From: Narcine bancroftii
Lineage: Eukaryota
Assembly (NCBI RefSeq): GCF_036971445.1
Contig: NC_091473.1
Coordinates: 200,074,001-200,138,000 of the forward strand
Length of the DNA stretch: 64,000 bases
Direction of reading: 5' to 3'
How positions within the stretch are numbered: the stretch's first letter is position 1; each line of letters opens with the position of its first letter. The translations under genes and the position numbers were made by a program. Positions 1 to 64,000 of the stretch are shown here, in pieces. The notes under the pieces are model-generated. The model was not told the DNA's origin, did not search any database, and saw only the letters and a list, made by a program, of their open reading frames with translations.

Positions 1-1267
1 TTGCCTGCAATGGAGAGCAACGTGATTCCCCTGTAGTTTGAGCAGTCTGATTTCTCGCCTTTGTTTTTGTACAGGGTGATGATGGTGGCATCACGAAGAT
101 CCTGAGGCAGTTTTCCTTGGTCCCAACAAAGCTTGAAAAACTCATGCAGTTTGGCATGCAGAGTTTTGCCGCCAGCCTTCCAGACCTCTGGGGGGATTCC
201 ATCCATACCTGCTGCTTTGCCACTTTTCAGTTGTTCGATTGCCTTATATGTCTCATCCAGGGTGAGAACCTCATCCAGCTCTAGCCTTAGGGGCTGTTGA
301 GGGAGCTGGAGCAGGGCGGAATCTTGGACTGAGCGGTTGGCACTGAAAAGAGATTGGAAGTGTTCTGACCATCGGTTGAGGATGGAGATCTTGTTGCTGA
401 GGAGGACTTTGCCGTCTGAGCTGCGCAGCGGGCTTTGGACTTGGGGTGAGGGGCCGTACACAGCCTTTAGAGCCTCGTAGAAACCCCTGAAGTCGCCAAT
501 GTCCGCGCTGAGCTGGGTTCATTTGGCGAGGCTAGTCCACCACTCATTTTGGATCTCCCGGAGTTTGCGCTGAAGATGGCTGCATGCGCGATGGAAGGCT
601 TGTTTCTTCTCTGGACAGGACGGCTTTGTAAGGTGAGCCTGGTGGGCAGCTCGCTTCTTTGCCAGCAGCTCCTGGATTTCCTGGCTGTTTTCGTCAAACC
701 AGTCCTTGTTTTTCCTGGAGGAGAAGCCCAGTACCTCTTCAGTGGATTGCAGTATGGTAGTCTTCAACTGATCCCAGAGGGTTTCAGGGGACGGGTCCGT
801 GAGGCGGGTTGCATCGTCGAGCTTTGCTTTGAGGTTTGCCTGGAAGTTTCCTCTCGCTTCGTCTGACTGCAGGTTTCCAACATTGAACCTCTTTCTGGGG
901 GCTTTATTGTTCCTGGGCTTTGGCTTGAAGTGAAGGTTGAGCTTGCAGTGAACCAGCCGGTGGTCAGTGTGGCATTCCGCGCTAGCCATGTCCCTGGTGT
1001 GGAGCACATCTCGTTTGTCACTTTCTCGCACCAGGATGTAGTCCAGGAGGTGCTAGTGTTTGGATCGGGGATGCATCCAGGTGGTCTTAAGGCTGTCCCT
1101 CTGCTGAAAAAGAGTGTTTGTAATGACAAGCCGCTGTTCTGCGCAGAGCTCCAACAGGAGGCGCCCATTGTCGTTGCACTTGCCGACGCCATGCTTGCCC
1201 AGGATTCCTGGCCAGGTTTCTGAGTCTTTGCCGACACGAGCGTTGAAGTCGCCCAGGATGACAACCT
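1..1267 (-). mobile_element. RTE-clade LINE, 3' portion (endonuclease C-terminal half, linker, start of RT), running off the window's left edge
   Basis: Minus-strand translation gives [39 protein letters not shown] and SDCSNYRGITLLSIAG. It contains a few premature stops. Confidence 0.92.
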
Positions 1268-1383
1268 CGGGCAGCGCTGTTGGGGAAAGGCCCTGGGCAG
1301 TTTCCTAAGGTGAAGAAGATGGTCTCTGTAATTTAAAAAAAACAAATTGTTGCACCTCATTTCTAATAGATTATTTACTGAAT

Positions 1384-1790
1384 GAGAGTGGGAGGCGGCG
1401 GCCCCAGTCCAGGCACAGGGTGAGCAGCAGCGGCCCCGGCCCCGGTCCGGGCGAAGGGTAGACGGCGGCGGCCCCGATACGGGCAGGAGAAAGGGGGAGA
1501 CGGCGGCCCCGGCCTCGGTCGAGTGAAGCAGGCGGAGGCCCCGGTCCGGGCAGGGAGTGGGAGGCGGCGGCCCCAGTCCGGGCACAGGGAGAGCAGCAGC
1601 GGCCCCGGCCCCGGTCCGGGCGAAGGGTAGGCGGCGGCGGCGGCCCCGATCTGGGCAGGAGCAAGGGGGAGACGGCGGCCCCGGCCTCGGTCGAATGGGG
1701 CAGGCGGAGGCCCCGATCCGGGCAGAGAGTGGGAGGCGGCGGCCCCAGTCCAGGCACAGGGTGAGCTGCGGCGGCCTCGGCCCCGGTCCG
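1384..1790 (+). repeat. ~169-bp GC/CpG-rich 5'UTR monomers (2 full + 1 partial)
   Basis: GAGTGGGAGGCGGCGGCCCCAGTCC recurs at ~1386, 1555 and 1727. Confidence 0.9.
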
Positions 1791-2014
1791 GGCAGTATGG
1801 ACCGACCTAGGAGGGGAGGCAGGCCCCTCCAGCCCGGGTAAGAAACCTGCATAGGAGAAGGCCACTCCGATATAAAACCTACGACCCAAGGACCTCGCTG
1901 CCACGTCCCAGCTTGCTTGGCCACGGCACACGAACCATGGGTGTAAAGGGTGGGGCCAGTACTGCGCGCACTGCACTCCACCTAAAAGCTCCTTTGCGCA
2001 GGCCCGAGGACAGG

Positions 2015-2224
2015 TCCACGTCCTCCCCCTCCACGTCCTCCCCCTCCACGTCCTCCCCCTCCACGTCCTCCCCCTCCACGTCCTCCCCCTCCACGTCCTC
2101 CCCCTCCACGTCCTCCCCCTCCACGTCCTCCCCCTCCACGTCCTCCCCCTCCACGTCCTCCCCCTCCACGTCCTCCCCCTCCACGTCCTCCCCCTCCACG
2201 TCCTCCCCCTCCACGTCCTCCCCC
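2015..2224 (+). repeat. 15-bp VNTR (TCCACGTCCTCCCCC)x14, in frame with the RTE ORF
   Basis: Perfect tandem array read directly from the sequence. Confidence 0.97.
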
Positions 2225-2665
2225 TCAAAAGATGCTCACAAACTCAAGCTAGCATGCTGGAACATCAGAACCATGCTAGACAAGGCTGACAGCCACCGAC
2301 CTGAACGTCGGTCTGCCCTCATTGCACATGAACTCCTCAGACTTGACATCGACATAGCCGCTCTCAGTGAAGTCCGCCTGGCAGATATAGGCAGCCTCCA
2401 AGAACGCGGCGCGGGCTACACACTCTACTGGTCTGGCAAGCCTTCGGATGAACGACGCCTATCTGGTGTAGGCTTCATGGTCAAGAGCTTCATTGCCTCC
2501 AAACTCGAAAACCTTCCGACAGGCCTCTCGGACCGAATCATGTCCATGCGACTCCCCCTTCAAAACAAGCGTCACATCACCCTCATCAGTGTCTATGCTC
2601 CAACCCTCCAGGCGGAACCAGCAGAAAAGGACAAGTTCTACACCGACCTGCGCAACCTCATCCAA

Positions 2666-3700
2666 ACCATATATAGCAAGGTGCATTAACCATGGCCCCT
2701 AACCTCCAAAATCCAATCTCCCCATCTCCAATCACCTTTTTTATTTTTGTCTCTAGCCTCCTGGATCTTCTCTCTATACTTTTTAGTATGGACTGCAAAA
2801 TCCGAGATATTAGCTGATTCATCCGGGATGTATGTGCAACATTCAGTGCCAATTAAAGCACAAGTCACCCCCTCTTTCTGCTAAAATAAAATGAAGGGCC
2901 ATGCGATTTTGGAGGACTGTAAGTCGCATGGCGGCCATCTCTGTATTTATTGCCCGGACGTGAGATTGGGCTTCCCCAAGCGCCAGGTCCACAGCATTTA
3001 CTAGTTCATCTAGGGTGGCTGCTAATTCTTAAATCTCAACCTCAGCTCGTGTGGCTCCATATGTCGGGAAAAATGTCCGCATAAGATAATCGCCTTCAGC
3101 CACCCTTTTTTTGCTTTGCCCATGGGACGAGACTAGTACAGGTTAAGAACACTGTCATGGGGAATTATATAGGCCAGGTACAACATCCACACCAACCTTT
3201 AGGTGTACGGGTCAATTTAAACCCTTTCGTCTGATTCTAACATTCCTTTTCCCCAGGTAACCATGAATAAATTTTACGTCCATACACCCAATATGTGCCA
3301 TTTACAGGCTGCGGGATTCAGTCGTGTGACGGTCCAATTCTGCATGTAATTGGAAACTCCTAGTTGGTTCCTCAAAAGGAAGCAACACTCCAGAGTGAGT
3401 AGTTGCTAACTTGGTTTGTTTTGGTCGTATAGACGACCCTTTGTATTTATCTTCAGTGGTTGGATCACTGTTGTTGGGCAAGGTATATATATCAAATAAT
3501 TCATGTAGGGAGAGAGGGACTGCTACTAAGGGGACTCCTGACTTGCCATGGTGTGGTATTTTCGCACATACCCAACAATCTGTTTGATTTTGGTTCTTAG
3601 CATAATTAGTACAGAGAGATAAAATAATTTTTAGGTTCAACACGCAAAGCTATGATATGTATAAGTACAAATTGAAATAGGGGAAAAGTTTCATTATTTT
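2666..3700 (-). pseudogene. env: Retroviral env remnant (SU QTDCWVC motif; TM immunosuppressive domain), cut at 2666 by the RTE insertion
   Basis: NQTDCWVCAKIP and RLTVLQNRMALHFILAE...CALIGTECCTYIPD, with a stop and a frameshift. Confidence 0.88.
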
Positions 3701-6700
3701 ACTTTTATTTTCTGTCCCTTTTTACTCCTCTTTCCTTCCTTCTGTGGCTGGTGGTGAGTCCACTGGTCTCTTTATTCTTGACGTGTGTGTCCACCCCTTT
3801 TCCTTCATTCGAACTGCTGTTTCTGTGGTCAACAGTACTAGGTATGGTCCGTTCCACCGGGGCTGAAGCTTTTCTTCTTTCCACGACTTGATCAGGACCC
3901 AGTCACCAGCATTCACAGAGTGGATAGGGAAATCCAGAGGAGGGCTCTGTGCCAGCAGACCCTTAGCTTTTAAATCTGCAAGAGAAAACACATCATTACT
4001 TTCAACTGTAGGTATTCCTTCTACCCGCCCCAAATATGGGAGTCCAAATAACATCTCATAAGGGGATATTCTAATGTCTTGTCGTAGGGCTGTCTGAATT
4101 CTGAGAAGAGCTATCAGTGAGTTCTCCTTCTGATGTCCTGGTACATGTACTATGGCAATTCTTTCTGGTTTGATTAATGCTTCTAAAGTCTTTTCAATTA
4201 GTTGCTCATAAGCCAGTTCTTTTCCTCTTGCTGTTATCATTCCCTGTTCTTTCCAAATTTTCCCAAATGTGTGTACCACTCCAAATGCATATTTCGAATC
4301 TGTATATATGGTACCTTCCTGCCCTTCCAACAGTTCCAGGGCTCTCATCAGGGCTTACAACTCACAGGACTGAGCAGACCAGCTGCAGGGCAGACACCCA
4401 GTTTCCATTTGGGTTCTGGTAACTCCATCAACGACAGCATATCCATTGTATCTCTTCCCACCTATACAGCTTGACGATCCATCTATGAACCACCGTTGTC
4501 CTTCTGAGTGAGGCTCCTCTTCTAAATCATCTCGACTTTTCGTTTTTTGTAGCTCGATCACCTCGCTACAGTCGTGCCCCGAGTCCACTGGTTCTTTATC
4601 TTCTCCTGACGAGTACAGGATCTATGAAGGGTTCAGACTTTTATCTGTACAAATCGTTGTCATCTTTTTCCATTAAGATTGCCTCATACTTTAAAATTCT
4701 CGAGTCTGTCAACCATCTGTGAGACTTCTGAGTTAAAATGGTTCTGATAGTGTGGGGAGTGAATACAACCAGACTCCCTCCAAAGGTAAATTTTCAGCTT
4801 TCTTTCACTAATACTGCAGTGGCTGCTACTGTTTGAATGCATTCTGGCCACCCTCGTGATACTGGGTCCAACATTTTTGAGAGGAATGCCACAGGTTGCC
4901 TTTGGCCTCCTCTTTTCTGAGCTAGCATTCCCAAAGCTATCCCTTTTTCCACATTTACAAACAAGTGGAAAGGCTGATTAATAACAGGCAAAGCCAGGAC
5001 CGGAGCATTAATCAAGTCTTTCTTCAAGCAATTAAATTCCTGCTGTTCCTCTAGGTTCCACTCCACATTTTCATTTTCGCTTCCCAGTTTTTCATATAAG
5101 AATCAGACTTTCTGTGCATATCTATCTATCCACAGTATCTATCTATCCACAGTCTACAATACCCAATTAATCCGAGGAACTTCCTTATCTCCTTCTGATT
5201 TTTCGGTAAAGGCAGACCGGTGATACCAGCAATTCGTTCAGGTCCGATTCTCTTTTTCCCTTGACTAATCAAGTGTCCCAAATACCTTACTTCCTGTTCG
5301 ACCAACTGCTGTTTGTTCTTAGAAACTCTTAACCCTTTCTCTCCCAAGAAGTTTAGCAACTCAATAGTGGATTCACGAACTTCATTTTCCTTTGTTCCTG
5401 AAATCAACAGATCGTCTACTTACTGTATTAACTGTGTTCCCGGAGTGTATGGGTGTTCTTCTAAAACTTGTCCAAATAGATTGGGAGATTCTGTAAACCC
5501 TTGGGCGAGGACTGTCCATTGATACTGCTGTATCGAGTGGGTCCTCCCACTCGAATGCAAACAAGTCCCAACTATTCTCATCCAAGGGGCAACTCCAAAA
5601 AGTATCTTTCAAATCTACAACTGTAAACCACTCGTGTTCCGGGGGAATTCGATTCAATATGTTATAAGGGTTTGGGACTACTGGATATCGTGTCTGAACA
5701 ATCTTATTTAATTCTCGTAGATCCTGGACCAACCGGAAAGTCCCATCCGTTTTCCGTTCAGGGAGGATAGGGGTGTTATAAGGGGATGTGCAACTTTCTA
5801 GCATTCCATCTCGCAGCAAATTTTCAATAATCGGCTGAAGGCCTCTTCGTCTTTCTACAGAAATAGGATACTGTTTCATCCGTACTGGCTGGAACCCCTC
5901 CTTTAGGGTTATTTTGAGTGGGGCTATTTGCAGTCCTCCCGTTTCCCTCTCCGGCCCAGACACAGTCCCCAATGTCCTGGATATCCTCTTCCCTCAACAG
6001 GTACAATTTCACCATTATATGTCCTTCCACTGTACCAACTCCTATTCTAATTTGCAGATCTTGTCCTATCAGATTCACCCCAGCTTGAGGAACCAGAATC
6101 AGGTCTTCAATTGCCTCCCTGTCTTGATACTTCACACGGACCCCCTTGATCAGAGGGGTCTTCATGACTCTCCTCCGTACTCCCGATACCTTTAATTGTG
6201 GACTAGTGAATCTAACTCACTCCGGTATAATGTTTAATGATGATCTAGTAGCCTCTGTGTCCACCAGAAAAATGGCATCCTTTTTGTTGGGTCCCACCTG
6301 GAAGAAACCCCCGATCCCACTAATCCTCCCCAAAAGTCATCAGAGGGATATCATCCCTTTCCCTCTTTAATTCGAGACATTCCTGTTTGAAATGTCCCAC
6401 TTTCCCACAATAGTAACCCCCTGCCTGCTGGGGTTACCCAAAACTCAAGTACATCAACATAATAACAATCGGAACATTTCCATCGCTCAATTTCTCTATC
6501 AGAGGCGTCCCTCTGGTGGAGTCTAATCACCTGGATGGAAGGTATAAGGCTTGTTGAGGAGGACTCATGTTGAACTAAATCTTTGGGGTCCCAATCTTGA
6601 TAACCCTTTCGATACTTTATCTGCTGCCTCATTAAGTTAAGAAATCACATCTTTATCATGGGTATGTGCTCAACTTTAAATTGCAAACAAATTGGTATCT

Positions 6701-8161
6701 TGTGTGGCCCTTTTAAGAGTATTCCTGGCTGTCTTCGTTCTCTTCAGAATACGACAGTTTTCTGCACAAACTGGCTGCGTTATCTCTTCTTCTGGGCTTT
6801 CTGCCAATTTGCCTTATGTTTCCTAACTGCCTTATGTTTTTATGCTGAGTTCTCTCTGTCCTCATTGAGAACAGCTTAAATTTTAAACTGTGCAAATGCA
6901 GACAAACATGCTTTCCCTCTTGAATTTTCCACAGACTTTAAATCTTAACTTCTTTGTTACAGTGGCTGGATGATTTATCATGGCTCTGTGTTCAAGCACT
7001 AACAGAATCTGAAAAAACTTTGGGTATTGCTGGCTAGGGGTCTAGATACAGGCAGATGATATGCTAGGGTGGTCCTTAGGGGGTCCCCGAGGAGTACTCA
7101 GGGTCACTCGTCTCTCCTTCTTTCATCAGCCTTAGGACTTCCATTTACGTAGTCTTTGTTTATCCTCCTGTGCAGGAGGCTTCTCCTGCCTACCCTTTGC
7201 TTTTTTCCTTTCCTGATTTTTCCTGTCCTGCTCCTTTCTATGTGCACATTCTTTCTGGAGGGCATCCACAGGTTTACTGTCCCCCCTTCTGCCAGTTTTA
7301 CAGTGTTAGTTTGGCAACCTGCAAGCCGATCTCTTTTCTTTCTTGTGCTTACAAGCGTCAGTTTCCAATGAGCTCTTTAATGAATTCATCATCTCAAGTT
7401 ACCCCCCCCCACCCCCCAAACGGCCTCTCTCACCTGTTGCTCTTCCTCGGGAGGGATATCACCAGCATCCTGGTGATTCTCCCCTCCCCTCTGACTGTCA
7501 TACAGTAGGGGCAGGTGTTTCAAAGGATCCCAGGGAGGTTCATCTTCCTCATTTTTCACAGCAACCTTAAACAATTCGGACACTTGGATCCAACACGCTG
7601 CATAATCTGACTCCTCTGGGTCTGGAGGACTTCTTTCATTTATGAATAAATTTAATTCCTGACATATCCAATCTTCATCTGACCCCAGTTGGGGCCATCA
7701 AACCAAAGACCCCAGAATCGGAGTCTGAGGCCATTTGTAATAACAAAACTTTATCATATTTTCCTTAATCTTTCCCTGGGTCCTTCACCAACCCCAGTTT
7801 CCTAACTGCCGTCCCAACGGACTATCGGGCGGAATGTCACTCTGGAGTCCCTTCTTCTCTTGGGTATTCTTATTACCCATATCCCTGTCAGATCACTCAC
7901 TCCTGACAGAATCCCAGTCGCCGGAGTAGCACTAAATAGTCAATTTTTCTTACCCGGGTCTCGTGCACGAGAGTTGCCCCGATCGAACGACTTCCACTCC
8001 CTCTACCGGAGCTTCCCTAGGTCCTGTTCTTCAGAGTCTCCTGTCTGGTTATCTCTTGCTCAAACCACTGACAGCAAGCAAGGAAATCAGAGACCATTGA
8101 AATCAGTGGGGTGCACCTTTTCGTTCTCCGATAGCCAGTCGCCAAGTGGTGGGAGTTGAGG

Positions 8162-8179
8162 ATCCCAGACGATCCCCCA
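8162..8179 (-). other. Primer-binding site, tRNA-Pro (2 mismatches)
   Basis: Minus strand TGGGGGATCGTCTGGGAT versus the Pro PBS TGGGGGCTCGTCCGGGAT, 4 nt from the LTR end. Confidence 0.88.
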
Positions 8180-8183
8180 AGCT

Positions 8184-8476
8184 TGTGAAATATAAAGTGT
8201 TCAGAATCACTACTCTGGAGACAAAGTCTTGGAGAACAGGTTCAGCTTTATTTCGAGTCTGCAGAGTCAGGTGTCCCTGGTCTGGAGACACACCGGACGT
8301 TCAGAATCACCACTCTTTTGTACAGTCCCGCGCTCAACATCACCCCACCTTCATCCAATCAGAATCCCAATACATTACAACATTCTCTTTCTCCCTTCCA
8401 TCAATCCAGCTATCACTCAGTTCCTCCCTCTTCATACATCGCATGTTATGTTAATGAGTTCATTCCCTCCTTAGGG
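8184..8476 (-). repeat. 5' LTR of ERV copy A (U5/R side only, truncated)
   Basis: Begins TGTGAAATAT and is homologous to the full LTR at 51957-52550. Confidence 0.88.
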
Positions 8477-8670
8477 GTGTCTTCTTGGGGTGACTGTAAC
8501 TCTTCTCTATCACTGCCTCTGCTTCCCTTCAGTTCATCCAATTGCAGCTCAAGCTCCCTAACACGGTCACTCATTATATGCAATTGGATGCACCTTTTGG
8601 AGGTGTAGTCATCAGAAACAGCTGTGTTGTCTCTGACTTCCCACATCCCACAACTGGAGCACTTAACTAC
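8477..8670 (-). mobile_element. CR1-type LINE ORF1 fragment
   Basis: KCSSCGMWEVRD...KRCIQLHIMSDRVRELELQLDEL zinc-finger/leucine-zipper pattern. Confidence 0.7.
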
Positions 8671-8869
8671 CCCTGTAGCGCAAGAGAAAAAAGGAACTGA
8701 TGGTCATTTCTAAGGCATTAAAGTTCACTGAAGTCAAGCATTGGATGAGGAAAATACAAATAGAGGATGATAGTGAAATAGGTGAGGGAAAATTTGTTAA
8801 TAAAGACAGATAATTTTTCGGAGGATAGAAACGGAACTTTGAGTTGCAGAAACAACATAATAAGGCAGA

Positions 8870-9130
8870 GGAAGCAGGCACCAGACCTCACCTCAAGAAC
8901 ATCTACATGAGGCAGTGTCTTAAAAAAGCAGCCTCTATCCTTAAGACCCCACCACCCAGGCCATGCCCTCTTCACTGCTACCATTGGGGAAAATATTCAG
9001 GAGACAAAAATGAGCACTCAGTGACACAAGGACAGCTTCTTCCCCACTGACATCAGATTCCTGAATAATCAATGAACCAAACACACGGCCTTACTTTTCG
9101 TGCCCTATTATTGTTATTATATTTTTTTTT
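8870..9130 (+). mobile_element. Rex1/Babar-type LINE 3' fragment
   Basis: CLKKAASILKDP..PGHALF-like C-terminus. Same family as 33475-33960. Confidence 0.7.
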
Positions 9131-10034
9131 GATAATGTTGTGGTAGGTTGTGTTTTCACATTTTTACTCATCAGGGAAACTTCAGGAATCAGCTCGAAAA
9201 AAGGGCTGAAAAGTGCCAGATGGATTTAATGCAACAAGTGTGAGGTGTTGCATTTTGAAATGACAAACCAAGTTAGGACATACATGGTAAATGGTAGGGC
9301 ACTGAGGCGTGTGGTAGAACATGGGGATCTGGGAATATCAATGTTGCTGGGACTTTCAGAACTTGCAAATAACTGTACATTTTTCAATATTTTTTCTGAA
9401 TCTATGATCTCTCTATTTTCAACCACAGACCCTAAATCCTGCAGGAAGGGGTGAATGCAGTGAACTGAGATTCACTAGTGATGTGTTGTACTTATGGCTG
9501 GCTTCACCCCCATATATAACCCTGGTTTCCCACCTAAACCGCAAGACCTTCTGAAGACCCTACCCTCAGTTATAAGCTAATAAAAATGTGTGTTCTCCAG
9601 TTGTGAGAGCTTTTATTCATGCTACACTTACCTACTGTGGAAGAGAGCCCCATGGTCCATCGCACCTGCACCAGATCCTTAGTCACATGTTTGACTGGAA
9701 GGTTTTCCCTCACTACATCAATGGTTCAGGACATTCTGATGACAACGCTGCATTTCTAATTTTGGATGCTGTAAACTCAACCTGCGACCTGCAAGATCTC
9801 ATCTCTCTTCCTGCCAATGTCATCAGTACCACAATGAACCACCAACTCTGGCTGCTCCTTCTCCCCGTCCAGGATACTGGACCCTGAACCTGCTGTGAAA
9901 CAGCCGTGACCCTGGCACCAAGGAGGCAACTCCCCTTCCTGGATCGTACAAGTGCGTGTCTGTGTCCCAGACCCCAGAGTCCCCAGTCTCTGGGAGCAAT
10001 ATTCTGTAATAGTGTAAAGACTGTATTGTGAGGG

Positions 10035-11635
10035 TAAAGAAATGTCTAATTTGAATTTTGCAACTTTTAATGTACAGGGATTGAATAATCCAATTAAGTG
10101 TAAACGTGTATTGGCTTATTTCAAAAAAAGAAAGTTGATATTGTCTTTTTACAAGATACACATTTGACTGAAAAAGAACATTTAAAATTGAAGAGAGTTT
10201 GGGTTGGATATGTGATTGCTTCTTCTTTTAATTCTAAAGCAAGGGGTGTAGCAATTCTGATTCATAAGAAACTATGATTTGAGTTGAAATCATTTACGAA
10301 GATTGCTGGTTGGGTTTTGATGGTGAATTGTAAAATTTTTGCAGAACCATGGACATTGTTGAATATTTATGCACCTAATATGGATAATGATCGATTTATA
10401 TCTGAGGCTTTCTTAACATTAAATCAGGCCAATTAAAATATTTTGATTGGAAGGGATTTTAATTGTGCTTTGGATCCATTACTGGAAAGTATAAGGAAAT
10501 CAAAGATGGCGATATAAATGGGATCTTTGGAGATGAAAGATTTGAATTTAGTTGAAATTTGGAGAATAAATCTGACAGAAAAGGACTTTTTTTATTCATC
10601 TAGACATGATTCATTTTCTGGAATAGATCTGTTCTTGATTTCAGCACATTTGCAGGCTGGAGTGTGCAGGCTGAATATAAGAGTAGGGTGATATCCAATC
10701 ATTCTGTGTTGTTTATTTCTTGTGTAAATTCTGAAGTGTTGCAATCAACTGACCGGTGGAGATTTAATGTAATGTTATTGAAGAAATCAGAGTTTATTAC
10801 TTTTGTTAAGGAACAGATTGCTTTACTTTTGGCTGAAAATGCTAATTCAGTTAGTAGTAATTTTGTAATGTGAGATGCTTAAAAGCATATTTGCCTGGTC
10901 AAATTATTAGTTATTCTACAAAAGTGAAAAAACAGTATCTGGTGGAAAGTTTGGCATTGGAGAAACAAATTACTGAGTTAACCATTTACGGAGCGGAAAC
11001 AGGCCATGTTGGCCTTTCGAGTCCGCACAGGTTCACTGATTTTGTGAGCCCTCTTCAGGTGGAAAAGGAATTTCAGAAGAAGGTTACAGAAGATAAGAAA
11101 GTAGCATTAACTAAGTTGAAATTACATTATAATACTTTACAAACATATTAGTAAGAGCAATTAATTCAAAGATCTAAGCAACATTATTATGAGTTGGGTG
11201 AGCGGGCTCATAATTGTCAATAGCTTGACAATTAAAAATGGAACAAGTATCGAGGACTATTAATGCTGTTAAAAATAATTCAATAGTTACCTATAAACTT
11301 CAGGAAATTAATTACCAATTTTATTCATTTTATCAGAAATTATATACTTCTGAGGGAAATCAGGATGATGGTTCTATTGAATCCTTCTTATCTAAGTTAA
11401 ATTTTAGGGGAGGAAGAGGTAAAGGATTTGGAAGCTCATTTTACAGATTTTGAGATTAAAGAAGCTATACAAGAGATGTCAAATGGAAAGTCACCAGGCG
11501 ATGTCGATTTTCAGTGGAATTTTATAGTGTTTTATGAAGATTTATCTCTACATTTAAGGATGTGTTGCAACAAATAACTGAGGATCAGTCACTACCGAAT
11601 CTTGTTCAAATGCTCTAATTACAGTGATTCCAAAG
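10035..11635 (+). mobile_element. L1-clade LINE ORF2 fragment (endonuclease to start of RT), degenerate, with a short CR1/SINE tail inserted at ~10980-11058
   Basis: KVDIVFLQDTHLTEKEHLKLKR, SSFNSKARGVAILIHK, LNIYAPN and GKSPG motifs with many stops. Confidence 0.85.
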
Positions 11636-11639
11636 GACA

Positions 11640-13063
11640 GCGTGACTCCAACAAGGGCCGGGCCGGGCAGGGCCCCGAACAGTCGGGATCCCCACACACC
11701 TCAGTCATTCCCCTCACGCTCCGCCTGTCCACCCGGGGCAAGTCTCACCTCCACCCCCGGGGCAAGTCTCACCTCCACCCCCGGGGCAAGTCTCACCTCC
11801 ACCCCCGGGGCAAGTCTCACCTCCACCCCCGGGGCAAGTCTCACCTCCACCCCCGGGCCCAGGCCATGGCCTCCTCCGTAGACTCGCCAGTTGCTGAGAG
11901 AACGGAGCTCAGGGACGTTCGAAGGCCCTGTGACGACAATGCGTAACGGACTGGCTCGGGCACACCGTCACTTGACTGGGCGACCGCAGCCCAGGAGGAG
12001 TGGCAGAGGGAGCTGCCAATCAGAGGAGGGGCGGCGCCTGTGCTTCCCTGTACATGCGGAAAGGGGCTTCCCCAGTCCTTTCCGGGTGGAATCTGGAGCA
12101 GTGTTCATTGGAACCGGGAATAAAGCAGCGAAGAATGAGGGGGATAAATAAATAAGGGAAACGGGAGTGTGGGATAAAACTGGCCCGAAATGGGGAGAAT
12201 AGACGGTCAGAGTTCATGTTGAGGGTTTTCACAGCCAAACGGTGCCGAAAGTGAGCGGTGAAGCTGCGCTCAGTGAGTGTCGGGCGGGCGGGCTCTGGGC
12301 TCAGTGATGGACAATAAGGAGAGAGCAGATTGAGAAAGAGGGTTTAGCATCATCCTGCTCAAACGTTGGTTCGGACTCAGCTGGAGATGTTGGCGATGGA
12401 ATCCGATTTCCGCGCTCCCTCCCTCCCTCCATCATGTTCCCGCGGCTTCAGTGGACGAGGCTCCCTTTCAAACGAACCCGCGTCTCCTCTCCCCGACCCG
12501 GGGAGCCCCACCTTCCGCCCGGGCCCGAGGGGAGCATTAATCTCCAGTGTGGAAGCAATAAATGGGAACCTTTCCAACAGCCCTAACTCCACATTGGATG
12601 AAAACTCAGATCAATGACGGATCTTCACTCACATGGTTCCAATCCTGTTCAATGAGGAAGCTCAGTTTCACCAAGTCCAGGCAAATGATGGAGCTCCGCC
12701 CCTTTAAGGAAGGGGGGTCAAGGACGTCCCATGGGGTGACGTCATCTGGTTCGCCAGACGGATGACGCTCAGAGTTCTTCATAAGCATGCGCAGTGGGTG
12801 TATCCCCGACAGGCGCTTGTTGGAGATCGAATATGATTCAGAACCGGGCGCCGGGAGCAGTTCGCAGCACCTGGACCTGGAACCGAGGCTCCCGTGGTTC
12901 TGGGCTTTGCAGCGCCCGGCGAGAGGACGTTTCTCTCCGGGTCCCGGCCCCATTCCCAATTTCTGTTTTCATTTAACCCGCGGCCCAGCTCTGCGGGACC
13001 CTCCATCGGGCCGAGCCCGCGCTGTGGGGCCCGGGGCAGGTCTACATTGACTTATCTCCACAG
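11640..13063 (+). promoter_or_regulatory. CpG island, probable promoter, non-coding first exon and first intron of the zinc-finger gene at 13066
   Basis: CpG-rich. CCAAT at ~12016. Candidate donors GTGAGC (12251) and GTGAGT (12273). CRE TGACGTCA at ~12738 and NRF1-like GCATGCGCA at ~12785. Acceptor TCTCCACAG ends at 13063, 2 nt before the ATG. Confidence 0.65.
11729..11857 (+). repeat. 24-bp minisatellite (GGCAAGTCTCACCTCCACCCCCGG) x~5
   Basis: Direct tandem repeat with period 24. Confidence 0.92.
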
Positions 13064-13065
13064 CG

Positions 13066-13905
13066 ATGAACCCTTTCCAGTGCTCCGACTGCGGGAAGAA
13101 ATTTAAACGTCTGGGTGACTTAAAGAGACACCAACGGGTCCACACCGGGGAGAGGCCCTTCACTTGCCCTGAGTGCAAGAAGGCCTTCGCTAGGTTGTCC
13201 AACCTTGATGTGCACCTGCGGATCCACACGGGGGAGAGGCCGTTCACCTGTCCCGATTGCGGGAAGGGGTTTGCCCAGATCACCAACCTACGGACCCACC
13301 AGTGGATCCACACCGAGGAAAAGCCTTTCTCTTGTCCCGAGTGCGAGAAGGCCTTCAGCAGGTTGTCCAGTCTTGAGGTACACCAGCGGGTCCACACAGG
13401 GGAGAGGCCGTTCACTTGCTCCGAGTGCGAGAAGGCCTTCAGCAGGTGGTCCCACCTTGAGAGACACCAGCGTGTCCACACAGAGGAGAGGCCCTTCATT
13501 TGTCCGGAGTGCGGCAAGGGCTTCACCCAGAACTCCCACTTGCAGATACACCAGCGGGTCCACACAGGGGAAAAGCCATTCACCTGCTCCAAGTGCAAGA
13601 AGTCCTTCACCAGGTTGTCCAACCTTGAGGTACACTGGCGGATTCACACTGGCGAGAGGCCCTTCACCTGCCCCGAGTGCAAGAAGTCCTTCAACAGGTT
13701 GTCCAACCTTGAGGTACACCGGCGGATTCACACTGGCGAGAGGGCGTTCACCTGCCCCAAGTGTGGCAAAGACTTCACCGACACCTCCAGTCTGCAGAGG
13801 CACCAGTGGGTCCACACTGGGGAAAAGCCGTTCACCTGCTTTGAGTGTGGGAAAGGTTTTACCCAGTCAGACATCCTGCTGAAACACCAGCGAGTTCACA
13901 CATAA
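13066..13905 (+). CDS. C2H2 zinc-finger protein, 10 tandem fingers, no KRAB/SCAN/BTB domain seen
   Basis: 279-aa intact ORF with ten CX2CX12HX3H units and TGERPF-type linkers, preceded by a splice acceptor. Confidence 0.9.
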   Translation: MNPFQCSDCGKKFKRLGDLKRHQRVHTGERPFTCPECKKAFARLSNLDVHLRIHTGERPFTCPDCGKGFAQITNLRTHQWIHTEEKPFSCPECEKAFSRLSSLEVHQRVHTGERPFTCSECEKAFSRWSHLERHQRVHTEERPFICPECGKGFTQNSHLQIHQRVHTGEKPFTCSKCKKSFTRLSNLEVHWRIHTGERPFTCPECKKSFNRLSNLEVHRRIHTGERAFTCPKCGKDFTDTSSLQRHQWVHTGEKPFTCFECGKGFTQSDILLKHQRVHT

Positions 13906-13941
13906 AGTTTGTAGAGTATTGAATATTGAAGAATCACTCAG

Positions 13942-16900
13942 ACTGGGCTGGCGGCATCATGGGATTGGCAGTAGATTGGTGCTCCTGCCAACTTTCAAAC
14001 ATTTCCCACTCAATCATCTTTAATCTTTAACCAAAGTGGCTTAAACTTATCCCCTTCAATATTTAATATCATTGCCTTTGGAGAAGATGACTACCAGAGG
14101 AGCTAAAGCAGCAAAAAATAGTAAAGAAGATACGGCTCCTCTGACTGCAGACTCTATCTCAGATGTGTTGAAAAAACAATCACAGGAAATATCCACAGAA
14201 GGTCAATGAGAGTTTAATTCTAAGGTTGAGAAGGTTTTCCAAGTGATTTCAGTAATTGAAGAGCATTTGGAAACTGGAGGATGGTTTGAAGTCTGTTAAT
14301 GACCATATAGATTAGTGGTCTCCAAAGTGGTCAATATCGACCCCTAGCGGTCAATGGGACCATCCAGGGGGTCAAAAATGCGGGAGGGTCGATTTAAAAT
14401 CGTGCTTCTACATGGCCCACCCCCAACCTGGTTAAGCACAGTGGTGGGGGGGAGGAGAGGCTGACCTGCCAGGAACCTATGTGCGCCGCCGTTAAACTGC
14501 CCCTTCATCCCGCATGCGCCAGCCGGCACTTTGAGCATCTCCATCACATTTTCCCCCCTCATCACACGTGTCAGGTGGATACACACGACCTGTGGACCCT
14601 GAGACACTGCATTTAACAAGTGCACTTTCTGCCCCTTAATTTGTCCTCTATTTCAGGCTGTAGTGTTTACACATTCAAATGGAGGACAAGTTAACGTCCG
14701 GCTTGAGGTGGCCTAAAATTGGATGTTTGGCCACCCGGCCCATCCCCCCCCCCCCCCTGCTCCTGTTCAGCCTCATTGTTGCTCCCCCCACTCCCAGTCC
14801 AGCACCTGGATTCCATGCCTGGGGGTCGATGAGGGACCACGTAGTCTCCTAAGGGGATTAGGGTCTAAAATGTTTGGGGGCCCCTGGTATAGATAAACTA
14901 GAAACTCGATGTAAAGTAATGTCAGCCTCCAAATCCAAGGTAGCCTGGAAGGTGGTTGATTTGGAGAGCAGGAGCAGATCCTGGGCTGAAAGGAAGACAC
15001 TGAAAAAGGCCAGTTAACTGACTTCTGCTCAAATCTACTGATGGTGGGGTTTGGAAGAATTTTTTTGCTCCTAAGCCCGAGCTCAACAGAGCATGTCAGT
15101 CTCTGGTTCCCAAGCCAACCATGGAACATCGTTCACGTTCGGTAATTCTTCATTTTCATTATTACCAAAAAAAGGATCCTGTTATTCATGAAGCTCATCT
15201 GATCAGATATTTGAATGATCAGGTTCAAGAAATTAGATTTGTGGAAGATTTTTGCCACGAAGTTGTGGAGCTGTGGAAAGAATAGGTTATGACTGCATTG
15301 TACAAGAAAGGATTCAAACCCACTTTGTTGTATCCAGTTCGTCTGTGGATCACCTTGGAAAACGGCCACAAGTATTTTTTAAATTTGGTGGATGAAGCTT
15401 GAAAAGTTTTGGTTGATTCTGTTCCAACTGCAAGTTTAATATAAACGAATAGTCTGTGTCTGAAGATATTTCTGTCTTGAAGGGGGGGGGGGGGGGGTTT
15501 TCAAATGGGAGAAGTCTGACCACTCATTTCTTGTGTGAATTGAAGGGTTAATTGATTTAATAATGACATGGTTTTTTATTTTAATTTTTGTTTAGTTTAT
15601 TTTGTTTATCTTTGATATTAAAGATTTAATAGATTGTATTAATCTTATTTTATTAATGTTGACAGTATTTGCCTATGTTGCTTATTCATTTATTAACACT
15701 GCAAGTGATATAATGTATGTCCTTTATTATCTGATCGTGGGAAAGTAGGTTTGTGCAGCTCGTTTATTCTAGGACCGTGGGAAACTCCGGTCAACATTGG
15801 AATAACAGATATGCGCTTCATCTTGTTTAGGTGGGGAAACATTTTATAATAAGTAAAGACAAGTTGTAATGTTCATGTTACTGAGTTTGGAAAGTTAAAT
15901 ATATATTTTTATAGTTTAAGAAGCCTTCCTTTTTAATTACTAATGATTTTATATTATTTTGAAAGTTTAAGGCTCTTTTAACAAATTTTGGTATTTCAGA
16001 TATTTTAAGTTTTGAAAAAAAAATACTAACAACAGAGAATATTTTTTTGAAACTATTGTCGGATTGATTATTTTTTCGTAGATAATCAACTGATTTCTTT
16101 GACTAAATCAAGTGAATATCAAGGAATAGTGATATCTGATCATCTCCTGTTATCTTGTCTTGGAATTCTCCTGACATTCCTTTTACAGAGAGATGTTGGT
16201 CTTTTAATTCTACCTGACGCTCAGATAATGATGTTTTGAATTTTATGGAAGAGCAAATCCAATTGTTCTTCACTACAAATTCTTCTCAACAATTTATAAC
16301 CTGATTGGGTCATAATGAAATCATATCTGAGATGGCAAATTATTTCTTATACAGCTAATATAAAGAAGACTAATAAGGAAAGATTAGATTTAATCAATCA
16401 GATTAAACAAATTGATTTACAGGATACACAAGTTAAAAATCCTTAAACTTAAAATTAATTTGATCTTCTTTCTACTTATCCCATTGAACAGCAACTTTTG
16501 AAGAGTAAGAGTCAGTTCTACATCCATGGTGAGAAGGCTGGTAAACCTTTGTCCAGCCAATTGAAAGTAATGGCTGCTGAGAAACAAATTAATAAGATTC
16601 TGATGGAAGTGTCCATACCATTATGGACACTACTGACCATTCTGAAATAAATTAGAGAATTTTATTCTAGATTGTATACTTCTGAATCTTCAACATTACT
16701 TCAATGTTAGATTTTCTGGATCACCTTAATTTGCCTATGCTTTCTCAGAATAATTGTACGAGTTTGGAAACACCTATACCTCAAGAGGAAATACTTTTTG
16801 CAATTTCCTCTTTACAATCTGGTCAATCTACAGGACCTGATGGGTACCCTATGGAATGTTATAAATCCTTTTCCAAATTGCTTGTACCCCAATAAAGTTA

Positions 16901-19033
16901 ATAATTTGCAGCAGTCTTAATCTTAATCCCGTTTAATCTTCAACAGGATACTGGTCAAGGTTGTCCTTTAAGTCCATTACTTTTTGACTTGGTATTCGAA
17001 CCTTTAGCAATTGCTCTTCATGGTAGGAGAGATTTTATAGGGGTTCCTAGGAACGGTATTGAACACAAGGTTTCTTCATATACAGATGATCATTTGTATC
17101 TAATCCAGATGTTTCTTTACCAAGCAAATTAACTTTGCTTTCCCATATTAGTCTGTTTCTGGGGTATGTTGAATCTACATAAAAGTGAACTTTTACCTTT
17201 AAATGGTTCTATACCAAGTTACTCTAATTTTCCTTTTAAGATTGTGAAGGATTGGAATACCTATTGTCATTGCAATTACTAGGAGTTATAAACAACTTTT
17301 TAAGAAAATCTTTCTACTTTATTTAATCAAGTCAAATTACTGCTATTGAGATAGTCGCCATGATCTCTTTCCATCATAGGTCGCATCAATTCTATTAAAA
17401 TGAGCATTTTACCTATGCTTTTGTCTCTTTTCCAATTTTCTTATCCCAATCTTCTTTTAACTTACTTGATTCACTCATGTCTTCCGACATATGGCAAGGA
17501 AAATGCCCTCATTGACATAAAGCTCATCTTTAAAACACTAAAAGGAGTGGTGGATTGGTGTTTCCTAATTTTAGATTTTATTATTGGGTGTCAATATATG
17601 GAATTTGCTTTAGTTACATTTTGATAATCTAATTGGCTACCTTTCATGGTTAGAAACAGAATTGGCTTACTAAAAATACTTATTAGTTGGCAATTCTCAT
17701 GTTTTTTTTAATCTCTTTCTTTATTTTAATTAATTGATGATCCGATAATCAGACATAGTTTCAGAATATGGGCACAATTTAGAAAGTTTTTTTTAATTTC
17801 AGAGCTTTCAGAACTTCTCTTGCCAGCCATATTTTATCTAATCATATTTTTCAACCTTCTTTGCAAGATACTGTTTAATGACTGGCACAGATTGGGTATT
17901 AAAAGTTTTAAAGTCATTTTTATTTGAAACAATTTAAACAATTGGAAGTAAAATTTAACTTATCAAACACTCAGTTTGTTAGAAATTTACAAGTTACACA
18001 TTTTGTCCAATCTCAGATCACTGACTTTCCGAGGCAAACATCCTTGATTTATGTTTTGATTTACAACTTTCTCATGAAGGTTTAATATCTTATTTATAAT
18101 TGCTTGATTTAAGAATTGCCTCGTTAGTTAAACTCAAGAGCAATTGGGAACAGGATTTGAATTTTTCATTCTGAGATGAGGGTTGTGACTCTATTTGGAA
18201 TCTGATTAATACAACTTTCTTTTGTTCACCACCCTGTTTGTTGCAATTTAAAGTAGTCCATAGATCTAAAGTAAAATTGGCTTATTTTTATTCAGATATA
18301 AATCATCTATGTGATAAATGTAAAATTGTTGTTGCCTCTTTGGTTCACATGTTCTGGACTTGCCCTTGATCAGAAAAATCTGGAAAGCTATCTTTCGGTG
18401 ATTATCCAGTCCAAATTAGAGCCTTGTCCTTTAATTGCTCAGTTTGGACCATTTCAGAATGATGATGTTTTACTGACTCCAACTCAAAACCAAATTATAT
18501 CTTTTACTTTATTGATGGCCAGGCGTGCAATTTTGATGAATGGAAAGACAATTCTCCAGCTTCACATACACTATGGTTCAGTGATATTATGTCTTAAGTT
18601 AGAAAAAAAATAGAAATGCCATTAAAGATTTAATATTTCAGAAGACGTGGGGCCTGTTCGGGCTGTTCTGAAGCTTTGGTTCTGTGCTGTCCATCTCCAG
18701 GTTGTTATCACCTGACTCCTACGTGTCAGCCTTGAACCTTGCTCAGTGGGATGGGTTCTGGATTGGAAGGGTTTCTGTTTTTCTCTTGAATTTGACAATA
18801 CAATATATAATTGTCCTGTTCAATTGTGTAAAATGAAAACAGCAAAAAAAAATTTTAAGAGGAAAAAGTTAATACTATTTAGGATGTGAATTATGAATCT
18901 GATTTACAATTTATGTCTGTTAGTGATGTATAACATTTAATTTAGTTTATGTAATTGTTCACATTGAATTGTACCCTTTTTGCTTGTTTAGGTTCTTTAT
19001 TAAAATCAAATAAAAATATTATAAAAAGAAAGA
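13942..19033 (+). mobile_element. Near-full-length but degenerate, internally deleted L1-clade LINE inserted in the ZNF 3' flank
   Basis: ORF1 MTTRGAKAAK..., RT QGCPLSPLLF, C-terminal Cys motif, AATAAA at ~19009 and an A-rich tail. Flanked by an imperfect duplication (AATCACTCA / CATCACTCA). The empty site is visible at ~39255 and ~51325. Confidence 0.85.
14313..14886. mobile_element. hAT-type non-autonomous DNA transposon inside L1 ORF1
   Basis: Termini TAGTGGTCTCCAAA...TTTGGGGGCCCCTG with an 8-bp TSD (ATATAGAT/GTATAGAT). Absent from the paralogous L1 at ~38120. Confidence 0.82.
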
Positions 19034-19610
19034 ACATCACTCACTCAACCTCCAGAAGGGTCTGGAGTCTTGTGGTTATTGAGGAAACAAATCAAAACAG
19101 GTCTTGGTTTTGTTGTCAATTTGCAATATGTTTTCAGGTTCAAGTTTATGTCACAGGTACACAGGTGCAGTGGGGAAGTTTGTTCTGGAGCAGTCCAGCT
19201 GGACATTCATGTAAGTCACAGTGAGGGGTGCAAGTTCCAGGGACAGATCAGTGGGTACAAGGCAAAAGCAGCATTATTTTACAATGGTGGGGATCTTAAG
19301 AGTCTTATAAGAGGAAGGAACTGTCCTTGAATCTGTTGGGGTGTGATCTCATATTGGGGAATCCTCTCCATGGGGAGAGGGAGGGTTGGGTTTTTTACTA
19401 TACTGATTGCTTTCCAAGCTAGTGGAGGTGGAATGGATTCTCTCCCTCAATGTTCGTGACTCACATTAAATGTTTTTGAAAATCTTAACAATACAACACG
19501 GGTGAAGGCTCTCCGGCCCATGAAACCCGTGCCGCCCAATTAACCTACCAATCACAGTGGGAAGGTACAGACAGGACTAGATTCGAACCTGTGGCGTTGG
19601 TTGGACAGCG
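19034..19610 (+). repeat. ZNF-associated 3' flank unit (copies at 39230-39850 and 51298-51956)
   Basis: Three alignable copies, each starting CATCACTC..CCAGGAGGGTCTGGAGTCTTGTG and containing the same old Rex1 and SINE-like fragments. Confidence 0.85.
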
Positions 19611-21229
19611 CTTTCAATGATCCTATTCACTGAAATCCAAAATCAATAGGCTCAATGACCGTCTTCGTTACCCAGAATCCCCCCACGCAGCTGGACCCGC
19701 TCTGCCTGTGCCGAGTTTTGCCGTTAAAACGCGCACTGTCACACACACACAAATAAAACCACATTCGGCAATGCATCGCAAATCAGTATAAACGCACACG
19801 CGGCTGCTCCAGCAAATAACCAACACAAACTAGTAGCTGGGAAACAAGGTATGGAACTCATCCGTCTGCCCCTGTCGGCTGGAAACGCCTGGCCCACTCG
19901 GTTGGTTTGGACCCAGGCAGGAATCCAGCGCAACTCGTCATTAGATTGGTAAAACACTCCCGTTCATTTCTCGAGCAGAGGGGACGAGTTCTGTGGAAAC
20001 GAGACGCATTATCGATCATCCAAGCTTTAAACAACATTCTTATTTTGCCAAGTTGTATCATTTCCTCGCGTTGGCGACTTGCAATGAATTTGAACCACCA
20101 AATAAAGCTTTTCCGAATTTAATCCTTTCAAAGCACCCGCCCCACCCCACCCCAAGCCAGTTGGAAGCAAATTTGTATTAAATTTTTTATGGCGTGTCTT
20201 TAAAAAAAGAAATCATGCTTTCCAAATTGTTCATCAAATATTGAGGTTAATATATAAATCCACCATTTCAGGCTCTAACGACGCTCAGTGACCAACGGTA
20301 CATTATATTCAGAAACACTGCCTGACTGAGACGTGATCCAGACCCACGAACAGGTAACACTGAACACAACATTAACCAAATAAAGTATTAATTTGTCCTT
20401 CAGTTGTGCTTTGGAGGGTCATGGATCAGGTGCAGGGAGATGGGATTAGCCCAGAAGACCTTGTTGCAGTGACTGGTTGGGCTGAAGGGCCTGTCCCACA
20501 TTCTTTGACTTTATGAACATACCATCCAATATGTCCTGCACACAGTGTCCCAACGTTGCCGACGTCCACTGATCACTGCACATGGTGGTTCATGGCACTC
20601 GGTGACACATCTTTCCTCCCCACATCTTCCATGACATTTATTACCCTGTGGGGTGTTGACAGTGGAAGCAGCGTGGATAAGAGAATGATGCTGGAAGATG
20701 CTCCACTGTTGGCTTCTGGATGAGCTGGTGGGGGCAGGATCTTTGTGTCCGATGCACTTCGATCAGTGGTTCTCAACCTTTATATTTCCACTTACTCCCA
20801 CCTTAAATAATCCCTGATGACCCACAGAGCATCTATTCTCTGGCATAGGATATCACAGATGCTCTGTGGGCCGGGGAAATGCTGGAGGGGCCCATGGAGA
20901 AGAGCGGCGTGAAGCGGGCATTTTGGATTAATTCAGCCCATTCTCTCCCTGCTGGGCAGGGAGGGGTCGCTCAAGCCGGATGGCTTATATTACCCAAAAG
21001 TTGTTTACTTCATAGCTTATCTCTTTGAACAAATGATTTAATTATCTTCAAGGTCTGCGACCAACAAAAGAAAACTGCATCTCTGGGCCTCATGGTGGAA
21101 TTTAGGTGTATCTAATTCATATGCATCCCTGGGCCCCATAGTGTAAATTAGATTATGTCTGCTGATTCTAAAAAAACAAGCAGGTTCTCAACCTTGCAGA
21201 AGCAAAGGCTGCAAAAGTAAAAATCACGG

Positions 21230-21800
21230 TTTAAATCTTCCATTATTGTGCATCAAGGCTTTGATAGACGAGTGCGCAAGGTCGTGAACCATTTTGAAGG
21301 CTTGATGCCCCCACTGCTGTGCCACTACCGGACATGGTGTGCCAGAGGAGACCACATAGGAGCATGTCGGGGCTGTCCGGCAGCTTGAGGTCCTTGAAAC
21401 AGAGGCTGGTGATGGCGGCGCGAAATGCTTGCGTCTTGCCATCCCCCTTTTGTGCCTGTGCTAGTTGAGTGTCGTAAAGGCCGAGGGGTAGCGTGTGGAT
21501 CCTGGGTCATGAGAGTGCATCAGCCACGACATTGTCCTTGCCCATTAAGTGCCGATGTCCGTAGTGAACTTGATGTAGGACAGATGTTGTTGCTGGTGCG
21601 CTAACCAGGGTCTTTTGCCATGGTGAGGGCTTGGGTTAGGGGCTTGTGGTCTGTGAAGACTGTGAATGACCTGCCCTCCAGGAAGTACCAGAAGTGTCTG
21701 ATCAGGTAAAGGGCTAGGAGCTCCCTGTTGAAGGTGCTATATTTGAGTTTGGGGGGAGACACAGATGCCGGCTGAAGAACGCCAGGGGTCTCTACTGACC
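21230..21800 (-). mobile_element. Gypsy LTR-retrotransposon pol fragment (RNase H/integrase)
   Basis: KYSTFNRELLALYL...FLEGRSFTVFTDHKPLT. Confidence 0.8.
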
Positions 21801-22734
21801 TTCCACCGACCTCTCCAGGATGCTCTTTTAAACTGCAGCACCTGGGTAGCCCTCCTGGGAGCACCTTTTAAATTGCAGGAGGAATCAACCCATTAAATCA
21901 TTAACCGGCAATTTAAGGGCAATCACACCCCCATGATGTTGTGGTAAGTGATGTGTCATGCACTCATGGGAACTATCAGCAGATAGTCTCCCCCACCAAC
22001 CATCAGTCATCCCCCCCCCCCGCTAGTTACCACCCACCATCAATCACCACCCTCCCAGTCAGTCACCCTCCCCTGACAGTCACCATCTCCGCCATCAAAC
22101 AACACCCACCCCAACAGTCACACCCCTCTCCTCAACTACGTCCCGGTGCTGCAAACCAGAGTGGCATTTGCAGCAGCAGCAATTCACAGCCCCCCACTCA
22201 CCTTTCCCCTCTTGCAGCGACCTCTTCCCCCCACCCCTCACGGTAATGACTTGTCACCACTCACCCCCCCGCGCGACAGCGACATCTTCCCTTCAACCCC
22301 CCCCCCCCACTTCATTGCAGCAACCTCACTGCCCCCAATTGTGGCATAGAGGCTCTGATTCTAAAGGCGAGAACACAGAAGTTTATCTCACCAATCTATT
22401 TCATGCTCCATGCGGAAGGAGCTAAACCAGGCCTTCGTAAGTCAAGACAGAGGTGGGAGTTGGACCTTGGAATATCGAATGATGAGCTCTGCTGGTCTGG
22501 CCAGTTTGACTGCAATTATAAATGTGCGGTATGTTGGAACCAAGGGGTTAAGTAATCATAGAAATTATGCCTATGTACTATTCATTATGTATTCATTAAT
22601 CCAGTACTATGTAACTATTTACTATTTACTTCAATTATACTATTTAAAGGAAATAGGAATGCAATTAAGTAACAGCCACAGTATGTAGCAAAGTTGGCTG
22701 ATGATAGTACGTGTAGAATTTGCTGTCTCCAAAT

Positions 22735-22934
22735 TTTTTTTTTTCTTTGGCTTGGCTTCGCGGACGAAGATTTATGGAGGGGGTAAAAAGTCCACGTCAG
22801 CTGCAGGCTCGTTTGTGGCTGACCAGTCCGATGCGGGACAGGCAGACACGATTGCAGCGGTTGCAAGGGAAAATTGGTTGGTTGGGGTTGGGTGTTGGGT
22901 TTTTCCTCCTTTGCCTTTTGTCAGTGAGGTGGGC
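22735..22934 (-). mobile_element. 5'-truncated RTE LINE 3' end
   Basis: HLTDKRQRRKNP...CNRCNRVCLSRIGLVSH C-terminal zinc finger, A-rich tail and TSD TCTCCAAAT. Confidence 0.88.
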
Positions 22935-22968
22935 TCTCCAAATACAAAAGAGAGAAAATGTATGAACC

Positions 22969-23644
22969 TGTTAGGAATTAAAGTACCTTTAAAGAAATTG
23001 CTCGAGACAAAAATTGAGAACAAAGAACATTTATTACTACAACAATGCAAAGTTGGGTGCTTCCCCTTACCCTGGGAATACACACACATACTGGGGCTCA
23101 CCCAACTTTTATACAGTCAATTTCAGTATCAGAATGCCCTCCCCCTTACATTCTTCTGCCCCCTGGATGGGTTTGGCATAGGTAATTCTTCCTGCCTACG
23201 TGCAGTTTCAGTACACTTGGAGGACCAGGGGGTATCCTGTGGGTGCCCCATCATGTCATTGTCCTTATTCACACCTTCCTGATTCTCTGGGCTACAGTCT
23301 CTTAATATGCAGAGTTGACTCATTCTATCTAGGGTTGGCTAATTTCATATGTATAAATCTGTGTATGGTTAGCTAATTAGAAATGTATGACTTGGTACTT
23401 CTGTCCAGGGCTAGGAGACCCTTATCTGATCCAGACTACCTCAACTTCCTACATTCTATTGTACCTTACCATTCCTTATCTTAGTCACAAAGGATAGATG
23501 ATTCTTATGTTAATCGTGCTGACTCTGCTTTCCTGCATCCTAAGCCCCAAACTTATCCTGTTTGAACTGGTTTCAGCCATTTTACTGATGAACTTTAGTT
23601 TCTTCCATGTTCATAATTTTAGGTCAATTTTCCCATCTCTCACA
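22969..23644 (-). repeat. 3' LTR of ERV C
   Basis: TG...CA termini, adjacent PPT, matches 27901-28589. Confidence 0.95.
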
Positions 23645-24689
23645 ATCCTCACTTTTCTTTTAGATCAGTAATACTGATCTTTCACCATGATCAGTGTTAC
23701 TGATCTTTGGTTACTAGTGTCAGTGTGACTGATCCCCCCCCCCCCCCCTCCTCACTTTTCTTTTAGATCAGTAACACTGATCTTTCAAGTGTAAGGTGTA
23801 GTTTTACCCAGCTGGTCAATAACCGAATTGTAATGTCTGTGTAAAGTCTTTAGGTAGGGGAGCACCATGAAGGTCAGGGGAGTGAGTCCAGCTGCTTATT
23901 AGGGTTTGGAGTATCAGGCTCCAGTTCTCAGTAAAGAGTCTAGTCCATCCCATACGTTGAAATATTGAAGCAGTGTCTTTGAAGCACACGACCTTTGTAA
24001 GTGTTGTCCCGACGAAGTCTGTGAGAGGCGCTGCCTTCAGCAGCGAACAAGTATCAGTCTATGAGAAGCGCTGCCTTCAGCAGCGAACGAGTAGCAGTAG
24101 TCAGGCGGTTCCGTTTGATTGTGGCTCGTATCTGATGTCCTCTTCAGCCCCGAACCCTAGGGCCACCGATCTCCGAAGGCTGTTTGGAGCCTGATATTAA
24201 AGTGTCAAGCAGCTCACGTTGTTGGAAACTGGTGCTCCCTTTCATGGGGTGATGAAAAGTGACCAAGCTGGGGGGGGATTGTTTCTTGTGATTTAACTGT
24301 GTGTTGCAGCTTGTCTGCTAACATTAGCATATGTATCATTGAACTTGTGAGTTGCAGCCTGTCTGTGTACATTAGCATATGTATTAACTCTCTCTCTCTG
24401 TTACATGTACAATCCTGACTACCATTCTGTCTGTCTTTGTCCCACCATGTCCTTTGTGCTATCGCTTCAAAACTCCTGTCTTTAATACCTGTGTAGGCTA
24501 TGATACAAATTAGATGTACTCCACTAAAGCTGTTTAATTCCCCTGGTCCGTATTGGGATCCCTTATATCCCATTATGACTATACATTAAATCTATGCCCT
24601 GTCTACATTCTAAAGGAGCACAATTGTAACCTCTGCTGCCCCTATTCCAGGGGGACTTAAAACATTAACGAACAATATTCCAAAAAATG

Positions 24690-24940
24690 AGTAAAACAAC
24701 AATGAAAGTAAAACCCATTGAAAGCAGCAATAAAATATAACAATAACTGAATAAACAACAATAAATGTAAAGCTCATTGAAAACAGCAATAAAATACACA
24801 AAAACTGAATAAACCACGATAAATGTAAAGCTCATTGAAAACAGCAATAAAATACACAAAAACTGAATAAACCACGATAAATGTAAAGCTCATTGAAAAC
24901 AGCAATAAAATACACAAAACTGAATAAACCATTAAAAAAA
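24690..24940. repeat. 58-bp AT-rich tandem repeat x~4.5 inside ERV C
   Basis: AAATGTAAAGCTCATTGAAAACAGCAATAAAATACAC recurs with period 58. Confidence 0.85.
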
Positions 24941-26479
24941 ACGAATAAAATTGTAACATTATGGCACTTTGTCATTAATTCTTTGAATGTGGGTCCAGCC
25001 TTTCTCTCTTGTTCTTACTGCGGTGTCTGTAATTAAAAGTACACAGAAGGGACCATCCCAGGCAGGTTTTAGTTGATCCTCTTGCCATGCTTTTACATAT
25101 AACCAATCACTAGATTTTAATAAAATGAATAACAATCTGACTTTCCTTTGTGTTAGTGTAAAAATTGTAAAATGAAACACAAACCATATTTGCATGGGTT
25201 TTGAATATGTTAGACCTTATTAAAATGCAGTTGGAGCTGCTTGTCTGTATGGGGCACAACCCTCCAACTTGTTAGAGTGAGTACATAACAGACATTGCAG
25301 CACAAGAGCCCCTGCAAGAGAACTTGAAACATATTCAACCTTTAGTTCTGCCTTAAGTAAAATGCCTTGTGCCACAGCTCACAGGAGCTGGCCTTATTTA
25401 AAACAGTCTGTAAAACAGGCACCAAAAAAAAGTTAAAAGATGTTCTTATGAAGATTGCACACACAATAATTTAAGTACAGGCTAGTTTCTATTATATTCC
25501 ACTTAAAAGTTCTGCTGCATGAATCCTGGAGCTTGTGGAGTCATTATTGAATCAAAAAATATTGGTACCATGCCAATCTCATTCTAACATGCCAATTTCT
25601 CCAGTCCTTAAGTCAAGATGTACTGAATAGCATCTGGTACAAGATCTGTGAGTTCTTAATGATATTATTATTCTTATGCACCCAATTGTTCTGAACAATG
25701 CCACCAATTTAAATCATATTCCACCTATTGCAGTACTCACACACCACCATAGACCAGTTCGCAGGTTTATTTCTCCATTAAGTTGAATCCAGTTGCGCAG
25801 GATTTACCTCTGTGATTATTTACAATGTAACTTCCGCACTACCGGATTTAAATATAAACCTGATGAATGGGGGAAAGTTATCATGAATTAAATAACAGCG
25901 GCAATACAGAGAAATTGTGCTGAGGCATTAATTTCACTCCAGAGGAAAATGCACCAGAGAAATGAATGATTAAACTTATAGGAATCCCCATAGGAATCCC
26001 CAGAGGTATCTTTATTCTCCAGAGGTGGGTGATCTTTAAACTCACGGACCTTGACTGCTGAATGTGTAGAAGAAATGTATTTGATAGGGCTCCATACCTC
26101 TAACTGCAAGACAAGAGCCTGAAGCCTCAATTTCAAGTGCCACAGTGCACTTAAAGGGACATGCACACTCCCCCTTCAACTGGCTGATCCAGCCACTTTA
26201 CACATCAGATCCTTTCTTTATCTCACATACACTTAAAGTTAAGATGTATAGAACTCACCCTATTTGCGCAAACATTTCTCCCTGCAAATGTTATAACATC
26301 ACTCAACTCTCAGGTACTCCCTGTGCAAAATCACTTTTAAATACAATTTATTTCATAAATTGGAATTAACTGGTAGTTAAATTCGCTAATTCTACAGTAT
26401 TGAAAAACGATCATTTATGACATTTAATTTTTAGCATGAATTTTAATCAATATTGGTCAGTGACTGAAGTGGGAAGTCG

Positions 26480-27675
26480 TGATTTATGAAATTATCTCTG
26501 GTCTCTACTCTCCCACTCCCTGCACTTCTCCCAACATTCAGGAGCTGGCACACAGTCCCTGCCTTTTTTTTCATGTTACTCATCTACTATTCCTTTAACT
26601 GCTTGCATCAAAATGTTAGCCTTTGCTTTCTGCTTATCCTCAGATGTCTGGACAAATGCTTTTTGTGTGATCTGTAGAAGCTGGGTTATTCCCTGCTCAT
26701 GCCAATTTTCTGTCTTTTGTAATTTTCTCTTAATGTCTGGGGCTGAGTTGGTAACAAAACCTGTTAGTACCAATTGTTCCCCTGCTGGGGATTCTATGTC
26801 GAGACCCCCATATTGTATATATATATGGTCCCAAAAATTGGTCTAACTGTTCAGCACATCCCTGGGGATCTTCTATCAGGGAGGTCAGTTCTTTCTTAAA
26901 GTTACACACTTCAGTACTGGTCAGGGGCACATTTACGAAACCGAGACCCTCTCCCATGGGAACTTCCCACAGTGGTCTCATCCAATTGGTTTCTAGCTTA
27001 TTAGGTCTGGGTTCCTGCTCCCTGGGAAATGAATCAAAGGGTTCTGCCCTTTCTTCCTGAAGAGTCTCACGCTGTTCTGAATTAAAGTTACCTCTCTCTC
27101 CTGCCAACAGAGGTGGTAATCGAGTGCTTTGTGAGCAAGTTATCATACCACTCCTGCTCTCTTCTCTCTTCTCTAGTGGTGGGGGAGGTGGGGAAGGTGC
27201 AGAAGGGTAGGTCATAGGAGGGGAAGGAAAGATAGGAGCCGGCATAGGAGGAACATAGGGTGGAGGGAGGGAATGTAACACATCCCAACCCTGTGATTCA
27301 GGGACAAGAGGTTCCTCCTCTCTCTTATCCCTGGATTCTTTCTCATTCAAAACCAGCTGTTCAATGGATCCCTTGAGCCAGCAGGCTGCATATTCCCTGC
27401 TCTCAACATTGTCTGGCTGGTTTTGATAGAGCCATAAGTTCAAACTTCACACATCCATTCATCCTCGGATCCGAATTTTGGCCAGTACACGGAGCTCCCT
27501 TTAACCGGGTATCCCACCCATTCATTACAACAATACCTGACCGTCGTCAGTTTGTCTTTACCGCGGGTCTTTCCTGTGCCCCACTCAGATAACATCATCC
27601 CAAGCGGGCTGTACGTAGCTATCTGGTGGTCACGTCCTGTGTCAGGACTCTCATCTCTACTGCCCGCTATTCCCA
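26480..27675 (-). pseudogene. gag: ERV C gag, frameshifted and internally deleted
   Basis: SPLGMML..W, YWPKFGS, PPPY late domain and capsid-like FKKELTSLIEDP / FVTNSAPDIKRKLQK spread over three ORF pieces. Confidence 0.85.
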
Positions 27676-27900
27676 TACTTAGGAACAAGTAAAATACTCT
27701 TACCGAGTTCTGGCAGTACTGCTCTAGCGCGCGTCCTTCCGCCGTTTGTTCTCAATGCCTCTTCTCGGATATCACTCGCTTCTTCCACTGACCAGCCACC
27801 CGTCGCCCGTGAGTCCAGCTGAATCAGCCGGGGTGCACCTACTCTCGTCGTCGGGGCACTCTGTCAGTGGAGGGAGTGTGATCCCGGACGAGCCCCCATT

Positions 27901-28589
27901 TGTTAGGAATTAAAGTACCTTTAAAGAAATTGCTCGAGACAAAAATTGAGAACAAAGAACATTTATTACTACAACAATGCAAAGTTGGGTGCTTCCCCTT
28001 ACCCTGGGAATACACACACATACTGGGGCTCACCCAACTTTTATACAGTCAATTTCAGTATCAGAATGCCCTCCCCCTTACATTCTTCTGCCCCCTGGAT
28101 GGGTTTGGCATAGGTAATTCTTCCTGCCTACGTGCAGTTTCAGTACACTTGGAGGACCAGGGGGTATCCTGTGGGTGCCCCATCATGTCATTGTCCTTAT
28201 TCACACCTTCCTGATTCTCTGGGCTACAGTCTCTTAATATGCAGAGTTGACTCATTCTATCTAGGGTTGGCTAATTTCATATGTATAAATCTGTGTATGG
28301 TTAGCTAATTAGAAATGTATGACTTGGTACTTCTGTCCAGGGCTAGGAGACCCTTATCTGATCCAGACTACCTCAACTTCCTACATTCTATTGTACCTTA
28401 CCATTCCTTATCTTAGTCCTATGGTCTTGTCACAAAGGATAGAAGATTCTTATGTTAATCGTGCTGACTCTGCTTTCCTGCATCCTAAGCCCCAAACTTA
28501 TCCTGTTTGAACTGGTTTCAGCCATTTTACTGATGAACTTTAGTTTCTTCCATGTTCATAATTTTAGGTCAATTTTCCCATCTCTCACA
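27901..28589 (-). repeat. 5' LTR of ERV C
   Basis: Adjacent to the tRNA-Pro PBS and followed by TSD AACC. Confidence 0.95.
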
Positions 28590-29843
28590 AACCAATTTAG
28601 TAGAAATGCTAAGTCATGAGGAGGTGTTGAGTAGAACAGAAGGCTATGGCCAGATGAGAACAAAGAAATAATTAGAAATATATGGGGTATGAATTGATTT
28701 CCGATCAAGACAACAGGATGTTCTGGCCTTGAGGATTAAGATGGGAGGTCGACACCTGAGATAACTGCAGAGCAGAAAATTGCTTGAGATAAGTCTTATG
28801 CAAGGAATCTAGCAAAGAAAGCCAACTTTTGTTCAGTGTAATATATAAACAGAAGAGACTGGATAGTAGGTGTGAGTCTTGGGGAATAGATCACTGAGCA
28901 GGTGACCTATGAACTAATGACTGAACCTGAGCTCTGTTAAGCTTTATTCTTGTGCTGTGTAATAAACTGATTGTTGAACCGAATACCTTCTCCTATCACT
29001 TCATTCGACGAGCACGCTGGACTCAGACGACACATAGACTAAATTGAGGGTAGGGTAAAGCCAGAGTCCGACAGGTACAGGATGGTACAATACAAATCCT
29101 TGCACCAGCTGTACCCGATGTCGCAAAAATTGAACAGATCCAAACCAAAATTATCAGACCAATGCTTCAGAGGTGGCATTGAAACAGGAACCTTTGTGCA
29201 TGTAACCTGGACATGTACCAATGTGAGACCTTGCTGGGTAGAAGTGGGTCAAACCCTGAAAAAAAAATCAGTAAAGAATTCCCACAGGACCCAGAGTTAT
29301 TTCTGTTGTGAAACATAATAGACGCAAGACTCATGATGAACCTGTCCAAATTTCAAATTTAATTCGCAATGATCACATTGACAGTGGCCGGGAAGTGCAT
29401 ACCAGTTAACTAGAAGTCCGACTCCTGCCTGACTATTGCGCACTGGATTATAGAAATGCAGAGCTGTGTTCCCCTGGAGAAAATCACTTATAACTTAAGA
29501 ACAAAGTACGACACTTTTGTAAAAATTTGGCAACCATAAATTCCACAGAAACAGTTATCTGGAGGACTGTTGTGTGTCACTGCCTCACCTTCCCTGTCAG
29601 CCCCGCAGTTGGCGAGGGGAGTGGGTCATGAGAGTACATTAGCCATGACATTGTGCTCAAAACGCTTTGCTGGGGGGGGGGGGGGGTCAAAATGCTGCAC
29701 CGGGGTCTTCACATGGCGGTGTGGACTTTAGAGGTCTATCCTACTTCAACCAGGAAAAGTCGTGAGAAGAAAACAGCCTGAGCACTGTCTGTCGTGATAT
29801 AAGAGACCCAAAAACCCCTGATGTATATTTTATACCTTTTTGC

Positions 29844-30580
29844 TGTGAAATGTCCTAAGTGTTATGTGTAATTGTGTTTGGATGTGTATTAGGTGTTAAA
29901 TGTGGAGGGTAAAGGGGAAGGAAAAGGCTTGAACTCTAGAGGAAAAATAAATTGTATAAAATCGACAATTGTAAATTGCAGCTGGCATTGATGTTATTAA
30001 TGTTAACGTTGACAATGTTGATACGGTTTGAGTTTCAGTCTGGAAATGAGAGATAATGGAATATGGGAAGTTTAAGCAAGTGCTAAATAGGAATGAATTA
30101 AGATGGGGTGAAGGGAATGGAATAGAAGTCAAGCAAGTGCTAAATAGGAATGAATTATGATGGGTTGAATAAGGGTGGAGTAAGAATGAAGTGTGAGGAA
30201 AGGGTTAAGCAAGTATAATAGAATAGGGTCTTATAGCAAGTAGATAGATTTAGCAAGTCCTGGGGGTTGAGATTTATGAATAAGAACAAAGACATGACAC
30301 TTCCTGGTAAACAAGTTTACACACAGAAAGGCACAGCACAAACTGCAGGTAGGCAGAATTTCCTAATGCTAAACCAATCCAGGAGGCGAGGCAGAAGAAT
30401 GTTAAGGGGGGAGGTACCTCTGTACTGATAGAATGTATAAAAAGTTGGGTAAGCCCCAGTATGTGTGTGTATTCCCAGGGAAAGGGGAAGCACCCAACTT
30501 TGCACTGTTGTAAAATAAATGTTCTTTGTTCTCAATTTTTGTCTTGAGTGAAATCTGTGAAGGCATCTCTGCTTCTCACA
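29844..30580 (+). mobile_element. Solo LTR related to the ERV C LTR
   Basis: TGTGA...TCACA termini, TATAAAA and AATAAA. The last ~170 bp match the reverse complement of the ERV C LTR R/U5. The left boundary may be 29851. Confidence 0.82.
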
Positions 30581-30609
30581 AAAATCATAAATAAAATATT
30601 TTTTAAAAA

Positions 30610-31545
30610 GACAAATTGCAAGATTGAATTTAAGAGCAGGGAGGTTATGTGGTAAATGCTCAAGGTTTTGGTGAGGCTGCATCTGGAGAACTGCATGCAG
30701 TTCTGGTCTCCTGACTTGAGGAAAGATGTACTGGCTTTGGAGGTGTTTCAGACAAGGTTCACCAGTTGATTCTAGAGATGAGGGGGTTAGTCTGAGGAGA
30801 GATTGCTGGGATTTAGAAGAATGAGTGGGGATCTTCTAGAAATGTATAAAATTATTTAAGGCATAGATAAGATAGAGGTGGGTAAATTATTTTAGTTCTT
30901 GTTAAGGAAACTAGAACTAGGGAACATTGCCTTGGTATTCAGGGTAGTAGATTTTGGATGGAGATATGGAGGCTTTCCCAGAGGATGGTTAATTTATGAA
31001 ATCTCTGCCCATTGAAGCAGGGGAGGTGACCTCAGTAAATATATTTAAAACAAGGTTGGATTGATATTTACATGCAGTAAAAGTTCTAAAATCCAGATCG
31101 CTTGGGGATTGGGTCAGGCCGCATTTTCAGATTTTCCTGATTCTCGGGCAGTACTTGTAAAACTCAAATTTAGGAAGAATAAACGGGTCAATTTAAAAAA
31201 TTATTAACGAGACAGTTTTCATATAAAATACAAAAATCATCAATATTTTGCCTTGCATTTCCACGACTTCTGCATAGCCATGTTGCCACTGGGCCTCTGG
31301 CGCTTACACATGGACGCACACAGAACCCGAGTGTTTTTAAGGACCGGATTCTCGAATGGTCTAGATTTCAGCCAAGTGTTTCCTTGAAGTCCAGATTTTT
31401 GGACTTTGACTGGACAAGGGAATTAAGGGACATGGGAAAAAGACAGGTCAGTGCAGATGAGCCAATCATCAGATCAGCCATGATCTTGTTGATTGGTGGA
31501 GGAGGCTTGAAGGGCCACATAACCTACTCTTGCTCCTATTTCTTA
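30610..31545 (+). mobile_element. CR1 LINE 3' fragment interrupted by a MITE
   Basis: LVRLHLENCMQFWSP-like RT C-terminus and a CR1-type 3' UTR. Confidence 0.75.
31075..31412. mobile_element. Tc1/Tigger-like MITE
   Basis: Imperfect TIR CAGTAAAAGTTCTAAAATCCAG / CCAGATTTTTGGACTTTGACTG. Confidence 0.6.
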
Positions 31546-32029
31546 TCTTCTCCTGCTACTCTCTCTATAGACACTGACTGAGCAACTGAATATTTCCAGC
31601 AGTTTCTGTCTTTATTTTGGATTTCCAGCATCTACAGTGTTTTCTATCCATCTGAAAATTGGAGCCTGAGGTCAAGACCTGAACTAAAATGGGGTTGGTC
31701 TATACTTACTGGAGTTGAGAGGTTGGGAGGTGATCTGATTGGTGTCTCTTGTGGTTTGCAGATTGATGTGGAGATGGAGAAGGCGGTGATTACATCAAAC
31801 GTTCTCTCCCATTCCCATGTGGGTCTGTGACCTGACTTGTGGGCCTGACTGTTTGTCCACTGCATGCGGACTTCGGTGTCTTCTCTTTCTGCCTGGTGGG
31901 CAGTGAACAGTGAGTGTCTGTCAGAATCAGGTTTATTGTCATGAACATGTCATGAAATTTGTTGTATTGTACATTCCAGGTGTAAAATTCTTATAAATTA
32001 GGGTTCCGTAAACATAATATTAGAACCAT

Positions 32030-34250
32030 CGAACATACAGCACAGAGAATAGGGTGTTTGGCCCGTCTAGTCTGTGCCAAACTATAATCAGCCCAGTTTC
32101 ATTGTCCTGTACCCAGCTTGTATCCATTCCACTCCCATCCACGCACATGTCCAAATTTTTCTTAAATATTAAAATAAGCCCATATTCATCACTTTATCTG
32201 GCAGCACGTTCCGAACACCCACTACTCTCTGTGTGAATGTTCCCCTAACGTTCCTCATAAACTTTTCCCTATTCACCCCTCACCTGTGTCCAATGGTTTG
32301 TACCTCACCACAACTCAGTAGAAAAAGCATTCTTGCATTTACTCTGGTGAGACCTTTCATAATTTTGTATACCTAGATCAAATCTCTCCTTATACTTCAG
32401 GGAATAGTCCCAACCTGTTTATCCTTCCCTGTAACTCAGCTCCAAACATCCTAGCAACATCGATATTCCCAGATTGCCTCAGTGCCCTTCCATTTACCAT
32501 ATATGTTCTAACTTGGTTTGTCATTTCAAAATGGAACATGTTGCATTAAATCTGTCTGGCATTTTTCAGGCCTTTTTTCCAGCTGGTCCATGAAGATTCC
32601 CTGATGACTACAAATGTGAAAACAAGACTTACCACACACAAAGCCATGTTGACTTTCCTTAATCAGCCCATGACTGTCCAAATACCTATATATCCTGTCT
32701 CTCAGAACTCCTTCCAATAATTTACCCACTACCGACATCAGGCTCCAGTCCTCTGGCACGTCACCTGTGAGGCATTTTGAATCTATCAGTCAGGGCCCCT
32801 GAAATTTCTACACTAGTCCCTGTCAAGGTCTGAGGGAATATCCTATCTAGTCCAGGTGATTTATCTACCTCTTTCGCCGTAAGGCACCAAGCACCTCCTC
32901 CTCCTTCATCTCCATCTGCTCCATGACTCTTCGGTTTGTCTCCCTTCCTTCCTTATGCACTTTGCCAGTTTCCTGAGTAAATGCTGATGGAAATAAAAAG
33001 TGTTTAAGATCTTTCCCTATTTCATGAGGCTCCACAAATACTTGACCATTCTGATCCTCTCGGGGACCAATTTTGCCCCTAACTATTCTTTACCACTAAT
33101 ATACTTATAGAAGCCCCTCAGGCTCACCTTCATATTATTTGACAGAGCAACCTCTTTTTCCTTCCTGATTTCTTTCTTGAGTATTTTCCTGCTTTTTTTG
33201 GTTCTCTTAGAGTACCTCATTAGCTCCCTGTTGCCTTTATTTGCTATATATCTCCCTCCCTAACCAGATCGCCAATATCCCTTGAAAAACCAGGGTTCTC
33301 TGCGCCTGGTAACTTTGCCTTTGATCCTACCAGGAACATGCAAACTCTCCACTCTCAAGATTTCACTCTAAGGACATCCATTTACCTCACCCACCCTTCC
33401 CCTAAAACAACATATCCCAATCCCCTCTACATTTCCACAAAATTTGCCTACCTCCAGTTTAAAATCCCAACATGAGAATCAGGATTTATTGTCATGAACG
33501 TCATGAAATTCAGAGTTTTGCAGCAGCATCACACATAATCATCTTACAACATTACTATGAAAAATAAATAATAACAATAATACGGCACGAAAATTAAGGC
33601 CGTGTCTTTGGTTCATTGATTATTCAGGAATCTGATGGCAGTGGGGAAGAAGCTGTCTTTGTGCTGCTGAGTGCTCGTCGTTTGGCTCCTGTACCTTTTC
33701 CCTGATGGTAGCAGAGTGAAGAGGGCATGGCCTGTGAGGTGGTGGTGGGGGTGGGGGTCTTTGAGGATAGAGGCTGCTTTTTTAAGACAGCATCTCATGT
33801 GGATGTCCTCGATGGAGTGAAGTCTGGTGCCTGTGATGCCACAGGCCGAGTTAACAACCTTCTTGTCCTGAGAGTTTAATGCTCTCCACAGTGCACCTGT
33901 AGAAGTTTACAAGAGTCTTCAGTGACATACCAAACCTCCTCAGACACCTCACAAAGTTTTGACAGAGCACCAGTCTTATACTTTTCCATAAATAACTTGA
34001 AGCTCCTGACATTATGGTCACTGGACCCAAAATGTTCACCTACACATGCACCTGTCCCTGACCTGTTTCGTTCCCTCTCTTGTTGGTCCTCAATGCATTG
34101 ATTTGGAAAACTTTCCTGAACACATTTCACAAACTCCAAGCCATCCAGCCCTTTTACAGTATGTGAGTCCCAGTCAATATTTGGGAAGTTAAAATCTCCC
34201 ACTATCACAACATTCTTCTTCTTACATTGATCTGCTATCTCACTACAGGA
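32030..34250 (-). mobile_element. Mosaic of CR1 ORF2 fragments with a Rex1-type insertion (33475-33960)
   Basis: SVVGKLLEGVLRDRIY...SQHGFV, VGDFNFPNIDW and RCCLKKAASILKDPH...LLPSGKRYRS. Confidence 0.8.
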
Positions 34251-36045
34251 GAAGGTAAGCCTTTAAATTTGAGGGCTTACTGGGGATTGGGCCGACTTGG
34301 TTCAGGCAGAAAGTTGGAGGAGGCAGCGACTGGAGCTTGGGCGGTTTTCCAGAGGAGGAGGAGGAGGAGCATGAAGAGAGTGAGGGGGTTAATTAGACAA
34401 GGGTTAATAAAAGGAGGGTAAAGCAAAGGAGTGGCCAGCGAAGAGCGGCACAGTGAGTGAGTGGCCTAGTGAAGGAATGGGGCTTCAAGGCTTTGGCTCA
34501 AGAGGCTGATGAGCATATTGGGATGAAGAAAAGACTGTATATTTGTCACATATAATCTATATCTATTTTTTCTATTTGTAGGTGAGGGGGGAGAGAGAAG
34601 GGATGTGTGTGAGAGCAGTTTGCTGTCGGATGTGGTAGGTCCTGGAGTCTTCTAGCCTCCCGGACATCCATGTCTGCATTAGGTGTACTGAGGTGCAGCG
34701 TCTCAAGGAACGTGTTAGGGAACTGGACCTGCAGCTTGATGGCCTCACTCTGGTCAGGGAGACTGAGGCCATCATAGATAGGAGTTATAGTCAGGTGGTC
34801 TCACCAAGGGTCACAGCAGGAGAATCAGTGGGTTACGATTAGGAGGGGGAAAGGGAAGAGTCAGATACAAGAGAGGGCCCCTGAGCCTGTAGTCCTCAAC
34901 AATTGGTACTCCTCCTTGAATACTGCTGGTGGGGGGGGGGGAGCAATCAGGCTGAGGAAGGTAGATGTGGCCTTCGCTAAGGTTCCACATGGAAAGTTGG
35001 TGAGGAAGGTTCAGGCGCTAGGGATAAATGTTGAGATAGTCAGATGGGTTCAATGGTAGCTAGAAGATAGATTCCAGAGGGTCATGATGGATAACAGTCT
35101 GTCAGGATGGAGGCCGGTGACGAGCGGCGTTCCTCAGGTCCCTTGTTGTTTGTCATTTATATTAATGATTTGGATGATGGAATGGTGAATTGAGTTAGTA
35201 AATATGCGGACGATATAAAAATAGAGGGAGTTGTGGATAGTGTGGAGGGTTTTCATGAACTGCAGAAGGATTTGGACTGTTAGAAGAGTGGGTTGAAAGG
35301 TGGTAGATGGAGTTTAATGTAGATAAGTGTGAAATGCTTCATTTTGGGAACAATAATCAAAACAGGACTTGTGCAGTGAAGGGGAGGTGTTGAGGTGGTG
35401 GTGGAATACCGATTTCTTTGAAAGTGGATTCTCATGTAGATAGGGTGGTAAAGAATGCTTTTGGTATGGTGGCCTTTATAAATCATAACATAGAATATAA
35501 GAGCTGGGAGGTGATGTTGAGACTGTTCAAGGCATTGGTGAGGCCATATTTGGAATATTGTGTGGAGTTCTGTTCCCAAATTGTAGGAAGGATATCAATA
35601 AGGTAAAGAGGGTGGAGAGATTTACTAAAATGTTGCCTGGATTGCAGTATCTAGAATACAAAGAAAGATTGAGTGGACTCAATCTTTATTCATTGGAGCA
35701 TAGAAGGTTGGGGGTGGATTTAATAGAGGTATATAAAATTATGAGGGGGATAGATAGAGTAGATGTGAATAGACTCTTCCCCTTGAGGGTAGGTCATAAG
35801 TTAAGGGTTAGGGGGCAAAACTTTAGAAGTAACATAGGAGGAAGCTTCTTCACTCAAGAGAGTGATGGCTAAGTGGAATGACCTTTCGGAAGAGATGGTT
35901 GCAGCAGGGTCAATTTTGTCATTTAAGAGAAGGTTGGATGAGTGGATGGATGTGAGGGGATTGGAGGGTTATGGATAGGGAGCAGGTAGGTGGGACGAGA
36001 TGGGCCGAGATGGCCTGTTTCTGTACTGTAATTGTTTTATGGTTA
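34250..36045 (+). mobile_element. CR1 LINE, internally deleted (ORF1 fragment, RT and 3' end)
   Basis: ORF1 CIRCTEVQRLKERVRELDLQLD, RT SGVPQ, KYADD and LVRPYLEYCV. Confidence 0.85.
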
Positions 36046-36302
36046 TAAATGTGCTTGTCAAGGACTGAAGGTGATTCAGAACCAGGTGCTGGGAGCAGAA
36101 TGCAGCACCAAGTCCCGGAACGTAGGGCTCCTCTGTTTCCGGGACTTGCAATGCCCAGCTAGAGGATGCTTCTCCCAGATCCCAGCTATGGTCCCAGCTT
36201 GGGTGTTGATTTTACCTGTGGCCCAGTTCTCCAGAAGCTCCATATGGTTGAATATGCACTGTGCACCATGGGGCAGGACTGCATCCTCTCGTCCCCACAG
36301 CA

Positions 36303-37713
36303 ATGAACCTGTTTCAGTGCTCCGTCTGTGGGAAAAACTTAAAACGGTTGACTGAGTTAACAAGACACCAGGGAGAGGCTGTTCACCTGTCCCGAGTGCA
36401 AGAAGGCCTTCACCAGGTTGTCCAGCCTTGAGACACACCGACAGGTCCATACCGGGAGAAGCCCTTCTCCTGCCCCAAGTGAGAAAAGAGTTCATCCAGA
36501 TCTCCAACCTGCAGAACCATCAGTGGGTCCACACTGGAGAAAAGCCATTTGCCTGCCCTGAGTGTGATAAGGGCTGCACCAGGTTGTCCAGCCCTGAAAC
36601 ACACCGATTGGTCCACACTGGGGAAAGGCCCTTCACCTGCCCCATGTACAGCAAAGAGTTCACCAACACCTCCAGTCTGCAGAAGCACCAGCGGATCCAA
36701 ACTGAGGAAAAGCTGTTCGCCTGCCCTGAATGCGAGAAGACCTTCACTAACCAGTCCAGCCTTGCAATACACCATCATGTCCACAGCAGTGAGAGGCCCT
36801 TCTCCTGCTCCGTGTGGCAAAGGCTTCAACACCTCCAGCCTGCAGAGGCACCAGCAGGGCCACACTGAGGAAAAACCATTCAACCTGCCTTGAGTGTGCC
36901 AAGGTCTTTGCCCAGTCCTCCAACTGAGGTTGCACCAGCAGGCCCACACTGGGAAAAAGCCATTCACCTGCTCTGAGTTCAGAAAGGGGTTTGCCCAGTC
37001 CTCCAACCTGCAGAGCCACGAGTGGGACGATACCAGGGAAAAGCCATTCACCTGCTCTGAGTGCAGAAAGGGGTTTGCCCAGTCCTCCAACCGGCAGAGG
37101 CACAAGTGGGACGATACCAGGGAAAAGCCATTTGCCTGCCCTGAGTGTGAGAAGGCCTTCACCTGGTTGTCCACCCTTGAGACACACCGACGGATGTACA
37201 AGGGGGAGATGCCCTTCGCCTGCTTTGAATGCGATGAGAGGTTCAGTGAGTCCAGCAAGTTGAGGAGATGCCAACAAGTTCACACTAGGAAGAGGCCTTT
37301 CACTTGCCCTCAGTGTGGGAAGGGGTTTATCCAGACTTATGAGCTGATGTCCCACCAGCAAGTCCACTCCAGGAAAGGCCATTCATCTGTCCCAAGTGTG
37401 GGAGGGGCTTTATCCAATCCTCTCAGCTGCTGACCCACCAGCAGGTACACTCTGGGAAGAGAGCATTCTTTAGCCCCGTGCAGAAAGGGGTTCACCCAGT
37501 CCTCCAACCTGCTGACACACCAGTGGGGTACATCGGGGAGAGGCCATGCACCTGCTCCGTGTAGGAAGAGCTTAACCCAGTCCTCCAACCTGCTGAGACC
37601 TGCTGACTCACCAGTGGGTCCACACCAGGAAGAGGCTGTTCACCTGCTCCGAGTGTGGGTAGGGCTTCACCCAGTCAGACAATCTGCTGAAACACCAGCG
37701 AGCTCACACACAA
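36303..37713 (+). pseudogene. C2H2 zinc-finger pseudogene (multiple frameshifts, lost Cys/His)
   Basis: Same acceptor-ATG start (CCCCACAG|CAATGAAC), degenerate fingers in shifting frames, and the same terminal finger as 13066-13905. Confidence 0.88.
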
Positions 37714-37747
37714 AGTTTTCAGAATGTGGAATATTGAAACTCACTCA

Positions 37748-38593
37748 GAGTTCCAGCTGGTGAGCACGTCGGGTCAGAGGCAGTCATATGGTGCTCCTGC
37801 CAACTTTCAAACATTTCTCGCTCGATCATCTTTCATCTTTAAACAAAGAGGATAAAACATCCCCTTCACTATTTAATGTCATTGCTTTTGGAGATGATGA
37901 CCACCAGAGGAGCTAAAGCAGCAAAAAATGGTAAAGAAGATATGGCCCCTCTGACTGCAGACTCTGTCCCAGACATGTTGAAAAAACAACCACGGGAGAT
38001 AACAAGAGAAACAATTGCAGAAGGTCAACGGGAGATTAATTCTAAGCCTGAGAAGGTTTTATGAGCGATTTCAGCAATTGAAGAGCATTTCGAAACAGTG
38101 TTTGAAGTCTGTTAATGACCATAGATAAATGAGAAACTCAATGTGTCAGCCTCCAACTCCAAGTTGGCCTGGAAGGTGGTTAATTTGGAGAGTAAGAGCA
38201 GATGCCAAATCATTCAGATCTTGCACTGAAAGGAAGACACTGAACAAAGGCCAGTTAACTGACTTCTCAAATCTACTCATGGAAGTGTTTGGAAGAGAGT
38301 GTTTTGCTAAGCCTGGTCTCTGGTTCCCAAGCAAACCTCGGAACATTGTTCATGTTCAGTAATTCTTCGTTTTCGTCATAACCAAGAAAAGGATCGTGTT
38401 ATTCATGAAGCTTATCCCATCAGAAATTTGAATGATCAGGTCAACAAATTACATTTGTGGAAGATTTTTCCATGAAGTTTTGTGGAGATGTGGAAAGATT
38501 ACAGAGGTTATGACTGAGCTGTGCAAGAAAAGACTTAGACCCACTTTGTTTGTATCCAGCTCGTCTGCGGGTCACCTTGGAAAACGGCCACAA
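37748..38593 (+). mobile_element. L1 5'UTR + ORF1 fragment paralogous to 13942-15370
   Basis: MTTRGAKAAKNGKEDMAPLTADS, located at the same position after the ZNF end. Confidence 0.85.
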
Positions 38594-39231
38594 AAGAAGC
38601 CTTCACTTGCCCGATTGCATCAAGGGCTTCTGCGAGCGATCAAACTTGCTGAACACTAGAAAATTCACAGCAGAGACAGGCCATTCATCTGCCAGAGTGC
38701 GGGAAGGACTTCACTCAGTTATCCCAGCTGCAGACCCACCAGATGGTCCACACCATCCCGTCAGGAAGAGCTTTATCCATTCGTATGAGCTGAGGCCCAC
38801 CAGCAGGTACACTCTGTGGAGAGGCCGTTCATCTGCCCCAATTGTGGTAGGAGCATTATCCAGTCCTCCCACCTGCTGAACCACCAGCAGGTCCACTCTG
38901 GGGAGAGGCTGTTCAACTGCTCTGACTGCAGGAAGGGTTTCACCTATCCCTCCCAGGTAGTAACTCACCAGCAGGTACACTCAAGGGAGAGGCCAATCAT
39001 TTGCCCCAATTGCGAAAAGGGGTTCTCCCAGTCCTCCAACCTGCTGACACACCAGTGGGGTACATCGGGGAGAGGCCATGCACCTGCTCCATGTAGGAAG
39101 AGCTTAACCCAATCCTCCTACCTGCTGAGACACCAGTGTGTCCATGCCAGGGAGAGGCCATTCATCTGCTCAGTGTATGAAACTTCACCCAGTTGAACAA
39201 CCTGGTGAAATACCAGTGAGTTCACACATAA
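38594..39231 (+). pseudogene. Second C2H2 zinc-finger pseudogene segment (3' part of an array)
   Basis: ERPFICPNCG...HQQVHSGERLFNCSDC with frameshifts, followed by the uninterrupted 3' flank unit. Confidence 0.85.
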
Positions 39232-40139
39232 AGTTTGCAGAGTGTGGAATATTTAAACATAACTCACTCAAACACCAGGAGGGTCTGGAGTCTTGTGATT
39301 ATTGAGGCAACAACTCAAAACGTGTCTGTTTAGTGGGAAAGTTTGTTTTGGACCAGTCCAGCTGGACATCCTGTCCACAGTCCAACAAATATGTCACAGT
39401 GAAAGGGTGTAAGTTCCAGGGAGAGATCAGTGGGTACAAGGCAAAAGCAGCATTACTTTACAAGGGTGAGGATCATTCAAGAGTCTGATAACATGGGGAA
39501 GGAACTGTCCTTGAATCTGATGGTGTGTGATCTCACACTGGGGAATCTTCTCCACGGGGAGGAAGGAAGAGGGAGTGTGTCTGGGGAGGGGTGAGTGTTT
39601 TAATATGCTGGTTGCTTTTCCAAGGCACCGGGAAGTGGAGGTGGAATGGATTCTCTCTGTCAATGTTAGTGACTTCAGTTAAATATTTTTAAAAGTTAAG
39701 AATGTAGCACGGTTGAAGGCTCTCCAGCCCATGAAACCTGTACTGGCCAATTAACCTACCAATCACGGGGGGAATACAGACTCCTTAAAGGCAGGACTGG
39801 ATTCGAACTTGGGTCATTGGTGCTGTAATAATGTTTTGTTACCATGCCACTCAATTACGGGAATTGAATTTTATTTCCTACATCTAAACTGAATAAAGCA
39901 GCTATGTTTGAAAACTGTGTCTCATCCCCTTGTATCTGTAATATACTCAATGTAGAGAACAAAGGCAAGCCCATTCAGTCCATCTGGTGTCATACTGGGA
40001 GCATCCTGGTGTCTCCCCTCCTGTCAGTGTTTCAGCTCCCCATCAGTCCCACCCTCCTCACCCTGCTGGGATTCTTTTCTGTTCCCTTCTCCTCTCTGTG
40101 TTCACTGAGCTTCCACTTCTAGACAGCTGCACTGTTCAC

Positions 40140-40650
40140 CTCAAGGTCAGAAACAGAAGCAGGAGTTGGCCACCCGGCCCCTTGAGCCTGCTCTGCCAGA
40201 CAATAAGATCATGGCTGATCTGGCCATGGACTGAACTCCACTTACCCACCCGTTTCTTATAATCCTTAATTCCCCAATCTGTTAAAAATCTATCCATCTG
40301 TGTCTTAAACACTTTCAATAAGGCAATCTCCACTGCTCAAGTTCAGGGGGAACTCAGGAGAACACAATCCAGTCCTCATCGAGGGCTCAGTCATGGAGAG
40401 GGTCAGGAACTTCAAATTCCTGGGTGCCAACATCTCTGAGGATCTGTCCTGGAGCCTCCATGTCGATGCCATCATGAAGAAGACTCACCAGTGGTGATTC
40501 TTTGTGAGGTGTTTGAGGAGATTAATTTTGTCACTGAAGAGTCTCGAACACTTCTACAGGTGAACTGTGGAGAGTGTTCTGGCTGGTTCATCACTGTCTG
40601 GTACAGAGATGCCAACACTCAGGACAAGAAAAAACTCCAGAGGGTTGTTG
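40140..40650. mobile_element. CR1 3' end (minus, 40140-40340) and Rex1-type RT fragment (plus, 40340-40650)
   Basis: FKTQMDRFL; VRNFKFLG..ISEDLSW and FYR.TVESVL motifs. Confidence 0.7.
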
Positions 40651-41124
40651 TTGCCTTTTAAAATATTTGTAGTGATTTTAATCAAGAGTTAATAAATAAT
40701 GAGATACAATGAGATGATGTGAATAGTTGCACATAATTAATAAAACAATCATCACATCAAAACCAAACATCAATTGTAAAACATTCAAAATTCACAATTC
40801 AGATCATATTTTTTAAACAAAGAGAAACTAATAAAAAAGGAAAGAAAAGATAGAAGGAAAAAAGTATGAAAAGAAACCAAACTAAACAGTGAAAACTCTG
40901 TCCCCTCCTTAATTGTGTTGCCATGTGCTGCATATGATTATTGTTAAAAGTAAAACGAAGGGAAAAATATATATGAAAAGACACAGGTCGGACAATTCGA
41001 TGACATTGGAGTGAAATTATAAAGTCAGAAAGTGAGTTGTAGTAAATGGGGATTTTGCACAATGCAAGAGAGTCATTGAGTTCAGGTGGCCAAAAGCTGG
41101 AAAAAATATTTGGGTATTCGTATG

Positions 41125-41984
41125 TGTTATGAGCCCAGAGGACCCCAATAGAAATTCACCAAGACAAATAGTTACTTAAACAAAAATAGTTTTAATTATC
41201 TTTAAATATGAAAACAGGATCAAACTTACTACTATTAAATTCACCTAACTTAACCCCCTTCTAATTCTAAGTGCACATGTAGGTAATGTGTGTACAAGTT
41301 CAGAAAAGTTCTTTAATTCACAGTTGAATCTCACTTCTCATTCCTCCAAGTTCAACAATATCAGGCAATTCTTATCACTGATCACAGAATTTAACAGTTA
41401 AGAATTTTCACCAGGCTTTGGTGCTTGGCAAGGTAAATGTTTACTACTCAGGAAGGTTCTTGTCGGTTTTCAGAGAGAGATTTGTTGCTCGTTGGACACA
41501 AACTGATACCTTCTGATCAGCCACTTCCGCGTCTTGCCAAAGAAACTTGCCCCATCGGGGTTTTTCCACAGAGCCTCCAGTCCCAGCTGGTGCTGATGAA
41601 TTGTAAAACTGTAGAACTGAATTCTCTCTCTCTCTCTCTCTCTCAGAAAAAAACACCTGAGCCACTAAAACAGCAAACTGCACTCAGACAGACTGCAGCA
41701 GTGGACCCAATCTTCTGAGTCTGTTCATCTGTTGCTTTCCGAAACAATAATCCATGACTCCACAGCATGTCCAATTAACATCTACTTGTGAACTTTCTAT
41801 AGGTATTCTTCAAAGTTTTTTTCAAAGGCACCTGGAGCCTGGACTGTCTGGCTTGAGCATTGCTCTGGTATTTTAAATGAGATCTGTTTTGAAGTGTTCG
41901 TATCTGTGTGTGACCTAACTAAAAACCCCACAATCTATCTTCCAAAAACATATCCATACCTAATATAAAACATAATCTGTCATG
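41125..41984 (-). mobile_element. Solo LTR, probably Gypsy
   Basis: TGTTA...TGTCA termini, ~860 bp non-coding, internal (CT)n. TSD not clearly resolved. Confidence 0.55.
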
Positions 41985-42231
41985 TGGAACCAGAGTTTTA
42001 AAACACATTTAGATTAAATTAATCACTATCATTAAAGAAAGTAAGAGATTTGGAAAGATAGAATATGTCACCTATCACTTTAATAGGTGGAGTAAATTGT
42101 GTTAAGATGAATGTTTTTCCTTGAATACTTTATCTTTTTCAATCGATTCCAATTGCAATTCCTCAAAAATTTGTTCAGGAATTAAATGCTTGTGTGAGGA
42201 ATTTTTTTATGGAAAGGAAAACTGGCCCTGG

Positions 42232-43085
42232 TGTAGCATTCACATTACGCGAGCATGGAGAAGAACGACACACACATCAAATCCTTGGATTTGAGACTGG
42301 TTTATTGGTCTAGTTGTCACACTTTTATGGGTCTCAGGTGCTGATATTAGGGCTCCGCCACATGGGAAGTTGCCGCGGGACCAGGGATCTTCCAGGCATT
42401 TGTCAGGGGCCAGGAATTCCCCTGGTATGATTAGGGGTGCACCCTAGACCACCTCTGCCACTGAGGCATTGAAGTCTCCCTTCGGTGTGGAGCGAATCCC
42501 CAGCAGGACTCAAGGCAGTTCTTCCACTCAGTTGGGACCCCTGAGCTGGGCATCAAGGCTGCCTTGAGATGCCTGTGAAACTGCTCCACCAACCCATTGG
42601 CCTGAGGTTGATATGCTGGGGTGTGTTGGAGCTGTGTTCCCAGGAAGTTAGCCAGCACTGCCCAGAAACAAATTGTGCCCCCCCCTACCTAAGGTTATTT
42701 GCTCTGGGACCCTGAATCTGAGCACCCATGTATTGATGAGTGTCCTGGCTCAGATTTCTGTGGTGGTATCAGCTAGCGGGACCATCTCAGGGCACCTTGT
42801 GGAGTGGTTAGCCATGGTCAAGAGGTATCTCGCCCCACAGGAAACTGTGGCTGAACTTGTGCCACACTGGTGTAAAGGACTGTGTGGTACCCCTTGTGTG
42901 AGTATGCACTTTGGAGGACTGGCAGTTCAGACAGGTTTTGGCCCACTGGCTGAGCTGGGCATGTGTGAGGAATCATGCATCCACGCAACTCCTGATTGGG
43001 CCCAGGCTGTCGGGCTGACTCTCCCGGCGGCCCGATCATGTCAGGCCTATGTGAGAGGTGATGTTGACCCGAAATTGGGGGCCCA
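42232..43085 (-). mobile_element. Gypsy integrase fragment with adjacent LTR piece
   Basis: HTPAYQPQANGLVEQFHRHLKAAL. TGTAGC start with a minus-strand AATAAA. Confidence 0.75.
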
Positions 43086-43099
43086 GGCTGAGATTCTGG

Positions 43100-45035
43100 T
43101 CTGGGAATCAGCAGAAGAAGAGGAAGTAGACAAACTAATGGAAGAACCTGAAGAGGAAACAGAAGCAATATTGAGAGCAGCCAAAATTCTTCACGGTCGG
43201 CCTCAAAAACTTAAAAAATTTCTAGAACTAAGTCTCCTACTCTGCATACTTTCCAAACAGTACAAGTGGAGGAGAAAACTATGAATAATATGGCTGTTCA
43301 AGTTACTCAGGGTTTTAAAGAAAGTAAGAAAGGAGGATTAGGCAGGATGTGGTTAAATGTTTGTGAGCAGAAGATGTGGTCCAGGATGAATTTAAAGATA
43401 TCAAATGGGTGTTTCGTGATTGTACGGATACAGTGGATCGGTATACTGGGCGAAAGGATTACTTGGAACACTGTCTTACAGATTGGAATGTTCAGAGCAT
43501 GAATTTTTGAAGAAGATTGACTTGTTGGAAAATCAAAGTAGTCATAACAATGTCAAAATAGTGGACTTGCCTGAAGATTTTGAAGGTACTGATCCAGTGA
43601 AGTTTTTTCAGAAATGGATAACAGAAGTGTTGGGAAAAGATGTTTTTCCAGAAGGAGTGGAATTGGACAGAGCACATAGGGCAATACGAAGAAAACCTTT
43701 CCCTGACCAGCCTCCATGAGCGGGTCTTATTCATTGTTTAAGGTACCAAGATCATGAGGTGATTTTGCAGCTCGCAGTTCAGAAAACTCGGCCCATGATG
43801 ATTCAAGGAAATAGGGTCTTTTTTTGCACAGATCTAAGTCAAGATGTGATACAATGATGGAAAGAGTTTAATCCAGCTTCGGTTGTGTTATGGAAGAAGG
43901 GTTTGCTGTGCTGAAGGTGTTTTATGGAAATTTTCAAGCCCCGTTTTTTGATGATGAAATTGAGGCTTTGTCTTTTGCTAATTCTTTGCCAAATAATTCA
44001 CATAGTTGCAGAAACAACCGAAATCGCAAGGTTCTCCAAAGCGAAATGGGAATGGGAACAGAAATGACAGGAAGAATGTTGAAGAGCAACATTCGACCCG
44101 GAGGGGAGATGATGATCAATCTGCTGATGTTGTTGGTGCTGTTGGTGTTCAGGATCAACTGGTTGGAGTTATGGATGTCGTAGATTGAATTATTAATGTA
44201 ATTTAAGGGATTTTTGATATACGTGAATGTCAGCTGGGGGGGGGGGGGTGGTGTAGATGGCGCTGCATCTTCTGAAGTCATCTGCCACTAGTGGTTTAGA
44301 CCACACCCAGTCTGTAGAGGGGGATACCCACCTAGGTGTTTTTTTTAAATATTTTTTAGTGGAGTTTAAGGGGGAGTATTTTTTAAAAAAGTTTATTTGT
44401 GTTTAGAAAAGGAGGAGGGGTTTTTTGGAGCTTAAAATTGTGTTTGGGTTGATTGTGTTGGGTACTCTTTGTTAAGATAAAATGAGTAAATTGAATTTTG
44501 CAACACGTAATGTTAAAGGGATGAATCGTCCGATAAAGAGGAAACGTGTGTTGGACTACATTAAGAAGATGAAGGTGGACATTGCTTTTTTGCAAGAGAC
44601 ACACCTGACGGAGAAAGAACATTTGAAACTGAAGCGAGATTGGGTTGGACATGTTTCGGCATCTTCTTTTAATTCTAAAGCTAGGGGAGTGGCAATTTTG
44701 ATACATAAAAAGGTGCCTTTTGTTTTAGAATCTTTTTCTGAGAATGCTGGAAGAAATTTGAAAGTTAATTGGATTTTATTGAATTTGTATGCACCAAATG
44801 AAGATGATGTACAAATTGTTAGATGCTTTTTTGCATTTGAATCAATCAGATGAGAATGTAATGGTAGGAGGGGATTTTAATTGTTATTTGGATCCACTGT
44901 TGGATAAATCTCCAAAAATTGTTAAGAAAACTAAGATGGCGAAAAGGGTAATTGAATTGAAGGAGGAGTTGAATCTAGTTGAAATATGGTGACGAATTCA
45001 TCCGACTGAGAAAAATTATTCTTTTTATTCTACTC
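43100..45035 (+). mobile_element. L1-clade LINE 5' half (ORF1, spacer, ORF2 endonuclease), degenerate
   Basis: LENQSSHNNVKIVDLPE...ELDRAHR; MSKLNFATRNVKGM...DIAFLQETHL; GGDFN. Confidence 0.88.
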
Positions 45036-45929
45036 ACCTGCAATAAGGTTTATCAATGATTTTTTTTTTGGATGGAATATTGGAAGAGTGAATTTATTAT
45101 CTGTGAGTATGCATACATTGCAAACAGATTTTAATAGTTTTGAAAAGTTTTTTTTAAACTAAACAACAAGATCAGTTTAATATTGAGAAAATTGGAAAAA
45201 ACGTAAACTTTATTATTAAATTTGGAAATTCAGTAGAAAGAAACTATGAACAAGATTGATGATTTATAAAATTAAAGTCGAAGGAGCAATGTCCAAGAAG
45301 AGTTAAAATTTTGAATAAATGTTCAAGAAAATTTTAAAAGATTTGAAAAAAACTTTTTTTTGAAAGTAAGCTACAAATTCAACTTGAGACTGAGAAGAAT
45401 GGAAGATTTGGTGTTGAACTGGGATGTTCAGAGGTGTTTTAATTCAGTGGATGAAATTCAGGAAGACTTGAAAAAAAAATTTAAAAAAAAACTTTTATTG
45501 ATTGTAAACAATGTTTAACTCAGTGTTGGGAGGGTGGAAAGGGTGCAAAATTTAATATCAAGTTTGGATTTTCAAAAAAAAGAGTTTATGAATAAGGTTG
45601 GTTAAATTGATGGACCGGGGTTTTATGGATATAAGAAATGATGATTTTTTTTTCGGTTTATACGTGTATTTTGTCTGCCGGGGGGGGGGGGGGGGGGTGG
45701 GGGAGGGAGTGGTACTTCTGCTCCCGAAAGTCATATGCCACTTGTGGTTTATACCACACCCATTTGGGTTTTTGGGAATTAACCACCACAAGGTGGTTTC
45801 CTAAGGGGCTAGGGGAGGTGGGGGGGGGGGGGGTGAAAATTAGAAAATTATTTAGTATCTATTATGTAATATTATACTAAGTCAATTTGAAATGAATGTA
45901 TGGAGATACTATAAATAAATTTCGAAAAA

Positions 45930-46300
45930 AAAAAAGTTGAATTTACCTTTATTGGATGAGAATGATACAAAATCATTGGATTTTGAACTTACAGAGGCAT
46001 TACAATCTATACTGCGTGGGAAATCACCCGGGGAGGACAGTTTTACCAGAGTTTCATAAAGAATTTTATGATTTGTTGATGCCGTTGTATATGGATGTAC
46101 TTAAACAAGCTACTGGTGCAGGTTTATTTCCCGAGTCATTTTCAAGAGCATTGATAACAGTTATAACAAAAAAAGACAGAGACCTATTAAAGATTGCGTC
46201 GTAAAGACCGATATCTTTATTGAATGTAGATTATAAAATTGTAGCAAAAGTTTTAGCAAATAGATTGGGTCATTTTTTTACCAAAATTGGTACATATGTT
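45930..46300 (+). mobile_element. L1-clade RT fragment
   Basis: GKSPG, ALITVI, PISLLNVDYKIVAKVLANRL. Confidence 0.8.
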
Positions 46301-46874
46301 TCAAACAGTGGGAGGAAATGGGAGGCCCCAGGGAAAACCCTACACAGACACGGGGAGAATATACAAGCTCCCGATCGCTGGTGCTATTCAGGCGTTGCAC
46401 TAACCGCTACACCATCCGTGCTGAGAAGTTGCCTCAATCAAGGCTGAAAGAGCCAAAAACTAAAAGATTCAACATTCTTGTGAATTGTGAGGAGGGGTGG
46501 AGTAGAGGGGGCTGAGGGAGGCAGGATCTTATGGAGATTTATAAAAGGTTGCCAGTCATCATCTTTTCCTCAGGATAGGGGTATCTAAAACTAAAGGGCA
46601 GAGATTTAAGGCAAGAAGGGAAAGATTTACAACAGTACCAAGGGGACAATTCAAATAATCCAACTAAAACCTAGGTCCAGCCCTCACTATTCAACAGACA
46701 ACATGTCAGATGTTCAAGGTCCAGGTCTTTTCTTTGATGTGCCATGTACATTAAGTTGGAGAGCAGTTACAGGGGTCGTTACGATCAGCTGAATGGGGAC
46801 AAGATGGTGGACACGGTCCACCCCTGGTTAGAATGACAGGGGTGTGGGGTCAGATCAGGTACAGAATCTGCCTC

Positions 46875-47195
46875 ACTTGTGGATCCGTTGGTGCTTCCAC
46901 ATGCCGCTGACTGGATGAAGCTCTTGCCGCAGTTGAAGGGCCTTTCCCTGGTGTGGACCCACTGGTGGATCAGGAAGTTGCATGACCTGGTGAACCCTTT
47001 GCTGCATTTGAGGCAGGTGGACGGCCTCTACCTGTTGTAGAACCACTGGTGCAGGTACAGGCTGGAGGTCAGGGTGAAGCTGTTGCCACACTCGGGACAG
47101 ATGAACGGCTTTTCACCGGTGTGGACCCGCAAGTGACTCAAGAGGTGGGAGGATCGGGCAAACTCCTTCCCACATTTGGGGCAGGTGAAGGGTCT
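46875..47195 (-). pseudogene. Decaying zinc fingers downstream of the premature stop
   Basis: In frame past the TAG: [40 protein letters not shown]..., then a second TAG. Confidence 0.8.
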
Positions 47196-49358
47196 CTACC
47201 TGGTGTGGACCAGCTGGTGTCTCAACAGATGGGAGGACTGGAAAAACCCCTTCCCACACTCGGGGCAGATGAATGGCCTGCCTCTGGTGTGTGCCTGTTG
47301 GTGTCTCAGCAGGCTGGAGGTATGGGTGAAGTCCTTGTCACAGACGGGGCAGGTGAAGGGCCCCTCTCCTTTGTGGGCCTGCTTGTGTATCTCAAGGTTG
47401 GCCAAACTGTTGAAGGTCTTCTTGCACTCAGAGCAGGTGAAGGACCTCTCCCTGGTGTGGATCAGCTGGTGTCTCATCAAGTGGGAGGGCTGAACAAACC
47501 CCTTCCCACAATCAGAGCAGATGAATGGCCTCTCTCCGGTGTGAACCCGTTGGTGTCTCAGCAGGCTGGAGGAATGGATGAAGCCTTTGCTACAGTTGTG
47601 GCAGGTGAAGGGCCTCTCCCCAGAGTGGACCCGCTGGTGAGCCAGCAGTTTGAAGTTATGGGTGAAGCCCTTGCTGCACTTGGAACAGACAAACCGGTTT
47701 TTACTGGTGTGGACCCTCTGATGCCTCTGCAGGCTGGAGGTCTGGTTGAAGCCCTTGCCACACTCAGGGCAGGTGAATGGTTCCTCTCCGGTGTGGACCC
47801 GCAAGTGACTCAAGAGGTTGGAGGATCGGACAAACTTCTTTCCGTACTTGGGGCAGTTGAAGGGTCTCTCCCGGTTGTGGATCAGCTGGTGTCTCAGCAG
47901 GTTGGAGGACTGGATAAACCCCTTCCTACACTTGGGGCAGATGAATGGCCTCTCTCTGGTGTGAACCCGATGGTGTCTCAGCAGGCTGGAGTTATGGGTG
48001 AAGCCTTTGCCACAGTCGTGGCAGGTGAAGGGCCTCTCCCCGGAGTGGACCCGCTGGTGAGCCAACAGTTTGGAGTTCTGGGTGAAGCCCTTGCCACACT
48101 CGGAACAAATGAACGGCTTTTCACCAGTGTGGATCCACTGATGCATACGCAGGTTGGAGACGTGGTTGAAGCCCTTGCCACATTCAGGGCAGGTGAATGG
48201 TTTCTCTCCGGTGTGGACCAGCAAGTGACTCACAAGGTGGGAGGACTGGACAAACAACTTCCCACACTTGGGGCAGGTGAAGGATCTCTCCTGGGTGTGG
48301 ATCAGCTGGTGTCTCAGCAGGTGGGAGGACTGGATAAACCCCTTCCTACACTTGGGGCAGATGAATGGCCTCTCTCTGGTGTGAACCCGTTGGTGTCTCA
48401 GCAGGCTGGAGGTACGGGTGAAGCCTTTGCCACAGTCGTGGCAGGTGAAGGGCCTCTCCCCGGAGTGGACCCGCTGGTGAGCCAACAGTTTGGAGTTCTG
48501 GGTGAAGCCCTTGCCACACTCGGAACAGATGAACGGCTTTTCATCAGTGTGGATCCACTGATGCGTCCGCAGGTTGGAGACATGGTTGAAGCCCTTGCCA
48601 CACTCAGGGCAGGTGAATGGTTTCTCTCCGGTGTGGACCAGCAAGTGACTCACGAGGTGGGAGGACTGGACAAACAGCTTCCCACACTTGGGGCAGGTGA
48701 AGGATCTCTCCTGGGTGTGGATCAGCTGGTGTCTCAGCAGGTGGGAGGACTGGATAAACCCCTTCCTACACTTGGGGCAAATGAATGGCCTCTCTCTGGT
48801 GTGAACCCGTTGGTGTCTCAGCAGGCTGGAGGTACGGGTGAAGCCTTTGCCACAGTCGTGGCAGGTGAAGGGCCTCTCCCCGGAGTGGACCCGCTGGTGA
48901 GCCAACAGTTTGGAGTTCTGGGAGAAGCCCTTGCCACACTCAGAACAGATGAACGGCTTTTCACCAGTGTGGATCCACTGATGCATCCGCAGGTTGGAGA
49001 CGTGGTTGAAGCCCTTGCCACACTCAGGGCAGGTGAATGGTTTCTCTCCGGTGTGGACCAGCAAGTGACTCACAAGGTGGGAGGACTGGACAAACAGCTT
49101 CCCACACTTGGGGCAGGTGAAGGATCTCTCCTGGGTGTGGATCAGCTGGTGTCTCAGCAGGTGGGAGGACTGGATAAATCCCTTTTTGCACTCGGAGCAG
49201 ATGAACGGCCTCTCCCTGGTGTGAACCCGTTGGTGTCTCAGCAGGCTGGACTCGGGGCAGGTGAAGGGCTTCTTCCTGGAGTGGCCCCGCTGGTGTCTCG
49301 TTAACTCATTCGATCTTTTGAAGTTCTTCCCGCAGTCGGAGCACTGAAACGGCTTCAT
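47196..49358 (-). CDS. C2H2 zinc-finger protein, 26 finger units (24 intact), no KRAB seen; 720 aa from the ATG at 49358
   Basis: Long open frame. The start is placed by the conserved acceptor CCCTACAG|CGATG. Unit 2 has an in-frame deletion and unit 19 has C->Y. The ORF ends at a TAG in a linker. Confidence 0.85.
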   Translation of the reverse strand: MKPFQCSDCGKNFKRSNELTRHQRGHSRKKPFTCPESSLLRHQRVHTRERPFICSECKKGFIQSSHLLRHQLIHTQERSFTCPKCGKLFVQSSHLVSHLLVHTGEKPFTCPECGKGFNHVSNLRMHQWIHTGEKPFICSECGKGFSQNSKLLAHQRVHSGERPFTCHDCGKGFTRTSSLLRHQRVHTRERPFICPKCRKGFIQSSHLLRHQLIHTQERSFTCPKCGKLFVQSSHLVSHLLVHTGEKPFTCPECGKGFNHVSNLRTHQWIHTDEKPFICSECGKGFTQNSKLLAHQRVHSGERPFTCHDCGKGFTRTSSLLRHQRVHTRERPFICPKCRKGFIQSSHLLRHQLIHTQERSFTCPKCGKLFVQSSHLVSHLLVHTGEKPFTCPECGKGFNHVSNLRMHQWIHTGEKPFICSECGKGFTQNSKLLAHQRVHSGERPFTCHDCGKGFTHNSSLLRHHRVHTRERPFICPKCRKGFIQSSNLLRHQLIHNRERPFNCPKYGKKFVRSSNLLSHLRVHTGEEPFTCPECGKGFNQTSSLQRHQRVHTSKNRFVCSKCSKGFTHNFKLLAHQRVHSGERPFTCHNCSKGFIHSSSLLRHQRVHTGERPFICSDCGKGFVQPSHLMRHQLIHTRERSFTCSECKKTFNSLANLEIHKQAHKGEGPFTCPVCDKDFTHTSSLLRHQQAHTRGRPFICPECGKGFFQSSHLLRHQLVHTR
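47820..49250 (-). repeat. 420-bp (5-finger) higher-order tandem repeat, 3 near-identical copies plus a partial copy
   Basis: Sequence at 48241, 48661 and 49081 is nearly identical, and the helices QSSHLLR-QSSHLVS-HVSNLRM-QNSKLLA-RTSSLLR repeat. Confidence 0.93.
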
Positions 49359-49360
49359 CG

Positions 49361-50412
49361 CTGTAGGGTCGAGAGGCTGTGAACAGGGGATGAATCCAAT
49401 GCAGTCTTGCCCCAGGGCCACAGCGTGTTCTCAGCACGAAGGAGGCTCCCGGAGAGCTGGGCCCTGGGTTAAATCAACACCGAGACTGGGATAAGGGCCG
49501 GGACTCAGAAGAAGTGTCCTCAAGACGGGCGTTGCAAGCCCCTGAACCACGGAATCCACCCGTTCCGGGATCCGGTCCTGCGCTCTGCAACCAGCGCTGA
49601 ATCGCCTTCGGTCTCAGACCAGTGCTTGAACGGCGCGCGGAGGAAAAATTGTCACACACCAGGATGACGTCACGGAAAAAGGTTCGAGGTCGTTGCCCCC
49701 GCCCTCTGACCTGATTGACAGATGCACTTGGGAGCTCAACCAGATCGGGGAGAGGAGACGCGGGTCGGTTTTAAAGGGAGCCTCGTCCACTGAAGCCGCG
49801 GGAACATGATGGAGGGAGGGAGCGCGGAAATTGGATTCCATCGCCAACATCTCCAGCTGTGTCCGAACCAACGTTTGAGCAGGATGATGCTAAACCCTCT
49901 TTCTCAATCTGCTCTCTCCTTATTGTCCATCACTGAGCCCAGAGCCCGCCCGCCCGACACTCACTGAGCGCAGCTTCACCGCTCACTTTCGGCACCGTTT
50001 GCCTGCGAAAACCCTCAACATGAACTCTGACCGTCTATTCTCCCCATTTCGGGCCAGTTTTATCCCACACTCCCGTTTTCCTTCTTTATTTATCCCCCTC
50101 ACCCTTCGCTGCTTTATTCCCTCTTGTTCCCGCCTCAAATAAAAACTTCGCTTTCCGGATGCAGATTCCACCTGGAAAAGGCTCTGGGAAGCCGCTATGC
50201 GCATGCGCAAGGACGGCTCTGGGCGCCACGCCTCCGATTGATCCTCCTCCAGGGTTGCGACCGCCCGTTACGTGACGGCATGCGCGAACTGGAGCGTGTG
50301 CGCGTTGACGTCACAGGGTCCGTGAGTGGCGTTCCCCTCAGCAACGGGCCGGTCCACGGAGGAGGTCTGGGAATGGAGGTGAGAATTGCCCCGGGTGGGC
50401 GGATGGAACGGG
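49361..50412 (-). promoter_or_regulatory. CpG island, probable promoter, first exon and intron of the minus-strand ZNF gene
   Basis: CpG-rich. NRF1 palindrome TGCGCATGCGCA at ~50198, CRE TGACGTCA at ~49665 and ~50306. Homologous to 12060-13063. Confidence 0.68.
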
Positions 50413-50768
50413 NNNNNNNNNNNNNNNNNNNNNNNNNNNNNNNNNNNNNNNNNNNNNNNNNNNNNNNNNNNNNNNNNNNNNNNNNNNNNNNNNNNNNNNN
50501 NNNNNNNNNNNNNNNNNNNNNNNNNNNNNNNNNNNNNNNNNNNNNNNNNNNNNNNNNNNNNNNNNNNNNNNNNNNNNNNNNNNNNNNNNNNNNNNNNNNN
50601 NNNNNNNNNNNNNNNNNNNNNNNNNNNNNNNNNNNNNNNNNNNNNNNNNNNNNNNNNNNNNNNNNNNNNNNNNNNNNNNNNNNNNNNNNNNNNNNNNNNN
50701 NNNNNNNNNNNNNNNNNNNNNNNNNNNNNNNNNNNNNNNNNNNNNNNNNNNNNNNNNNNNNNNNNNNN
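50413..50768. other. Assembly gap (356 N)
   Basis: Run of N. Confidence 1.
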
Positions 50769-51030
50769 AGGGGACGAGGGGAGGGGAAGGGGAGGGGAGG
50801 GGACGAGGGGAGGGGAAGGGGAGGGCAGGGGGGGGGAAGGGGAGGGGAGGGCAGGGGGGGAAGGGGAGGGGAGGGCAGGGGGGGAAGGGGAGGGGAGGGG
50901 AGTGGACGGGGGGGAAGGGGAGGGGAGAGGAGGGGACGGGGGGGGGAGGGGAGGGGAGAGGAGGGGACGGGGGGGGGAGGGGAGGGGACGGGGGGGAAGG
51001 GGAGGGGAGGGGACGGGGTGAGGGGAGGGA
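50769..51030 (+). repeat. Polypurine (GGGGA)n low-complexity tract
   Basis: Almost pure G/A tract adjoining the gap. Confidence 0.9.
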
Positions 51031-51227
51031 CCGCTCCTCCTGTCACACGGGGATGGGGGAGGAATCAGGGAGAATGGTCCCTGACAACACCGTGTACAGC
51101 GAATGTTTCTGGCTGTAGCCCCTGTCCCACCGGCCTCACGGATGGGTGGGGGCAGCAGTCGGACTGACGGGGGGAGGGGGACAGAGGGCAGACAGGGTCC
51201 CACGCAGGAGGGGCAGGGACGGTGTCC

Positions 51228-51297
51228 CACCAGGGTGAGGCCGTTCACCTGGTACTAGAAGGAGTTCACCCAGTCAAACAATAGCGAGTTCATACAG
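51228..51297 (+). pseudogene. Remnant terminal zinc finger of a further ZNF copy
   Basis: ACCAGGGTGAGGCCGTTCACC...TTCACCCAGTCA...CGAGTTCATACA followed by the shared 3' flank unit. Confidence 0.65.
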
Positions 51298-51956
51298 ATA
51301 GTTTGCAGAGTGTAGAATATTTAAACATCACTCCCTCAAACACCAGGAGGGACTGGAGTCTTGTGGTTATTGAGGAAACAAATCAAAACGCGTCAGGTTT
51401 TGTTGTCAACTTGCAATTTGTTTTCAGGTTCAAGTTTATTGTCATTTGTACAAAGGTGCAGTGAGGGAGTTGTTGTCCAGCTGGACATCCTGTATATCGT
51501 CCAGCAAATAAGTCACAGTGAGGGGTGCAAGTTCCTGGGACAGATCAGTGGTTACAAGGCAAAAGCAGCATTATTTTACAAGTGTGAGTATTATTCAAGA
51601 ATCTGATAACAATGGGAAAAGAACTGTCCTTGACTCTCACTGGAGAATCTTCTCCATGGGGAGGAGGGTAAAGTGAGTGTGCCTGGGGAGGGGTGAGTCT
51701 TTTAATATGTTGGTTGCTTTTCCAAGGCAGCGGGAAGTGGAGGTGGAATGGATTTTCTCCATCAATGTTAGTGACTCTGATTAAATATTTTAAAAATTTA
51801 ACAATACAGCACGGTTGAAGGCTCTTGGGTCCATGAAACCCATGCTACCCAATTAAACTACCCATCACAGGGGGAACATACAGACTCTTTACAGATGGGA
51901 CTGGATTCAAACCTGGGTCACTGATGCTATAATAGTGTTTTGCTAACCATTCCACC

Positions 51957-52550
51957 TGTGAAATATAAAGTGTGAACAATCACTACTCTGGAGACAAAGT
52001 CTTGAAGAACAGGTTCAGCTTTATTTCGAGTCGGCAGAGTCGCGTGTCCCTGGTCTGTAGCCACACCGGAGGTTCAGAATCATCACTCTCTTGTACAGTC
52101 CCACGTTCAATATCACCCAACTTCATTTACCTTCTTCCAATCAGAATCCTAATACATTACAACATTCTCCTTTTCCTTCCATCAATACAGGTATCACTCA
52201 GTTCCTCCCTCTCCATACATCGTATGTTACGCCACAGGGGAGTCTATATCCTAGCAAGATAGACAGTGAACCGCTGTGTGATCTGTTTAAAGGTTAATAA
52301 GAATGTTATGTTATGTTAATTAGTTCATTCCCTCCTTAGGGAATATTCATGTCACTATTAAACAAGCTATAGACTGCCTTGGGTCACTTACCAGCCTGAA
52401 CCATATCCTTGTAATCCTTGGGGCTCCTGATAAGAAGAGGCCGGCCTATTAGCTAGTATTGTGTGTTTTCAAGCTCTCATCTACATTCTTTGCATTCCAT
52501 CTCTTTTCACAAAATGGTGCAAGTTTAATCATCTTCAACTATATTTCACA
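51957..52550 (-). repeat. 3' LTR of ERV copy B
   Basis: 10-bp perfect terminal inverted repeat and adjacent PPT. Confidence 0.92.
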
Positions 52551-53850
52551 ATTCCTCCCTTTTCTCTTTACTGTGTATTTCTGATTAAACTGTATTATTG
52601 TTCACCTTTTGTTTCCTCAAATTGTTGTAACATGAGTTTAATTTGTCTTTGTTTTTTAATACCATCTGCTGAGCAAATTAATCTAGTGATAACACATCGT
52701 AGGATGGCCAATCCAATAATCATTAAACCATATATTGCAAGGTGCATTAACCATGGCCCCCAACCTCTGAAATTCCAATGTCCCCATATTTGTCATCAGC
52801 CTCCCAGATTTTCTGTCTTACTTTTTAGTATGGACCACCAAATCTGAGATATTAGCTGATTCATCCAGGATGTATGTGCACATTCAGAGCCAATTAAAGC
52901 ACAAGTCCCCCTTCTCTCTGCTAAAATAAAATCACATGCCATGCGATTTTGGAGGACTGTAAGTCGAATGGTGGCCATTACTGAAGTTATTGCCCAGATT
53001 TGAGATTGGGCTTCCCCAAGTGCCAGGTCTGTAGCATTTACTAGTTTGTCTAAGGTGGCTGCTAATTCTTGAATCTCAACCCCAGCTCGTGTGGCTCCAT
53101 ATGCCGAGAAAAAAATCCACATGAGACGATCGCCTTCTTTTGCTTTGCCCATGGGACGAGACTATACAGGTAGCTGGTTAAGAACATGGACATGGGGAAT
53201 TAAGTACGCCAGGTAACAGCATCCACTCCAACCTTGAGGTGAACGGGTCAATTTAAACCCTTTTGTCTGATTTCAACATTCCATTTCCCCGGGTATATAT
53301 ATATCAAATAATTCGTGTAGAGAGAGAGGGACTGCTACTAAGGGGACTCGTGACTTGCCATGGTGTGGTATTTTCGCACATACCCAACAATCTGTTTGAT
53401 TTTGGTTTTTAGCATAATTAGTACATAGAGAGATAAAATAATTTTTAGGTTCAACATGCAAAACTATGATATGTTTAAGTACAAATTGAGATAGTAAGTG
53501 TAAAAGTTCATTATTGTAGTTTTCTGTCCCTTTTTACTCCTCTTTCTTTCTCTCTGCAGTTGGTGGTGGGTCCACTGGTCCCTTTATTCTTGAAGTGCGT
53601 GTCCACCCCTTTTCCTTTGTTCGGACTGCTGTTTCTGTGGTCAACAGTACCAGATATGATCCGTTCCACCGGGGCTGAAGCTTTTCTTCTTTCCACAATT
53701 TGATCAGGATCCAGTCACCAGCAGTCACAGAGTGGATAGGGAAATCCAGAGGAGGGCTCTGCGCCAGGAGACCCTTAGCTTTTAAATCTGCAAGAGAACG
53801 AGAGACTGCCAGTAAATAGTTCCTTAAAAACACACCATTACTTTCAACTG

Positions 53851-54085
53851 TGTGGGCAGCAACCTCCTTTGAAGAAGACCGCAGAGCCCACCTCACTGAC
53901 AAAAGACAAAAGAGGAAAAACCCAACACCCAACCCCAACCAACCAATTTTCCCTTTCAAACGCTGCAACCATGCCTGCCTGTCCCGCATCGGACTTTTCA
54001 GTCACCAACGAGCCTGCAGCAGGCGTGGACATACCCCTCCATAAATCTTCGTCCGCGAAGCCAAGCCAAAGAAAAAAGAAGAAAA
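53851..54085 (+). mobile_element. 5'-truncated RTE LINE 3' end inserted in ERV B integrase
   Basis: Same C-terminus as 22735-22934, A/G-rich tail, absent at the equivalent ERV A site (~4010). Confidence 0.88.
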
Positions 54086-55634
54086 AGGTATTCCTTCTAC
54101 CCACCCCAAATATGGGAGTCCAAATAACATCTCATAAGGGGAATTATAACGTCTTATTGTGGGGCTGTCCAAATTCTGAAAAGAGCTATCAGTAAGGGTA
54201 ATTTAGTTTCTTCTTTTACTTTTGTAATTTGCCTTTTTAAAATGGCATTCATTCGCATTCACTCTTCCCGAACTCTGTGGATGCCATGGTGTATGCAGCT
54301 TCCATTCTATCCCTAAGGCTTCACAGACCAGGCTGTGAATTTTAGAAGCGAAGTGCATTCCCCAATCTGAATCGATGGACTCGGCTATTATATATCAGGG
54401 CACAATTTGTTCCAGAATTATTTTTGCCACTGCTTGTGCAGTGGCAGTGGCAGTGGGGAACGCTTCGACCCATCTCGTGAAGTGGACCACTATTACTAGT
54501 AGAAATTTCCATCGCTGGACCTTAGGGAGTTTGGTGAAATCCACTTGTATCCGCTGAAATGGCTGGATTGCTAAAGGTTGTCCTCCTCCAGGTATAGCTT
54601 TCATAACTTTCTTATTAACCTTTAAACAGATCACACAGCGGTTCACTGTCTATCTTGCTAGGATATAGACTCCCCTGTGGCGTAAGTTCATAAGAATGCA
54701 TCACACAGTGCTCGTGCTCCCCAGCCGGGTGATTTCTTTATTTAACAATTGTCTTCCATTGGGGAGCCACCATTTTCCACCTTCTGTCTTCTTTGCTCCC
54801 ATCTTTTCCATTTGTTCTTCTTCAGGGAGGGAAAAGATAGGCACCTTCTCTGAGAGGTATCAGAGTCATCATGTTCACTGTTCCTGATTGTGCTGCTTGT
54901 CGGGCCAGTTCATCAGCCATCCGATTTCCTTGCTCTTCTGGTACATGTACTCCCAGACTGGTACATGTACTATGGCAATTCTTTCTGGTTTGATTAATGC
55001 TTCCAAAGTCTTTTCAATTAATTGCTCATGAGCTAGTTCTTTTCCTCTCGCTGTTATCATCCCCCGTTCTTTCCAATTTTTCCCAAATGCGTGAACCTCA
55101 CCAAATGCATATTTCGAATCTGTATATATGGTACGTTCCTGCCCTTCCAACAGTTCCAGGGCTTTCATTAGGGAATATAACTTGCAGGACTGAGCAGACC
55201 AGCTGCCAGGCAGACGCCCAGTTTCCACCTCGGTTCCGGTAACTCCATCAATGATAAGCATATCCAATGAATCTCTTTCCATCTGTACAGTTTGACGATC
55301 CATTTATGAACCACCATTGTCCTTCCGAGAGGGCCTCCTCTTCTAAGTCATATTGACTTTTCATTTGTAGCTCAACCACCTCGCTACAAGTCAAGCCCTG
55401 AGTCCTCTGGTTCTTTATCTTCTCCTGACGAGTACAGGAACTGTGAAGGATTCAGACTTTTATCTGTACAAATAGTTAAGTCATCTTTTTCCATTAAGAT
55501 TGTCTCATACTTTAAAATTCTCGAGTCTGTCAACCATCTGTGAGATTTCTGAGTTAAAATGGTTCTGACAGTGTGGGGAGTGAATACAATCAGACACCCT
55601 CCAAAGGTAAATTTTCGGCTTTCTTCCACTAATA

Positions 55635-56186
55635 TAGGTACACGATCCTTTATCTGGAACCCTTGAGGGACAGTGTGTTCTGAATTTTAGATTTTTCCGG
55701 ATTTTGGAAAGCCCACCTGAATTGTGCTGCTGTATCCACCCCCATCCCTGTCCAGTCTCCCAGCTGTCTCGCCATTCGGCCGTCTCGCCACACCGCGGTC
55801 CCGCGGCCGTCTCGCCCCACCACGGTCCCGCGGCCGTCTCGCCCCACCGCGGTCCCGCGGCCGTCTCGCCCCCACCGCGGTCCCGCGGCCGTCTCGCCCC
55901 CACCGCGGTCCCGCGGCCGTCTCGCCCCCACCGCGGTCCCGCGGCCGTCTCGCCCCCACCGCGGTCCCGCGGCCGTCTCGCCCCCACCGCGGTCCCGCGG
56001 CCGTCTCGCCCCCACCGCGGTCCCGCGGCCGTCTCGCCCCCACCGCGGTCCCGCGGCCGTCTCGCGCCCGGCAGTTTCCCCCAACCGACTTCCTCGACCG
56101 CCTGGCAGTCTACCCTGGCGGTCTCCCCTTACCGGATTTTGAAGCTTTCTGTATTTTAGATGTCCGGATAAAGAATCATGTAATTG
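55635..56186. mobile_element. Tigger/Tc1-mariner-like MITE in ERV B pol
   Basis: TIR TAGGTACACGATCCTTTATCTGGA / TCCGGATAAAGAATCATGTAATTG with TA on both sides. Absent at ERV A ~4812. Confidence 0.8.
55777..56066. repeat. 28-bp CpG-rich minisatellite (CCGCGGTCCCGCGGCCGTCTCGCCCCCA) x~10
   Basis: Direct tandem array. Confidence 0.93.
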
Positions 56187-56895
56187 TATTGGCATGGCTG
56201 CTACTGCTTGAATGCATTCTGGCCACACTAGTGATACTGGGTCCAACATTTTTGGGAGGAATGCCACAGGTTGCCTGCCTTTGGCCTCCTCTTTTCTGAG
56301 CTAGCACTCCCAAAGCTATCCCTTTTTCCACATTTACAAACAAGTGGAAAGGCTGATTAATAACAGGCAAAGCCAGGACCGGAGCATTAATCAAGTCTTT
56401 CTTCAAGCGATTACATTCCTGCTGTTCCTCTAGTTTCCACTCCACATTTTCTTTTTCGCTTCCCAGTTTTTCATGTAAGAATCGGACTTTCTGTTCGTAT
56501 CTATCTATCCACAGTCAGCAATACCACTGTAGGTATAGACAGACCAGTGATACCAGCAATTCGTTCAGGTCCGATTCCCTTTTTCCCTTGACTAATCAAG
56601 TATCTCAAATACCTTACTTCCTGTTCCACGAATTGCAATTTGTTCGGAGAAACACTTAACCCTTTCTCTCCCAAGAAGTTTAGCAACTCGATGGTGGATT
56701 TGTGAACTTCATTTTCCTTTGTTCCTGAAATCAACAGATCATCTACATACTGTATTAACTATGTTCCTGTAGTTCTTGGGTGTTCTTCTAATACTTGCTC
56801 TAAAATTTGTCCAAATAGATCGGGAGATTCTGTAAACCCATGAGGGATGACTGTCCATCGATACTGCTGTTTTCTTCCCGAGTGAGGGTCCTCCC

Positions 56896-57370
56896 ACTCT
56901 AACCATATAACCACTTACAGCACAGAACAAGCCAGTTCGGCCCTACTAGTCCATGTCGTAACAAATCCCCACCCTCCTAGTCCCACTGACCAGCACCCGG
57001 TCCATACCCCTCCATTCCTCTCCTCTCCATGTAACTATCCAGTCTATCCTTAAATGTAACCAATGATCCCGCCTCGACCACGTCTGTCGGAAGCTCATTC
57101 CACATCTCCACCACCCTTTGCGTAAAGAAATTTCCCCTCATGTTCCCCTTATAATTTTCCCCCTTCAATCTTAAACCATGCCCTCTAGTTTGAATCTCCC
57201 CCACTCTTAATTGAAAAAGCCTATCCACATTTATTCTGTCTGTCCCTTTTAAAATCTTAAACACCTCTATCAAGTCCCCCCTCAATCTTCTAAGGTCCAG
57301 AGAAAAAAGCCCTAGTCTGCACAACCTTTCCCTAACTCAAACCTTGAAATCCTGTCAACATTCTCGTGAA
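56896..57370 (-). mobile_element. CR1 LINE 3' end
   Basis: RLGLFSLDLRRLRGDLIEVFKIL...TRGH...FFTQRVVEMWNELP. Confidence 0.88.
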
Positions 57371-57630
57371 TGCTGAATTAAGGTAAGGGGTTTTGATATT
57401 TACAAAGTGAAATGCAGCAATCCTGAGAACAGTTCTGTAAAGTAAATATGACTGGCTGGTGTTTCCTCTCACAGTTAAAGGGAGGCTCAGCAGGCAGCAG
57501 ATAAGCTGCAATGGAGTTCAAGAACGCAATATTTTACATTCCCATCTTTATCACAAAACTAATAGCATTCTCTGTATTTGAGCCAGTATATCTTAGGATT
57601 GAAGTTTTTATTTAGACACTGGTGTAACAT

Positions 57631-60118
<2,488 letters not shown>

Positions 60119-61071
60119 TTTTTTTTTAATTTTATTTTTCATACTATAAACCACATTGATCAAGATACATACATTTTCCTTTTCAAATATATACAGTGTC
60201 GTTTTCTCCCCTCCCTACCTCCCCTCCCATTCATTTAAAGTTCAGAATCTAAGATACATTAAACCCGTCAAACAATGTTGTCACTCAATAAAAACAAACA
60301 AGAAATTCCACTGAGTCAGTTCTTTTCATTCTCTTCTCCTGTCATTTTAGGTGGTAGATGTCCACGGTAGGTTTTCTTTATTGTGTTTCATGTATGGCTC
60401 CCATATTTGTTCAAATATTGTAATATTATTTCTTAAATTATATGTTATTTTTTCTAATGGAATACATTTATTCATTTCTATATACCATTGTTGTATTCTC
60501 AAGTTATCTTCTAATTTACAGACTGACATAATACATTTTTTTGCTACAGCAAGGGCTATCCTAACAAATCTTTTTTGTGCACCATCCAAATCAAGTCCAA
60601 ATTCTTTGCTTTTTATGTTACTTAGGAGGAAGATCTCTGGGTTTTTTGGTATATTACTTTTTGTGATTTTATTTAATATCTGGTTTAGATCTTCCCAAAA
60701 TTTTTTGTCCAGATTGCATGAATTGTTGTTCCCATTTCCTTTTTACAGCGAAAACATCTGTCAGATACTGTTGGGTCCCATTTATTTAACTTTTGAGGTG
60801 TAATATATAACCTGTGTATCCAGTTATATTGTATCATACGTATCCTCGTATTTATTGTATTTCTCATAGTTCCTCGTTCTCCTTTTCTTGTAGTTTAATA
60901 TACATGTTTGTTACAAATTTTTTGATTATCATTGTGTCTGTAATCACATATTCAAAATTACTTCCCTCTGGTAACCTCAGACTGCTTCACAATTTGTCCT
61001 TCAAGTAGGATTTCAGTTGGTAGTATGCCAACACTGTATCGTGAGTTATATTATATTTATCCTTAAATATA
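60119..61071 (-). mobile_element. L1-clade LINE 3' end
   Basis: Poly(T) at 60119 and RIRMIQYNWIHRLYITPQKLNKWDPTVSDRCFRCKKEMGT. Confidence 0.88.
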
Positions 61072-62645
61072 GTGGGAGTGGGAGGCGGCGGCCCCAGTCC
61101 AGGCACAGGGAGAGCAGCAGCGGCCCCGGCCCCGGTCCGGGTGAAGGGTAGACGGCGGCGGCCCCGATACGGGCAGGAGCAAGGGGGAGACGGCGGCCCC
61201 GGCCTCGGTCGAGTGAGGCAGGCGGAGGCCCCGGTCCAGGCAGGGAGTGGGAGGCGGCGGCCCCAGTCCAGGCACAGGGAGAGCAGCAGCGGCCCCGGTC
61301 CGGGCGAAGGGTAAACGGTGGCGGCCCCGATACGGGCAGGAGCAAGGGGGCGACGGCGGCCCCGGCCTCGGTCGAGTGAGGCAGGCGGAGGCCTCGGTCC
61401 GGGCAGGGAGTGGGAGGCGGCGGCCCCAGTCCAGGCACAGGGAGAGCAGCAGCGGCCCTGGCCCCGGTCCGGGCGAAGGGTAGACGGCGGCGGCCCCGAT
61501 ACGGGCAGAAGCAAGGGGGAGACGGCGGCCCCGGCCTCGGTCGAGTGAGGCAGGCGGAGGCCCCGGTCCGGGCAGGGAGTGGGAGGCGGCGGCCCCAGTC
61601 CAGGCACAGGGAGAGCAGCAGCGGCCCCGGCCCCGGTCCGGGCGAAGGGTAGACGGCGGCGGCCCCGATACGGGCAGGAGCAAGGGGGAGACGGTGGCCC
61701 CGGCCTCGGTCGAGTGAGGCAGGCGGAGGCCCCGGTCCAGGAAGGGAGTGGGAGGCGGCGGCCCCAGTCCAGGCACAGGGAGAGCAGCAGCGGCCCCGGC
61801 CCCGGTCCGGGCGAAGGCAAGACGGCGGCGGCCCCGATACGGGCAGGAGCAAGGGGGAGACGGCGGCCCCGGCCTCGGTCGTGTGAGGCAGGCGGAGGCC
61901 CTGGTCCGGGCAGGGAGTGGGAGGCGGCGACCCCAGTCCAGGCACAGGGAGAGCAGCAGCGGCCCCGGTCCGGGCGAAGGGTAGACGGCGGCGGCCCCGA
62001 TACGGGCAGGAGCAAGGGGGAGACGGCGGCCCCGGCCTCGGTCGTGTGAGGCAGGCAGAGGCCCCGATACGGGCAGAGAGTTGGAGGCGGCGGCCCCAGT
62101 CCAGGCACAGGGAGAGCAGCAGCGGCCCCGGTCCGGGCGAAGGGTAGACGGCGGCGGCCCCGATATGGGCAGGAGCAAGGGGGAGACGGCGGCCCCGGCC
62201 TCGGTCGTGTGAGGCAGGCGGAGGCTCCGATACGGGCAGAGAGTTGGAGTCGGCGGCCCCAGTCCAGGCACAGGGAGAGCAGCAGTGGCCCCAGCCCCGG
62301 TCCGGGCGAAGGGTAGACGGCGGTGGCACGATACGGGCAGGAGCAAGGGGGAGACGGCGGCCCCGGCCTCGTTCGAGTGAGGCAGGCGGAGGCCCCGGTC
62401 CGGACAGGGAGTGGGAGGCGGCGGCCCCAGTCCGGGCACAGGGAGAGCAGCAGCGGCTCCGGCCCCGGTCCGGGCGAAGGGTAGACGGCTGCGGCCCCGA
62501 TCCGGGCAGGAGCAAGGGGGAGACGGCGGCCCCGGCCTCGGTCGAGTGAGGCAGGCGGAGGCCCCGATCCGGGCAGAGAGTGGGAGGCGGCGGCCCCAGT
62601 CCAGGCACAGGGTGAGCTGCGGCGGCCTCGGCCCCGGTCCAGGCA
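61072..62645 (+). repeat. 163-169-bp CpG-rich 5'UTR monomer array (9 full + 1 partial)
   Basis: Unit starts at ~61077, 61246, 61409, 61578, 61747, 61916, 62079, 62242, 62410 and 62579. Confidence 0.92.
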
Positions 62646-62865
62646 GTATGGACCGACCTAGGAGGGGAAGCAGGCCCCTCCAGCCCGGTTAAGAAACCTG
62701 CATAGGAGAAGGCCACTCCGATATAAAACCTACGACCCAAGGACCTCGCTGCCACGTCCCAGCTTGCTTGGCCACGGCACACGAACCATGGGTGTAAAGG
62801 GTGGGGCCAGTACTGCGCGCACTGCACTCCACCTAAAAGCTCCTTTGCGCAGGCCCGAGGACAAG

Positions 62866-63676
62866 TCCACGTCCTCCCCCTCCGCGTCCTCCCCCTCCGC
62901 GTCCTCCCCCTCCGCGTCCTCCCCCTCCGCGTCCTCCCCCTCCGCGTCCTCCCCCTCCGCGTCCTCCCCCTCCGCGTCCTCCCCCTCCGCGTCCTCCCCC
63001 TCCGCGTCCTCCCCCTCCGCGTCCTCCCCCTCCGCGTCCTCCCCCTCCGCGTCCTCCCCCTCCGCGTCCTCCCCCTCCGCGTCCTCCCCCTCCGCGTCCT
63101 CCCCCTCCGCGTCCTCCCCCTCCGCGTCCTCCCCCTCCGCGTCCTCCCCCTCCGCGTCCTCCCCCTCCGCGTCCTCCCCCTCCGCGTCCTCCCCCTCCGC
63201 GTCCTCCCCCTCCGCGTCCTCCCCCTCCGCGTCCTCCCCCTCCGCGTCCTCCCCCTCCGCGTCCTCCCCCTCCGCGTCCTCCCCCTCCGCGTCCTCCCCC
63301 TCCGCGTCCTCCCCCTCCGCGTCCTCCCCCTCCGCGTCCTCCCCCTCCGCGTCCTCCCCCTCCGCGTCCTCCCCCTCCGCGTCCTCCCCCTCCGCGTCCT
63401 CCCCCTCCGCGTCCTCCCCCTCCGCGTCCTCCCCCTCCGCGTCCTCCCCCTCCGCGTCCTCCCCCTCCGCGTCCTCCCCCTCCGCGTCCTCCCCCTCCGC
63501 GTCCTCCCCCTCCGCGTCCTCCCCCTCCGCGTCCTCCCCCTCCGCGTCCTCCCCCTCCGCGTCCTCCCCCTCCGCGTCCTCCCCCTCCGCGTCCTCCCCC
63601 TCCGCGTCCTCCCCCTCCGCGTCCTCCCCCTCCGCGTCCTCCCCCTCCGCGTCCTCCCCCTCCGCGTACTCCCCCC
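62866..63676 (+). repeat. 15-bp VNTR, 54 units, mostly TCCGCGTCCTCCCCC
   Basis: The first unit is TCCACG, followed by 52 perfect TCCGCG units and a final 16-bp variant. Confidence 0.95.
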
Positions 63677-64000
63677 TCAAAATATGCTCACAAACTCAAG
63701 CTAGCATGCTGGAACATCAGAACCATGCTAGACAAGGCTGACAGCCACCGACCTGAATGTCGGTCTGCCCTCATTGCACATGAACTCCTCAGACTTGACA
63801 TCGACATAGCCGCTCTCAGTGAAGTCCGCCTGGCAGATGTAGGCAGCCTCCAAGAACGCGGCGCGGGCTACACACTCTACTGGTCTGGCAAGCCTTCGGA
63901 TGAACGACGCCTATCTGGTGTAGGCTTCATGGTCAAGAGCTTCATTGCCTCCAAACTCGAAAATCTTCCGACAGGCCTCTCGGAACGAATCATGTCCATG

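Follow-up and report, generated by a model that had tools for sequence, protein, structure and literature searches.

Two copies of an RTE-clade LINE lie in the stretch of Narcine bancroftii DNA analysed here (64,000 nucleotides, hereafter the window), and in both of them the endonuclease ORF is preceded by a tandem array of GC-rich monomers of about 169 bp. Judged by its sequence, the array is L1-monomer-like in structure, and the element that carries it is not an L1. By analogy with the rodent elements, we lean towards the view that the array is a monomeric promoter that arose convergently in an RTE. The arrays and the tethers that follow them are:

1384 to 1793, plus strand: monomer array of copy A, 2 full monomers and a 69-bp terminal partial monomer (1725-1793)
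1794 to 2014, plus strand: tether of copy A, differing from that of copy B at 3 of 221 bases, with an in-frame ATG at 1937
61074 to 62644, plus strand: monomer array of copy B, 9 full monomers (163-169 bp) and a 69-bp terminal partial monomer (62576-62644)
62645 to 62865, plus strand: tether of copy B, with a conserved RTE/AviRTE-like UTR block (62703-62865) and an in-frame ATG at 62788

An earlier note on this DNA had described head-to-tail monomers of ~169 bp, in 2.3 and 9.3 copies, and had placed the longer array at 61072..62645. TRF bore out the monomers (array B: period 169, 9.4 copies, 93% matches, 61074-62644; array A: period 172, 2.4 copies, 1384-1793). The longer array lies where it had been placed, its exact limits being 61074 and 62644. 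Monomer lengths ranged from 163 to 172 bp over both arrays, the alignment of A and B revealed one monomer family, and the terminal partial unit that closes both arrays differed at one position between them. As had been proposed, the monomer is built of sub-repeats, namely five related sub-units of 32, 38, 32, 41 and 26 bp. Specifically, the GGCGGCGGCCCC 12-mer had 19 exact matches in the window, 19/19 inside the two arrays (shuffle mean 0.00), and the monomer contained three GGCCCCGG motifs. No monomer was found in the 64-kb window outside the two RTE-linked arrays. A GC-rich 28-bp VNTR of 10.6 units is located at 55777-56069; its kinship with the monomer was rejected, as the score (19) fell below the shuffle mean (21.9).

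The two arrays, which had been said to begin near the same monomer position, begin at exactly the same monomer base, and their AT-rich flanks are unrelated to each other. A start base shared by both window copies (2/2) would be expected in about 1 in 169 cases under uniform truncation, which argues for a promoter. In addition, both arrays presented the CpG-island composition of the rodent-L1-type monomeric promoter, with a GC content of 0.77-0.79 and a CpG o/e of 0.78-0.79 (410 and 1571 bp), compared to an o/e of 0.47 for the window. Departures from the monomer majority affected 14 of 434 CpG sites (13 by transitions) and 38 of 1406 other sites. The claim of little CpG decay was therefore upheld in part: since the 5′ coding pieces adjoining the arrays also showed an o/e of 0.72, the CpG richness is owed in part to youth. 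The first bases of the monomer form a GT-box-like nonamer, the single match of this kind, while exact GC-box, YY1, ETS, NRF1, E2F, TATA and CCAAT motifs (consensus motifs) and G-quadruplex patterns (0) were absent from the monomer. A TATA-like heptamer is present in the copy B tether (62722-62728).

Downstream of the tethers and, in copy A, also upstream of the array, the two copies comprise:

2015 to 2226, plus strand: 15-bp VNTR of copy A, 14 identical units encoding Ser-Ser-Pro-Ser-Thr, in frame with the endonuclease
2227 to 2665, plus strand: 5′ part of the copy A endonuclease, stopping at the inversion point
1 to 1269, minus strand: continuation of the copy A ORF, residues 138-559 of the full-length relative P0017, continuing past the window
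1270 to 1383, no strand assigned: 114 additional bases that separate array A from the inversion junction
62866 to 63675, plus strand: 15-bp VNTR of copy B, 54 units encoding Ser-Ser-Pro-Ser-Ala from the ATG at 62788
63676 to 64000, plus strand: start of the RTE endonuclease domain of copy B, continuing past the window

The endonuclease was 98-99% identical to the Narcine bancroftii protein P0001 and matched PF03372 with an E of 7.7e-05, just under the curated cut-off. Compared to the EN+RT protein P0017, the window pieces covered residues 1-132 and 138-559 with 72-77% identity, the RT core lying beyond the window. By its sequence, the element classifies as an AviRTE-related RTE-clade LINE (RTE-BovB) with a single ORF. 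Membership of the L1 clade was rejected, as there is no ORF1 and the endonuclease relatives are single-ORF RTE-type proteins; between array and endonuclease, the only coding sequence is an in-frame Ser/Pro extension from the ATG at 1937 or 62788. The AviRTE family proper was also rejected, since identity to the manakin proteins was 69% at the amino-acid level and the element formed a separate branch, beside sea-urchin proteins; AviRTE members show about 0.10 substitutions per site (PMC4844689). Other endonuclease matches came from carp, amphioxus, sea urchins, shrimp and suboscine birds. A quick tree was built from 24 rows (the window and 23 proteins hand-picked from 120 listed, with no labelled BovB outgroup); it joined the window and P0001 to two Diadema proteins with a support of 98, and the bird proteins fell elsewhere. 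The closest non-ray relatives were indeed sea-urchin (Diadema) proteins (P0015, P0043 and P0124; 83% over the endonuclease piece), a likeness that hints at horizontal transfer.

Both window copies are broken and their 3′ ends lie beyond the window; the family had been called active, a description that we replace with young and abundant. The minus-strand part of the copy A ORF contains two in-frame stops, and about six codons were lost at the break between strands. This 5′-inverted layout fits twin priming as known in L1 (PMC2912911), an analogy to be read beside the suggestion in the same paper that L1 is almost alone in the early top-strand cleavage from which such inversions arise. The 114 bases at 1270-1383 had no match elsewhere in the window; they may stem from donor flank that was co-transcribed, or be filler DNA. 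A post-insertion inversion as their source was disfavoured, given that they did not match the target-site continuation in the paralogous 52600-53295. If these bases were on the RNA, the copy A transcript began upstream of the array. The earlier note had passed over the inversion, the 114 bases and the second, coding VNTR. In a related RTE (L014:645-1783 / L015:3-1141), the endonuclease and RT pieces also differ in strand, and a large gap separates them.

Copy A is inserted in an endogenous-retrovirus-like fragment, and broken fragments of this type (RT, RNase H and integrase C-terminal matches) occur at 2664-5993, 26730-27446 and 52725-56300. Copy B adjoins further AT-rich L1-like sequence, the L1-like pieces at 58256-61073 having opposite orientations (58256-59152 minus, with zf-RVT; 59016-60011 plus). 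The window also contains C2H2 zinc-finger tandem arrays with an 84-bp period (13051-13905, 36356-39123 and 46929-49430), the largest of which shows a 420-bp higher-order repeat with 93% identity, and short RTE-like 3′-end fragments at 22791-22937 and 53856-54032 (58-65% identical to the P0017 C-terminus).

Comparison with relatives placed the array in the history of the element. Tether positions 59-221 matched the 5′ UTRs of 9 out of 23 metagenome loci with 78-84% identity, and the UTR block (1852-2014 in copy A) resembled AviRTE consensus heads (PMC4844689, supplementary file 5; by eye, in several entries and over their first ~400 letters). The 5′ UTRs of relatives measured ~560-760 nt and that of AviRTE ~800 bp (PMC4844689), so the premise of short unique RTE UTRs does not hold in this lineage. 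In BLAST self-comparison of related heads (up to 900 nt of UTR, about three families), 0/8 contained a tandem array; BLAST overlooked a short duplicated motif in the heads of L011 and L013. On this comparison, the array is a lineage-specific addition to an older RTE UTR, replacing the unique head of the relatives. In all 11 related loci, 368-401 nt separated the VNTR seed from the endonuclease start, compared to 40 nt past the last unit in the ray element, and no ATG was present at the ATG site in 9/9 related loci covering it. In the ray family, therefore, the head and the start codon are new and ~340 nt of UTR have disappeared.

The coding 15-bp VNTR seems to have grown from ancestral UTR sequence into a Ser/Pro-rich N-terminus read from the new ATG. 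Unit counts over copies were 1, 4, 5, 14 and 54, including 5 in P0001, 4 in P0121 and one in contigs of sequencing run X6. The units were identical in 14/14 cases in copy A and 52/54 in copy B, with a different base in each copy, and the copy B frame shifts at the VNTR end. For the conserved UTR block of the window and of L001, L002, L006, L011, L013 and L016, a two-hairpin fold was predicted from 7 related sequences; 7 out of 36 pairs were changed on both sides and 96.8% of cells pair, values computed on the same sequences from which the structure was derived. As AviRTE SINE tails retain this block, it may act in cis as an RNA element.

Monomer variants indicated that the array was inherited. 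Full B monomers differed by 5.1% on average (36 pairs, nine monomers), whereas tether and ORF differed between copies A and B at 8 of 543 bases (1.5%); the array is therefore older than the insertions and was not expanded afterwards. Since the 15-mer arrays are near-uniform within each copy, the 15-mer expands late and the 169-mer variants are old. Among the 11 full window monomers, G28 together with C99 was present only in A2 and B9, the last full monomer of each array. A third locus was provided by P0135, an antisense RefSeq gene model ("formin-2-like") that runs through the tether and into the array, probably as an artefact of annotation; on the minus strand of array B (60987-62688), all three antisense frames are open. 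This locus contained at least 3.9 monomers, and monomer number thus varies between 2.4, at least 3.9 and 9.4. Peptides of its last full monomer matched G28 and C99, extending the pattern to 3/3 loci, its terminal unit was partly generic, and B5-B8-type variants recurred in it. The P0135 match breaks off around monomer position 92, where there is either a splice junction in the gene model or a start that is out of phase. Antisense-translation searches recovered only P0135, plus a weak 32% match (P0136). Variants were shared in a mosaic fashion across positions, and the outermost A monomer carried one base otherwise restricted to terminal units. Such sharing fits unequal exchange or recombination, or template slippage.

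A search for sequencing runs listed 18, all as contigs and none recorded as RNA. Four of them, with three organism codes, were compared with 62476-62865 (one monomer period and the tether), giving 3766 pieces in X1, 720 in X5 (guessed to be RNA), 842 in X6 and 24 in X7. Contigs bridged the monomer-tether junction in X5, X6 and X7. Across several runs, the contigs indicate that the architecture is real, abundant and present beyond one assembly. In X1, the monomer peak (~570,000) was close to the tether depth (~490,000), and a large free satellite in this run is unlikely. In X5, X6 and X7, monomer depth was about 2- to 5-fold tether depth, depth being a weak measure and not a copy number. Joints within contigs showed that sub-units can also be arranged otherwise (backward jumps of 50, 67 and 131; skips of 90), and estimates of mean array length drawn from allele ratios at monomer positions contradicted each other. 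Among the contig ends listed there was no pile-up of 5′ starts, which contigs cannot show. At 62838, 49 X1 contigs and 6 X6 contigs leave the tether sequence, as would be expected of an older family or a SINE with the same UTR block. Viral contigs gave 0 monomer matches, and two tether-pattern matches in them were dismissed as chance 18-19-mers.

In the promoter model, the unique head of relatives would be replaced by an inherited array of GC-rich 169-bp monomers whose number varies. Each monomer would hold a transcription start signal, with RNA polymerase II probably initiating in every unit, so that the 5′ end of a new copy would fall on monomer base 1, with working promoter units retained behind it. 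As the monomers are ~95% alike, a start signal at outer base 1 would also be present in the inner units, and the case for a repeated promoter chiefly draws on this. The monomer itself may derive from a GC-rich minisatellite of ~33 bp, five units of which formed a higher-order repeat, and arrays would regrow by unequal exchange or template slippage. The model is supported by the variable counts, the position-specific variants, the junction-bridging contigs and the 8/8 relatives without an array, as well as by two AviRTE-mobilised SINEs that independently gained GC-rich GGCCCCGG heads (BuceSINE and ManaSINE2; PMC4844689).

In mouse L1, monomer number is variable, truncation sites are shared and match capped ends, and subtypes prefer positions (PMC6454616); young subfamilies carry 3-4 monomers on average, and a second monomer raises activity (bioRxiv 2021.12.03.471143). 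The ray RTE shares with L1Md A, Tf and Gf the CpG-rich tandem monomers in variable number before a unique tether, and position-preferring subtypes at the tether end were found as in rodent L1. The proposed likeness to mouse L1 thus held for the tether, the variable number, the 3′ partial unit and the position-specific variants, with in-phase starts at two copies. Unlike mouse L1, the ray RTE belongs to another LINE clade, lacks ORF1 and has a monomer that is itself a five-unit higher-order repeat. Its array starts at the base after a unit boundary (as the boundary is defined here), and it had 0 matches to a YY1 core, whereas a YY1 site lies near the start in the mouse Tf and Gf types. L1 elements of several mammals have acquired tandem units in their 5′ UTRs (PMC5381506). 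AviRTE and the ray RTE have a homologous UTR block (by eye) and a related endonuclease; compared with AviRTE, the ray element misses the ~340 nt of UTR and has the new ATG and the coding VNTR. The part of the AviRTE heads compared by eye contained a diverged two-fold module of ~70 nt and no 169-bp array.

The array could instead be a passenger, a GC-rich VNTR grown from a captured head whose monomer number has no additive effect, with transcription coming from host flanks or a single element and the shared start being a reverse-transcriptase stop or chance. We regard this as a possible but rather doubtful explanation. It draws on the ~33-bp sub-repeats of the monomer and on the second VNTR in the same element (1 to 54 units), whose instability means that repeat growth needs no promoter role. 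It likewise draws on the 114 extra 5′ bases in copy A, on the VNTR-like sub-unit rearrangements in contigs and on the absence of classic promoter motifs from the monomer save the GT-box-like nonamer; all of these but the sub-repeats also count against the promoter model, as do the ORF CpG o/e, close to that of the array, and a phase known from two copies only, with the P0135 end ambiguous. Moreover, VNTRs clustered at the 5′ end are found in the fungal FoTeR and MoTeR non-LTR elements. These resemble the ray RTE in their variable tandem 5′ repeats and differ in having many short heterogeneous motifs, the available part of the paper describing no phased monomer or promoter role (PMC12857005). 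The exact common start in both window copies, the old, inherited and position-specific variants and the position of the array in place of the relatives' unique head argue against a passenger VNTR.

A further alternative is self-cleavage of the RNA in each monomer or in the tether, which would set the 5′ end of a read-through transcript. HDV-like ribozymes define 5′ ends in some RTEs. Both array starts are a G after an A, as in HDV-like cleavage, and read-through is possible in copy A. However, no Rfam match was better than E 3.3 in 60900-63000, and an HDV-like descriptor, run without a positive control, gave 0 folds with a P2 of at least 5 bp on both strands of two stretches. The last partial monomer plus tether folded no better than shuffles (z -0.06), and efficient tandem cleavage would leave the last unit only. 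We consider this explanation very improbable. Even less credible is an RTE-independent satellite in or beside which RTEs inserted, which finds some support in the excess monomer depth of X5, X6 and X7, weak measure as it is, and is opposed by the X1 depths, by the lack of monomers elsewhere in the window and by the three known arrays, all of which join the tether via the same partial unit.

The A-modules of the Dictyostelium element TRE5-A are tandemly repeated. The A-module is a 200-bp 5′ promoter module in a non-LTR element, of another clade and kingdom than the ray RTE (PMC3159450, PMC5633606, PMC5911963). Among titles and abstract openings, which did not extend to Dfam, Repbase and most subscription papers, we found no RTE with a 5′ monomer array; Dfam, Repbase or preprint supplements may already contain this consensus. 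The accessible text on a sea-snake RTE (bioRxiv 2020.02.27.968685) held nothing on UTR arrays, and the accessible parts of PMC6007223 and PMC4476161 had no bearing on the array.

How LINE promoter arrays are maintained despite 5′ loss is still a puzzle in mouse (PMC6454616). If the promoter model is true, the ray RTE would be an independent non-L1 case, without ORF1 and in a young, abundant family, that separates general mechanisms from L1-specific ones. The mechanisms in question are unequal exchange and template slippage, and here the traceable monomer variants would help. The finding is also relevant to the question of how RTEs that move horizontally come to be transcribed after entering another host. 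As a tentative scenario that we think doubtful as a whole, a marine invertebrate would have been the source from which the RTE entered rays by horizontal transfer. The element would have assembled a self-regenerating promoter compatible with its host out of a GGCCCCGG-rich minisatellite, and would also have turned its former UTR into a new Ser/Pro N-terminus. If that were so, monomeric promoters would be a recurring solution across L1 and RTE, and GGCCCCGG-rich heads a recurring transcription route for AviRTE-type elements in new vertebrate hosts.

Follow-up and report, generated by a model that had tools for sequence, protein, structure and literature searches.

A stretch of 64,000 nt from Narcine bancroftii (RefSeq assembly GCF_036971445.1, contig NC_091473.1, positions 200,074,001 to 200,138,000, forward strand), referred to here as the window, includes two copies of an RTE LINE in which a tandem array of 15-nt units lies between an ATG and the endonuclease. 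These copies probably belong to an AviRTE-like family that lacks a start segment of approximately 350 nt and uses a new ATG in its 5′ UTR block, with the unit at the junction serving as a dispensable Ser-Pro linker and the long arrays arising by host-side minisatellite growth after insertion.

The two copies and their family

The features of the two copies are listed below (window positions).

Copy 1
1..1268, minus strand: ORF continuation with 2 stops, oriented opposite to the 5′ piece, from the rest of the endonuclease as far as the beginning of the RT region
1384..1793, plus strand: 5′ monomer array, 2.4 copies, same start phase as in copy 2
1852..2009, plus strand: conserved 5′ UTR block containing ATG 1937
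2015..2224, plus strand: array of 14 perfect TCCACG-type units, in frame
2225..2665, plus strand: endonuclease codons 1-147, then broken off

Copy 2
61074..62644, plus strand: 5′ head, likely of promoter type, of 9.4 tandem GC-rich monomers of 163-169 nt each (GC 0.77, CpG o/e 0.78)
62703..62860, plus strand: conserved RTE 5′ UTR block, homologous to the AviRTE 5′ UTR piece retained by its SINEs
62788..62865, plus strand: apparently family-specific ATG and 26-codon leader, reading through the UTR block
62866..63675, plus strand: array of 54 15-nt units (1 TCCACG, 52 TCCGCG, 1 degenerate)
63676..63676, plus strand: frame-shifting extra C; contigs across the junction have five C, not six
63677..64000, plus strand: APE-type endonuclease start with 3 private changes, truncated where the window ends

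In copy 1, the ATG stands in an ACCATGG context and is followed by 26 unique codons, after which the 14 units are identical and the frame is open into the endonuclease. The array of copy 2 begins with one TCCACG-type unit, followed by 52 of the TCCGCG type and a last unit that carries one further change. The extra C then shifts the frame, and the ATG frame reaches a stop at 63739-63741. TRF scores for the two arrays (424 and 1606) are far above chance, and their flanks differ at 3 of 224 nt on the left and 5 of 324 nt on the right. The original prediction, made from the window alone, had reported the 14 and 54 units, the +1 slip and the near-identical flanks, and the sequence agrees on all three. 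Two further points need amendment. The repeated peptide is present, but counted from unit 1 its phase is STSSP/SASSP, not SSPST/SSPSA. The frame of copy 1, described as intact, is open from array into endonuclease, but copy 1 itself is not intact, as the frame ends at 2665 and its continuation is inverted and has 2 stops. The unit is free of stops in all three plus-strand frames (STSSP, PRPPP and HVLPL), so that any array whose length is divisible by three automatically has an open frame.

The 5′ piece of copy 1 (1384-2665, plus strand) and the continuation (1268-1, minus strand) lie head to head, with approximately 6 codons lost at the inversion junction and an unrelated 115-nt spacer at 1269-1383. 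This arrangement fits twin priming with 5′ extension, or a later inversion. Both copies are headed by a second variable array, made up of 2.4 and 9.4 CpG-rich, GC-rich monomers, respectively, each 163-172 nt long. These monomers start in the same phase and resemble mouse L1 promoter monomers. These heads are rich in the GGCCCCGG motif, which is noted in the GC-rich heads of AviRTE SINEs (Suh et al. 2016, PMC4844689). A monomer head was sought upstream in 19 related loci and none was found, and an Rfam scan of 62300-62900 for an HDV-like ribozyme head gave two chance-level matches only. Upstream of the main ATG, and in a different frame from it, both copies have a 14-codon ORF (1797-1841 and 62648-62692).

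Elsewhere in the window, a decayed endogenous retrovirus (2670-6000, minus strand), whose pol and env pieces contain stops and frameshifts, abuts copy 1, and short, older RTE-like 3′-end fragments were seen at 22800-22937 (minus strand) and 53856-54020 (plus strand). Three other GC-rich tandem arrays are present, at 55777-56069 (28-nt unit, 10.6 copies, 98 %), 50769-51029 (a (GAGGG)-type tract) and 11732-11857 (24-nt unit, 5.2 copies, perfect). Clusters of C2H2 zinc-finger exons with an 84-nt period lie at 13128-13840, 36382-39123 and 46929-49250, one of them with approximately 27 fingers.

A query with the endonuclease part matched 97 proteins from 753 candidates, most with RT domains, the best at 73-80 % identity (fish, lancelet). 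The window pieces align to residues 27-600 of full-length EN-RT proteins at 64-80 %; the RT core and the 3′ ends of both copies fall beyond the window. In the supplement of Suh et al. (PMC4844689), the ORF of AviRTE starts with nearly the same sequence as the endonuclease here, and on this sequence comparison the element is assigned as an AviRTE-like RTE LINE; an 18-nt exact motif of the AviRTE 5′ UTR block is also found in both window copies.

When the first 40 residues were used as the query, the one match among 15 candidates was a N. bancroftii protein, P0249, 100 % identical; none of 34 candidates scored when the leader was sought among longer proteins. The P0249 cluster contains a second N. 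bancroftii model, P0250, on another large contig. Both have the identical ATG leader followed in frame by 5 and 4 units, respectively, and both match PF03372, the APE-type endonuclease (E values of 2e-13 and 3e-12); the match on the truncated protein P0001 is weak. P0249 and P0250 are Gnomon-type RefSeq gene models named CFDP2-like (4 and 3 accessions) that extend over leader and endonuclease. The P0249 model closes with a non-RTE tail, which suggests exonisation of the element's 5′ end. As predicted, the ATG is in a strong context and the array is placed between it and the endonuclease, in 4 of 4 copies, and the unit number varies (4, 5, 14 and 54).

The sequencing data were assembled contigs in all 19 runs; contigs drop rare variants and their depth does not equal copy number. 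In run X1, 955 contigs align over 355 nt and 376 of these are at least 99 % alike, which marks the family as high-copy and fairly young. The stretch was also carried by organisms C and D, in one run each. Two and one to two other runs of the same samples, respectively, were empty (X7 versus X17 and X18; X10 versus X15 and X16), and these two were not taken as evidence from other species. None of the runs with the stretch is on record as RNA, X6 and X8 being RNA by guess only, and no claim on expression is drawn from them.

Origin of the leader and the start codon

By eye, the stretch around the ray ATG corresponds to a conserved 5′ UTR block in the AviRTE consensus file of Suh et al. (PMC4844689), and AviRTE-mobilised SINEs are described there as keeping this block in their tails. 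Among the rows of that file, over approximately 400 letters each, the position of the ATG is TTA in 8 of the 10 readable rows and TCA in the other 2 (the eleventh has N), and the 15-nt unit has no match within the same letters.

Of 19 metagenome loci that encode relatives, 16 had no match to the block and 2 none to the WN motif of the endonuclease. The block was matched over 160 nt in three, L005 (84 %), L004 (83 %) and L001 (81 %), two of which are nearly identical to one another. Endonuclease DNA identity for the three is 76 %, below that of their UTR block, and the block (1852-2009 in the window; 393-550 in L001, 1951-2109 in L004 and 1954-2112 in L005) is thus more conserved than coding DNA. 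It has single-base gaps within the would-be leader in these relatives, and the three carry CTG, CCG and CCG at the ATG position (ATG in 0 of 3). The first 9 letters of the ray unit are invariant in 5 of 5 aligned rows and are followed by a C tract. From block to WN there are 396-416 nt in L001, L004 and L005 versus 54 nt in a single-unit ray copy. The additional middle segment of approximately 350 nt is 86-98 % conserved among the three loci and had no match when searched against the window. An in-frame Met lies inside it, 68-69 codons before WN, in L004 and L005; L001 has none. Homology to the relatives resumes approximately 12 codons before WN, beside another C run.

On this comparison with three relatives, the 15-nt unit likely marks a deletion junction and the ATG appears as a family-specific gain. 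The order seen in relatives is block with the first 9 nt of the unit, C tract, 350-nt segment and endonuclease. A deletion between the two C runs would have fused the UTR to codon 11-12 before WN, and one change at a site that reads CTG, CCG, TTA or TCA in relatives would have given the ATG and kept the ORF translatable. Slippage may first have duplicated the unit, giving source elements with a few units, and long arrays would then have grown in place, by slippage or conversion, in copies with no need of the frame, as the mutation pattern described below suggests; quadruplexes on the G-rich strand may have aided this growth.

Translation through the unit is likely, since copy 1 has no in-frame ATG other than ATG 1937 upstream of WN and the Asn of this motif is a catalytic-site residue of APE endonucleases. 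By eye, the Argonauta model P0025 seems to have the short layout too, in which case the deletion may predate rays or have recurred. One related contig, L020, has an RTE-like endonuclease piece (2501-2833, 61 %) within a bacterial MAG contig, and this is likely host DNA contamination.

In a consensus fold of five rows, the A of the new ATG is unpaired within a long hairpin of the UTR block, at weak support; the covariation term is unfavourable (+2.44). Single-strand folds of the UTR were no better than shuffles (z of 0.68 and 1.16), and a structured UTR block is treated here as a modelled lead only.

Variation, timing and function of the arrays

The best-supported loose end at the right edge of the array in X1 (9 contigs, agreement 0.7) has a consensus that shares 27 of 30 letters with the leader followed by a single unit, versus 14 and 17 of 30 for two and three units. 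Nine X1 contigs and one contig of X5 (organism B) have five C at the junction, i.e. in frame. With this fit of the loose end, the contigs indicate that single-unit in-frame copies exist. The original prediction had counted a majority of single-unit copies against itself; what was found is that such copies are present, a statement on their existence and not on their share. Summed contig depth is approximately 70,000 over two array units versus 216,000 at 63683 in the endonuclease, a weak hint that most copies are short, which we set aside as evidence because depth is not copy number.

Unit counts of 1, 4, 5, 14 and 54 thus occur among copies approximately 1-2 % apart, and array turnover outpaces point mutation, as had been proposed. 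Copy 2 carries letters that the family lacks: its T63683 is in 0 of 34 X1 contigs, and at 63758 and 63964 it differs from 98 % and 100 % of contig depth. Its units 2-53 nevertheless have no change in 780 nt and all 104 CpG are intact, while the flanks of this copy have 1-2 % changes. The difference from the right flank (3 in 324 nt) has a Fisher p of 0.025 and that from the monomer head (27 singletons in 1502 nt) a p of 1.5e-5, though monomer singletons may predate insertion and the private changes of copy 2 could stem from a decayed parent, from which a burst of RT slippage would leave a similar picture. Because the array is unchanged beside flanks with 1-2 % changes, it was likely homogenised after insertion, in an already decayed, out-of-frame copy. 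Most simply, a single variant unit would have swept and expanded once most of the flank mutations had occurred, in a copy already in place. The array of copy 1 (no change in 210 nt) is not significantly cleaner than its flanks and is too short for such a test.

Some multi-unit arrays may instead be inherited from sources, as P0249, with 5 units, shows just one private amino-acid change over 278 codons, compared with 8 in P0250 (4 units) and five in copy 1. Source elements with a few units probably existed. All three complete short-to-medium arrays seen are in frame; P0249 and P0250 are biased in this respect because they were found as proteins, where out-of-frame copies could not appear.

Long arrays could also be born at insertion, through slippage of the reverse transcriptase on the C-rich unit, in which case copy 2 would be a recent insertion whose parent was decayed. 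The 52 copies of one variant behind an unchanged unit 1 do fit a single burst, and such slippage has been proposed for RTE 3′ repeats (Tay et al. 2010, PMC2887409). However, the known RTE slippage concerns short 3′ repeats, and human TE-derived repeats add units with age, in place (Ahmed and Liang 2012, PMC3389668). As the T63683 of copy 2 is in 0 of 34 X1 contigs, no sister copies with its marks were seen, with the reservation that contigs drop rare variants. We regard slippage at insertion as unlikely, and growth after insertion is preferred.

The original prediction saw in the array a functional leader of variable length, and in this form, selection would maintain a Ser/Thr-Pro leader that tunes the element protein through phosphorylation, solubility or host escape. 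The unit length is a multiple of three, 3 of 4 copies are in frame, the strong-context ATG is present in all four, and a coding region of polymorphic length, different from one family to another, is known from mouse L1 ORF1 (Sookdeo et al. 2013, PMC3600994). However, a unit length divisible by three has a one-in-three prior and this unit has no stop in any plus frame. The leader derives from a UTR, its ATG is not conserved in relatives, single-unit copies are present, and neither window copy is intact. When 125 related proteins carrying a WN motif were compared, a perfect three-fold leader peptide repeat was found only in P0249, leaving 124 related leaders without such a repeat, though the imperfect array of P0250 escaped the pattern. 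The claim fares poorly: the leader is a former 5′ UTR whose ATG is missing in relatives, and the longest of the arrays sits out of frame within a copy that has decayed. A functional coding VNTR of the mouse L1 type has a number of units that is fixed within active families, in a conserved protein region, whereas here the number varies and the region is UTR in relatives; as in TE-derived minisatellites, the unit is homologous to a single-copy TE stretch and unit number varies by locus. A function for the Ser-Pro leader is not supported, a selected leader is very improbable, and a tolerated disordered linker is all that the evidence asks for.

It is equally improbable that the array is untranslated, the deleted family being mobilised in trans or starting otherwise and the ATG being incidental. 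The ATG does lie within the predicted conserved UTR hairpin (from 5 rows only), the upstream out-of-frame ATG opens its 14-codon ORF in both copies, and 51 of the 97 related proteins are called from a Met after WN. However, that internal Met is downstream of WN, with its catalytic-site Asn. The short junction dominates the family (34 X1 contigs over 63683; best loose end leader plus unit) and the ORF downstream has been kept. That the length of 54 units, their uniformity or the slip is an assembly or polishing artefact is scarcely credible: the junction letter T63683 of copy 2 is absent from contigs, but the sequencing run may come from another animal, the switch from TCCACG to TCCGCG after unit 1 is unlike collapse onto the family majority, and independent gene models also vary in unit number.

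Quadruplex-driven instability is known for other minisatellites. The G-rich strand of the array had no match to the canonical quadruplex pattern (loops up to 7), and 13 matches with loops up to 12, with a G4Hunter-type mean of 1.8. Quadruplex-driven instability of this array, which the pattern score suggests, is a lead. A broader proposal is unlikely, namely that an autonomous LINE lineage outlived the loss of its start region by making its cis-acting 5′ UTR RNA element coding, that active sources carry and use the variable Ser/Thr-Pro leader, and that the family thereby spawns in-frame, quadruplex-prone minisatellites at thousands of loci, some of which have become exons of host transcripts.

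Comparison with known systems

If the preferred reading (a lost start segment, a recruited ATG and growth in place) is right, the family is a clean case of a retrotransposon that, following a deletion, drew a new start codon out of its own UTR element. It would also offer a natural experiment on minisatellite birth, with one seed, many loci and ages datable from flanks in a slowly evolving vertebrate genome, and the timing of TE-borne repeat growth, at or after insertion, would be directly testable. The ray array does not indicate a new protein function. Variable arrays borne by retroelements are familiar from the CCCTCT hexamer and VNTR of SVA.

AviRTE and related RTE LINEs of aquatic animals (PMC4844689) share with the ray family a nearly identical endonuclease start and the conserved 5′ UTR block. 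The ray family differs in that it lacks the segment between block and ORF, its block contains an ATG, and it carries a 15-nt array and 169-nt head monomers. Like TE-derived multi-locus minisatellites (PMC3389668), it has a retroelement seed that yields a variable C-rich/G-rich array locus by locus, likely after insertion, but the ray seed belongs to a LINE from a cartilaginous fish and lies in frame between ATG and endonuclease. The length polymorphism region of mouse L1 ORF1 (PMC3600994) likewise has in-frame N-terminal tandem units, together with variable 5′ monomers. Those units are of 66 and 42 bp, in 2-4 copies, define active families and build the ORF1 coiled coil, whereas the ray unit is derived from a UTR, stands before the endonuclease and is present in up to 54 copies, in elements that are dead. 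In Lepidoptera, too, an RTE is the progenitor of repeat families (PMC2887409), but those repeats are of 2-3 nt and lie in the 3′ UTR, whereas the ray unit measures 15 nt and sits at the ORF's 5′ end.

Among the papers listed by a literature search, Repbase and Dfam being outside its scope, none describes the 15-nt array. The known kinds are TE-seeded minisatellites and the mouse L1 length polymorphism, and beside them the ray array is a modest new variant that combines a lost start, a recruited ATG and a junction minisatellite.
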